Assembly (NCBI GenBank): GCA_025201805.1
Contig: MU619325.1
Span: forward strand, 73,174 to 137,173
Source of the DNA: Parasitella parasitica NRRL 2501
Taxonomy: Eukaryota; Fungi; Mucoromycota
Direction: 5' to 3'
Length of the DNA stretch: 64,000 nt
Of the stretch, positions 1 to 64,000 are shown piece by piece. The position numbers and the translations under genes were made by a program. The number at the start of each line of letters is the position of its first letter. Within the stretch, counting starts at the first letter, position 1. Below the pieces are notes generated by a model. That model saw nothing but the letters and a program-made list of their open reading frames with translations, did not search any database and was not told where the DNA came from.

Positions 1-320
1 TGAGCGGCGGCAAGTCTCTTCTTGACATCAGGGATCATTTGATGTGTCTCAGCAAGAACCTCTTTCTATGTTTACCATCAATAAGATATCTTACATCTTG
101 CATTAGCATACACTTGCCTGCTTACTAATGTCGGCTTCGTCTGCATTTTCCTCGATAAGTTTATCAATACGCTTTTGCTGTGTTACAGCTTCTTTTAAAT
201 AGCCATAGTATTCCCTGTTGATTCTGTCATGAACATGTTAATACAAAACTCACAGCCCGAGATCAGAGCATATTACCTCTTGAGAACGTTGGTTTTGATC
301 TTTAGGGGAGTGAGGGACAT
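1..320 (-). CDS. RBL2: Tubulin-binding cofactor A (TBCA/Rbl2), 3' end outside window
   Basis: Manual splice gives MSLTPLKIKTNVLKR/INREYYGYLKEAVTQQKRIDKLIEENADEAD../KEVLAETHQMIPDVKKRLAAA, typical of TBCA. ATG at 318-320; short GT-AG introns. Confidence 0.85.
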
Positions 321-671
321 TTGTATGGTATACAGTATTTATGAGAAAAGACGTGTTTTGATTTAGAGGCTGATGCCATTTCTTTTACTTTCTGCGTTTT
401 ATTAGTCCGATCCTGAATCAGAACATCCATATATCAAGAAACAGAAGTTCATACCAAATTATACGCAAATAGATAACCAAAAAGCCTTGTCTGAAAGAGT
501 TGTGGGTCACCGATGTCTCATCTTATAAAGTTATAGTAAATCATCAATTCTCTAGTGTCTAAAAATTCTTTGATGTTGGAATGAATGCAATAGTTTCATT
601 GATGCATTTTATTGGTATATATCGAGTTGGCTTTTATTTGTTGTGAAAGCAATGAGCCCAAGAATCGAACT

Positions 672-3600
672 CTATTTTGCTGCAGAGGATTTTACTCTGG
701 TAGATCGTTTGGGCAGTGTAACAGTTTCTTCCTGAGGATTTGCTTCTTTGACGAGAGCCTATAAGAACAATAATGTGAGCACAAGATTTTTTGACATTTA
801 CAAAGAAAAATCCTACAGCTGCCCGTTTCTTGAAAGATTCAAAAATATTTGGTTGTTGTTTCAACAATTCGGCCTTTAGTTTCTGTTCTCTAAACCCCTT
901 TGGATTTAGCCAAGTCAGTAGCTGCTCAATCTCTTCGGGCTCAGAGTAATATTTCCACCAACCGCGATAATCACTTGGATGCGGCATAGACAATTCACTC
1001 ATACGCTTATCAAGCCATTTGCTTTCTTCCACAAAACCTTGCTCTTGCATTAGCTTTATGATAAACCAGCGACCACCACCGTACCCCCAAGCGCGATCAG
1101 TAAAATTGCCTGTGTCAAAGTCTCTCTCCATCATCATTTGAATATCAATGTCTGTAGGACTACTGACGTACAGTCTACCAGTGCCATATGTATCCGATAC
1201 ACCCACATTATCCAAATAAATATAACGATTGTTGAAACGGTCTTTGCCTAGAGGACGAATTCGCAATGTCATATAACGTCTCATATTCTTCTCTAAATGA
1301 TCCTCCTAGAAAGAGGTCAGTATATACTAGAATAAGATATTTTACAACTACCTTTCTCTTGATGGTCCTTTCATCCTCTTCCAATTTTCTTCTTTCGTTC
1401 ATTTTGGTGCGATGCTCCTGGTTTTTAACTTTTGCTATCTGACGCTGTTCGGCATATTGTTTCTTACGCTGAATCTCCCTTTCTTCTCGTTCACGTTGTT
1501 TTTGTTTGAGCTTTTCTTGTCGCGACATTTGTTTACGTTTACGGCTTGCTAACCGAGTTTCAGAGCTATTCAATAAGTTAGTCCCGGTACGTACTGTGGG
1601 CGGAGTCATATTTACGAATCGCTTTCTATTTCAGAATCTTCATTGGAATTATCGCTATCTTCAGATGCTGATCCCTCTTCTTCGTTTTCATTATTATCAT
1701 CCTCCTCCCCTGATTTTTCAGTCTTATCACGCTTGTCCATTTCAATTCGCCTTGCAGCCCTGAGTACCTTATTAAAAAATCAAAATCACAATGCGAATCC
1801 TCTTTTACTTACAATGCCTTTGATTCCTTGTTCAGCTCCACCTTGTGTTTTCGGAACTCTGTTAACTGATCTTGACAATAGTCCATGTAATTTCTATAAA
1901 CTATGATATCAGCATTTATCCCATCACTAAATTACTGAAATTTACTTGATCACTGTAGATTCATTGACAACGTTGACAAGAAACTCCAAGATGTCCAGCT
2001 TTTGCTTGACAGCCAATGTGGGATACTGCTTCTCTCTGTCTGCCGCCGATGAATTCAGTTTAGGATTTAAATGACGCAGGAGCTCGTCGATGTTTGGGAG
2101 CAGTTCAGGTGTAGCAATGTCATTTATACATCCAATTAAGGTTGTTTCCCATCCACGACGATCATAGTTTGCCCGCAATTCTTTGTTGTCCCATTTCTGA
2201 GCAAACCGTAAATGATCTTTGTCTCGCCATCCTCTTTCAATCTTTGGTAAAAGAGCTGATTCTGGCTTCAACTTGGAACCTCCTTGCTTAATGTTGTCAT
2301 CACTCTCTTCGTCGCTCTCGTCGTCACTTTTCTCTAATGACTCGAGGTAATTCTCTAAAGCATCTCCATTGATAATTTCGTTGGATGTGTTGTCCTTACG
2401 CTCTTTAATAATGACATTGAGCAAACAGGCATTGTATTCGACTAGTACGGCTGCTTTCGGTTGATGTGTTTGATGGAATAAAGCTTTTTCAAATTCATCC
2501 ACGCTGTAAGCTGTCAACTTGAGAGGCTCTGCAAACACGGTAAGGAATGCCCAAGTAGATATGAATGTGTCGAAAAGCTCAGCTGGTATAGAAGAATCAT
2601 GATGGGGTATAGGGCGTCCTGATCTGCCACCGGTAGGATAAGGTATGATGCCATCCCTTGAAACGTATCTTTGAGGGGACATGTCAATCAAGGCCCAATT
2701 ATTGTTGGGATCTTTGCGATAAATTGGGAGATCTAAATCTTCGACTGGGTATTTCACTGCTGCTTGCTTCTTTCTTTCTATGCGAAGCCTGTCCCGTTCC
2801 TCTTTCATTTTAGCCTTTTGAAGTAGTGTTTCCTCTCGGCGTGCTTGTTTTTCAGCTTCTTTCTCATCTGGCGTTTTGTAACTATTTGCAATTTTACGTC
2901 TTTTTGAAGGGATATCAAATACTTGGTTTTGAAATTTCTCTAGGTAGGGTGGTAATGCTGTTTCAATGCCGTACATGGTTGCAGTAGAAGGCTAAAAGAC
3001 AAATGAATTTCATGTTGAAAACTTTGACGTTTCTCCTTCTTTCTTTTTTTTTTATTTTACCTTGATTAGCCACGGTGAATAGACATAATTCTCTCTGTAG
3101 CAGCAATCACGAATGAAGCACTGTACATTATATCTATTGAATAGTTGACCGTCTCGAATAAACGTCGGTCCCTCGACTATACGGGTCAACTTCTCCAAAG
3201 GCCTTCCATCTTCATCTAGCAATTGCACCTCGTACCGATACTCTGTAACAAACTCTTCTCTTTCGCTGGTAGCTGGCACCGCGTCTGGTGGTGTGCTATT
3301 AAAGTGTTGTGGTGCAGGGTGTAAGAATGCGTCAGGAAATCGTAATCTTCCATTGGCTTGTCGTGGAACATTAGCATCATCGTTTTGATTTTCTGAATTT
3401 GAATTAGCAGCATAATTGATGTTGGCATTGGATAAAACTTGGACAGGGACTATATCAAGTATTCTGGCAATATAGCTAATGAAAAAAGATAAATGAAAAA
3501 AAGATAATACGCAGAACTACAATACGATACATACTCGTAGTTGCTCAAATGACATCGCAGCACTTCACCTATAACGAAATGGTTGCAAAAATATGAATAG

Positions 3601-4035
3601 ATCTGATCAACCAAATCATCAATATGCAGTGTTTCTATTCAATTTGTAAGTTGCAATACCAAGTAATCAAGCAAATGACTACTTACGAAATTGCACCTTG
3701 TTGAGAATGCTTTTACGTAGCACTTCAGGGAAAAGGTATTCTGCTCTATCATGCTCATTTTTTTCGCTTTCAAGTGCTTGCTCATAAGTCAGGTTTGTTC
3801 TCCCAGTTCTTTCGCATTCCCATATAGCTTGATGATATAATGTTAGTTTATTAATATACGACCTAGTTGTATGTGTGTTAACAATTGGTTTTTACATGAA
3901 TTAAGTTGAAACTCACTCATAATCTTTAAAAACTTCATTCGTAGAACGAAGATACCAAACTTCCTTACTTTGACGTTTCGGATTCAATGATATATTTAAT
4001 GTAGCTGGTACTCTTTTTTTGTTCAATAATGGCAT
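672..4035 (-). CDS. ITC1: ISWI chromatin-remodelling accessory subunit (Itc1/ACF1/BAZ1A-like; WAC, DDT, WHIM, WSD domains)
   Basis: N-terminal MPLLNKKRVP..EVWYLRSTNEVFKDY..WECERTGRTNLTYEQALESE (WAC); KYPVEDLDL followed by a DDT-like segment in ORF 1942-2976; RIRPLGKDRFNNRYIYLD and WLNPKGFREQKLK in ORF 634-1284. Multi-exon; last exon ends KSSAAK* at 672. Confidence 0.85.
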
Positions 4036-5672
4036 GGCTGCAGTTTATAAAAGAGTGGGGGAAAAAGGGAAAAGAGAAAAAAAAAAGTAATCGCGTATCA
4101 CACATATTTTTAGTTTTTTGAAAGATTTTTTCTCGGCATCATCCAATTGATGTACGGTGCGGCTAGTAAATTTTGTCTATTGTGATGCGTTGTTCAATCA
4201 GATCAAAATTTGAACAAGGTGGACATCTCTACTGGTCAGTTAGATGTATGCAAGCATAGACCAAATAAAAAGATTCGAGTTTTGAGTGATCTTTGAGCTG
4301 GGGAAAAAGACACCAGTAGCAGGTTTTAGGATCAAGCCAATCTGAAAGTACATCATGGAAATGTAGTCGAAAAGATTAGGATGCAATGACAACAAGCTTA
4401 AACCCATCAAAATAAGGACTACAGATTATTTTAGCAAGGTTAAGAGGGTAAAAATTTATTTCAATATACTCAAGAACAATAGTGGAGTGATCATTGATGT
4501 TGAAAAAATAGGTATAATGGTGAACTATTAGCATGATCCATGCCTATATTATATTTGGGTTGCCAATCTTTTGGCAGAGGAAGCTGTTATAGTATGCCTG
4601 CTGTGAATTCAATTGTCAAATTTTACATCTCTTACTTGCAAGCCTTGTAAAGTGATTTAAATAGAGACAATGAAAAATGGATGATCAGTGAAATGAAATA
4701 CTAGCCATCATGATGAGAATTTTGTTCTCTGTGGTATTTGTCAATGTTAGACTTGAGAATCAGCCATAACAGTGACCAGTTAGAGCAAAATTTTGTGAAT
4801 TGCGTTGATCTCAGCAACAGAAGCTTGAAAATCAGTAGCAGATGGTACCAATTCATAAAAACTTATGTTCTGAATATTACCTTTAAAATATAATGTTGAG
4901 ACACAGTTGTCATGACAACAGTTCCTGATCGGATCTAACTAAAATGTCGCCGATAATTCTATCATAAAAAAGATTAATCATGAAATATCTTGCCTAAGAA
5001 ACCAACTATTTAGGTTCTGCTTATTCTGAATTACGAAACTAAGCTTATTGATATATGGTTCACATGCATAATGTTTAGCTGATCAAATATAAATAGGTCT
5101 TGCTCTGATTAATACCATGTAAAAGTCTTGTCTGGCAATTAAATGTTACTTGTGTTCATTGGTTGATTCATGTGAATTTAGTTTATATAAATAGACAAAT
5201 CCTTTCAATCCATAACATCATTATTTTTGTATCTACAAAATTAATAGTCTTTGTTATTTTCTCGTTCCTGTTGATATATGAATAGAAACGCTTTTATTCC
5301 ATAGCGCTGCTGAGTTGTCACTAAGTTTTCCAAGTTCAACCACGCCTTTACAGTTTCTTTAGTAGAAATTATGCGGAAAAGTGTTTGAAATTATTATAGA
5401 AATCAAATCTATTTCCGCATATAACTACAAAAAAAAATATCTTTCTTTTTTTGTCATGTAATTATCAGCCAATGCTGAATTATATTTTACAATCAAATAA
5501 TTTACTCTTTAGATGAGCTATATTGATTTCATGTATGGTTTCAAATCAAGTCTCATCATCCATGATGATGATTCACGCATCTAATTCAACCTTTAAAAAC
5601 CTTCATGAACAATTCAGTCTGCTAGGGACACCCCAATCCACGTGATTTCATATTTTACACTCCGACACCAAA

Positions 5673-5836
5673 AACGCGAAGGTGTTTTTGCAGATAACTT
5701 TTGATAGAGACATTGCCCAGTGGAACCCAAGTTATGTTCATATAGCGATGATCATGCCTGTTCTTATGGCGCATAAGATGGTGTTTATTTTGCTTTTTAT
5801 GGAAGCCTAACATTGACTATATGCAATCCTGATATG
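5673..5836 (+). repeat. Dispersed repeat, copy 1 (copy 2 at about 53568-53738)
   Basis: gataacttttgatagagacattgcccagtggaacccaagttatgttcatatagcgatga here versus gataaattttgatagacacattgccgagtggaaaccaagttatgctcagatagcgatga at about 53590. Confidence 0.8.
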
Positions 5837-8272
5837 AAAATTTGTGATATCATCTGATAAATTTATAGATATCAATGTTTTCATGGATACCAATGTTGTT
5901 TCCAGGTAGGGCCAAGTCAATGCTAAGTTTTCCAAGTTAGATTTCGGTTCTACGGTCATTTTAGCAAAAGTTGTGAGCAAATTTGTGAAATTATGTAAAA
6001 AAAAATTAGAAATTCTTTAAAATACTCGGAACCTTACTGCGAAGTTGGCATGCGAATGCCGATTTTTTAGCATTCTTCTAAACACATAAATACGTCGAAT
6101 GTGTCTGTAGATTCATATTTTTCTTCTTCCTCCCTACATAGATTCAACCTGCCGATTCCAATAGATATCTTGACTACGGTGCAACTAACCCTAATGTTAG
6201 TACGACAATTAAGCCATTATTGACCAGTACTAATTGAATCGGTGAATCATCAATCAATGCTGATAAAGTAGTCAATGTATTGTATTTTGCTGTTGTGTCA
6301 TGTCTTGAAAATGAGCACTTCAGCAGGTGATTGTTTATAATAAAAGAATATAGGAAAGTAATAAGGACTTAATTTACCAGATACAAGAAGCTGTCTATTT
6401 ATAATAAAATATATATGTACTGTATATGAATCAATCTATAAAATTCATGCTTGACATTTGATTGTCAAATAGGATTATACGCCGTAGTAGTCAGAGCAAA
6501 TACCTATCTCCATATTTAATTAGCACGTCTGAGTGTATATCACTTGGTATTTATCATAGCATATATATCTATATATATAGTATGTCTATTGTATTACACA
6601 TATTGTACAAGTCTGTAGTATCTAATGTATCTCTAGCTGGTATTATGGATATATAAGTATTTGTCTTGTAATGCGTGTTTGGAAACTGGAAATACACAGC
6701 ATAACCTTATATATGGCATAAGCCCGTAGCATATACTAAATCTAGTAAATGTCTCAGGCTCGTGTCGATGTATAAGTATAAGCCTATCCTAATGGTGCCA
6801 TATCTAGCCTATTTCTTATATAATATAAATCTATGTTTTATATCTTATTAACTGTGCACATATGTAGCTTATCTCAATTTAAGGTAACTGGATGAATCTA
6901 GAAGTGGAGTGTAGATTATTATAGTGAATGTATCTCACAGTATCAAACTTTAAAGCTGTTTATATTCATTTCTTATATGAAATTGCTGTTTTTCTAGTAA
7001 TAACTTTGTTTATATGGATTTTTTTGAGCTTATAAATGCATGTAAACGAACATTTGGTCAAACTGCTAATTATTTGTTTTTCTAATGTTAAAGCAATAAG
7101 ATAGCAGCAGGAAAACCATTTTTTTCTCCATCATCATTTATCCACAATGAAGTTTATAATGTAACATTTAACTACCACAACGTAGCAATTTTGTAATAAT
7201 TATATAAAATTAGTATTTTAAACTGTGGCTGGTTTCGACATTGTGTGATGATAAATTAATATCTCTTCACAATATGGCTTTGGATTTACTATTAATCATT
7301 TTAAGAGTGTGAGATCCGAAATTTCTAGTATATGATGAACAACAATATCATCTATTCAAGTGATAAATAGAATAGCATACAGGAGAATATTGAACAATGA
7401 CGTATATAAATTCTAAATTAGTCATCCGTGTATTGCATATGGTGATGGTTATCAGAGTAAAACTCTATCAGTAGTTATAATTTTACAACTATTACAAACT
7501 CTCGCATAGTATTTTGGCGCTTTCATCTTTTGGTAGCATTATACACAGTAAATTGTCATGAAAAACAGAGTATAAATCGCATATAGCGCAGCGATCGTTC
7601 GTTGCTTTGATCAGATATTTACTTTTTTATGATAATGTTACTTTCAAGCAAAGGTTGGGCTTTAAAAATTAAGATTCAAGTTAATAAAGCTACATGACGA
7701 GCGCTCTTGCATTTCAATGTAGCGTCAAAATTATACGGTATATGATGAAAAGATATAAATGTATTTTAAAGAGAATACTCGCATATAACACAATGATGTA
7801 AATCAACAGATTATATTGTTTATAGTTGCATGCACCAATAAATGTTTCGAGTTATTTACTTGATTGTTTATGCATCTTCGCTACGTTTTATGCAGCCGTA
7901 GTATCAACGTGCAACAGCGTAATCAGGTACACTACTTTTTCATACATGCAATCTACACAAATTTCTTGGATACAACCAATATATCTTGCTCTTTTCAGCT
8001 CTTGATGACTTGATTTATAACAAAATACTTAAGCCAAGAACATTTTGTTTGTTTTTATCTATCTAAGAGAAGATCAAATTGATCACATGTAGGACGCTGT
8101 ACTACGGCGCTGGGATATCAAGCCATGCTTTACACGAAGCTCATAGGTCCATTTATTCTCATAACGTATACATATAAAGTCTCTTCGATTGATCGTGCTT
8201 CTTCTCTTTGTTTTTATTCATCTTCATCAGGAAACTTTTTCTCCAGCAACAACTCAAATCTATAATAACAGG

Positions 8273-8870
8273 ATGACAGATATACCCAAGTATAAAGTGG
8301 TTCTTCGTGAAGGCATCGTTGAAAATGGATTTGCTGGACCTACCGTCGGGTAAGTGTGCCTGGTGTGTATTTATTTTGCGAAAAATAACATGGTCAAAAA
8401 GTCAAGCGCTTGAAATTGAGGGAGATGATAATGGTGCCAAGATCAGTCGTTCAAGCTTGAAGCCAGAATCTACCAAAGATTACCATACTCTGTCTGGCGC
8501 TTTCTCGTACGTCATTTACATAAATTTTTATTTAGTAATGTATTAACAGGATATCAGTGAGGACCTAACTAGTATTTTCGAAATGTTAAAAGAAAAACTT
8601 CAAACATTACCACCTGACCCTGTGGGATTTCAGGACATATATGGCCTCAAGACTTCTGTGTTCTTTGGTTTGGATGATTTCCAATGGTACAATGGTTGGT
8701 TTAGTGATTAAATGAATAATCGATATGAAACTAAAACGCTATTATTAGCTATAGCTGGGAGCTGCTCTGAAGATAAACCAGATGTTCAACTAACAGAGGA
8801 ACAAAAAGAAACTTTCAAGGAAGTGGTTGACATAATTAAAGGTCTTGGTGAAAAACAAGCTCTTACTTGA
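8273..8870 (+). CDS. Small conserved fungal hypothetical protein (4 exons, about 150 aa)
   Basis: Spliced product MTDIPKYKVVLREGIVENGFAGPTV..LQTLPPDPVGFQDIYGLKTSVFFGLDDFQWYN..QLTEEQKETFKEVVDIIKGLGEKQALT*; three canonical GT-AG introns. Confidence 0.7.
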
Positions 8871-8878
8871 ATCATTTT

Positions 8879-9219
8879 TTATTTGGATTCTTCCTCAACA
8901 GCAGCTTCTTTAAGTTTTGCCAAACGTTTTCTATTTCTTTCTAATAAAACTCTCTTGACATTGGCTCTTTCTATCTCATTCATTTCAAACCAGTTGTTGA
9001 TTCTACTCATAGTGCCATTTTCATTGATAACTACATAGTGTTAGAATCAAAGAGAGCATGTTATTCAGTTATTAGTACACTCTGCTTACCGACAGGGCCC
9101 AGTTCGTTGAGTTTGTATGTATCATTGATGTCAACCTGAACAGTTTCGTCTGCTGTAGAAGGGAGAGCAAGGACGGGTTTGATGGGAACATCAGCGGGAA
9201 AAGAAGAGGAGGAAGACAT
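8879..9219 (-). CDS. Small conserved fungal hypothetical protein (2 exons)
   Basis: MSSSSSFPADVPIKPVLALP..KLNELGPV/VINENGTMSRINNWFEMNEIERANVKRVLLERNRKRLAKLKE..SK*; resembles a recalled fungal LGP.V.N.DGT.SRI.NW..M...ER family. Confidence 0.7.
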
Positions 9220-9851
9220 GGCTAATTTTGCAATAGAATTTGATATGTATTTAAGAGGCGGCTTTGCGAGTCTTGTTTGCAGAAACATGAAAGAAGGTAG
9301 TATAAATAATTTCAATGCTACGAAAATTCTTTCAAAAAATCGACTTGGAACACCACACGTAGCAATTTGAAGAGGAAGCTTTAGGTGTAACGGATTTCGC
9401 CTTATGCTTGAGAGTCTACACGTATTCATAATTTACAGAAAACGGAAACGCTTCTATAGCAATTTCGATTTTGTGAATCTAATATTATCGACATTGGAAT
9501 TAGTTTTGTTCACTGGAGCACTTCAAATATATTTTTGAGGTCTGTTGCTGTAGGGAATAAGCATGGCAATCTGTTCACCACTTTTGATACCATTTATATA
9601 GTGATCGTTATAACTATACATCATTGTCACGCATAGTACTTAACAAGACCAAGCTTCACTTTTCAATACAAACAGACAGAACGATCATAACTGCTCTAAA
9701 TATAAGGCAGACATCAAAACGCTTTTTCCGTATCCTTAACGAACGAGGACCCAAATACAGCAAGAAATTCGGGTGTCCAATTAACCTGGTTGGTCCTCTC
9801 AAATTTGATGATAAAGTGTGGTCTCCTTTTCTTTTTATTTATCTCACAATC

Positions 9852-11082
<1,231 letters not shown>

Positions 11083-11195
11083 AGCGATAGAATTTCACAA
11101 TTAGAGAAATTATCAATAAATAAAAAAATATACGATTTATTTTAAAATGAATGAAATGTTTGATCTAAAAATTATGCACAAAGGAAAGTATATGT

Positions 11196-12496
<1,301 letters not shown>

Positions 12497-12919
12497 TTAT
12501 TGTTGTAATGAAAAAGAGGTAATTGCTTCTTCAATCGACCCTTTTATAGTTGATCTCTCTTAAGGGGCTGATTAATAATATGCAGACTGTCACGACGTGT
12601 CACATATACTTTGCATTGTATTTCTAAGCATTGAGGCCTTCTACATCAGATAAGCAATCAGAACAAAGCCTAGAAGCTCTTGGCTTGTGGGGTGCCGTGG
12701 TTAGCAGCTCATCTTTGGTATTGTCACATAACCTACTGATAACCAAATATATGAAGTTATGAGAGAAAGCCCTGAAAAGTCGATATAAAGCTTTCTCATT
12801 CCAGCGGGTTGGTTTCTGTTTCCTGCTCGATAAGGCTTTATCGGATGATCTCCATGATGTTGAAGCAGATTTTACAGTCTTGATTGAGAAAATTTAATTT
12901 TGCTTGTTTAATCCTATTG

Positions 12920-13046
12920 CACATTTCATATAAATGTTGTGTCTTGACGTAAATGAGCTTCGGCTAAATGTTTACAAATCTTGGTTGACACATTTCATGT
13001 AAATGTTGTGCCTTGACCTAAATGAGCTTCGGCTAAATGTTTACAA
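12920..13046 (+). repeat. Tandem duplication, 69-bp period (58-bp conserved unit x2)
   Basis: cacatttcat(a/g)taaatgttgtg(t/c)cttgac(g/c)taaatgagcttcggctaaatgtttacaa at 12920 and 12989. Confidence 0.9.
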
Positions 13047-13752
13047 TCATTCAAGTATACAAATACAGGACGTGTTTCATTCCCCCTCCCCTTGTTTGCA
13101 AGCTTATGACAGTCTTTTCTTGATCTCATCGAGCACGCTGCAGTACCTACGTGATCATGGCAGAATTAAGTTACTGTATCTGGTTTACAGGATATCGTCT
13201 AATGCTTTCTAAAGTCGAGATTTCCTCTGCTCTTTCATCTGAACAGAAAAGAGCATTGGATGTATTAGCTCAACAAATTTCTTTGAATCACTTAAAAGAA
13301 GCCCGAATTCATTTTATCTTTAGACAAAAAATCTGCCGCAGATCCAGTTCCAAGCAGTGTTTTAAACTTTCCAATATATACCACATAAACCTAAGAGATG
13401 GATCATGTCCAATAGATGCTCTCAAAGCATCTGTTAAACTTCCGATGCAATGTTGCCATCATTAGGTACAATTGGTGTTAATATGAATATACTTTTCACT
13501 AACCCATCAGGCACGCTATACGATAAATGTGGTCTAGATTTATAAGATGCCATGATATCGCAAGATACCGCCACATGCAGACCTGGAGCATGATTCATGG
13601 CAAGACACTACACCATTGCTTTGGTGGTGACTGTACAAACCAACAAGGATTGCGTCACATTCAATCTTTATTGAACAAACAAAGGGCCTCCCCTTCTGTT
13701 TTTTTTATTTCTTGACCCCACACTACTTTTTCAACGTTTCCAAAACTCAAAA

Positions 13753-14312
13753 ATGTCTATTGCCCGTGTTGCCCTTAGCTCCATCTCCTTCAAGGTAAAG
13801 ATAAAATTGTTGAAGAAAAATGGGATACATTTCTCACAACAGTAATTGAACATATGTACTAGGCTGCTGTCCCTTCCATTGCTGCTCGCAGCTTCTCTGC
13901 CGCTGCTGTTATGCAAAAAGGTGTGTATATTACTTGGTGTGTAAAATGTAAATCATTGGGATATTAATGGGTTGTGTCTGTGCGTTTTGTTTGGGCAGAC
14001 GTTGTTCAAGATTTGTTCATCAAGGAGTTGAAGGGATACAAGCCCGCACCTGTCGTAAGTTTTAAATGATACTTTGGAAACGATCATGGAGCGAAAACTG
14101 AGTACATCAATAGGCTGCTGCTGATGAGAGTGCTGTCAAGGAATTGAAGCTTCCCACTGCCCCTGCTGTAAGTCTTTTCTGACCAAATGCCGGGAGAGAA
14201 AGTTTTGAATCAGAGCACTAAATGTTTGTGAATGTAGGCTCCCCAAGTCGATGCTGATTTATCTCAACAATTAGCTGCTTACGATGCTGAGCCCGAAGAA
14301 GCTACTCAATAA
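13753..14312 (+). CDS. ATP14: Mitochondrial ATP synthase subunit h (5 short exons, absent from the ORF track)
   Basis: Spliced: MSIARVALSSISFK/AAVPSIAARSFSAAAVMQK/DVVQDLFIKELKGYKPAPV/AAADESAVKELKLPTAPA/APQVDADLSQQLAAYDAEPEEATQ*; presequence plus D.VQDL...EL..YKP motif. Confidence 0.85.
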
Positions 14313-14506
14313 ACAACAAATGCGAAATAATTGAAATCTTGAATATAAATTGAAGAGAGTATAGAAAATATATATACGGAAATATCCCTTTTTATGTAAA
14401 AGATATCGCCCTCAAGCACGAATAAAATAAAATAAAGTGTGTGTGTATAAGTACGTACATAAACCAAGACGTGAGAAGCAGCAATTTTCACGCTCTTTTT
14501 TCTTTT

Positions 14507-15980
14507 ATGTTTACATTAAGAAATATTATTCGGGTTGCCGTGTTAACGCCAGTTGTGGTAATTCTTCTGACTATTGGGTGGTATCAACAAGAAATTGACC
14601 ATACGAAAAACTTGCCTGACAATACAATTCCACATCCACCAGACGACACATTTATTATTGCTGGTTATTTCATCAGTTGGTATGTGATTTACTTTAGAGT
14701 CCTAGTTGTATGCTTGAACCAACACAACAGGTAGGGGTATATACGATCGAGGCTTTAACGTTGTGGATCTACGAGCTGACAAACTATCGCACATTTTGTA
14801 CGCCTTTGCCAATGTCAATGAAGATGGCAGTATTGTTCTCGGTGCACGTATTTGCAGATAGTTTTCAAAGTGGGTCTATACTAACTCGGTTTATTCGATA
14901 GGATCCCTGGGCAGACACAGACATCAAATTTTCAAAAGGTTTGTTAGTTTCAGCATCGATGACACATGTAACAAACAGAAATTATCATTAGATAAGACGG
15001 TCGATGGAGTTGTAGATTTTTGGAAGGAAAATGACAATGATTTACACGGTAATTTCAAACAGCTCGCACTGCTTAAGCAAAAGAACAGACACCTCAAAGT
15101 ATCGCTTAGTGTCGGGGGCTCCAAATTTTCTTCCTTTACTGCAACATCCGAAATTCGATTGAGGTTTATAAAAACAGCAATGCAGCTTTTGCAAGATTTG
15201 GGTCTCGATGGTATTGACATTGATTGGGAATTTCCCAAGGACTCTACAGACGCAGAGAACTATGTCTTGCTAGTGAAAGAAATGCGAACTGCTTTGGATG
15301 AGTATCAGCTTGACCATGATCCCACCGACCAAAAGTTTTTGCTATCAGTTGCAATGCCCTGTGGACCTGAGAATTACCGTATACTGAAGCTGAGAGAAAT
15401 GGCACGCTACGTGGATATCTTTTATTTGATGGCATACGATTTGGCAGGCGAATGGGACCAGGAGATAGGACATCAGTCCAATCTCTATGGAGGACCACTG
15501 AATATAGACCAAGCAATAGCCTATTTCCAAAACGAAGGTGGAGTACCATCAAAGAAGATTGTCATGGGAATGCCTTTGTACGGAAGAGGGTTTTCAAATA
15601 CAGATGGGAGAGTGGGATCCGGCTATAGCGGCGTGCCTGATGGCTCTTGGGAAAGGGGTTTATTTGATTACAGAGATCTTCCTAGAGAAGGAGCCGCAGA
15701 ATTTATGGACAAAGATAGAGTAGCCTCGTGGTCCTACGATGCATCTAAACGGGAATTTGTGACATACGACTCACCAGCAGTAACAAGACTCAAGTGCGAG
15801 TATATCAAAAACAAACAGCTGGGAGGGGCAATGTTTTGGGAGCTGACTGCCGACAATTCGAAAGATGAATCAAGAAATCTGCTAGATATTGTATTTTCTA
15901 GCTTGGGCGACAAGCTGAACCGCATCGAAAACCACATTAGGTTTCCGTTGAGCAAGTTCAAAAACTTGATGCATAAATAA
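14507..15980 (+). CDS. GH18 chitinase with N-terminal hydrophobic signal/anchor
   Basis: Catalytic DGIDIDWEFP, YLMAYD, KKIVMGMPLYGRGF, LGGAMFWE; upstream exons AGYFISW/GIYDRGFNV..LSHILYAFANV/DPWADTD../LHGNFKQLALLKQKNRHLKVSLSVGG. Confidence 0.92.
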
Positions 15981-16177
15981 AGCTCATGTTGCTTTATCGT
16001 TGGCATCAAAATCCGAGTGGCAGGGAAGCAGTATCCTCAGTCACTTCTTTTTTTTTTTTTTCAAATGTGATGTTTCATACTAGAGTGTACATCTTTTTAT
16101 ATTGAATTGACAACTAAACAGAGCAAAGCATTGTTTTCTAAAAAAGAGAGAAAACTGCTTATATACTATAACACAAA

Positions 16178-18210
16178 ATGGACAGTAAATCAGCTCCTGG
16201 ATCACCCACAATGCATGATGCAGAGACTATTCCATCCACCTCGCAAACTCAATTTGAAGCCTATGCACCTGTAGAACAGCCTAGTCTCTGGAAAGTTTTC
16301 AAATCCCAGGTAGCCACCAAAGAGGGCTGGTGGGGTGATTTTGACTGGAAAATCATGTGTCTTCCCTCACTGTTTGTCAAGGAAAAGAGGAGCACCCCAT
16401 TCTGGGGCTTGAATAGTCGCTTGCCTCTGGGTTTGGCGTTGGTAATGGGATTTCAGCATTCGCTTGCTATGGTAACGTTGTTCAGAAATACAAGCCTCTC
16501 GGGTGGTATTTTTTTTTTTTGCTCATATAATTGATATTTGACAGGTCAGTGGTGTTGTTACACCAATTCTAATCATGACTGGCTCAGGTGCAACATCTTT
16601 GAACCTGGAAATGGCAGATCAACAGTATCTCCTGTCTGCTGCTTTAATATGTTCCGCTATTCTGTCTTTGATACAAATTACCCGCTTCAGGATCTGGAGA
16701 ACAGGTCAGATTTTGCAATAGCCTTTCAAATTTCAGTCTCTAATGCTATTATTTAGGCTATTATCTTGGTACAGGTTTACTGAGTGTGGTCGGCCCCAAT
16801 TTCGCTAGTATTCCAGCAGCGAGTGCCGTCATTAAAAACATGTACTCTAGTGGTTATTGCCCTACAAATGTCCTCGACGATGGAACGGTGCAGAATCTTC
16901 CTTGTCCTCAAGCTTGGGGCGCTATTTTGGGAACATGTAAGTATACCTGCTTAGGTTGTGCATTGCATATTTATTGATACGGGTACGTTTATTTAGCGAT
17001 GGTCTGTTCGTTTTTTGAGATAGGCATGAGCTTTTTGCCCCCCAAAACTATCCGTCGTCTCTTTCCTCCCATTGTGTCAGGTACAACGATCTTGTTGATT
17101 GGCTGTTCCGTTATCAGCACGGCACTACAGGATTGGGCTGGTGGGTCGGGTGCCTGTTCTGCAAGACCTGCTACCGGTCTCTATTCTCTATGTCCATCTA
17201 CGGAAGCTCCTCATGCCCTTCCATGGGGCAGCCCAGAATTTCTGGGCCTCGGCTTCCTGGTATTTGCGACCATTGTCCTCATTGAAAACTTGGGTTCTCC
17301 GTTCATGAAGAGCTCTCAAATCGTTATTGGTTTGATTGTGGGTTTGATTGTTGCAGCTGCCTGCGGATATGTTGATCACAGTACTATTGACACAGCACCG
17401 CCCATCACCTTTTTGTGGGTCAAGACATTTAAGATCACAGTGTACGGGCCTGCAGTGATACCGTTCTTGATTGTGTATCTGGACAACATGTTGGAGAGTA
17501 TTGGCGATATTACTGCGTCTTGTGATGTATCCGGCGTCGAAGTCGAGGGTGAGCCTTTTCAACGTCGCATCCAAGGCGGTTTGCTTGCGGATGGCGTTAA
17601 CTCCTTCCTGGCTGCCTGTATGACCATCAGTCCTCTTGTTACGTTTGCACAAAATAACGGCGTTGTGGCCATGACTCGCTGTGCTAATCGTATTGCTGGC
17701 TATTGCTGCTGCTTCTTTATTTTCATCTACGGCGTCTTTGGAAAGATTTCTTCTGTGTTTTTAGCCATTCCTTCTCCTGTTTTAGGTGGCATGAACGCAT
17801 TTTTGTTTGCATCTGTCACTGTATCTGGCATCCGTATTCTGGCTTACCTCGATTGGACCAGACGTGATCGTTTCATTGTCACTTGCTCGTTGGCCCTTGG
17901 GCTGGGCGTTACATTGGTCCCCTCTTGGTTTACACACGTCTTTAGTTATTCTGGCGATAACGAAGCTCTGCAAGGTTTCTTGAGTGCAATTGAAACTATT
18001 GTGGATACTGGCTATTGCATTGGATCATTAATGGCCATCTTTTTGAATTTGGTTGTCCCTGCCGAATGGGGGCCCGAGACAATGAAGGAATTAGAAGAAA
18101 AGGAGAGACAGGAGAGAGACGAAATTCGTGATGGATTCATCCATAACTCTGTCACTGAGGAGCACCCGCTCGAAGAATTAGCTGCTACTAGTAGAACTGT
18201 TGTGCCATAA
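16178..18210 (+). CDS. NCS2/NAT family uric acid-xanthine (purine) permease, UapA/UapC-like
   Basis: GFQHSLAM (TM1 QH), ESIGDITASCDVS, NAT signature TFAQNNGVVAMTR, many transmembrane segments; three introns. Confidence 0.92.
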
Positions 18211-18339
18211 TGGGATTTTTTTTATTTCAGTATGCTGTTTTGTATTTTTTAAAAATAATATAAAAAAGTTTCTTTTCATATTGTTTTCCCTTTTTCAATG
18301 TAAAATATACACGTATTGATCCTCGATTAGGTTATTTTA

Positions 18340-19783
18340 CTACGCGAGACCTTCTTTACCCATCCTTGCTGTTCGTAATTGCTTGGTTCTTAGCTTTTTG
18401 CTTTCCTCGTTAAAGTATTTTCTGTCTTCATTACTTAGAGCAGTTCGGTTAAAGCCCACTTCGTCGCCAGATTCATCAGAATCATCTTCCTGTTGTTGGC
18501 GTCCAATTGAATAACGGAAAATGCCCTTGATCAAATCGTTTGTTTTCAAATGGTGTTGAAATCCTTGTCCTAGGACATGTCGGAATGCGTTTAAAGGTAA
18601 AACCTTTGCCCAGCCTCGGAACGTAAGAGTCTTTCCGCCAATTTTAAGCTCTTCAGTCGGTTTCACGTTCTCTTCAACACTTTTGACAACATCGCGGAAT
18701 ACTGATTTCTGCTCTGTTCTATCGCTTTTTGCTCGATGACGGCTGCTATCGATTGACAGTCCTTTCAGAGTGTGGATCAAACCATCCATATTGTCATACT
18801 CTGGCTTAACGGTATCGCCGTCGTCTTCTTCGTCAGAATCTGATTTCAAGAAAATGTTTGCAGTTTCAAACATCAGACCAACATTTTCACCAGCAGAGAT
18901 TCGCACGTCTTTATCTGAGGATTCCAGCAAGATTTCATGCATGGGCATGACCCTAGACAGCCACCATGTTAAACCACTATGCCCACCATCCTACTAACAG
19001 TACAACTTACTTTTCCAGTTCTTCCCATAACACATCGAAATCGACAACGCCAGCAGTGAAAGAGGCAGCGAATAGCATACCGTAAGCTCGAATAGCCTCG
19101 CTAAATAAATTGTCCAAATCGGCTCTTGATAAATCCTCGACATTATAATCAGCACCATCTGTTTCAATAAAGTCAAACAGCTCATTTCGCACCAACTGCT
19201 TGTCAATATCAGACGCTGCAGTGTAAGTAATTAATGAGAGAGTTTGGAGGCACTATAGGACATGACTCAGTATATTTTCAACAATGAAACCCTGTGTTGA
19301 TATTGGTACATACGCTAATCTTGATTTCGACTTGTTCACTATCCTTGATTCTCGATCTCAATGAAGATAATATTCTGCGGTATAAGTCGTCACCTTCGCT
19401 TTCTGAAACGTTATCCATGTTGATAAATGTCAATGCAATAGCTTTGGATGCGAGGCATGCTTCGTTTGTGCTTGAATTCTTCAATAGTGATCTCTTTAGT
19501 AAGCCTAGGATATCTTCTAAACGGTCTTCAATTTGAGACGATGCATGATGACTCGACAAGATGCGTACAAGCGTTTCGAGAGATTCTTCTCGGTTGCTAA
19601 TGGGAGGCGTTAGCTCTCGGAAGGGGCGGGACACAGTTTGTAAAGAGTATACTACCTTGTTTTGTTTTCAAGATCTTCGATGGTTTGACTTAATTCGTCG
19701 GTCCAGTGAACAACTTTGAGAGACTCCTTTTCAAGCTTAGAGCTAATCTTTGGGACCTTTTTGGGTAAGAAATTTCCATACAT
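18340..19783 (-). CDS. Interferon-related developmental regulator (IFRD) domain protein
   Basis: ILLESSDKDVRISAGENVGLMFE, SSRHRAKSDRTEQKSVFRDV, FRHVLGQGFQHHLKTN, basic C-terminus; ATG at 19781-19783 inferred by manual splicing. Confidence 0.8.
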
Positions 19784-20304
19784 TTTTGTAGTGTGTTAAT
19801 TGTAAAGTGAAGAAAAAGTCGAGGCAACGCAGTCTCTGTAGCGATATTTATACTATTTGCATTGTCGAACAATGACGTCGTGCAAGTAAATGCTCGCTTG
19901 GTTTTTGCATTTATTGAAACCTGTTTTTTTGAAACAAAATGTTCTTCAGTCGGCTTTAATGTGCCATTCAAATAGGCTAGATTATATCTAGGAAGTGTCT
20001 ATTTAGCATAAACTTGCATTAGACAAGTTTGTTTCTTTATGTTTTCTAGTAATTTTTTTCAAAGATCAGTGAGAGGGATAGATTACTGCGGTAGTCGATG
20101 CAAACTGCGGTTGTGCAACTGCAGCTTTCTACCAAATCTTTTTTCTTTACAGAAAATATAAAAAAAGAGCATGTCTTGTGAATTGGTTATGGCGAATTGA
20201 CATATAGCGTATCCTGTAAATGTATATTTTTTCTGTTTGTTAAATATGTTTTATTATGATTTTGGGAAATGATACACGGGAAGAAGGATATACAATTTTT
20301 CTAT

Positions 20305-22013
20305 CTATTTAGAAAGTTTGGTGATTTTGGCATCACAGCCACCTTTGGGGATAGCAAGACCAATTTGGCTGTTGGTAGCATCATAGATATGATAAAAGTT
20401 GTTGAGGAAGGCACCACCCAATGTCCAATTGGTGTCTTCACCCTTGTTACGGCCAATGAGAGTGTGGCATTGCTTTTCGCCATCTCTTTTGACATAGAGC
20501 TTTGGAGGCAGAGATACTCGGTAGCCATTAAAGTCAATTTTTAAGGTAGGCAAGTCATCGACATTTTCGCAACATTCAAATCTGTAAACGCCATCATCTT
20601 CATCATACGTAGCGTCAATAGCAGCATGCAAGAGGTCAGCTTGATCTGTAGGGGCCAGAATAAAGTTGGAGCCGGTGTTCATGGATGCTAATGTCTTGGG
20701 GGCCAATTTGATATCGGCTTTGTCGCCGAATTTAACGCACTTGATTTCCGTCTTCCAGAAGGGGGAGTCGCCGAAATCACAGGTAGGTAATTTAAAGTAA
20801 GCAATGTCACCTTTGTACACATCGTGATCAATGCCGCCGAAAATGAATTCAGCGTCTGATTGATCGTTACTTCTTTTTTGGTAGAATTGACTAGAGGGGC
20901 TAGAGGCGACCATGCCGAATTGTTGAGATGATTGCCCATAGGCGCTTTGGAAGCCATTTTGTGCGTATCCGCCAGAGCTTACAACTATTATACAAAAGCA
21001 AAGAATTTAATATACGCATGAGGGCATTTTAATATGGGAAAAGAAGAGTCTAGATTTTCTAAACCTTACCTTGTCTCTCTAAAAAAAAAAAGAAAAGAGG
21101 GCTTAGCAAACGTTTTCATTTTTTGATACCATTACTTACTTTGGCTTGATGAGGCTGAGTTGGATGTCAAATAATCAGTAGAGCCATCAGCGTTAAAACC
21201 ACCTAAACCAAGGGAGCCGACTATACGAAATGATATCATACTTTAGTCATGATATATGTTTTGTATCCATGTCTATATATACATACGATAAGAATCACCG
21301 CCTAGACCTTTGACGCTATAAGCGCTGCCAAACAATTGGTTTGACACAGCAAGGCCTGCAACGGAAATTGTATCCTATACGCACAGATTTCGTTTAATCA
21401 TTAACTATATTAATTAATTATAGGGCTCTCTCCTTACTCTATAGAGACGTGCATCAATGCAAACGCCTTCATCGTATTTGATAGATTGTTTCTTGTGAAG
21501 GTCAACAGCGGTTGATGAAGAATTAGCATTGTAAAGGTTGGATTGTTGACGACATTCAGGAGTATGGCACTAGATTACAAATATGGCAATTAATACAAAT
21601 ACGTCAAAAAAATGGCTTGCATAATGGCTACCTCAGCAGCTGGAACCCAAGTCAGCGAGTTGCCAGTGTCAAAGACTACCGAGAAAGTTTGCGGTGGCGT
21701 GCCTAATAGTTCAGGGTATTTTTAGCATTTTCTCGGAATTGTATCCGCTTTCGACATGTTTGTTGCCTTACCAACTTTTATCTTTGCAACAAGCTATAAA
21801 AGCAATAGGGAACAAAATGAATAAATTTTTATTTGTTAAGGGGTCGAAATGCATATAATTCAAAAAGAAAAAGAAAAAAAGACAACATACCAAGCCGTCT
21901 TCAATTGTCATGGGTTCTCTCTTTAAAGAACATCTCTTTTCCAATTTGGCGCCTGAACTGGACGATATGAATAAAATAGCTGTTGAGAGAATTACAGTCG
22001 AGGAAAAGCGCAT
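20305..22013 (-). CDS. Secreted A1 (pepsin-like) aspartic protease homologue; second catalytic Asp replaced by Asn
   Basis: Signal peptide MRFSSTVILSTAILFISSSSG; GTPPQTFSVVFDTGNSLTWVP (first DTG at 21662-21670); EFIFGGID; ASMNTGSNFI (second motif NTG); WTLGGAFLNNFYHIYDATNSQIGLA. Confidence 0.85.
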
Positions 22014-22665
22014 TTGTGAATAAATATATATATATAAAGGAAAAAGAAAAAAAAAAAAAGAATTATATATAATGGTATGTAAAGAAGAAACAACAGAAAA
22101 CAAAGACTCATTTGAAAGGAATTAGTTTATATATTAGATTTAAGGGGATCCTTTTTGCTACTCTTGACTGTGTAACTATTTTCCATAGTTTATAAATATA
22201 AATTGGGTTTATCTTGTGATGAAAATGGCCATGTCCTGCGGCCTGAGGTTTTGCAATACGATAATAGACGCTCGATTCTTACTTGATTTAGGGTTATAAC
22301 GGGAAAGCAAGCCAAAAATAGATCGACATTTAGCACGATATATGCTCAAAAGCATTAAATGCTTTGCTCTAGCTACTCAATTTTCGTGTGGAAATGTTGT
22401 CAACCATTTCTTCAAGTGCAACATATGGCTGGTTTATAGGCATGATAATATTTTTTTCTTTTACAAAATGGCTTCAGCCCAGCTTGATTTTATATTTATA
22501 TATATAAAACTGTAGATCTTGTATCTCAATGATGACACATGAATGTACCTTGGTCTTACATAGGGTTCATATTGGGGTTGAAAGGCCAAGCCTTGGTTAC
22601 AGAATTTTTTTAAACCTTGCTCATCGTTTCCTACGTAGAGTATTTTTTTTTTTTTTTTTTTTTTT

Positions 22666-22675
22666 NNNNNNNNNN
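22666..22675. other. Assembly gap (10 N) after a long poly-T run
   Basis: Run of n characters. Confidence 1.
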
Positions 22676-22729
22676 TGGGTTAAGCATTTTTCAATTCAAA
22701 GCAACGCTCATATAATAGATTTTTAGATT

Positions 22730-22960
22730 TAATAGCGATGGATTATAGGCGCAAATAAGATAGACTTGTCTGGATGCTTGAAAATGTTCTAGATACTCAA
22801 TTTGGAACCGAACAACAGGTTGCCTCGCATTCTATATATAGCTGCTCTCCAGTTATGGTGAAGTATGGACAAAAGCGCATAAATTATATCTCGTTTTGCA
22901 ATATATAGAAGCGGAATTTTGTTCAAAACTCTTCAAGCACCGGATTTATCTCAATCAATT
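22730..22960 (+). mobile_element. Possible highly decayed Mutator/SWIM transposase relic
   Basis: Interrupted frame DYRRK*DRLVWMLENVLD and a later FKHRIYL resemble recalled RLDRL..IL and CKH(I)YL segments of Mucorales MULE-SWIM proteins; many stops. Confidence 0.25.
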
Positions 22961-24798
22961 GCATTTCAACTTCTTACTTTTGGCCGTATAATAGTAAACG
23001 ATAGCTCTCAGAGTGCTGTCAAGGATATTTTTGAGCAGATGTTCGTCCTGTGTCCTCGCAAAAGCTATCATTACTGACTATCATTTGTAAAAGTCGGAGT
23101 TGAAAATAAAACAGTGCCACAGACTCCATGTGGATCAAATTGGCCATCAAATTTGTTCATCAAGAAGTGTTTTTTGACGAAATAGGTACCGTAATGTCGT
23201 TTGTTTCAGAAACCTCTTTAAGATCACGCAAAGTAGTCTTAATAAAACATCTGATGCACTTGGTTACATAAATTTTGAATATAATTTCAGTGAGTAATTT
23301 GAAAAATACGTGAAATTTGTTTTTGGCTATTTAATCAGCATTTCACAAATGAAATGCACCCAAAAAGTCCTTTGCAATGTCAGGTGAACTCATACCAACA
23401 AATAGTATTACAGTGTGCTATAGTAAAAAGTTTTGATTTGATGCCCAAAAATGCCTTCGACTGATTTTGGCCATTTTGGCCTTACCATTGTAAGGCAGAA
23501 TTTGATGGAAAACGTTGATTTTGCATCAAAAAAAAAAGTTTCTCAAAATAGCCAGAAATAGAACAGTAGGTATATGTCGTGTGCAAAGTATAATTTTGCT
23601 TGGTTTTGAGGACTCTAACTAGGAAAACCCGGTGATAAAAGGTCATTTATTGCAATTTTTTTCTTTTTTGGCTGTAAATTGATGCATAAAACGACACTAA
23701 TGTCTAAAGGAAGCATATCTTAACTGATCTGATCAATTCTTTTGTGTCAAAAATCTGAAAGCGTATGTGTATACCTTATTGCCTCAATAGTTTTTTTGGG
23801 TATCGAAAGCATGCCAAAAATAAAAACAAATCCAAGTTCCAGTATGTAATCTTATTCAAAGGTTGCTGATAGAGATTAAAACCATTGAGCATTGAAATGT
23901 CAGAAAGTTAAAACCATATACATACCAAGCCTTTTTAATAGCATCTCGTTCTTCGTTTGGATATGCATTAACTACACATTTATTAGATATTCTCACTATA
24001 TCAAAGCGTGTATTCTTCCAAGCTTCATTCTATATATATACATTTATTTCCATAATCTTTAGACAAGTCTCAGCCACCTTACATCATGTTGTCCTTTTTT
24101 AATGTCAAAATAGTCTATTTTTATTGCATATCAGTATTACCAAACTATGTAGTATGCTATGGCGCTATGGATCGTGTATCATATTATTATATAGCTTATC
24201 ATTGTTTCCACGGAAGCATACAAAAGAAACAAAGATCAAATGATGAAACAGATTCACAGTCTATTAATAATTGTGCTGGTCATACAAAACTTTGATGAAC
24301 CACTCTGTTTATAACGCATATTATTATTAGAACTAATCTGTAAATTTGGAAACGTTATTATATACAATATTGTTATTTAATATGATAAACGCATGTATAA
24401 AACAGCAAACTATATGGGAAATGGAAGAGGGATCTATCAAATTCCAGGATTTAAACCTATATACACAGGGTTTTGTGTTGTACAAGAGCCAAAAAAAATT
24501 CAATGCAGCTTCCCGTAAACTCAAAAAATGATCGACTCGATCAGGAGTGGGAAATGGAGACATAGCATACATTTAAAAGATACACCCCAGCGCAAAATTT
24601 TGAAGGTCGATATCATCATAGAAACCATATACTATACATTCTATATGATAGCGTGCAAGAGTAATATATGCTCATTACATTGGATATATAATTGTCGAGA
24701 ATTTTTTATTTTAATAAAACAACGAATAATATAAACATTAATTGAGATAGTAATTGTAATTATTAGATGAGGCTCTTGTGAGCAATAAACAAAGTAGT

Positions 24799-25516
24799 TT
24801 AAATCAAGAAATAAGCAGTTACACCAGCCATAACCATTAAGCCTTGACCAATGTAGTGATGATTCGATGTAGAAGATGATGATGCAGTAGTGGAGGAGGA
24901 TGAGGAAGGCAGAGCTACAGATGCTGAGTTGCTAGGGATAGTGGTTGAAGCAGCAACTGAAGGGGCAACTGAACTACTGCTGGTGGTTCTGTTTAAAACA
25001 AGAAGTCAACATTTTAATAAAAGATCAGACATGTATAGTATATACAAGTACTTACGTATTGTATGTCTGTGCAATGGAGCAAAAGGTGTCTTTTGATCCC
25101 TTGGCAAATGGCATTCCAGGATCGTTGGGGCAGTTATCATAACACGATAGCTTAGCTGTATGCCACTATAAGAAAAAATCAGCTACTTGTTCAAATTCAT
25201 TATTTGGGGAGATATATCATACCTTACAGAGACATGAATAGTCTACAAAAGTGTATATAATCGAAATATCAATATTACAGGGAACTGAACAAACTTATAA
25301 TGTATGTATACCTCGATCGAGACAAGTTTTCAAGTAAGTGTCCTCATTAGACAAACATGTAGTCAAACTATATAGAATATATCAACTTGGTGCTATGGAT
25401 TTACTATAGTGCACAAATAAAACTTACACTTGTTGGGCTGCGCAAGCTGCAACTTGGGCCGAGACCAATTGAGAAAATGCAATCGATGAGATCAGAGCAA
25501 CAAATGTAAACTTCAT
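24799..25516 (-). CDS. Small secreted Cys-rich, Ser/Thr-rich, probably GPI-anchored protein (5 exons)
   Basis: MKFTFVALISSIAFSQLVSAQVAACAAQQV/LTTCLSNEDTYLKTCLDR/DYSCLCK/WHTAKLSCYDNCPNDP..FCSIAQTYNT/S,T-rich stalk..GQGLMVMAGVTAYFLI*. Confidence 0.8.
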
Positions 25517-28176
25517 TAAAAACCGAAAAAATAATTAGAAACAAAAAAACGAAAATAAAGACAAAAGAGAGATTCCACCTCTGTTTATAATGAGTTTTTT
25601 TTTTTCTCTCTATTTGCATAAAGAATACGGGGAGGAGGGGAGGGGAGACGGAGGGAGGAGTTAAGGAGTTAAAGTGCACAAGAAGTGTAATATATAATCA
25701 GGGGCAAAAAATCGACATTTGTATGTATTATATACAATACGAAACAGGGAGCAAGATTCAAGAGAGGGGAAATTTGGGGTTTTCAATAGTTTTATTCAAT
25801 ATACGCAATGTAAAGCATAGAAACGCTCTATGAAACCATGATGATGGCAAATGGGATGGGATGGATTTGATAAGCCTCGACTTTTCAACTTTTAATCATC
25901 TACCTCGATTACTTTGAATTACAGATTTAAAGCAGTGTCTTCAAGAAAGGAGAGACCTACTATGTACGGTATACAAAGAATTAAATGAAGATTTAAACAA
26001 AGTCAACTGCCGAAAGATTGCAAAATTTTAGTACGTTGAAAGGTCATTTCGCTAGACGTTATACTATACTCGATATACTCGAAAAAACGCTTTCGCTATA
26101 TACTGGCAAAACAAGTTGTAAATTATACGGAATAACATCAACGCTTGTTTTGCTGACCAACAGTATCAATCAAAATATTTTCTCAACTCTGCAATCAAGC
26201 TAAAATGATAACTTTTTTAGCAAATCGAACTCATATATCATTGCTCCGTCTTTTGGCTATAGATATAATGTTTTTGGCTTATTGTATTTATATTCTTACG
26301 GTGCCTTCAGTTCAAAGATGTTGTCTAAGGTTAGCTCACGTACTCACTGACCCAATTGCGCTTTTGGGGGAGGGGGATGTCTAATGGTGTATCTAGTTGT
26401 GATGATCTTAGGTCAAAAATCAAACGAAATGTTCAGTATATTTATGTCATTAATTGCTTGCGTGGAATTTGTCTGATTCTCAACAAACTGATGATGACTT
26501 TGCCCAGGGAAACCAAAACAAGACGTTAGATACCTTAAATCCCAAATTAGCCATAATGGATTTATCTTTACAAAACACTAGCAATGATACCAACAATGGA
26601 GCCACAAGACTTTCCATGATCAAAGGTTTCGAGAACAGCTTTACATATCTCAAAAATCATGCTAGCATCAACAAGGAGAATTCCGATACGATTCTTGTAC
26701 ATGCTTTTGTTACATAGTTGACGAGAGAAAAAGGATATGCCTAAAAATACTTGGTTTAATCTCTCATGATTCAGCCTTCTTTATCTCTACCTTCTACTGG
26801 CAAATATAATGCAAGCTCGAATTCAACTGTATTAACACATCTCAACGAGGATCATTCAAAAGAATTGAGCTTCCCTTCACATCTTATACGTATAATTAAA
26901 CAAAGACGGCGTCAGCCTCTTCTTTGCTATGTATTGTGTTCAGAAAAATTCTACATAATGCAAGTAGCAGTACAGACCTTTTATGTTTCCACATGCTTAG
27001 ATTTAGGTACATGAATAGGCGATTGAGCGTCAAAGCAGAACTTTTTTTCATCCATCTTTTCGTACAGATATTTACTTTCATTGACCAATAGAATTCTATG
27101 GCCAATAGTACTTATTCGGCTCTCCCAGCAGTAACAAGGCATCTACAAGCAAGAAAAAAAAAGTAGCAAAGGGCAAAACACACCCTGTAGATGAATTATT
27201 ATAAAAGAACCAGCTACAGATTACGTTGATGATAATAACGAGAGCGGTGCTCAAGATAGTTCAGATTTGTGCCAAAAGGAACAACAGCTGCGCACTTTAT
27301 CAAATCCATAAATGTTCTGTTTGATATCATAGCAAGCCGATGTATCTGCCTCTGTATTCGTGTGAGTTGAACCCAATTGAACAGCTCTTGCTGTATTATC
27401 AAATGGTGATTCCAAAACATTATAACCCAAACTCAAGTCTTTTAAATAATTAAGGATAGGGCGATTACTCAAAAAATGAGCCATGGGTTAAACTTATAAC
27501 TGATGGTGATCACTTGTTTTCTTAGCTTTTTTAACAGAGTTCTATAAATATATAATATTACCAGCCCTGACGACCCTGTAAATGTGATTGTGACACCTTG
27601 AAAGCATTGTTGGTAAACACACACACATGATATTGTTGCGTTAAAGGAATTATTCGACATCTGAAGATACCTTGGTGGTGGATAATTTGCGTTGAATCAA
27701 ACAGACATCAACCCATTTAAATTTACTGATCTCCAAAGAATACAATACAAGAGTTTTAAAACGATCAGATGCCATGTGCTCGGCTGGTAAAAATCACACA
27801 CACACACATAGACACACATGCACTGTAAATATAGCTTTTCTTACCAAAACAAAAAGTTGTGCTGACAACATATTTCTTTTATGTAATAGCAAAGGGTCTT
27901 TTCCTCTAAAAAAGAAAAAAGAGGAAAGGAAAGGGAAGCCCTGTTGTTGTGGTATCACAATGTTTTCCATGGGAAAAAAGCATTGCTGTTTCAACAAAAG
28001 GAGACTCTGTTCAATGTATCATCAACTTGTGTGCGCATTTGATGTCTGCCATATGAATTACTTACACCCATAGACGTAAAAATAGCCATTTGTATATATA
28101 AACATGGCATTTTTTTTTTTTTGATTTAGTTTGTCTATATTTTTTTTTCTCTGTCTCTTTCTCTACAGCCATTTTA

Positions 28177-29904
28177 ATGACTTTCAAAGACGGCATCTTC
28201 GCCACTCCCTTTACAAGCACTGATGATGATATTGATCCAACTACAGAGCAAGCCAAAGAAGTCTTGAGTCAACCACCTGCCACAAAATGGGAGTTGTGGA
28301 GCTACTATCTATACTACAATGGTGATAATGGTTATACCATGTTCAGTTACATGCCCAACATCCTTCAATATTTAGCATACAAAGGTGGGTTCTATCCCCA
28401 TACGCCTTCAGTCAAAGGATGCGACATTCACAACGTTGTCGATAATTGTTATGTACCTTGGTCTGGTACTAGTGGCATTCCAGTCTCTGCTATGATGCTT
28501 TATGTTCAAGCCATCTCATTTTCTATTCAATTCGTGCTATTTACAACTTTTGGTAGTCTGGCAGATTATGGCAAATGGAACAGATACATTCTATTCCTTG
28601 CAACTGTTGTTGGCTGTGCGACCCAAATCGTGCCTATTGCTTTTTTGAACGATGATGGCTCTAGCTGGAATGCTATGATGGGGATTATGATTCTAGCTTT
28701 GATTTCTTACGGTACATCTCTTGTATTTTATGCTGCTGCTTTCCCTACATTGAGGTATGGCGTATGTACAATGTATATACGGTGTTGCGTGAACTGACTC
28801 ATTCCTTCTTTCATTTGCGTACACAGTGACAACCTGCCGGTTGTACGTAATGCTCGCGCTGATACCAACTTATCAAAAGATCAAGCGGCTGATATTGCAG
28901 AGAGATGGAGAAACCATGTATCTGCTATTTCTACTGTATTCTCCAACATTGGATTTTTGATCATGACTGGCCTCTTGTCTGGCATCTCTTTTATTCCCTG
29001 GAGCAATTACGAATTTTATGAAGATGATTTACATGTGCTGGGCACTGTTCCCCTATTCAACTTTATTGCCACTGCAGTTTGCGGTGGCTTCTGGATGCTC
29101 AATGCTATACCATACTTTGTTGCGGTCCCATCAAAGAGACAAGGCCCTCCACTTCCACCAGACGCAAACCACTTTACCATTGGCTGGAAGTCAGTGTTCA
29201 ATGCGTTCAAAGAAGCTCGCAAGTTGCGCTACTTATTCCTGTACATATTTGCGTATTTCATGTTTTCTGATGCCGTGTCTACTACCAACCAGATGATTGC
29301 GATTACTCAGGCTCAAATTACAGGGTTCAACGCACAGCAAATAACCATACTCAACTTGGCCTCTGCTGTAACGTCAATCCTTGGATGTCTCTTCTTTCTG
29401 TGGCTCACCAAGCGCTTTGGTATTCGCACCAAGACCAATTTAATGATCATCATCTTGCTAACTGGCATCATTCCATTGTGGGGCTGCTTTGGCATTGGCC
29501 TTCAAAACTTTGGGATCCGCACAACTTGGGAGCTTTGGGTATTTTACGTATGGTCTGGTCTTTTCACTGCACCCATTTGGGCATGGCAAAACACCATGCT
29601 CGCCGAGCTTGTACCTAAAGGTAAAGAAAACTTGTTTTTTGGTCTTTTTGGTGTCATAAACAAAGCTTCATCTTGGATCGGTCCTGTTGTCATTGGTGCT
29701 ATCACCCAATACACTGACAATCTCTGGAAAGGTTGGCCATTTGTACTTGCTTTGTTTGTATTGTCATTAGTTATCATTTGGTTCATTGATGTTGACAAAG
29801 CCAAAATTCATAACTCGGAGTATTTGTTTGGACAAAGTGCACATGAGGATCATCAAAATGGTAATGAGCATGTCCTGGTGCCTGATGAGAAGACTTCGCT
29901 TTAA
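28177..29904 (+). CDS. ATG22: Atg22-like vacuolar amino-acid efflux transporter (MFS)
   Basis: ELWSYYLYYNGDNG, FGSLADYG, YAAAFPTL/SDNLP, AELVPKGKENLFFGLFGVINKASSWIGP; one intron at about 28755-28826. Confidence 0.85.
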
Positions 29905-30106
29905 TGTAATTCATTTATAGTAATAAACTGTAGTATTATATACCAATTAGACAGCCTTAAGCAAATCTTAAAAGGAAAGACAAACGTCTGTATAATAGAG
30001 TTGAAGGGGATAAAGTATACTTGTCTCATTTATTTTATATTTTGCTATGATGAGTCATTTTGAGCTATAGAATGGAAATTTACATGTACTGGACAAGGGA
30101 GGGGGG

Positions 30107-32364
30107 TTAAATCAAAAGCTTTTCAATGTTAGCAACAATCTCTTGAGATTCTTTGACGTAGTCAATGGGCTTGAGTTCAATACAATTGTATTTGATACGA
30201 GTGATGTCCTATGTAAACACAATGAGTACGGCTTGAAGATAATACACAACCTACTAAAACGCTTACATTAAATGTTTCTTGCTTTGCTCGAATCTTGAAG
30301 TTGAATGTTTGAAAGAGAGCTCTGTTAAAGGCTACCTGGGCCGCAGCAGCGTCACTCTCCTTCAATGCCATAATCTCGTTTGCACTCATCTTTAATAATG
30401 TGTTACCCGGTTCATCAAATGCATTACAATAAATCTGGGAGGTAGCATCTTCAACACTCATTGTCAAGATGTATCTGTAGTCTGGGGAGCCAAAGGTCTT
30501 TTGACACTTTTCGCAACGCCAGCCATTAGATTCCAGTATCATTTTCTTTTTACATTCAGGACAAGCAGGATAAGCGCAAGACTCAGACTTGATGTAGACG
30601 ACGGTACCTCTGAATTCAAAGTAGTCTGCCTTATTTCCCATTCCTAGGTTTTCGGATTTGGCTTCTTGTAAAGTAATCTTGTTACGTTTAGTAATACCAT
30701 CACCAGCAGCGCCAGCCATGCCAGAGTAACTATTGAAATTCGCACTAGTTCCCTTTTCAGTATACCACTGTTTGAGATGATTAGCTTCGGGTGTGTTGGG
30801 GTTAATCTTGAATGTGGAAGCAGCGCCCAAGGACAATGAGCGACCGTTATAATCATTGACACGAACGCCTTTGCAAGCAATGATAGGTGTACCAGTGGCG
30901 TCAAATTGTTCAGCTTGAGCACCCCATAAGGTAATACGGATTGTCTTGAGAGACTCGTCAGCCAGGGTCAATTCTCTTTTTTTCATCTATTGAAACCATT
31001 AGCAGAAGTTTAGAGGATAGCAGGGTCCATACTTACGGGTTTTCCAGAAGCCTTTGAAACAATTTCAGAAATACCGGCATCTTCAGTAACAACGCCAAGA
31101 ACATCTAATACAAGTTTTTCAGCCTTGCGATCCACTCCACACCACGCACGTCAGCCAACTTACCACAGTTACTATCCTTTTCACAATTATCAATGTCAGC
31201 AATTTTTACAAAGCAATATTTGACTTGAGGGATGTCAGCAGCCTCACCACACTATTTGCAAAGAAATTTAGTGCATGGCCACTATCAAATGAGACTCACA
31301 CAAAAAGAAAAAGAAAAAAGAAACTTACAGCTTGAATTTCTGTTCCACTCTGAAGTAACAGCTCGTACTCATTATTCAGGGTAGAGAATTGCTTTTTAGC
31401 CATGGTAACTTGTGCCTTGGAAATGTAATAAACTTGACCTTCCTCGAGCAAATTGTAGAATTTGTCGACTTGTTCAGTAAAAGCAGTTGCTTTGATTTCA
31501 CCAGTAGAATCCAAAAGATTCACACTAAACAACTGGCCATCACTCTTTGAGTTGTGCCATTTTCTGATTTCTGACTTTTGAGTAACACGAGCTTTGATAT
31601 GCCATCTAGCAACAATGATTGGTATCTCGAATTTAGATTTGTTTGAAACGGACGACTTACCTGGTCTGATATGGATTCAAGTTGCTGATGCCCGTAGCAC
31701 TAGCATCGAGGGCTCTTGTAGCGGCATTATGAGAAGAATAGGTCGAGTTGTAGTCATTTCTAGATTCTGGCTTGGGCTCTTGTTTGTAAGGGGACGAAGC
31801 TGATGCAGATGACGGGCTATTTGTGTTGGAAGGATTTGAAGAAGAGCTACTGCCCTCCAAAGAAACAGGCATGCCAATCTTGGATTCTACATCGACTTGA
31901 ACAACTTCGAAATTCAAAAGAATCAAGATCCTAATTCCAATACCCTTTAATATATGCCATCAGCTGAAAAATGAGCGCTTCCCTTACTTTCTGCTTTGAA
32001 GAGCGTTGCAAACAAATTCTTTAAGTGTGATGATGCTATGGCGTTTAATTTGCTCTTGGTCAACCAAGTGCGAATGTTGCTGAGCAAGCATAGCTATCAT
32101 GCTTGGATTAGTCGAATGTAAGAAAGTTCATCTCTCCGACTTACCCTGCATAAAGTTGACACCGTCAGAAATGATGACTCTACCACAAGTTCTCGTTATG
32201 ATACTTTACTGCGCAAGCCAGTGTTTTATCTTTTACCTGTGACGGATACCACCATTTACAGTAACAGCCTTGATGTTGATGATTTGGACTGTAGGATTAT
32301 TGTGCAAAGGATTTCCCTTTTGCTCGTCGTAAAGAACTTTGACAGCACCTGTAGTGAGAGACAT
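30107..32364 (-). CDS. RFA1: Replication protein A 70-kDa subunit
   Basis: MSLTTGAV.., VIISDGVNFMQ, ISNLNPYQT/RWHIKARVTQKSEIRKWHN..GQLFSVNLLDSTGEIKATAF, zinc ribbon YPACPECKKK..WRCEKC, KIRAKQETFN. Confidence 0.95.
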
Positions 32365-32410
32365 TCTTTTGAAGTTTGCGTAAAAGAAAGAGATGCAGCA
32401 GTAGCCTTAA

Positions 32411-32472
32411 ACGCGATGCACTTTTTTTTTTTTTTTTTTTTCAATTCAATGATCGCGCCAGTCGACGCGCGC
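32411..32472. promoter_or_regulatory. Cluster of CGCG-core G1/S elements (MCB-like ACGCG and E2F-like TGGCGCGA) upstream of RFA1
   Basis: ACGCGA at 32411, TCGCGCCA at 32453, ACGCGCGC at 32465, all within about 110 bp of the RFA1 ATG in CpG-poor DNA. Confidence 0.5.
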
Positions 32473-33103
32473 TAGAGGGAACAAGCAACTTTGCATATTA
32501 GTCACAACTATTACCGGCATTACCGACGATCCAGGGTCTCCAAACTGAAGCTTAGGATAATAATTGTACCTTATAAAGCATGGTTGGTGCATAAACAGAG
32601 ATATCTGCTCTTCAGATTTATGCTTTCTTATAAAAAAAAATAGTAATGGTAAACCGTTAGGTGACGCCAATGAGAACCCAATCAACTTTACATTCGTAGC
32701 TCCAGTTTGATTACGATTGATAGCCGTGGCTTGACTGAAGTACTTGGGGTTTGTGCAGACAACAGCACCTTTGCTTCTTACCCCTCATTGGCTGCGTCAC
32801 TGTTGATTGGAGCTATTCCCATGTATTATTAGCCTTTTCATCTTGCTTAAAGCCTTGACATATTAATACATGTCTCGCACTTTACACAAGAACCCAAAAT
32901 ATCATCTTTAGACACACATTCGACTTGTCCCGCTGAAATAAGTGATTATTATGATTTCTCTAATCCAAGAAAAGCCCTGAATTTTTTTTAATATACATAA
33001 TATGTTTGATACTATGTATATTTATAGTTGTGTTTATTTACAAAAGATGAGTTTCATGGCAGGGAGGAGGGAAACACACACACATTCAAATTGACATGTA
33101 CAA

Positions 33104-33542
33104 TTAAACATGTCCTCCTGATCCTCTTGTGAGTGTGTAATTGGGAGTGGGTTGATTCAATAGCGCCGATTCCTTTTGTTCCTTGATCTTTGTTGGTTCA
33201 TGAAACGCTGTCTTTTGGCGGATGGCTACAAAATCACAGGGATATTGTTTGTTTATATGCAATTTAACCGTTTTAAACTTAAAACAAACTGTACTTACCC
33301 TCTCGAATACCTTCTTCTCCAGCAGCCAGAATTCCAATGGGCAACTTGCCATTGCTCAAAGCCTTTAATTGCTGCACAAGCTCAGGGTGTGCTGTCAGCA
33401 CGGCGTAGGATCTTGACATCTTACCAATAGCTAGCACCTTTTTTTTTATGACTAGTCTACGGCGAGCGTCCAGTGTGCTATCATTAGTGTTCGCACCGAT
33501 AGCAGTGTGTTTGTTGCTGTTGTTGATAATGGCAAGGGACAT
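33104..33542 (-). CDS. 121-aa protein consisting only of the calcineurin A C-terminal regulatory region (calmodulin-binding domain), no phosphatase domain
   Basis: Exon 1 33542-33299, intron 33298-33226 (GTAAGT..TTGTAG), exon 2 33225-33104. Product MSLAIINNSNKHTAIGANTNDSTLDARRRLVIKKKVLAIGKMSRSYAVLTAHPELVQQLKALSNGKLPIGILAAGEEGIREAIRQKTAFHEPTKIKEQKESALLNQPTPNYTLTRGSGGHV*. Confidence 0.75.
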
Positions 33543-33607
33543 TTGAAATGTAGATGACAGAGATGAAAAATATATGTAGAAAAATGAAATGAAATGAAAA
33601 AACACTG

Positions 33608-33608
33608 C

Positions 33609-33616
<8 letters not shown>
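33608..33616 (-). promoter_or_regulatory. TATA box of the calcineurin-tail gene
   Basis: TATATAAAG on the minus strand about 66 bp upstream of ATG 33542, preceded by a poly-T tract. Confidence 0.55.
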
Positions 33617-33639
<23 letters not shown>

Positions 33640-34677
33640 TCGCCTCCCCTCATGTAGTGTGATTAGTGTGATTAAATAATAGAAAATCCCTCTGGATCTA
33701 ATCACTACATCAAACTGGAACTCTGAGAACATTCCTCCCCCTTTCTTTGCTAAACATTTGTTTGATATTTGCAATGGTAGATGGACAAACGAAGATCACT
33801 TTTTTTCTAGCGCTTCTATTGTTTATACTTACTTGATGCACCACATGCACAGCCTCTCCATATTTGTTCTTCAACAGAAAATCGTACAATTCCTTAGAAG
33901 CAAAGCTTTCACTGGTAAAGCATGTCGTAGACATCACGTCATGGTGGATTTACAACACTTGCCAGGGAGTTTCGATTATGCTTTTGCCTTCATGAGATTT
34001 GTTTTCAGCAAGAGAGAGAAAATACAACGGCAAAGCCCTTTTTGCGTGGACTTAATTTCACTAAAGCCTTCAGGGGCTCGTTTTGTTCGTATCGTCTTGG
34101 TCTCAGGCATGCTAATATGGATGTGTAGCGATCATGCAATAGCAATTAGATTAATCTCAATCTACGAGCACAGGCGCGTGCTGTTCCTAAGAAGCTGAAA
34201 CTTCAATGCCCGCATCTTGAGCACCTTGGTAAGGTACTCAAGCTTCGCTGTCCATACAGGCACATAGTTAATGCATTTACCCAATCAAAATTCTACCTTG
34301 AAACCCTAATAAAATTTACCAACCAAGGGCTTTACATCGAGATCGCAGTTGTTAATCATGGATACCTATTCGATGGTCTACGATTGATTTGTAGAGAATT
34401 TTACAAGAATTGGTCATTTTTTGTCGCATGTTTGGTAAAGATTTTAGATATTATGATGCCAACGCAACAGAAACAGAGACCAAAATGCTTTGAAAATCAG
34501 TGTTGACCTTTGCTATTCTTTTAGAATATGTGTCTTTATATATTCTCAACATCTATTATTGCACCTCAATGTACCTGAATTTGCTTTTTCCAGTTTTTTG
34601 TGCATCCCGTGGATGAACGCTGAAACCACCCAATGGCGGAGCACAGACATGCATAAAAAACGCCATCTTTTATTTAA

Positions 34678-36439
<1,762 letters not shown>

Positions 36440-37653
36440 TGATTTCAAAAGTTTTCGTTCAAGAGAAATCGCTTTACTCATAAAATCGCTTTACTCATAA
36501 CTTTGAACGCATATAAATATATATAAAGACCTTATCACTATAATCAACCATATACATTTTTGTACACTATTTTGTAATACATCGTTTATATAGCTTGGCC
36601 ACTCACATCTAGTACATTTTTCATGCCAACTGCTTTTCTTGAATTAAAGATAGAGAGTTTTCATACGAATATCTTCAAAGCTTACATTTAAGAAAACGAA
36701 CTCTTATCAAAGTAGTAAAATAAGATAAAAGATGATAAAGTGCGAGAGAATAATCAAATAATGAAATGTGTGTACAAAAAGAGGTAAGGGTAAATGACAA
36801 TCAAATGCAAGCATGTATCATTTATATTCGAATGCAATTGTTCATTGTGAATTGCATCAATAGTAAAATGTGGAATCTAGTCTTGGAAAATATTTCCCGA
36901 AGCAAAATATAGTGATAATTATAAACCATTAGAACTTCTCTAGAAAGTGGAGTATCTCCTGTTCTTTGGCCAATAAAATGTTTTTTGATGTGAGAAAAAC
37001 GTTTTAGCTTTATTGTCTCATTTTATAATAAAATGTGTATCAGGATTGTTTATCCCACACAAACTAAGAGATACTGTTGGTAAACGTGCATTTATAATAT
37101 CATAGAACCGGAAACGCTCGTGGATTTTGGTGCTACAAACCTTCATTGAGGCCTCCCCCTTATTTTTCTCTCTGAACAATGCGCCTGATCCTGTTTTGTC
37201 GTTTGCAACAAATTTTATCTAGAAATCTATTCCAATGATACACTAGAGAAAAAAGATTATTGATCTGGTGCAATACGACATACAAATGTTGTCAGACCTC
37301 CTTCATGTTATGTGCATAAGTCATTAAACTATGTTTCTTATGGTTTACCCTTAATAATGCTTTCCCCTGCAAGGGATCTCAAAGTTACAGACAATCAACC
37401 AGCAGCTGAATACTACTAGCATGGCATAAACATTACGCAAAGAGGCGAACTCGGGATCATGGTTGCTTGGAGGCAGCTGTAAATGTCACATTGGGTAAAG
37501 CAAGTCAACTAGAGTTAAATCTCGGTGGTGGTGTGTCCCTTTCTCTCCCTATTAAAGAATGTTGATTTACAAATATAGAACACTTTTGTTAACCTTTTTC
37601 TTTTTTTATTTTTTTTTAACATCAACTTTGAAAACGAAACTTTTGTTTACAAC

Positions 37654-40600
37654 ATGTTTTTTGTTGAAGCAGCAACAGCATCGGCAAGCAATTCTAACCT
37701 CCAGTCGGTTAGCGACTTTTGGTTATTTGTTGTGTATTGCCTAGTAGTCATTGTTGTAGTCATTTTCTTTTTATTTTATTTCAATCGTGTGCTCGGCCAA
37801 GTACTTACATTCATTATCAATCAATACACATGGAGAAGATACAATGCTTATATTGAAGTTGGTACGTTGCAAGTAATGGCCTTTCCACTAATCATGACTA
37901 AAAAAAATCATACGTAGACTCTATCCGTGTGTCGTTGCTAGGCGGCCGAATATTGTTCAAAAACCTTAGATACCTATCGACAAATCAATCAATATCAATT
38001 GTCAAAGGACACATTGCAGTACGATATTGGCTTTTGAACATTCGAAAAGCAGAAGATGACAAAAACGGTATGCCTCGCTGATTCGTAATGCTGGGCAATT
38101 GATGAACTTTTTTTACATAGGTATAACCAACAATTTGCCATGTCGAGTCGTCTGCAGCGTTGAAGGCCTTGAGTGCTTCCTTTACAACAACACAATTGCC
38201 TATGATCGAATGAGAGATATACTAGGACTATCGACTACGGAAACGCACAACACATCCAGCTCAACCAACATCGAAAAGAGATTAACTGATGTTCGCGGAA
38301 CACTTGATCCCGAAAGCCAAACCCCGACCAATATAGACAACTCACTATTAGAAAGATTAATGCCAATCCAATTCGAGTGTACAACGGGCGCAGTGATGAT
38401 TGGCAATACCGAAATAAAATCAATGATTGTCTGTAAAGTGTCACAAGCGAATGGCATCTGCAGCCTAACGAAATCAAGATCGCCAATGGATTACTACAAA
38501 TCAGTAGTGGATTTCATACTGAGGAAACCGCAGATCAGCTTTAAAGATAATATGGATTATACAAATGTACAGGAGACAACCGAACAAGTTATAAAGCCAC
38601 TACTGAGAAACAGCTTTGCGGCATGGTTGCTGAAGCCATTTAGATGCTTGTACCCATTTGCAATGACGAGACAGTACGGCAAAATGCAACATATGCGAGA
38701 CATCATGAGAGATGGGAGGTCGCATAGACGAAACGATAGTGATGATACCACTTATCATGAGGAATATGCTAGAGTTTCAAACATAGTCGAGTGCAATGAA
38801 ATGGCTTTGACTTACTATGCTGATTATGCGGGTAATTCATAGGTTTTGTTGATGCGTTGAATGTGTAACTCAAGTGATTCCCTTTTTTTTTTTTTTTTTT
38901 TTTTTAGGACCTGTACCAACACCCGAAGCTTCTGATTCTTTCCCAGGAGTTGGGACTGATATTGGTAACGGTGGATTGCCGCCAGAGTGGGGTGTCCGTG
39001 TCTCATTATGGGACGCTACCATCCACTATGGCGCCTGGGCAGATAGACAAAGATCAGAAATGCAGGACTACTTCTTACCCAATTCACATCGTGAAATCAC
39101 ACCTACGCAAAAGCTTTTACCAGGGCAGCAGAGAGTTGCAACATCATTTGAAACGTATATCGAGTTTGTAAATGACGGCAAAGTACGAGTGCCCACACGA
39201 GAGAAATCCAAGGTATGTAGCACAAGCGTTTCCTGCATTCAAAATTACCGTATATGTGTACCGACAGATTTCCTTTTATAGGATTGGAAATATAATAATC
39301 CAGAGTCATCCGATCTAGACGTTGGATCTGATGACTACTATTCCAGGCCATATGGCTGGTTTAATATCAAAGCCGGAAAAGGGTCTTTCATTAAAGTAGT
39401 GACACCATTCGCGGTAGGGGAGAATGGCCACGCCAATAAAATTGACATTGTGCTGAAGGATATAGACATCACCACCAGCGTGAACTATGCTTCATTCATT
39501 AAGGTGGAGCGAGTTGAGTTCAACATCAATATGCCAGCACCACTGCAGTGGAATGGATTTAGACAATGGGATTTTAAAGTGGTAGCAAAGAACCCGGTAG
39601 TGTTCTTACTGAGAGACCACGTCTTTCTATTGCAAGATACCGTCAAAGACTGGACTGGTGCCGCTCAACCTTCGGATTTATTGCATTTCACTCCAATGGT
39701 CTACCAATTACAGTTCAACTTGAAAAACCCTAAAGTGTATCTCTGTGTGAATGAGCACAATGTTATCAATAATCCCAATTCAATCGACGATAATGGTAGG
39801 TTAGCTAATACGTCGATTATAAATCGTCACTGACATTTGCTCTGTATAGCTTTCCTCAAAATCGAAGCTCATCGCATAGGGTTCAACATTAAGCTGCCAT
39901 TCACAGAATTCCAACCCGAAACTACAGCCATCAAGTTTTTTGTTGAGGCAGAGCATGGCAGTGCAGGCCTATCTTTACAAACATCACACACGCTCAACGC
40001 TTTTATGAGAGACGACGATTCGCATGCTGCTGTGGCAGTCAATCTGACAATTGATGGATCTTACGAATTCTACAGCTCGGTAGACATCTTGCGACATATC
40101 GAAACCTGCAATCTTAATGTGAAAATCAACGGCGCCACTGTCAAGGTTTTTGGCACTTTGATTCGATACCTATTTCTATTGAAAGAAAACTACTTTGGTG
40201 CCTGGAACAATTTTTCCACCATTGTGGAGTACAGAAATCTGAAACGAAACCAGCAAGAATGGCTGGAGCAGAAGAAGAGGCAAGCTGAAGCAAAACCCCC
40301 TGCTGATCCGTTTGAAGTTTATCTCTTGCTGGAGCTGGAGGACGGCGTGCTCTTGTTTCCTGAAAACTTGTATGAATGCTCCAGATACTCCCAGTTTGAA
40401 TTTCAAGAGCTGCAGTTGGAGCTGAGGAATCTGGATGTCTATCTCGACATGTACCTCAACATCAGTCCTATCACTCTAAGCAGAGACAGCAATCCAAACC
40501 CTCAATCAAAGGAAGGCTTTTTCCGAATCAAAAATGCCCGAGATCCAAAAAACTATGTGTATATAGACGGTAACTATGACATTGCGTTAACATTGCAACC

Positions 40601-43600
40601 ATAACATGTAGTCCTAATTAATTCTATTCAGGGGTAAATGTGTACGGCCATCGTCTATTCGGGCCACTTCCCGACTGCTCTACCTATCTCTGTCAGTGGG
40701 AATTCGATATTGGTCGCATCACGGGCGAGATCAAGCCTTCATTCTTGTTGGGATTATCCTGCTTTGGGCAATCGTTTGCCTATAATTTGATCGACGAAGA
40801 CAATGCTGTGCCTCAAGAGTTGACGTCCAAGGATTTACCTGACGTTACTTTTATCAAATTGTATGTCCAAGAAGTGGATGTCTGTCTGATGAGTATGAAC
40901 AGTGCGACAAACATCGCCATTCAAGACGGCATTCTGCTTGAGTTTGACAACTTGATCAATGTCAAGTACAGCCAAAGAATCACCCTTAAAATACCTTCCA
41001 TCTTGGCCCGTTGTTTGGCGAACCCGGATCAGGCTCGAGGCGACTCTTCCGCAGAGGACAATGAATACTCTTGGGTAGAGGTTGCCAAAGCAGACCTAGG
41101 CCTCAATGTCTCCATATTCAGACACACCGCAGAGTGGGAAAAGGCGCGCAATGAGCAGCAAACTTTCATCCGTACACAGGATTACGCTACGCGCCGATGT
41201 GTACGTTTATACGAGGAAGTGGATACAGCGTCTCAGAGTAAGTTTTATGAAAAAAAAAAAAAAAAAAAGTTGCATGTACCAGGCAGTTGTCGTAACGCTT
41301 GTATGTTTGATAGTATCTCGATCCTCCATGCGGTCTTCAACCGAGCATTATGTAGGCATGGTGTACGCCCCTCCATTCCGGCCTTTTATGTTTGGCCGTG
41401 TGGAAGACAAGTCTGTTCTCTATGACGATAGCTCATGTGCTTCAGGTGAGCCATCTCCAGGAAGTGTGAGAGGTGCAGGCTACAGCAGAAATGGCAGCAT
41501 TAATGGGCCTAGCGCTATGATGATGCCAGGCGGGTCTGACGACGATGATGCTGACGAGCAAGAAGTTGGATCTGATTTCGAATTTGATGAAGACATGTTT
41601 GATAATTACTCTATCCACACTGGAATTTCTGGAAAGGATAACGACTCTTTCCACACCGCCAAGAACTCTGCCGAAGACGATGAGGAAGACTCTTTCTCAA
41701 TGGCAGATGACTACTCCATACACTCACGAAACTTTGGCACTGGTTCATCAAGCGATGATGCTGAATATGATTGCACGTCCTCTTCAAATCAGAAAAATGA
41801 AGACAGCAGAAATAGACGACGAAAACCAGAAAAGGATCTCAAAGCAGCTATACCCCCATCTATTCCATACAGTGATTATCTCAGAAGATTCAAGATCCTG
41901 CGTTCAAACTCTGAACACGATTATGGAGGATTTTTCCATCCTTTTATGCCACCATCTCAGCCTCATTTTGTGCCTGAAAAGGCAGACCCTGGAAACTACT
42001 CAACCCCGTACCAAGCAGCAGAAAATACAGAGCCTCACGATTACTTTTCTACTACCGAAACAGCTGATCATACAAACCATATGAGCAGCAATATCGATAG
42101 CAAAGATGCATATGGGAAGGGTAACGAAGTAATTGCTACCACTGTGATTGAAGCAACAAGGTCTGTCACTATCCTTGTTACGCCAATCTTGGTCAAAGTC
42201 GCTCAGGAATTGGCGGAAGAAATTATCAAGGACGATTGGGATTTGGAGACCATGCTGGATGCTCTTCAGATGGAGTACATTGGACAACTGACTCGCTACT
42301 TGACCAATCAGTACATTTGCACCCGCTTTGCAGTCATCCTGCCCCAAACATACTTGCACTTTATCCAAAATGCAACCGTTCCAAACGACCTGCCTTCGTA
42401 CAAGCACGGCGAATCCTTTGTCAAAACACAATACAACCCAGACGACACAATCTTGTGCTCGGCAGACCTCTTTTTGAACGAGTTCAAGATGGTTGGAAGT
42501 GTCAGATTTGAGGACTTTGCGTTTGCTGAAAAGAAGAATAAGGTGGCCGAATCCAAGCTGGTGCTACAAGAATACCGAGTGCACATTGATGCTGGCGAGA
42601 TGGGAGCAACCGTGCAGTACGTTTCCAAGCAGTATGCAAGACAATCCATTGCGTTTGGCATTCCTTATGAATCTTTGCGCAACAAAAACCTCCACAACAA
42701 CATGGCCGACCAGGAAACCTTAGTAGACGAGCTCGTGATGCTTGATCTCGCTGTCAAGGGATTCAACTTTAAACTGCTCGGCGCAAGAGTGCCAAACTTT
42801 GCCGAACTAAGTGTAGATAGTGTGGATACCATCATCATTACGGAATCTGTCGAGATTTTGGTCGGTGCTGTGTATTCCTGGCTCGTGTTTGTGGATGATT
42901 TAAAGGGCATTCTGGAGAGCTTCCAAGACCAACGCACTAGCCAGGTACAGGTGTTTATCAACGAAATTGCAAACTACTCGATCAGTCAAGGTGTTGTGGG
43001 CGATCCTGTCTTTTTAAATACCCCCGCTACTATGCTCAGGTTGGGATCGCGCAACTTTAGAGACGATTGCGGCTGGAAATTACTAGCACGTATGCGGCAT
43101 TGCTTGAGGTCTATGCCCTCATCTAAACGCGAGGAACTGCAGTACCGATTAACATCAGGAGGCGCCCTACAGGGCATTGATTCAGAAGCCATCTATGAGA
43201 ATGTGGTAAATACATTTTCTCATTGGCGTAGCTGGGAAGTTGCCTATAGTGATATCACACGTTGCCGCCTGTTTACACAGCCCTTCAACAAGACTGTAGC
43301 TCAAGATGGAGGCGAATTTGCCCCCAAGGACATGACAGATGAAGTGGTTCGCTTCCTGATATCCTCTGCTAATTTTGCCAAGGCTAAACTCGGCGAATTC
43401 AAATTTACCATTTACGAGGAAGAAACGTCTGAATCCAGTAAAGAGGAGAACAGCATATCCATCCGATCCTTAACATTTCTTCTTGAATGTCTGTTTAAAG
43501 CATCTTCTATTGCCTCTGCGCCAGAACACAGTCAAGCCAGGAATGAAAATCGAAAAACACTGGCTGTGCCAGATGGTTACCTTGATGTGGTTACAAAAGT

Positions 43601-46600
43601 GAGTTTGGGCGAAATCGACATATCTACAAATCCCATTATTTTGGCCTTTGCTAGACACATGCTTTTGGTGCAAAAGGTATTTACAGCCAAACTGCTTAAC
43701 TTGTCGCATGCAAACAGGACGTCTGCGGCCGCTGCCGCCAACAGCTCCAAATCTGCTGGTGCTGTCGCAGCTTCTTCATCCGCAGTAGCCAAAAACAAGG
43801 ACTTTAATTTTGATACTCTTCTTGGCAAGCTGGATATTGTAGCACAAGCATTACTCAGCCTGGACAAAATCCAAGTGATTGCGCATGCACAAGAATTGAG
43901 AATGGACACTACTGTGTCTGGCGTTATAGCATCTGGCCTATTCTCAAATCCCAAGCTGGCACCTCTACAGTTGTCTATGCCGACTGAACGCAATTCAGAT
44001 ACGGGATCAGGCATACGAAGCTCCAACCGCGGCCGTAAAAACAACCATGCTGATCCCCGTTTAGTCCTTGAAGCTACAAGTGGCATCAATTCAATCGACA
44101 TCAAGTTTAGGGAAGAAATTAAACACAGCAGCAGTTCTGGGTCTATTCGAAGCAACGTACTACTTGGCATCATGCTTGAGAGGGCCAATGTCAACGCCAA
44201 CATCACGCAGGTCCCCAGAATGTCAAGAAAGAATCCCCGAACAGAGATCACCAAGGATACTTTGAACATATTTTCCAACATCCACAAGTTCCATGTGCAC
44301 GTACCTCAGAGTCTTTTGCGTCTTTACGGGTTCGTGGAATCCTGGCAAACAGAGCAAGGCAGAAGGTACCATTTTATGTTTCAAAACCTGGTCAAGGAGT
44401 GGGAAGAGCAGCGAAGAGTGCAAGTTGCTGGCAGCACATCGACCGCCGCAGAAATGTCTAATGCTGCGCCTTTTGCCCTCACTGCACCTGCAACTACACG
44501 CCCCGTAGCACGACCAAAGAAGTTGAAGATGGATATCAAGCTCCAGTTCCTGCTGAACGAGTTTCTGATACAAGCTGATCTTTTGCCGTCTCTTAGCTTT
44601 GAGTATAGGATTTTGGATTTCTTTATCATGGTCAACGAAACACGACCAAAATCAGGGCTTGTTCTCAAGTATGATTTCCAGTTGTCAAAGCAGGTCGTTC
44701 ATCTCATAACAAAAGAGGACCGGAAGCACAAGCACAGCAATAGTTCCAGCACTTTTAGCATACCAGGAATCCGCAGCATAGGAACAATCAAGAATGAAAT
44801 GCACAGGGGAGCTCCTCAGCTGAAGCTCAAATCCAAGATTTCTATTGACATTATATCCTTGTCTCTCAATGCAAGCCTTATAGATTCGCTACTGACTGCC
44901 CAATCACTCGTCGGCAATGAAGTCAACGAGCTTGTTGAAGTCTTGTCGTATTCCAAGAACAAGAACTCTTCTAGAGGACCTTTAGAGAAAGTTCCTGAGG
45001 CCGGACCATCGTCGCCCGATCGAGTGTTTAAATACACCATTGATGTCTCGTTGGATGGCCTTCAAGTGTCTGCATCTAGTCCTTCTGCTTTCGGCATGTT
45101 CAGGTCTAATCTGTTGGAGGCCTCGATTTCGAATGACTGCATGAAAGGAGGAGATGCCGCTGACAAGCTTGGCTGGAAATTGCAAGCTCAAAACTTCTCG
45201 CTGTCTCTTGTTCACAATACGGTACAGGACATTGACGAGACGTTCATCGACAAAGAGGATAGTGTCTACCAAAGAAACTGCCTAGCATACATTTTGGTAG
45301 ACTTTAGCGTGCAAAACTACCTACCCACTTGCACAGCCGCAAACTGTCAAAAGGGCACGCATGCTCATGCTTGCGACACCAACAAGCAAATGGGCGCTAT
45401 TTTCATTGATTTCGCTCGCATCCAAACCGTCATGCAGCCAATTGCGCTAGGAAAATTAGCGGAAATGTACATTTATTATGATGCAGAACTTGGGAAAAAA
45501 AAGTTGATGAAGAAGGCTGAAATCGACCAACTCTCAGCAAACACAAAACGCATCGTTCAGTCTATTTCCAACAAGAATGAGTGGCCGAAATCCTTGCAAG
45601 AAGAGCCTCAGTCGTTGCTGGAAGGTAAAATCATATGTCTGCACGTCCGCCGTTTGGGCGTCGCTATTCCCCTGAAGTCTCAATCTGATCTGCCATTATC
45701 ATGCTCATCTGCTGCCGAGAGCTCAAGAGGTGTTAGTGCGCTTTTGTTGTCTGTTGTATCTATCGAGTTCATGACCAAAAATGCCGAGAAGGGTTCTCTA
45801 CAGTTGGACAATCTTGTTTTACAGTTTGTAAAGCGGTTTGACCAAAACAGGGCAGAGCATTTCCTTTCAGAGAACCATCCTCGCATGAACCACGTCAGTT
45901 TGCCCTCTATATCGTGCCACGTATCCGCTTCCAAGGTGAAGCCACTGCAATCGGTTATAATTGATGCGCATGTAAAGGGGTTTGAAGTAGACGTCGACGG
46001 CACTATTGCTGATTACATCAACACGCTCAGCAACATCTATGTCAAGTCCAAAGATCGAGTAGACGCATTCACTGCAAAAGCAAACTTCAACCAATCGAAA
46101 ACCCCTACTTTGCCTGAAGTCGAATCTCCAAGCACGTCTGAAGTCATCCATTTGGATCTTGAGTGCAGATTCCAGTGCGACAGTGGCACGATTCGCATGT
46201 ATCCTAAGCGGCACTCTAGCGACGCACACCGTAACAAGAAAAAGTCAAAGTCCATGCGTATTCGTTCGTTTTACGACCGCAAACCAAACGAAGGAAACAT
46301 GGCTATGGTCGAGCTTCCTGGGCTGAGTGCCTGGCTAATGTACCAGACGCCTCTTGGCGCCCATGCAAAAGTAATCGATGCTCCAAAGCGATTCCACGCC
46401 GATATTCTGATCCGTGAAAGCGTCAATACCCTACACCCTGCACTAGTTCAGTTCCTGATAGAGGTGGTGGCAGGCCTCAAGCTGGGCATACAGCAGTCGA
46501 GCGAGAGAAAGGCAGTGAGACCAGTCGATTCCGAGAATGAGTCTAATTTGAATGCCTCGCTGTTCTTGCGTCTCTCAAAGACCCAACTGGATCTTAGTTG

Positions 46601-48647
46601 CCAGCCCTCGTGCAAAGTAATGTGCTCCATGGGCTGGGAGGAAAGCGAATTCATGGTGAATGCGTTCTCTAAAGACACAACATCCCGTACGATCAGCTGT
46701 GTAGGCTCTGTCAGAGAAATCACTACTGTGGTCAAGCATAACTTTTCTCCAGAAGCTTGCTTGACGGCTCGCGTTGATCGCATCTTGTTCAATGTTATGC
46801 TTACATCGCAAAGAGAAGGCGGGAAACTGAAAGACGACATATCTGTCATTATAGATCTGCCAAATGTGCTGGGCGACCTCAACATGCGGCATTTGCAAGA
46901 CCTTCTTATGCTTTATACCTGCTGGTTTGTGCAACCCATCGACCGTGCTCCCAAGTCCTCCAAGTCTCCAGCAGCAGCAGCAGCAGCAGCAGCAGATGTG
47001 CAGTTTATCGATAAGCACAGATCTCAAGCATCGACATCAGACAACGACGATTCATCCATGGAAGAAGCACCGGCACCATTTTCAAAGCATGTTGCAGTTG
47101 GCATAAAAGATATGAAATTCTCTGTTGATCTTGGTCAGAACATTGGAATAATCACCTTGATACCAAGTACGCTATCATTCCAACTTCACCATATACCTCA
47201 TGAGACAAAGGGGCTCAGCTTAATACTGGAAAAAATCAAGGTTTTATCCGAAGGACGATTAGTAGGTAAAGCTATATTCCTTCAATCTGTTATCTATGGT
47301 CGTGTGGATCAATCCATAAACAATGGGCAAGCCAAAGAAAACGCAGCTGTTTGTGTACGCTCTGAAGGTTTTACTGCAGCCTTCGAGTACGAGTACCAGA
47401 ATATCTTGGATGCATCACAGCAATGTCTGGAACTAAATGTCAATTTCCTCAGAAACGCAAACAGATATGATCTGCAAGTCTCCATCAATTTGGATGCTTT
47501 GATAGCCAGACTGTCGATAAAGACTGTGCCTGTAATCATTACAATGATGCAGAAGTTTGATGAGCTCCTGAAGAAGAAGAAATCAGAGGCTGGCATGGGG
47601 CCGGATTACTACGATACCGAGATGCCAAAGACGATGGTTATTGCACGGAACCACTTGCTGTCAGAAGAAGAAGAAAGACAGAACGATCTGTATGAAAATT
47701 CGTCTGTACAAAGTCGAGTCATTCTCTGCATCAAGGCTGTTGAGTTTATCATTTATCCCAGTCAATTTCAAGATTCGGATAATGTGGATGTCCGAGCAAA
47801 ACAATTCAAAGTCGACTTGCAAGAGTTGCCACGCACTGCAGAAGGTATCCATAGAAAAGTGGTCATCACTCTTTTCAGTGCTGCATTGGCAAAGAATGTG
47901 CCCAGCATTGAACTCATGGACCGCTACAGCCGACCATTGCCTCCTCCTGGATCAAAAGTCAGAAACCTAGGCGGAACCAAGATCTTTGGTATCCCAGGTA
48001 CAGAAATCAGCATGGAGTCTACGCAATTGGATAGACACATCACGCATGAGTTTGCTGCAAACTTTGCTGGCCGTATTGGCGTTTCGCTAAATATTGGGTT
48101 AATCAAACACTTGCAAGAAATGATCAATATGTTCAACATGCAAGTCGAGCGTGCCTTTGTAAAGGACAAACCATATTTCTCGCCTTTACCAAGTCTTTCT
48201 GGTAGTTCCAACAACTTTGAAGAGCTTAATGAACTTATGGATAACAAGCGAAGAGAGCTACTGATATCGGGCTCGTCTAGCTCAACCACTCCTCCTCTCG
48301 CTCCTGCCCCAGCTACTTCTGCTCCTACCACATCTGCTGCTTCTTTGCAAGCAGAGGGAATCGAAAAGAAAGAAGAGCCACCAAAGAAGGAGGAGCCACC
48401 AAAGAAGGAGGAATTGCCGAAAAAAGAGGAAGAAAAGAGCGCTCCAGTTGAGAAATATACCTATACATCTGTTAACTCTGTCAATTTCCAGCCTCAACTG
48501 CAAGTTATGGGCGAGGCTACTCCACCTGTTGAATGGCTTGGCTTGAAGAGAGAGCGCATTCCAGGATTAGTTCATGAAAATATTACGCTGCATTTAGATC
48601 AAATGACCAAGGTTATTTGGCGTTTCCTGGAATCTCAAGCTGATTAG
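37654..48647 (+). CDS. CSF1: Csf1 / BLTP1 (KIAA1109/Tweek) bridge-like lipid transfer protein, over 3000 aa
   Basis: N-terminal TM plus FFLFYFNR.LG, SLLGGRILFKNLRY, LTYYADYAG, IHYGAWADRQR, LLRDHVFLLQD, YGHRLFGPLP; C-terminal FQPQLQVMGEATPPVEWLGLKRERIPGLVH. The final exon is about 7.3 kb; ORF 41106-48647 includes an intron near 41238-41312. Confidence 0.92.
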
Positions 48648-48844
48648 TTTCATAGATACACAGAAAATCGTTCTCTTTTATTTAATAAACATGTCCTTTT
48701 TGAATCATTTAAAAATTGTTCCTTGACTCAAATCAACTATTTACTGGCCGGATGTTCAATTTGAGGTGCAAGACAAATTGGCTTTTGATCAAGATATTGA
48801 TAAAAGTTGCACTTTTTCTTTCAAAAAAACAAAAAGAAAAAATT

Positions 48845-51800
48845 ATGCTGCCACGTACAGGCCTGCTAATCATTGGTGTGATCTTTCACATTGTATACTT
48901 GTTTAGTATCTTTGACATATACTTTACTTCGCCACTTGTGCATGGCATGAAACCACACAAAAGTCCAGTAGACCCTCCTGCTGATAGACTTGTATTGATT
49001 GTAGGCAGGTAGCGAGTAATTCGAGATTTTACAGCAAAAAAAAACTAACTTCTTTATAGGGGATGGATTAAGAGCTGATAAACTATTCGAATTGGACGCA
49101 AACCAACAAACCAGAGCACCTTTTTTCAGAAACATAATAGAGAGCAAAGGCACCTGGGGTGTTTCTCATACGCGTGTGCCTACAGAATCCAGACCAGGAC
49201 ATGTCGCAATCATTGCTGGTTTCTATGAGGATGTCAGTGCTGTCACCACTGGTAAATCTGCTTCGAAGCGTCTGCCCTGAAAATACCGCCTCTAACTTTG
49301 TCATCATAGGTTGGTCAATGAACCCCGTTAATTTCGATTCAGTCTTCAATCAATCACATCATACTTGGTCTTTTGGGTCGCCGGATATTCTGCCAATGTT
49401 TCAGCAAGGCGCCAGTGATCCTAGCAGAATCGAAACGTTCATGTATCCTGCAGAGTATGAAGATTTCACGGGAGGTTAGTCTGGTTGCATTTGAGGATCG
49501 TAATAGACATTCATGGTTCTACTGTAGAGGGTTCCAAGTTGGATGTATGGGTGTTTGATCATGTAAAGGAGCTTTTCGAAAAGGCAGAAGTTGATAAAGC
49601 ATTAAATGAAAAATTGCGCCAAAAGAAGATTGTCTTCTTTTTGCATTTACTCGGACTGGACACGAATGGCCATGGATTCAGACCAATGTCCAAAGAGTAC
49701 TTGGACAATATCAAATTGGTAGATCGAGGCGTCAAAGAGACGGTTCAGCTGATTGAAGATTTCTACGAGAACGACGGCAAGACAAGCTATGTATTTACAG
49801 CTGATCATGGAATGAATAACAGAGGCGGCCATGGCGATGGACATCCTGACAATACTCGCACTCCTATCATAGCCTGGGGTGCCGGTGTGCGCAAACCTAT
49901 CAAATCACACCTTGGACACGATGAATTTTCAGCGCCATGGGGATTAAATCACATTCAACGTGATGATATTCAACAAGCTGATATTGCGCCTCTGATGGCA
50001 CATTTGATTGGTATTGATTTCCCAGTAAATTCAGTGGGTGAACTCCCATTGAGCTATTTGGATGCTGATGAAAAGACTAAAGCTGAAGCTGCTTTCTCCA
50101 ACGCTCGTCAGATTCTAGAACAGTATCAAGTAAAGCATAGTAAGTTTTTTTTTTTTTGGCTTGTTAATGATTTCGGCTTCTTACACTGTATATATCAGAT
50201 CAAAAGGAGGAGCTTGAGCTCTTCTTTAGACCATTCTCTCAATTATCAGGAAGAAATGACCCCGATGTGCTTGTTATTGAGATTCAAGCTTTGATCAATG
50301 GCCACCAATACATTTTAGCAGAGAGAAAGTCAAGAGAGCTCATGACTCACTGTCTTGAGGGCTTACGCTATTTCCAAACTTACGACTGGCTCTTCTTGAG
50401 AAGTGTGGTAACTGCTGGCTACATTGGATGGTGCATATTCTGTCTTGAGTTTGTGGTTCGCAACTTTGTCCTTCGTTCGCAATCTCAGCTGTCTTTGTCG
50501 ATCAAATCTTGCCTCACAGTAAGTACAGATATTTTGCCCATTGCAGATACTTATAGGCTTTGCCAGATTGATTTCTTCTCGTTGGTGATCCTCGGTGGCC
50601 TATATTCCATGCTGTGGATTCAGAAAATGCCCAAGTTGTACTATGCCTACGTGCTATTCCCTGTGTATTTCTGGAATCAGATTCTTCGTAACTATCGTTC
50701 ATTGTCTGGTGCGTTGCGACTTGGTATAAAGAATGGCCTTGTCAAATCTGCCACTGCTGTCATTGCAGCCTTACTATTTCTGGAAGCTTTGGTGTTTAGC
50801 TTTTTTCACCGTGAAATGTTAAGTGCCATATTTATTCTATTGTCTGCTTGGCCTTTGGTGATGCCGTCAAGAGTTCGATCTGAAAACAAATTCCTTCTTG
50901 CGAGTTGGGCTGTATCATGCATTTGCACTAGTGTCTTTACACTCTTGCCGGTTGAAAAAGGCCAGGACATCAATCTTGTGTAAGTCTTTCAGAGAGGCAA
51001 TCGAAAAAATAGAAACCAACAAGCTTTATAGTGTACTAGGAGGTATATTTGGCGTCTTGGCAGGTGTGTTTGCTCTACATAATCTCAAACAAAACCATCG
51101 CATTAGCAAGCTCCAAAGTGCTATCATTACCGTGCAGTTATTTGCAACAGTTGCTAGCATTTTTCTTGTTTGGTCTACTGCTTCAAGTCTTCAAAAACGT
51201 GAAGGGCTCCCTGCATTCAATCAGATAGCTAGTTGGGTTATCATTTGTAAGATGAGATGACTATTCAGGTCTTTATTTAATTATATAACTCACCTCTATT
51301 TTTCTTTTTTTTTCGCAGCCATTTCAAGTATTTCTCCATTTGTTTATCGTGGAAAGTCATCTGATGATTACTTGACAAGATTGCTAATCATCTGTTTTGC
51401 GTTTGCTCCTTTGATGACTTTACTCAGTATCTCATATGAACTACTGTTTTATGTCTTTTTCTGCACTACGGTCCTCATTTGGCTTGAAGTCGAACGTGCA
51501 TTATACAAGGGCACTCGCTCAGCTGCTAATCGACCACTCAAAGGTAGCGATGGTCGTGCTGTTCTGTTCTTTTTATTCTTTATCGATGTTGCTTTCTTCG
51601 GTACTGGCAATGTAGCTTCGATGAGTAGTTTCTCACTGGAGAGTGTCTACAGGTTCACAACTATCTTTAATCCTTTCCTGATGGGCGCCCTCCTGATCAT
51701 CAAGATCTTGATCCCCTTCTTTGTTGCTTCGTCTGTACTTGGTATACTCAGCTCCAGTGTCGATCTCCAGCCTTTTACTTTATTCTTGGCCGTCTTGAGT

Positions 51801-52013
51801 ATATCAGACATTCAAACTATCAATTTCTTTTTCCTTGTCACTGACTATGGAAGTTGGCTTGAGATTGGTTCTTCTATTAGCCATTTCTGTATAGCAGAAT
51901 TATTCATCATCTTTACAATGATCCTGTTTCTCTTGTCTAGACTCTTGGTTGGGCGCCTTGTCTTGCCAAAGCTCAACAAGATGATCAGTCAAATGAGACC
52001 TAAAAGTTTATAA
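48845..52013 (+). CDS. MCD4: GPI ethanolamine-phosphate transferase 1 (Mcd4/PIGN)
   Basis: [107 protein letters not shown]. Confidence 0.95.
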
Positions 52014-52505
52014 AATTATCGACTCTCTTATTATTCTTATTATTAAACTTTTACATGACAAGTAAATTATATCAATCTCTGAAAAACCTACACCAGCATG
52101 AAAAGAAATAATTTTACCAGATAGCGGCAGTGTTCTTCAAGTTCAATCGCGGTTTTAGAGTGGATTTGGTAATAAGTTATAGGAGCGAACGACGACTAGC
52201 CTCCCATTATAAGATATTGCCGCTGCAATATCATTTCATTTCAAATGGAAATAATGTGAAGTGTCGTACAATTGACGCACTTAAGAATTTGACAGGATAT
52301 GTATACTATTCTAATACCGTAGAAAACCTCTCTCTTGACGATCGAACGGTACCACTATAGCAAGATATTATGATTGTGATATCTAAAAATCTAAGAACAT
52401 GTTGGATCGCTAGACGCATGCCTAAGAAATCTGCAATGTCTAATGAGAGTAACGCTCTACTTGCCATGTTGAGGTATAATTCCATCAAGACCCTTGTTTG
52501 AGCAG

Positions 52506-52537
<32 letters not shown>

Positions 52538-52787
52538 GCTTCACGATCATACAATAGTGTTGAATTACAATATGCATCATAATTACCTGGAGTTTTGTAG
52601 CATAACCACATAACTTAATGAAGAGGACAATATATCTTTTTTTACCACTGTTAAAGCGAGCAACCAAGTTTTACATTGCTGTTTACCGTCAAGAGGATAG
52701 TTTAGATATTTATTAAAAAAAAAGCAAAGGGTAATGTAGATTGAAAAATACAGCAAAGGATACCCAGATTCAAATGTGTCGACCGAT

Positions 52788-53535
52788 AATGCCTGTGGGA
52801 AGCGTGATCTTATCAATGATGTCGGTGGAAACTAGTGGAGTCCCTGTTCTGAACCATTAATCACTGCTACTAAACATTGCAATCAATCTTTTTCTCTTCT
52901 TCACATTTTCATATCCATTTTTCATTTCATTTTCACTTACAAAAGAAACAGGAAGGTCCTTTGAACAGGATGAAAGCTTTTACCAATTCAGGTAATAAAA
53001 GAAATTCTCTTTCTCATCTTTGTATATAGAAGCTGGCTTGAGGACGCAGAGAAGTTGGAACCGTGTCAGCATTTATTTACTTTAGTATCTGTACAAAACG
53101 ACTCCTCGCGTTGAATTTGTTCATGATTTTGATCGCATCAGCGTCCTTCTCTGTATTGATAAAATTTTGCAGCATAGACTTATAGATTACATTGGTAGTA
53201 CCCGGGCCCATCTTGAAAGTGTCTGCGAATTCAAAATAGGTGTACGGCTCCTCCAACTTCTCTGCGTCCTCAAACCAGCTTCTATCTGCAAAATGAGAAA
53301 GAGAATTTCTTTTATTACCTGAGGTGGTACAAGCTTTCATCCTGTTCAAAGGACCTATCTGTTTCTTTTGTGAGTGCATTGAAAAATGGATATGAAAATG
53401 AAATTGAAAATGAAAATGTGAAGAAGAGAAAAAAGATCGGTTGCAATGGTTAGTGGCAGTGATTAATGGTTCGGAACAAGGACTCCATTAGTTTTCACAG
53501 ACATCATTGATCAGATCATGCTTTCCACAGGCATT
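52788..53535. repeat. Long inverted repeat (foldback): arms 52788-53059 and 53252-53535, spacer about 190 bp
   Basis: The left arm aatgcctgtgg..ggtcctttgaacaggatgaaagctt..gaggacgcagagaagttgga is the reverse complement of the right arm; roughly 85% identical by eye. Confidence 0.9.
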
Positions 53536-53567
53536 TTTAGACAAAGATGATCACAACCCGATAAAAG

Positions 53568-53738
53568 AACGTGAAAGCCTCTTTGCTGATAAATTTTGAT
53601 AGACACATTGCCGAGTGGAAACCAAGTTATGCTCAGATAGCGATGACCATGCCCATTTTAATAAAGTATAAGACAAGCTTTATGTTATTCTTTATCATAG
53701 ACCTACAGTAATTATTATATAATATGCAATTTTCGTAT
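53568..53738 (+). repeat. Dispersed repeat, copy 2 (copy 1 at about 5673-5836)
   Basis: Same-orientation match to 5673-5836. Confidence 0.8.
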
Positions 53739-54580
53739 GGTTCCTGTTGATAGCTTTATAATTTTTGTGATTAATTCCTACGACGCCTCTTGGTGCACTG
53801 CAAATATATTTTACGACTTTGTCTAATAATGTAATTTAGGCCATCATGGCAATACCAAGATAGGGCAGATTTTATCGATTGTGAAGGTGCGAATCAATTA
53901 TTTGAGACGTCGCATCATCATCATCCCAAGTATGTTACTGGGTCAATATCAATAATAAATATATATCAAACTGAAATCAATAATACTGAATCTGTACTTC
54001 TATTATGTTCATCGTTGTTAGTGCTATCATACTGCACTATTGGTTATTTCAGATATGACGATCTAAGAGCATCTCCAATGGAGATCTGCTTTTTTGGAAG
54101 TGCTAATTTGATACGAAAATTTTAGAAATCAAGCGACATAATTCTCATAAATCATCATTTAAATGGTTGTTTTCGATGGATATTTTGATATAATATTTGT
54201 TCAAAATTAATTTGTGTAATATCTGAGATTATGTAATTGAGGTTTCTGGAATAATATGATATTGATTTATCAATAAAATATATAGAGTATTTATACTATT
54301 TGATATTCGGTTGAAATAATATGTTTTGGTTATTCGGTTATATATATTTGATATGGTTAAGAAGGGCCTTGATACCAGAAAGATAATGGTAACTACCCAC
54401 CGGCCTTGGTTCGCGGTTAGGGAATCATCTTGGAACACCTCGAGGGTTACCACCAACACAAATTTCAATATCGCTTTTTAAAAAATAACGGCCAAACTTG
54501 GCTTCCTGGCAATCTTATTTTAAGCTTTTGCTAAATATGGCACCCTGTTTACCTGGTCCGTTGGAGACCGTTTTTATTTA

Positions 54581-56266
54581 CACCTTTTGTAAAAATAAAT
54601 GGCACACACACCGGAAATTATGGCACACTTTTTTTTTTCGATTTGGCACACATTAATTTTTTTGATTGGCTCAGAAATTTTTATTAGTTTGGCACATAAT
54701 TCTTTTATTGATAGCACAAAATTTTTGGCACAAAGTGTGCCATATTCAAAGTGGAAGTTTATCAAAGCATACTTGCCATTTTAATTCAGAATATCGGCAA
54801 AAGCCCTGTAAATCACTGAAAAGAACACTGTTGCAAGCGTCGGTTATTCTTGAAGTAAGCGTTTCCTTATCCAAGAGTTTTTCTTTTTTCAGTTTACTTT
54901 TAACCACTGACCAAAACTGCTCGATTGGATTCAATTCAGGTGAATAGGGTGGGAGATAAACGCACCTGTAGCCGCGATTGATTATGTATCTTTGAATATC
55001 AAGATTTTTGTGGATGGGAACATTGTCCATGACAATGTAGAAGCCTTTAAATTGATCGTGTTTGTCTAACACATCAAGGGTACTGGCGATGAAATTAAAA
55101 TAATGACCAGTAACGGTGCCTACTGTCTTGATTGCAGAAGACCCGGAAGCTTTAGATGATGCTCCATGCAACTTTCGCTTTTTTGAAGCAGACTGGTACG
55201 GTCTTCTTACTTTCACATTGATTATACCGAGAGGTGATATGGCACCCAAAATGGTTGTCGTTTGTGCCCTCGTTACAGGTGTCTCAACTATGGCTCTCTC
55301 CCCTTTTCTTGACCAAGCCATTGTCCTCTTGAGATTGATATGGAAAGCCGCTTCATCAATGAAAATACAGTTGCTTTGGTAGTCCAAATCTGCTTTTGAC
55401 CAGTTGCTTACCCACTCGAATCTTTGTTGGATTTTCTCGATCGAATTTCTTTCAGCAGGGTAAAAATAAGCTTTTTTAAAGGACAACGCGCATTCATTAA
55501 CCATGAAGTTATGAACGGTTTTTTTACCAACTTTCAGACCCTCAAAATGACTAGTCAGACTATCTATGGCTTGATCGACCGTTGCTGAAGGGTTCTCACC
55601 AAACGTTTCCTAAAGATGCTTTTTGTGATCTTCGTTTAATATTGCCTTTCTACCTCGTCTCTCAGTCAATTATTCGCCTCTGCTATCATCATTTTTTCCC
55701 TCGAGTCTACCCACAACTACATCCTGATCGTCTTTAAGCCAATTGTAACCCGTTCTACGAGGGACGTTCATAACACTTGCCGCTTTTCCAGCAGTCAGTC
55801 CCTTCTCATAGACGTAGTAAAAAAACATATCCTTTACATCGTCTCCGCGATGTATTTTTTTGACGTTTGAACCGTTTGGATTACTGGGAGCTCTGTCGAG
55901 TTTTTTGACTTTTGCTTGTATTTTCTTTTCAGGTGGTTTCAGATCCAGGTGTGAATCATAAGTGGTTATATTATCTAAAGGATACGCCTCCTCATCCACT
56001 TCCATTTGCACGGGTTCTAAGCCATCTTCATCCATGGTATTTCCTCTGCCATCTTCGAAATAGACTTTGAAAGACATGTTTTTTAATTGTTGAATTAAAA
56101 GAAATGTGTGCCATAAAGAATTTCAAAAGTGTGCCATCATTAAATGTAGTTTGTGCCAACTTAATTTGTATTAGTGTGCCATACGTAATTCTCAATCGTG
56201 CCAAATCGAAAAAAAAAAGTGTGCCATAATTTTCGGTGTGTGTGCCATTTATTTTTACAAAAGGTG
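54581..56266 (-). mobile_element. Tc1/mariner (IS630-like DD34E) DNA transposon, 1686 bp
   Basis: 69-bp TIRs (54581-54649 and 56198-56266, one mismatch) flanked by TA at 54579-54580 and 56267-56268. Confidence 0.95.
54746..56077 (-). pseudogene. DD34E transposase broken by two in-frame stops
   Basis: ORFs 55670-56077 (HTH-like AGKAASVMNVPRRTGYNW) and 54746-55504 (IFIDEAAF, MDNVPIH, 34 aa, YSPELNPIEQFW) share one frame, joined by 55 codons; stops TAA at 55670-55672 and TAG at 55610-55612. Confidence 0.9.
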
Positions 56267-58085
56267 TAGTTGGAGGTATTTTGGGAAATTAGCACCTCCG
56301 TTGGAGATGCTCTAAGTTGTGGTAGTAGCCAATATTTGAAAGACATAAATAACCTGCATTTATATCTTTTATAATAAACCGTTCACTTTATATACTGCTC
56401 GGATTCAAACATACTATGATTGTAATCCATAGATTGATTCACGTATATTATACCTGAGTTTTGTAAAATGACTAGGTAGTTGGTAAGTTAGTTCGCTGTC
56501 CTGGTGCTTAAAAGGCACACATCACTGCTTATAGTCTTTTTATGGTTTCTGAAAAAAAAGTTCAAGTAAATAATAAAGGTCTTGGTGATTGTAATAATAA
56601 AACACTAGGGTTTCTGGTAACAAACTTTTTATTTCTGATATAAGCCAAGAAGTTCCTGAGAGAAGACAAATATCACTCTAAAAAGATTTCAAGTGGGGAT
56701 TTCCATATTTAATGAAAGACTAATTGCTTCGTATCATTCATAGTGAAATTACAAAGAGATTGTGTTGTGAAATGAGCTATCTACATCATATCTTTAAGTT
56801 CAAGGTAGTCTTTGAAAAAAGTTACGGTTGTCTATTGACAAACACCTATGATTCTGAGTGTAAGTGTGTCTGTTGACTTTGGATTTAAAACCTTTAAATG
56901 GATTCAGGAACGGGCAGCAAGGTTCATTTATGTATCCAGAAATTTTTTTATGAATGGGTGTGTCATCCTGGTGGCAGATTGTTTCCTTTTCTCTGGCACT
57001 TTCTTACACCTTCAGTTGATCTGCCGTCATCTAATGTAGAAGGTCTTATTTAAGCTGGGTTCTGTATATTCAGTTACAAAGCAGAACAGCTAGTCAAATC
57101 TGTGCCATCTTTTCCAAAATATTGGAATGGCCTGATTTTTTTTTTTTTTTTAGATGTTATCTTTGTCTATTACACTAAGAATTAAATTGCGGAGAACAGG
57201 TTCTTACATGACAATAACACCAGAAGAAATTGCTTTGCAATTCGTGCTCGAAATGGCTTTTTATATCTCTTTGTTACATCTTACTCATAAAGCTTCTGGA
57301 TGCGTTACTTCTTTGTGTGTCGATCCTTTGCTTTCACCTCACCTATTGGTTGTGCTGTTTGTTTGATCACCAATAACTTCTTTGTGGTTCCATTCATCTT
57401 TTACCTTATAGATCATCAGAGCTATATGAATGGTATTCCTCTCTCAGTATTCATGTTGCACAAAATAAGTGTATTGCATGGAGCAACAATAATGATTTCG
57501 GCTATGTCCACTGTGTCGAGCACAGATGAGGCATTGAAGAAAAAAAAAAAAAAATAGAAAGAATAAATCCAAGACTTTGCTTCTGCTTATGCTTCAACTC
57601 TGAAATGTGAAATGTACCAACTAAAAATATTTTGAAAATCAAAATCAAGACGCCATAGTATCTTCTGATCGTGTGTGGCATGAAGTACCGTCGCCCCCTT
57701 TTGTTTTTTCTTGCTTTGTGCGTACATTATTCATCTTTTCCCATGTGTACCTAATTCGCAATCAAGTTGGCCGTTGCTCCACCTACTCTTGATGCGCAAT
57801 ATAAAACAAAAAGGCTATTAATCAGCTAACTTTCAGCAAATGATGTCCAGGACAATGAATGAAAGTATATACCATGACTTTGTCTCAAAGAGACAAAAAT
57901 TCATTGTTCTCATACTATTAGTGATGATCATGACGCTATTGTGAACGATCTTTGTATTATTACACTGCTTTTTAGCTCTGCAGTTTTAGAATACAATAGG
58001 GTTTACTAAAATTGAAGATTGCGATCTTGTATAAATGCTCCCTTTCATAACTTCACATTGATGAAATATACCCTTTTATCATAAC

Positions 58086-59741
58086 ATGAAGCTTATAAAC
58101 AATTTCCCACCTGAAATTATTTCCAAAATCTTTACTTACTTGACGTTCTCAGAGAAAAAAAGTTGTGCAAGCACTTGTAAAAAGTGGCAAAATTTGATCT
58201 TGCATTCCAACTTTTATGAAGATCTTCGAATTGAAAAAGAAGAAAAATTCGAGCTATTTAATCAGTATTTCCTAGAAGAAGAAAACAAGCCTTTTCGTAA
58301 TCAAATCCGTCGTTTGAGGATCAACATTTATTCTAGTAATGCAGCCATATTAGCTCTGCCTGAAAAATATCCCAACCTTCAGAAACTCGTCCTAGGATAC
58401 GCTACTAATGAATCTAATGTATCTGAAATAGTTGTCAATGAAAAGATTGCTGAGCACTGGAAAAGAATCACTAGTTTTGATTGTTGCGAAAAGGACCTTT
58501 TCTCCTCAAAGATATTGGAGTCTGGTGGGTTTTGCAACCTGGTTGATTTGCGTGTGGTGTTTGCGGGAAAAGAGAGATCCGAATTCAAGTGTAATTCGTT
58601 AATTCAACAACTTTCGAATGCTCCCAAACTGAAGACACTGAAACTAAGACATGGTGCAATGTCATCAAGTCATTTACATCAGCTTCATTGCAATGCAAAA
58701 CAATTGGAGGTTCTTTGGTTAGAAGATATGGAATTAGCATATGTTGGTGTGAACGAGCAGAGGCTCTCAATTTCTCCAAGTAATACATTGAAAGAGCTTC
58801 GTATATCTCGCTGCTTGAAAGAATACAATGAAAACATGTTACAGCATATGAAATACCCGAATTTGAAAACCTTGCAAGTATGCTTTTCAGATCAGTTTGA
58901 CCAGAGATATGGGGAGAACCAGTTGGTCGAATTCGTCTCTCATTGTCCATATCTTGAGACTTATGATGTCAACATACAATCAATCACACCGGCAATTTTG
59001 GGAGCAATCGATGCAAGTGGAGCCAAATTGAAAAAAATTACGATTACGATATGGTCCGAGGAGGACCCTCTCAGACAATTCAAGGATGTACTAAAATCTA
59101 ACCAGAAAGATTTTGTGCACACGATGAAGATCAACTATTCATATGTTTCTCATTACGATGAAATCAAGATGGTTAAAACTTTCGACGCCTTGGAAGCTTT
59201 CCCAAGCCTTAAGGATTTAGATATACAAGCTCTACATTATTATCTTTTCCGGGACTTTCCTCTCGGTAATTTTTTGAGGAAAAAACTGCATTTGGAAACA
59301 CTCAAGCTAAAAGATTGGAAGATTGAAAATCCAAACCCCCTAAAGAAGCTTTGGAATGATCTTTTGAGCGAATTTACAGCAACAACGATAAAAAATTTGG
59401 TCTTGGATAACGTTCGTTGCAAAACTGAAGAATTTGTACCGCTCATTTCGAAAACATGTCCTGAGCTATCCAATCTAACAATTTCACCTGATTACAATTG
59501 TGAGTTCCACAATTATGAATTTCCTGATCATAGCTTTGCTTCTATTACAGTGATTAAGCCACATAATCGCTACTACCAAGTGACAACTGACAAGGAAACT
59601 AAATGGTATTTATTCATCAATGGAACTCTTGAAAAAACTTGTAAAAACTCGCCTGATCCAGAAAAAAATCGAATTGTCTCTTTGAAATATAAAAGCTGCA
59701 AGGTTTTGAAGATTGGAGATGCTTATATCGACCAACCTTAA
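58086..59741 (+). CDS. F-box / LRR (RNI-like) protein, intronless, 551 aa
   Basis: N-terminal F-box INNFPPEIISKIFTYLTFSEKKSCASTCKKWQ; repeated PNLQKLVL, PKLKTLKL, PNLKTLQV, CPELSNLTI units. Confidence 0.85.
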   Translation: MKLINNFPPEIISKIFTYLTFSEKKSCASTCKKWQNLILHSNFYEDLRIEKEEKFELFNQYFLEEENKPFRNQIRRLRINIYSSNAAILALPEKYPNLQKLVLGYATNESNVSEIVVNEKIAEHWKRITSFDCCEKDLFSSKILESGGFCNLVDLRVVFAGKERSEFKCNSLIQQLSNAPKLKTLKLRHGAMSSSHLHQLHCNAKQLEVLWLEDMELAYVGVNEQRLSISPSNTLKELRISRCLKEYNENMLQHMKYPNLKTLQVCFSDQFDQRYGENQLVEFVSHCPYLETYDVNIQSITPAILGAIDASGAKLKKITITIWSEEDPLRQFKDVLKSNQKDFVHTMKINYSYVSHYDEIKMVKTFDALEAFPSLKDLDIQALHYYLFRDFPLGNFLRKKLHLETLKLKDWKIENPNPLKKLWNDLLSEFTATTIKNLVLDNVRCKTEEFVPLISKTCPELSNLTISPDYNCEFHNYEFPDHSFASITVIKPHNRYYQVTTDKETKWYLFINGTLEKTCKNSPDPEKNRIVSLKYKSCKVLKIGDAYIDQP

Positions 59742-60977
59742 ATTCAAAGATAATTGTCAACCCCCTCTTTTTCTTTGCTTCTACTTATGCTTATACACAT
59801 TATTTATATGCTTTTTTTTTTATATATTTCGATCAAACTTATGCTTTTAAATAAACTTGTGCCTATGCCACAAAAATAATATATTATATGACAAATAATA
59901 GATATATATATATTTATTACAGTATCAATTAAAAAAGAAGAAAGAGACATTGCGCTCTATTCATATTTTGAATAGGCAAGGACTTAATATCATGTATAAC
60001 TCTAACTTCATATAAGAATATTTCAATTGAAGATTCTCGAAATCTTTGCAATTAGTTTCTCACTAGCGTTTTTATTGACGCTTCTTCTCTTAGATCCTTC
60101 CCCTCATTTTATTTGCGTTGTGAAGTCGAGGTTTATATGTCTTGCCCTTCTTTTTTGCCATTGGTTCTACTAAATAGTCGTCTGTCCCCTCTTGTTTCTT
60201 CAACTGTCCCAGTTCAAATGTCTCGTATTGTGTGTCCGAGATCATTTATTGACGGTATTTACATTCTTCTGCCTCTTCCTATATCTACATCCTTCGCTGT
60301 GCTTACCATTTTGAAGAAGAACCTATATCCATTCGGTCTTATATCTCTTTGCTATGGCGTACAGTTGTAAGATTTTAAAAACTAAAAAAAGAAAAACTAC
60401 TGATACAACATAGACGATCCCCCCATTTCTAATAATCCGCATTCAAAATTGTGGGTAGCACTTGATGAAGATTGGTACGCTTATTTTAGGACATTTTTTT
60501 TTCTTTAATGAAACAAGATATTCCAGGTAGCTATCATCTGAACGTATGACAAGGGAAATAAGTTGCAAGGGCAGCTAAATTCACCAAAATGCATCATATT
60601 ATTCGTAGCATTATTTTTGTGCTACACAAATATATATTTTTTTGTTTGTATGGAGACCTTGGTCTCGATTTTATTGTACACAAATATATAAATTGGCCGA
60701 AGCACTGCTACAAGTATACAGATCACTTGATAAAGCAAAAAAAAAAAAAAAAAGTGCTATACTGGCTCCATCATATAAAGCGTATTTCCTCGGTGCTGAC
60801 TTACATATCTACGCATACACAATGAATTTATTATCTTGAACACTTGTCCTTTGGTGATGTGTTAACGAATAATGAGTGTTGTTTGTTGATGATTTATTTA
60901 TAATTTGGTGGTGCAATATTTGGTGTTGTTAATTTACTGCACAATTACTATTGCTGCTGCTGCTGCTGCTGCTGCTG

Positions 60978-61300
60978 CTAAACAAGCTCTACACCTTGCC
61001 GCTCGTCGTCATTCTGATCTTCATCATTTTTTTCGTCACTCAAACCTTCTGTTTGCTCAAAATAAGTTTCCTAAAGCGCAATGATCTGTTTTTGATGTTC
61101 AATCATGCTACGAAGAAACTGCTCCACACTATCGCGGAAATCGTCAACTTTTTCTTTATCAAAGCGATCCAGTTCGTTTTTGATTAACTTTGATATGTCT
61201 TGAAAATCCTACTGCAATTCTCCACTCTTTCTTTTATCTCGTTTAATTCCTGCTGTGAGCTCGCTAGCTTCTCAGCTTTGCGTTGTTGTTTGAGCCTAGA
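60978..61300 (-). pseudogene. Fragment of the Vps5/SNX1-2 sorting-nexin BAR C-terminus with a frameshift and stops
   Basis: RLKQQRKAEKLASSQQELNEIKERVE[fs]LQ*DFQDISKLIKNELDRFDKEKVDDFRDSVEQFLRSMIEHQKQIIAL*ETYFEQ; the conserved Trp of LWETY is TAG (61071-61073); followed by a (CAG)n tract. Confidence 0.75.
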
Positions 61301-62547
61301 AGACTGAGCACCTTGTAGTTTTTCTTATTGATGTATAGCGTTGGATTCGGAAAGCAACATGAGGTTAGTGTATGGATTTTGTCTCCAGTACTTGCCAGAG
61401 AAGAAGACATGATTAGTAGTAGTAGTAGTAGCAGGTAGAAGAGTAAAGACACTGGCTACTTTTTTTCTTTGCAGCACGCTTTTGTTATTGAAGCGGCATA
61501 GAAAAGGCAGGCATGTGAGTCGTAGGCTGCAACATCATGAATAGGTCAAACCCTCCATCTTTCAAATACAAATAAAAAGGAGAATGAGATAGGAGGAATG
61601 GTGGTTAGGGAAAACGTTGCATGCTTTCTCAAGTCCCTTCACGCAATCAATAGTGATTTGCTGTTAGCGGCATAAAAACAACCCCTATCCATTTTGGCCA
61701 ACTTGACTCTTTATGCTCTGCCCAGTGGGTGCATAAGCTCATATAACACCAAGACAGAGAAAAATAATGAGATTAAGAATGGAGAGCTTACACATGAATG
61801 TGTATAAATGCTGTTAATGATACCATGGTAAAAGCCTGCAATTTGGATGTCAAATTTGGGAGAACACTGTAAGTGAACAAAGTGATTGTCTTTGTGTAAA
61901 GTAGCTATTGTGAGGTACCTAGCTCAAGAACTGTCTTGCAAATGTTGCTCCATGCATCCATTATACGTCGATAACCAGCTATCAGATGATTGGCATAATC
62001 AAATTCCTAGTATAAAGCACATTTATTTTTGATTTTCCTCCTGAATGCTAATGGTCTACGCGAACTCAGTGTGTTGTTGTCAAAAAAGACAAAAACTGTA
62101 AGAAAACAATGTTCAGCAAATTTAAACATAAAAACAAGCAATTCGAAGTAATTTATTAGACTATAAGACTCCTTTTGATTACATATTAGCATAGCTTAAA
62201 GCAAACTTTTGTACTTTTAAGTTGACATAAGATGAAGGTAGCGACTTTTCTGACTTTTTTTTCGGAAAAGTGTTTTTCAAAATCGGAGCGTGAGAGCGTC
62301 AGGCCAGGTACAGACATGCAAGTGCTACCATTAGAAAATTAAAAAGCACACTATTTAAATAAACTAGTTTTCAGTTGTTTTTTTTTAACTGGGTAAGCTA
62401 TGGCTTCTCAAAGCTAATGCTTTCTTCAAAAAAACCACCATTTTTCTTTGGTAACGGAGATTAAACGCTTCCAAAAACAGGAAGAAAAAATTCTTTCAAA
62501 AACTCCATTTGGACATTTCGAAAACAAAATTACACACACTTTTTCGC

Positions 62548-64000
62548 ATGGTAGAATCACAACAGCAACAGCAACAATCTTCTAGCGATTCCAACAACAG
62601 GAGGCCCATGTTATGGACCCATGTTGTCAAATCTCGAAAAAAAGGCAAAAATCAAAAGGAACAGATTGTTTCTTTCAACCCAACCTTGATAACGAGACCA
62701 GTAACTGAGGCAGAGTCGACTCAGAATGCACTCAACGGCGCTACACCTCCGGCTCCCATGGCCGTTATACGTCCGTTCATTAAAGGAATGGAGCAGGATT
62801 CTATATTAATTGACCTTACGACTATCAAAGATAGATCGCTCTTGAACAAAGAACTTCTCAAGTTCAACGAGGAAGCTGAAAAACATGGACTTACTGAAGA
62901 ATTTTTGGGTTATCGACGCCAAACCCGTAAATATCTTGGACATGAATTCCTCGAAACGATGTGGACTCCTTCTTCTCCTAGCCGCCAGACTATCATTGAC
63001 TCTGGTATCACTCTTGAAGATGGCACCTTTGTTAAAGGTTTCCCATCCTACAACGCGGACGCCACCATTGTTCGCTTGAAGTTGGAAAACCTTCCTTTTC
63101 TTCCAGCAATGGAACTAAAAGACGAAATGGCAAAACGTTTGTCTGATTTTGGCAATGTTTTGGACCATGGCATCTCTAAAACAGATGGCATCTTTCATGG
63201 GGAAGGTTATGCTACCTTAAACCTCACCGTCAAAAACTCTGCTGAGAGTCAGTGTCAGGAAACACACACTCATGGATCATCTTGTTCGCGCTTCTACCAA
63301 TTGGAGCAGCTATCTCGGGTTATTATTTGGGACCCTCTTGCAATTGATCCTCGCAAGATTCTCTTACAATGGGATACTATGCCTAACTTTTGTCGCAACT
63401 GTCAAGCTTCTGATCACTGCCGTGCGGATTGCCCGGATTACAAAAAATGGGTTAGATGTTACCATTGCAACAAACATGGGCATGTTGCTAAAAACTGTGA
63501 CCGAAACAATTCTGAGTCAGTGCCAGCGAAAGTGAGGGTTGTGGAATCCTCCCCTTCCAAAACCAAGGATCGCAAAAGCAATAAAACTACTGCCTCATAC
63601 AAAGCGAATACCCAGTCATCAGTTGCTACTGGTACTGGTACTGATATTTCCAATTCGAATTATGTTAGCATCAACGGGAAAGAAGAGGACCAGTTGATGG
63701 GCGAAGTTTCTCGCCCACCCTATGAGACAGCAGACGAGCTAATGGGAATATCACTAGATTCTGCTGCCACGGATACATCGAATGAGGGTTTTGAGGATAC
63801 CCTTCCTAAATCCACTTCTGTTATTTCTGATGCTATGGCATTAACCCTTGTCTCCCGTGATATACCGACGGATCGATCTTCTACTGTGGATCCTTCCAAA
63901 CCAGCCTCGAAATTTGCTAGAAGAAACAGTTCTTCTGATATTAGTTCCATAAGAAATCAAGTTAATGAACAGAGCAGCTTGCTTCCTGCCTCGCCAGGAT
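62548..64000 (+). mobile_element. Non-LTR retrotransposon (L1/Tx1-like) ORF1, open to the window end (at least 484 aa)
   Basis: Not in the ORF track because it has no stop. MVESQQQ..GFPSYNADATIVRLKLENLPFL..LSDFGNVLDHGI..FHGEGYATL (RRM-like), then two CCHC knuckles CRNCQASDHCRADC and CYHCNKHGHVAKNC. Confidence 0.85.

Follow-up and report, generated by a model that had tools for sequence, protein, structure and literature searches.

The two-exon gene on the minus strand of Parasitella parasitica DNA at positions 33542..33104 of the window (the whole 64-kb stretch that was analyzed), referred to here as the mini-gene, encodes a 121-aa product and is, judging from the sequence, a free-standing DNA-level copy of the two terminal exons of a calcineurin A (CnA) paralogue; it is transcribed, spliced, under purifying selection and represented across the order Mucorales. 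The product is, with fair probability, a Ca2+/calmodulin-binding microprotein that would compete with CnA for calmodulin and so buffer or gate calcineurin activation, the binding being predicted by a complex model and the competition following from it by reasoning. It is, in turn, very unlikely that the mini-gene is either a dead fragment or a piece of a larger calcineurin gene.

Gene structure and expression

Inspection of the open reading frames places coding exon 1 at 33299..33542 (minus strand; 81 codons and the first base of an Ala codon) and coding exon 2 at 33104..33225 (minus strand; 40 codons including the split Ala, then TAA), with a 73-nt phase-1 GT-AG intron at 33226..33298 (minus strand) that lies within the Ala codon (G/GT..AG/CC), has G/GTAAGT as the donor and TTTGTAG as the acceptor, and reads CT..AC on the plus strand. 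Exon 1 opens with Met1 at the end of the CnB-binding helix (MSLAIIN) and continues through a variable linker and then the calmodulin-binding helix (codons 27-50, RRRLVIKKKVLAIGKMSRSYAVLT; 33393..33464, minus strand; assigned from the match to PDB peptides and from the complex model) into the conserved post-helix linker, as far as GIRE; exon 2 holds the AI start of the former autoinhibitory domain (AID) exon, a KIKEQKE block and a PNYTLT...GGHV tail up to the stop, ENERLPP being absent. The two-exon structure, the ATG, the 73-nt intron and the core peptide that had been quoted in the first-pass annotation are thus all present, and the product is identical to the 121-aa NCBI hypothetical protein BD408DRAFT_421466 of Parasitella parasitica (P0001), which equals the exon 1 plus exon 2 sequence and was used for the full-length analyses, dN/dS being calculated exon by exon. 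Neither P0001 (E<=1) nor the separate exons (E<=10) matched any Pfam family, and the SipA match seen on the paralogue of contig C51 (E=0.076) was discarded as sub-threshold noise.

Evidence at the RNA level is from a single small public run (X1; data stored as contigs), in which a 473-nt spliced contig of depth 255.5 (record 1; observed extent 33029..33554, minus strand) joins 33554-33299 to 33225-33029, exactly 73 nt being skipped with 0 mismatches. The junction across which reads had been sought is therefore crossed precisely as foreseen, and the mini-gene is transcribed and spliced as the first-pass annotation predicted. Adapter letters end the contig after 33029; it carries at least 12 nt of the 5' UTR and at least 75 nt of the 3' UTR, and its 5' end was probably cut short by a poly-T tract. 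The upstream region is represented in the same run by a contig with a depth of only 3.6, as opposed to 255 for the mini-gene.

Origin from the last two exons of calcineurin A

Three complete CnA genes (contigs C80, C16 and C151) and a second mini-gene copy (contig C51) were found in the Parasitella genome (32.8 Mb, 450 contigs), exon 1 of the window copy matching the three CnA genes at 48-57% identity over the calmodulin-binding region. Each of these CnA genes is interrupted by a phase-1 intron in the Ala codon that follows EGI[KR]x, the codon and phase used by the mini-gene as well, and their penultimate exon begins 8 nt (about 3 codons) before the Met of ..VT[ND]MLLAILNIC.. (the end of the CnB-binding helix), the residue to which the mini-gene start MSLAIIN corresponds (human CnA M364). 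Only this heptapeptide, i.e., approximately the 7 last residues, is left of the CnB-binding helix (human M364-N370, fungal MLLAILN). A profile of 15 orthologues aligns over positions 1-102 to human CnA-alpha 364-467 (E=3.1e-17) and also matches the calmodulin-binding CnA peptides of the PDB entries 2jzi, 4q5u and 2r28, which bears out the earlier impression of a well-kept calmodulin-binding helix and linker. Because the profile aligns to CnA, and because both the intron codon/phase and the start Met are shared, the mini-gene is best described from sequence as the product of a DNA-level duplication that took in the final two exons of a CnA paralogue. A partial duplication of this kind had been suggested before on the strength of an exon junction in animal CnA genes; the duplication holds up, with the start lying 8 nt inside the CnA penultimate exon, and the shared junction does so for this fungus's own three CnA genes, with which the comparison was made.

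In a tree of a 59-column core, 32 mini-proteins form a single group as against 16 CnA sequences (support 100/98), and this group attaches beside the C16-type CnA paralogue (97/92), although the tree is unrooted and the alignment short. P0002, a 118-aa protein from another Parasitella parasitica assembly, branches off outside the C89/C51 pair, either due to the strains being quite divergent or due to the duplication being later than their split.

No CnA catalytic exons were found in the 64-kb window by tblastn with all the ORF pieces of the three CnA genes, the calmodulin-binding exon of the mini-gene being the only match, so that the earlier remark on there being no phosphatase exons upstream is upheld; no Metallophos catalytic domain was found either by Pfam searches of P0001 and of each exon.

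Retained and lost calcineurin features

Among the 15 orthologues, R28, R29, I32, K35, V36, A38, I39, G40, S43, V48 and L49 are invariant within the helix, and M1 (with S2 and A4), P53, L55, K60, L67, P68, G70, L72, G75, E76 and A82 are invariant or nearly so elsewhere. The helix contains YAVL, the counterpart of FSVL in CnA, and the family has a signature of its own, with IK[RK]KV in place of the CnA IKNKI, S[RK]x[YF]xVL[KR]xxP in place of SRVFSVLRE[EN]S and GEQG in place of G[AS]EG.

The AID core (..FE[ED]A[KR]..[DL]ENERLPP) is, by contrast, absent from all 21 orthologous tails aligned, some lineages keeping the AI, AITSF or AIxxF start of the AID, and exon 2 encodes 38-57 aa in the mini-proteins versus 57-72 aa in CnA. 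The MAFFT alignment sets the mini-protein tail (..D.VEQKDRSLQH.ILATPNTKVAREGQV in Absidia and Cunninghamella) against the extreme C-terminus of the C16-type CnA (..GQEDHALSRMAEIIASVPNSKTDRKSKSQV / ..RDAIGQEDHALSRMAEIIASVPNSKTDRKSKSQV), and hhalign arrives at the same register, if weakly (P=0.012) and with few CnA sequences. Since the C-terminal end of the mini-protein aligns with that of CnA, the AID looks to have been deleted rather than to have drifted. HMMER against human CnA differs in register, placing KLKEQKD opposite SFEEAKG, whereas both MAFFT and hhalign match EQKD with the block behind the AID; in neither register is there an ENERLPP. Of what had been claimed about this region, the lack of NERxP therefore stands for all 21 tails, while "drifted" gives way to a likelier deletion.

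The C-terminal string PNYTLT, in which a weak PxIxIT-like calcineurin docking site had been seen, is the Parasitella variant of the family motif PN[YT]K[VI] (the two Parasitella copies read YTLT and HTPT). It fits PxIxIT poorly, position 3 being Y/T/I/H/C and position 6 being A/T/G, with Benjaminiella having no P at all, and as a specific claim the PxIxIT identity was rejected on account of these variable key positions. The motif was instead probably inherited from CnA's own tail, to judge from the alignments. At their C-termini, the C16-type CnA (last exon, L004) has ..VPNSKTDRKSKSQV and the mini-proteins have ..TPN[YT]K[VI]..EG[HQ]V, and such a motif common to both hints at a function of the CnA C-terminal domain.

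Predicted calmodulin binding, the proposed mechanism and its closest rivals

AlphaFold2, given the 15-sequence alignment, predicts confident helices at residues 19-51, 53-62 and 75-89, with a pLDDT above 90 over approximately residues 30-80 and disordered ends. When residues 18-92 were modeled together with calmodulin and 4 Ca2+, ipSAE values of 0.89/0.90/0.89 were obtained, the best of 3 controls reaching 0.00; contacts agreed between the runs to at least 92%, the pLDDT of the partner was at least 82, and the predicted interface on the mini-protein consists of residues 27-50 and 66-73. The ipSAE mark applied had been calibrated as one reached by 51/78 solved complexes and by 2/108 mismatched pairs. 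The calmodulin used was P0202 of Furculomyces, which is 87% identical to the C-lobe exon of Parasitella calmodulin, whose gene is split into 6 exons. The modeling that had been proposed as a check thus supports the predicted binding, although a pass of this sort indicates likeness and may be a recall of the calmodulin-CnA peptide complexes, since these have already been solved.

What is put forward here as the fairly probable reading is that, upon a rise in Ca2+, the mini-protein would bind Ca2+/calmodulin the way the CnA regulatory domain does and would therefore compete for calmodulin against all three CnA isoforms and perhaps against further targets as well, such competition being expected to buffer calcineurin activation or to raise its threshold. 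The competitive or buffering role, as well as any effect on dimorphism, is something we infer from the predicted binding. Mucor has approximately nine calmodulin-like genes (PMC3764228). The differences of the calmodulin-binding helix from that of CnA (N to K/R in IKNKI; RVFSVL to RSYTVL) count against a decoy. A pure decoy, furthermore, offers no explanation for the conserved MSLAI[IL]N, EQKD and PN[YT]K[VI]..EG[HQ]V, which, as conserved sequence blocks, point to at least one further partner; it is because a pure sink leaves the conserved N-terminus and C-terminal blocks unexplained that two other functional explanations stay alive.

The first of these, deemed unlikely, is a trans-acting inhibitor: at low Ca2+, the mini-protein would dock on the calcineurin holoenzyme and block substrate docking, until Ca2+/calmodulin stripped it off. 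The docking would proceed via Y[TAS]VL (the counterpart of the CnA FSVL that occludes the LxVP pocket) and/or via the C-terminal PN[YT]K[VI]. Elements occluding the LxVP site have been located in the CnA calmodulin-binding region, too (Perrino 1995, reviewed in PMC7456046), a region behind it folding on calmodulin (PMC7456046). V48 and L49 are, in keeping with such a role, invariant and preceded by an aromatic residue, Y or F, in most orthologues, and the conserved C-terminal motif suggests a second contact. Yet the AID core is gone from every orthologue, the tethered tail of the holoenzyme itself would outcompete a free copy, and PN[YT]K[VI] makes, as described above, a poor PxIxIT.

A comparably low probability is given to the mini-protein being a calmodulin adaptor or a competitor for partners of the CnA tail, in which a calmodulin module would be combined with an inherited CnA tail to make a localization regulator and not a simple sink, calmodulin being either delivered to the tail's partner or that partner being contested with CnA. 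Such an adaptor would make sense of the alignment of the exon-2 end with the end of the C16-type CnA (MAFFT, with hhalign in the same register), of E97, K99, P109 and N110 in exon 2 being invariant or nearly so, and of an exon-2 dN/dS of 0.1-0.5 across species. The tail alignment is, however, weak and includes few CnA sequences, and the tail is drifting in Parasitella, whose two copies give an exon-2 dN/dS of 0.90 and now have YTLT or HTPT as the motif.

Conservation, selection and the fate of the duplicated neighbor

Short, phosphatase-less orthologues of 109-140 aa, for which a search of Mucoromycota had been proposed, are annotated or recoverable in more than 25 genera of Mucorales, among them Mucor (lusitanicus MUCCIDRAFT_86710, plumbeus, fragilis, hiemalis and mucedo), Gilbertella, Choanephora, Pilaira, Pilobolus, Helicostylum, Benjaminiella, Cokeromyces, Mycotypha, Rhizopus, Sporodiniella, Radiomyces, Apophysomyces, Cunninghamella, Absidia, Chlamydoabsidia, Halteromyces, Hesseltinella, Gongronella, Lichtheimia, Dichotomocladium, Fennellomyces, Phascolomyces, Zychaea and Syncephalastrum. 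No family member from outside Mucorales was found among the database matches: the sole non-Mucorales candidate, P0289 from Umbelopsis, is a CnA fragment with an intact AID. Many short matches were set aside as CnA exon fragments from unspliced contigs, and P0023 (1858 aa, matching over 10 stretches) was discarded as a bacterial Ig-repeat protein and a repeat-driven false match. Orthologues P0123, P0124, P0275, P0281 and P0009 (80-125 aa) bear automatic names such as "3',5'-cyclic-nucleotide phosphodiesterase" or "PP2B catalytic subunit", which look like annotation artefacts. Absidia cylindrospora has two mini-gene copies (P0262 and P0269), so that the gene is independently duplicated in the Absidia lineage.

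Selection was gauged by Nei-Gojobori dN/dS estimates and Fisher tests on substitution counts. For exon 1, dN/dS is 0.12 between the two Parasitella copies (22 synonymous and 12 non-synonymous substitutions; Fisher p=2.5e-8) and 0.16 versus M. lusitanicus, far from the value of 1 that had been named as the mark of a recent dead fragment, and in more distant pairs the protein identity of exon 1 still amounts to approximately 40-70% even though synonymous sites are saturated. The mini-gene is thus under purifying selection. It could still be asked whether it might be a non-functional leftover, i.e., a decaying partial CnA duplicate transcribed by chance, given that it belongs to no Pfam family, is annotated as nothing but a hypothetical protein and, in the window, is a recent secondary duplicate sitting beside a BUD31 pseudogene. 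This is, nevertheless, hardly credible, and the leftover reading comes close to being refuted by the exon-1 substitution pattern just given, by a phase-1 intron at the same position and an intact ORF, start codon and stop in 9/9 loci checked, by a phylogeny that is order-wide, by the conserved synteny described below and by the deep contig of the spliced transcript.

The RFA1-MET17 synteny that the first-pass annotation had proposed to look for does not define the locus; the conserved neighbor is instead BUD31, lying just upstream on the same strand in 6/6 orthologous loci whose flanking sequence reaches far enough (M. lusitanicus, Radiomyces, Rhizopus, Absidia, Benjaminiella and Choanephora). 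In the window itself, RFA1 lies downstream of the mini-gene, and MET17 (Cys_Met_Meta_PP, E=6.6e-18) starts on the plus strand at 34732, 1.19 kb from it, which agrees with the divergent MET17 noted earlier at approximately 1.2 kb. On contig C51, BUD31 is intact (Pfam E=5.7e-18), whereas in the window only a decayed copy of this BUD31/G10 splicing-factor gene is found (~33745-34182, minus strand), which is 64.5% identical to the C51 copy, has lost 23 nt and ~255 nt to deletions and retains no Pfam match. The two regions share just ~1.2 kb, namely BUD31 plus the mini-gene, which rules out a large block or whole-genome duplication and identifies the window copy, at the sequence level, as a Parasitella-specific secondary duplicate of ~1.2 kb. 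The two mini-gene copies are 86-87% identical in the exons, 66% in the intron and 49-60% in the flanks. The decay of BUD31 serves as an internal control: the co-duplicated neighbor has decayed, and the mini-ORF has remained intact and expressed. A run of 54 N, perhaps an assembly gap, lies between BUD31 and the promoter of the paralogous mini-gene on C51 (L002, ~1950-2003).

Promoter and transcript boundaries

A TATATAA box is present at 33610..33616 (minus strand), 74 nt upstream of the ATG, just as the first reading of the sequence had it, and in the C51 paralogue, Mucor, Benjaminiella and Choanephora the box is likewise kept, at -69 to -83. Further upstream, at 33717..33734 (minus strand), lies a conserved element shared by 5 loci, GAATGTTCTCAGAGTTCC, which resembles a heat-shock element (GAAnnTTC), is preceded by AGGGG and forms the core of a ~75-nt block that is ~93% identical between both Parasitella copies (conserved block at ~33690-33745). 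This 18-nt pattern is confined to the mini-gene promoters of the 5 loci concerned and present once in each: in the window and, 190-250 nt before the ATG, in Choanephora, Benjaminiella, M. lusitanicus and the C51 paralogue. It was not found at the Rhizopus, Radiomyces and Absidia loci. By its resemblance, the element may be a stress-responsive promoter element. A run of ~30 T (~33617-33639, minus strand) separates the conserved upstream block from the TATA box and is absent from the C51 copy.

That the two exons might form the end of a longer transcript, through splicing to catalytic exons far away or through BUD31 read-through, is brought to mind by the Helicostylum model P0264 (232 aa), which fuses BUD31 with the mini-gene and looks like an annotation artefact, and by the 5' end of the X1 contig being cut at 33554 near the poly-T tract, but is extremely improbable considering that the 64 kb hold no catalytic exons, that BUD31 is closed by a stop codon of its own in C51 and the orthologous loci and is a broken pseudogene in the window, that a conserved TATA box and upstream element stand between BUD31 and the mini-gene, that the Met1-Ser-Leu-Ala start is kept in nearly all orthologues and that more than 25 independent gene models start at Met1.

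Significance and relation to known systems

In Mucor, both virulence and the switch between yeast and hypha are under the control of calcineurin, whose pathway is a drug target (PMC3764228); CnaA-C and CnbR are the only components listed for it (PMC3764228; PMC12957363, 2026). Literature searches for such a protein, for MUCCIDRAFT_86710 ("86710" plus Mucor) and for a calcineurin microprotein returned no paper, those on Parasitella and calcineurin being irrelevant, and a calcineurin tail that stands alone and is kept throughout an order of fungi therefore appears to be undescribed, its models residing in GenBank as hypothetical proteins. If this conserved and well-expressed gene does provide a free copy of the CnA calmodulin-binding tail, the mini-protein would be both an unrecognized component of the Mucor calcineurin pathway and a natural phosphatase-derived microprotein, one that is small and soluble-looking, with a clear predicted partner and a clean two-exon CnA origin. 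The retained C-terminal blocks may also help to explain the CnA C-terminal domain, the function of which has been described as not known (PMC7456046). A broader proposal, doubtful as it stands, would be that Mucorales possess an ancient trans-acting CnA regulatory tail that binds Ca2+/calmodulin plus the holoenzyme or a partner of the CnA tail, constituting a new class of endogenous calcineurin regulator, one that would determine the Ca2+ threshold for switching between yeast and hypha and that is possibly stress-controlled via the heat-shock-element-like sequence.

The closest known relative is the CnA regulatory domain itself (PPP3C/Cna1; CnaA, CnaB and CnaC of Mucor), with homology that starts in the last part of the CnB-binding helix and takes in the calmodulin-binding region as well as the linker (human 364 to ~467), the same intron position as in the fungus's own CnA genes and the same predicted mode of Ca2+/calmodulin binding. 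Unlike CnA, the mini-protein is encoded by a separate gene with its own promoter, lacks Metallophos, the full CnB-binding helix and the AID core, and forms its own clade with its own substitutions.

Other modulators of calcineurin output include RCAN/Rcn1, Cabin1, AKAP79 and the splice form CnA-beta1, in the last of which an altered CnA C-terminus rewires autoinhibition. RCAN-type proteins rely on PxIxIT/LxVP docking and a calcipressin domain with FLISPP, whereas the mini-protein is CnA-derived and would most plausibly act via calmodulin; no calcipressin domain was found in it by Pfam (P0001 at E<=1, exons at E<=10).

MicroProteins (miPs) are small single-domain paralogues that titrate the partners of multi-domain proteins, e.g., the Id proteins or plant LITTLE ZIPPER, and the known ones mostly target the dimerization of transcription factors. 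Like them, the mini-protein is short, stems from the partial duplication of a larger protein and keeps the interaction module only, the effector domain being gone. As a small paralogue of 109-140 aa made of the last two CnA exons with the calmodulin-binding module, it falls within the miP concept, the titration of calmodulin being a proposal that builds on the modeled complex; no miP of a phosphatase's calmodulin-binding tail was found in the literature.

In its proposed role, the mini-protein would, finally, resemble PEP-19/PCP4, neurogranin, neuromodulin and RCS/ARPP-21, the small and largely disordered animal proteins that sequester calmodulin and thereby tune calcineurin and other calmodulin targets. 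No IQ motif was detected in it, there being neither a Pfam match nor an IQxxxRGxxxR string in the orthologue alignment. It is, in contrast to these animal buffers, unrelated to them in sequence, restricted to fungi and predicted to engage Ca2+-loaded calmodulin through a basic amphipathic helix of the CnA type.

Follow-up and report, generated by a model that had tools for sequence, protein, structure and literature searches.

Fungal genomes contain functional clusters, such as GAL and DAL, in which the members of a pathway are neighbours, and some basidiomycetes make polycistronic mRNAs. For the bridge-like lipid transfer protein Csf1/BLTP1 and the GPI ethanolamine-phosphate transferase Mcd4/PIGN, the link described in S. 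cerevisiae is biochemical: Csf1-3HA co-immunoprecipitates with Mcd4-GFP, and csf1 mutants accumulate GPI precursors that lack ethanolamine-phosphate (Toulmay et al. 2022, J Cell Biol, PMC8757616). The initial annotation of the DNA studied here had called this link established, and the published data bear it out. The proposed hand-over of phosphatidylethanolamine straight from Csf1/BLTP1 to Mcd4/PIGN is backed mainly by yeast genetics together with this one co-immunoprecipitation (PMC8757616), and evidence of gene order in a far-removed fungal lineage would support it independently. Immediate gene neighbours in yeasts are kept for long periods, the main predictors being close spacing of the genes and their essential or housekeeping role, with interaction and co-expression as lesser predictors (Poyatos & Hurst 2007, Genome Biol, PMC2258174).

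The locus described here lies in a window of 64,000 nucleotides, by which we mean the whole stretch of DNA analysed, and it brings together the same two protein families as the S. cerevisiae link, but only as chromosomal adjacency and within one clade of Mucorales. Like the GAL and DAL clusters, it places genes of one pathway side by side in a fungal genome; unlike these clusters or polycistronic mRNAs, it comprises two genes only, which give separate mRNAs and vary in orientation. Like the yeast pairs of Poyatos & Hurst 2007 (PMC2258174), CSF1 and PIGN are immediate neighbours retained over long periods, although that study gives genome-wide statistics, whereas ours concerns a single pair, 13 loci and about 7 background pairs. 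The conclusion that we favour is that these are probably two ordinary, separately transcribed genes, which have been neighbours since one gain in core Mucorales and are kept mainly by the inertia of gene order.

The two genes are CSF1 and MCD4, as the initial annotation had named them, on the strength of Pfam matches to Csf1_N and Csf1_C in one and to PigN and Phosphodiest in the other. CSF1/BLTP1 (37654..48647, + strand) has several short 5' exons followed by a single long terminal exon (inside the ORF 41106-48647), and ends with a TAG stop codon at 48645-48647. Csf1_N matches run colinearly from profile position 1 to about 1574 over seven ORF pieces (37654-37917, 38099-38842, 38874-39281, 39399-39833, 39837-40604, 40640-41425 and 41106-48647); since introns split the gene, none of the single pieces reaches the 98-bit cut-off set for the whole domain. 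For Csf1_C the score is 70.9 bits (cut-off 26). Full-length relatives have 3100-3760 aa, and identity to the Mucor CSF1 proteins (3348-3485 aa) is 72-76%, so that the locus has the colinear Csf1_N plus Csf1_C in a protein of ~3000 aa or more by which CSF1 is recognised. In the phylogeny it falls among the Mucor CSF1 sequences, of which the M. circinelloides member carries the UniRef name 'Protein CSF1'. The gene is covered by transcript contigs and is single-copy, as the sole Csf1_C locus of the 32.8-Mb Mucor-like genome; as a single-copy gene that groups with fungal CSF1, it is the orthologue of characterised CSF1.

The MCD4/PIGN mRNA, as assembled, spans 48830..52022 (+ strand), with a CDS at 48845-52013 in 8 exons that encodes 923 aa. 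The introns, given by the seven joints of a 2796-nt spliced contig, lie at about 49005-49059 (GC..AG), 49251-49308, 49473-49525, 50140-50198, 50519-50566, 50980-51031 and 51247-51318. The C-terminal, multi-pass PigN domain (PF04987) is found on three exons with 181.5, 42.8 and 210.5 bits (cut-off 25.4), covering profile positions 1-456. Upstream of it, the exon 49485-50294 matches Phosphodiest with 26.8 bits (cut-off 23) and Metalloenzyme with 24.3 bits (cut-off 24.3); this N-terminal domain of the Phosphodiest/Sulfatase/Metalloenzyme type is alkaline-phosphatase-like and is predicted to be catalytic. Exon by exon, identity to the PIGN of M. plumbeus, which likewise has 923 aa, is 78-93%. This is therefore an expressed, intact and single-copy gene (2796-nt spliced contig, 923-aa frame), and the sole PigN locus in the window's genome. 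Two further neighbours fall outside the conserved unit. Upstream is a MET17-like Cys/Met PLP enzyme (34732..36400, end approximate, + strand; Pfam Cys_Met_Meta_PP, in two ORFs), and downstream a Tc1/mariner-like DDE_3 transposon (54579..56268, - strand; DDE_3 94 bits, with an HTH domain), which has 71-nt terminal inverted repeats (inverted repeat I3, 99% complementary).

The spacer from the CSF1 stop to the PIGN ATG (48648..48844, + strand) is 197 bp long with 27% G+C, and contains a polyadenylation-signal-like AATAAA at 48684..48689, 37 nt past the stop. These values reproduce in full the same-strand spacing and hexamer position reported initially. As an outlier the spacing is not very unusual: the 45 same-strand spacers in the gene calls of 12 Mucoromycota loci have a median of 638 bp, and 7 of them do not exceed 197 bp. 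Within the core clade the CSF1-PIGN spacers measure 119 (Pilobolus), 197, 435, 473 (M. plumbeus) and 1518 bp (Gilbertella), with 393 bp in the divergent arrangement of Rhizopus. The spacers of the window and of M. plumbeus align poorly outside the coding ends, and a conserved promoter or terminator element was rejected on these grounds. A scan of the spacer for sigma-70 promoters and intrinsic terminators found nothing, these being bacterial models that are inapplicable to a eukaryote. Spacer length, sequence and orientation all vary, and thus no cis feature is conserved at the junction.

It had been suggested that the tight spacing reflects read-through or dicistronic transcription, a single long transcript carrying both CSF1 and PIGN. 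The short spacers of the window (197 bp) and of Pilobolus (119 bp) are in keeping with this, as is the same-strand arrangement in five of the six core-clade genomes, and some fungi are known to make polycistronic mRNAs. The transcripts, however, are separate. The evidence is a public transcriptome assembly, in which the stretch is represented by one RNA run (X1) in the form of contigs, so that depth is no measure of expression and rare isoforms are dropped by assembly. Contig 2 of this run spans 47004-48707 and then continues with ten A's, which are non-templated, because the genome there reads TTTAAAAATT. The poly(A) addition site of CSF1 is therefore at 48707 (+ strand), 18 nt past the AATAAA. 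The spliced PIGN contig begins at 48830, and the 122 bp between the two transcripts (48708..48829, + strand) have zero transcript contig coverage in the depth bins and piece table, leaving the dicistronic reading unsupported, although minor read-through may escape assembled contigs. No transcript spanning both genes was found among the assembled contigs of this single run, from which rare isoforms may drop out. Nor is there any fused (Rosetta-stone) model, PF04987 being present in none of the 63 CSF1 homologue hits. In Gilbertella the spacer extends to 1518 bp. Rhizopus has the pair in divergent orientation, and co-transcription is thus excluded in that genome. CSF1 and PIGN thus make separate mRNAs, and a shared transcript is very improbable. 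In the arrangement that we propose, the CSF1 mRNA is cleaved and polyadenylated about 60 nt past its stop codon, and PIGN transcription would start within the next ~120 nt; 48708-48829 probably holds or overlaps the PIGN core promoter.

The synteny survey covered 13 CSF1 loci, including two copies (A and B) in Backusella. CSF1 and PIGN are neighbours in all six core-clade genomes (the window, Mucor plumbeus, Gilbertella, Rhizopus, Backusella and Pilobolus), although CSF1 identity among them falls to 53%; the Rhizopus genes are head-to-head after an inversion. They are not neighbours at the six loci outside the clade (Absidia, Lichtheimia, Phycomyces, Apophysomyces, Radiomyces and Umbelopsis), where tblastn found no PIGN within 10 kb of CSF1. 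A survey from the PIGN side, using metagenome contigs and alignment of the last PIGN exon, gave only two 1-kb contigs, useless for context. Limitation of the adjacency to this species had been set beforehand as an outcome that would speak against a functional pair, and the adjacency clearly extends further. A chance adjacency specific to the species, without evolutionary persistence, has only the prior expectation that some interacting genes will adjoin by chance in its favour; the same pair in five other genera refutes it, and its probability is negligible.

The CSF1 tree supports the core Mucorales clade at 100% (SH-aLRT), and the fewest state changes that it requires for adjacency are two, one gain and one loss in a duplicate. 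The initial annotation's description of the pair as ancestral does not survive this distribution: the adjacency appears to be derived and gained once, and the two genes would have become neighbours in the ancestor of the core clade (Pilobolus, Backusella, Rhizopus, Choanephoraceae and Mucor). The duplicate is Backusella copy B, which lacks a PIGN neighbour and is still called intact (3305 aa). Had it arisen by ancient duplication, the absence of the pair outside the clade would be uninformative; such an origin was rejected, copies A and B being sisters with 100% support. The branch length of the PIGN-linked Backusella copy is 0.27, against 0.70 for the unlinked copy.

The pair is physically linked, as claimed, and its adjacency has survived several rearrangements of the flanks. 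Both flanks have been replaced in the Mucor lineage, at Backusella copy A and in Rhizopus, and they are rearranged in Gilbertella, where the pair is inverted relative to PHD-DDX23-SBF. In Rhizopus a break inside the spacer ended as an inversion, with the genes still side by side. On another contig of the window's genome, C23, the old neighbours remain colinear in the order and orientation of Pilobolus, namely Pet127(+), zfMYND(-), PheRS(+), PHD(+), DDX23(-) and SBF(+), and exactly CSF1 and PIGN are missing. A DDE_3 transposase lies in the C23 gap where the pair formerly sat, and the window has another, 2.5 kb downstream of PIGN. Transposon-mediated relocation was nevertheless rejected, since recombination between element copies found no support: at the DNA level the two elements are not similar, nor are the pair's flanks similar to the gap. 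A C2H2 zinc-finger gene lying close to CSF1 and PIGN in M. plumbeus, Gilbertella and Rhizopus was considered as a marker of the ancestral block and proved uninformative, its best match in the window's genome being on a small separate contig (C202).

A background for this persistence is given by about seven unrelated adjacent pairs, a small and local sample scored as kept relative to the window's genome, and about five of the seven are kept. Pet127-zfMYND, PheRS-PHD, PHD-DDX23, DDX23-SBF and MitoCarrier-UVSSA are retained between other core-clade species and the window's genome, the last of these being the Backusella pair; the only broken pairs are TBCC-M36 and M36-SCAI of Gilbertella. Absidia and Backusella copy B share zfMYND-bL31-CSF1 in colinear order, a linkage older than that of CSF1 and PIGN. 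MET17, the comparator suggested in the initial annotation, is beside CSF1 only in the window and at no other surveyed locus. In the terms of the initial annotation, an adjacency no better conserved than that of unrelated neighbours would speak against a functional pair, and within this small sample the similar retention of unrelated pairs and the deeper zfMYND-bL31-CSF1 linkage largely point that way. A rough and informal count by the author of the analysis gives about eight breaks at the flanks against one inside the pair, an estimate that falls short of significance once spacer lengths are allowed for.

The main alternative is that the linkage of a lipid-delivery protein to the enzyme that uses the lipid is held by selection in core Mucorales, with the pair moving as a unit and the benefit being, for example, a shared chromatin context and co-expression. 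We consider this rather unlikely, though several observations count for it and against inertia. The pair is kept in every core-clade genome sampled, at CSF1 identities as low as 53%, despite replacement of the flanks. Breakpoints fall repeatedly outside it (the C23 gap, from which only CSF1 and PIGN are absent in an otherwise colinear block; the flanks newly acquired by Backusella A and Rhizopus; and the Gilbertella inversion), and the inversion through the Rhizopus spacer left the genes side by side, possibly sharing a 393-bp divergent promoter region. The PIGN-linked Backusella CSF1 evolves more slowly, and the yeast proteins interact physically. Taken as a whole, these observations are consistent with a degree of constraint on the pair.

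Against selection stand the comparable retention of unrelated neighbour pairs, with zfMYND-bL31-CSF1 kept more deeply, the lack of linkage in earlier-branching Mucorales or Umbelopsis, and the unconserved length, sequence and orientation of the spacer. The S. cerevisiae genes, YLR087C (CSF1) and YKL165C (MCD4), are on different chromosomes, and the human genes are unlinked, at 4q27 and 18q21. When many windows are scanned, moreover, chance alone should place some interacting genes next to each other. Selection for the linkage is thus possible but unproven, and it is doubtful that CSF1-MCD4/PIGN is a selectively maintained two-gene module that relocates, inverts and duplicates as a unit in core Mucorales. 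Under the inertia that we favour, the junction of the two housekeeping genes would present only a small target, and the region around it retains unrelated neighbours to a similar degree; since their single gain, the genes would have stayed neighbours mainly through the ordinary inertia of gene order, and we infer that their retention has been mostly neutral.

The initial annotation had seen in the adjacency independent support for the Csf1-Mcd4 channelling model. The linkage is clade-wide and compatible with that model, and this part of the claim stands; the adjacency is also derived, gives separate mRNAs and is roughly matched by the retention of unrelated pairs, and the support that it adds is weak. 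It is worth a sentence to researchers on BLTP1; it is derived, lacks transcriptional coupling and does not clearly outlast the linkage of unrelated genes, and is unfit to be cited as strong support for channelling. It does provide a clean eukaryotic example of how a local background control, here the old flanks still colinear elsewhere in the same genome, tempers a gene-neighbourhood argument. The clade-wide microsynteny of two interacting genes is real, and most likely kept by ordinary inertia. That BLTP1 and PIGN are both human disease genes adds interest, and if the pair were a selected module, it would be the first gene-order evidence of coupling, outside yeast, between the lipid bridge and the GPI ethanolamine-phosphate transferase.

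Searches against Pfam, run on the individual, unjoined exons of both genes, bear out the initial annotation of CSF1 (CSF1/BLTP1, the lipid-bridge gene, 37654-48647, +) and PIGN (MCD4/PIGN, the GPI ethanolamine-phosphate transferase gene, CDS 48845-52013, +). Its coordinates are also exact, with the CSF1 stop TAG at 48645-48647 and the PIGN ATG on the same strand at 48845. Csf1_N gives colinear matches on seven ORF pieces, of which the first begins at 37654 and the last is the long terminal exon (41106-48647); the latter also has Csf1_C (70.9 bits; cut-off 26). In PIGN the PigN domain is complete (181.5, 42.8 and 210.5 bits), accompanied by a phosphodiesterase/sulfatase-type domain. Each gene is single-copy in the 32.8-Mb, 450-contig genome. 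CSF1 is matched best by Mucor proteins (72-76% identity), and the organism is therefore a Mucor-like member of the Mucorales. The yeast biology invoked for the pair is found in the literature: Csf1 and Mcd4 co-immunoprecipitate, and GPI precursors lacking ethanolamine-phosphate accumulate (Toulmay et al. 2022, PMC8757616).

The long CSF1 exon was used as query to collect 63 homologues, and the gene context was read at 12 Mucoromycota CSF1 loci besides the window, sampled across the CSF1 tree. CSF1 and PIGN are in tandem in the window and in four further loci, the distance from CSF1 stop to PIGN ATG being 197 bp in the window, 473 bp in Mucor plumbeus, 1518 bp in Gilbertella persicaria, 119 bp in Pilobolus umbonatus and 435 bp in Backusella circina copy A. 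In Rhizopus microsporus they are head-to-head, with 393 bp between the facing starts, an order that would result if CSF1 had been inverted once. The adjacency is thus present in five genera besides that of the window (Mucor, Gilbertella, Pilobolus, Backusella and Rhizopus). No PIGN was found within 10 kb of CSF1 in Backusella copy B, Phycomyces blakesleeanus, Lichtheimia hyalospora, Umbelopsis isabellina, Apophysomyces ossiformis, Radiomyces spectabilis or Absidia repens copy 1, and tblastn of the window ORFs against all surveyed loci revealed no uncalled PIGN.

The six genomes in which the genes are adjacent form one clade of the CSF1 tree (SH-aLRT support 100%), here called the core clade. 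All loci without it fall outside, save Backusella B, the fast-evolving sister of Backusella A. Parsimony requires at least two state changes, a single gain of the adjacency in the ancestor of the core clade and the loss of the PIGN duplicate from Backusella B. It follows that the pair is not peculiar to one species, nor does it go back to the ancestor of fungi or of Mucorales; the proposal of an ancestral pair does not hold, the adjacency being confined to one Mucorales clade among 13 CSF1 loci. The two genes are not known to be linked in S. cerevisiae or human. It is worth adding that CSF1 is duplicated in the Backusella circina lineage, and that Absidia and Chlamydoabsidia also have two CSF1 paralogues.

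Comparison of the flanks gives the ancestral order for the core clade as zf-MYND – (bL31) – CSF1→ – PIGN→ – mitochondrial PheRS→ – PHD protein→ – ←DDX23 – SBF→. Pilobolus retains Pet127, zf-MYND, CSF1, PIGN, PheRS, PHD and DDX23. Backusella B is still in the ancestral block, minus PIGN and DDX23, with zf-MYND, bL31, CSF1, PheRS, PHD and SBF retained; in Gilbertella, SBF, DDX23 and PHD are inverted and lie 5' of the pair. In the window genome the old neighbours are together on a different contig (C23:257102-272516), in the order mitoribosomal bL31 (-, at 257102), Pet127 (+), zf-MYND (-, ending at 260928), a gap of 3.9 kb at the former site of the pair, holding a decayed HTH+DDE_3 transposase (L018:2720-3788, a locus on this contig), mitochondrial PheRS (+, from 264871), PHD protein (+), DDX23 (-) and SBF (+). 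Order and orientation are the same as in Pilobolus, with precisely CSF1 and PIGN absent. Either CSF1 and PIGN departed together, or the blocks on either side rejoined around them; both routes place the breakpoints outside the pair.

At its present site the pair has a MET17-like gene on one side and a transposon-rich, A+T-rich stretch on the other. RPA1 (30177-32421, -), upstream, is the sole flanking gene of the window that recurs elsewhere, being 5' of CSF1 in M. plumbeus in the opposite orientation; the flanks of the Backusella A and Rhizopus pairs are wholly different. Also upstream is an ATG22-like vacuolar effluxer (28177-29904, +). Directly 5' of the CSF1 start, a 79-nt non-coding stretch (37547-37619) is 80% identical to M. 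plumbeus L001:9316-9393, the flanks of the two being otherwise unalignable; it is possibly an element of the CSF1 promoter or 5'UTR. On the other side, directly 3' of PIGN, lies a palindrome of about 750 bp (52788-53535), possibly of the foldback or MITE-like kind; it is built of long inverted repeats, one nested in the other, whose arms measure 106 and 117 nt and are 83-89% complementary. There is an A-run of about 30 at 52506-52536. A Tc1/mariner-like element at 54579-56268, with an HTH + DDE_3 transposase (-) and terminal inverted repeats of 71 nt (99% complementary), looks young.

A selected functional linkage of CSF1 and PIGN would be in keeping with the unit-like relocation, with the Rhizopus inversion that left the genes together, with the slower evolution in Backusella of the CSF1 copy that has PIGN (branch length 0.27, against 0.70 for copy B, which evolves about 2.6 times faster), and with the physical interaction known in yeast. 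We nevertheless regard it as rather unlikely. Against a background of a handful of unrelated pairs, mostly from one block and compared between other core-clade species and the window genome, about 5/7 survive at comparable depth: Pet127–zfMYND, PheRS–PHD, PHD–DDX23, DDX23–SBF and, from the Backusella A flank, MitoCarrier–UVSSA (C9:61206 and 63051 in the window genome) are kept, while TBCC–M36 and M36–SCAI (both Gilbertella) are broken. Moreover, zfMYND–bL31–CSF1 is colinear and co-oriented in Absidia repens (L016:6687-8474) and Backusella B (L009:6748-9745); it therefore spans the deepest Mucorales split and is older than CSF1–PIGN. What sets CSF1–PIGN apart is retention in 6/6 genomes and persistence despite flank turnover. 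An informal count gives about 8 breaks at the flanks of the pair against 1 inside, a difference that falls short of significance when the shorter spacer is taken into account. In the established null model, the distance between genes predicts best whether an adjacency is retained (Poyatos & Hurst 2007, PMC2258174), and this model covers the retention of CSF1–PIGN. No conserved cis-feature of the pair was found: spacer length has a thirteen-fold range, orientation differs in Rhizopus, and even the M. plumbeus spacer can hardly be aligned with that of the window.

The spacer in the window (197 bp, 27% G+C) had been thought to leave little room for a terminator plus a promoter, suggesting read-through or dicistronic transcription. 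It is indeed short, but not exceptional (the 45 same-strand spacers of the surveyed loci have a median length of 638 bp, and 7/45 are of 197 bp or less), and both elements fit. One public RNA run, containing 90% of the window's sampled words, consists of assembled contigs; these skip seven short PIGN introns, showing it to be a transcriptome assembly. When contigs were placed on 46200-52100, the CSF1 contig covered 47004-48707 and ended in ten A's, which are non-templated, the genome having TTTAAAAATT at that point. This marks a poly(A) site at 48707, 60 nt past the CSF1 stop and 18 nt past the AATAAA at 48684-48689. A separate, spliced PIGN contig of 2796 nt (48830-52022) starts 15 nt 5' of the ATG and encodes a 923-aa PIGN, equal in length to the M. 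plumbeus gene call; no contig covers 48708-48829. At the level of assembled contigs, in which rare read-through could go unseen, the dominant products are thus two monocistronic mRNAs; dicistronic expression is very improbable. The first PIGN intron (49005-49059) is GC..AG once a 4-nt ambiguity at the transcript joint is resolved, and the other six are GT..AG, of 48-72 nt.

We consider it probable that CSF1 and PIGN are two independent transcription units, whose adjacency would have had a single origin and would since have been kept up mainly by inertia. In S. cerevisiae the link between Csf1 and Mcd4 is a physical interaction, whereas here it is gene adjacency in one Mucorales clade. The microsynteny of CSF1 and PIGN, two well-known interacting genes, is real and extends throughout the sampled clade, and the genomic-context support that it lends to the Csf1–Mcd4 channelling model is modest, not decisive.
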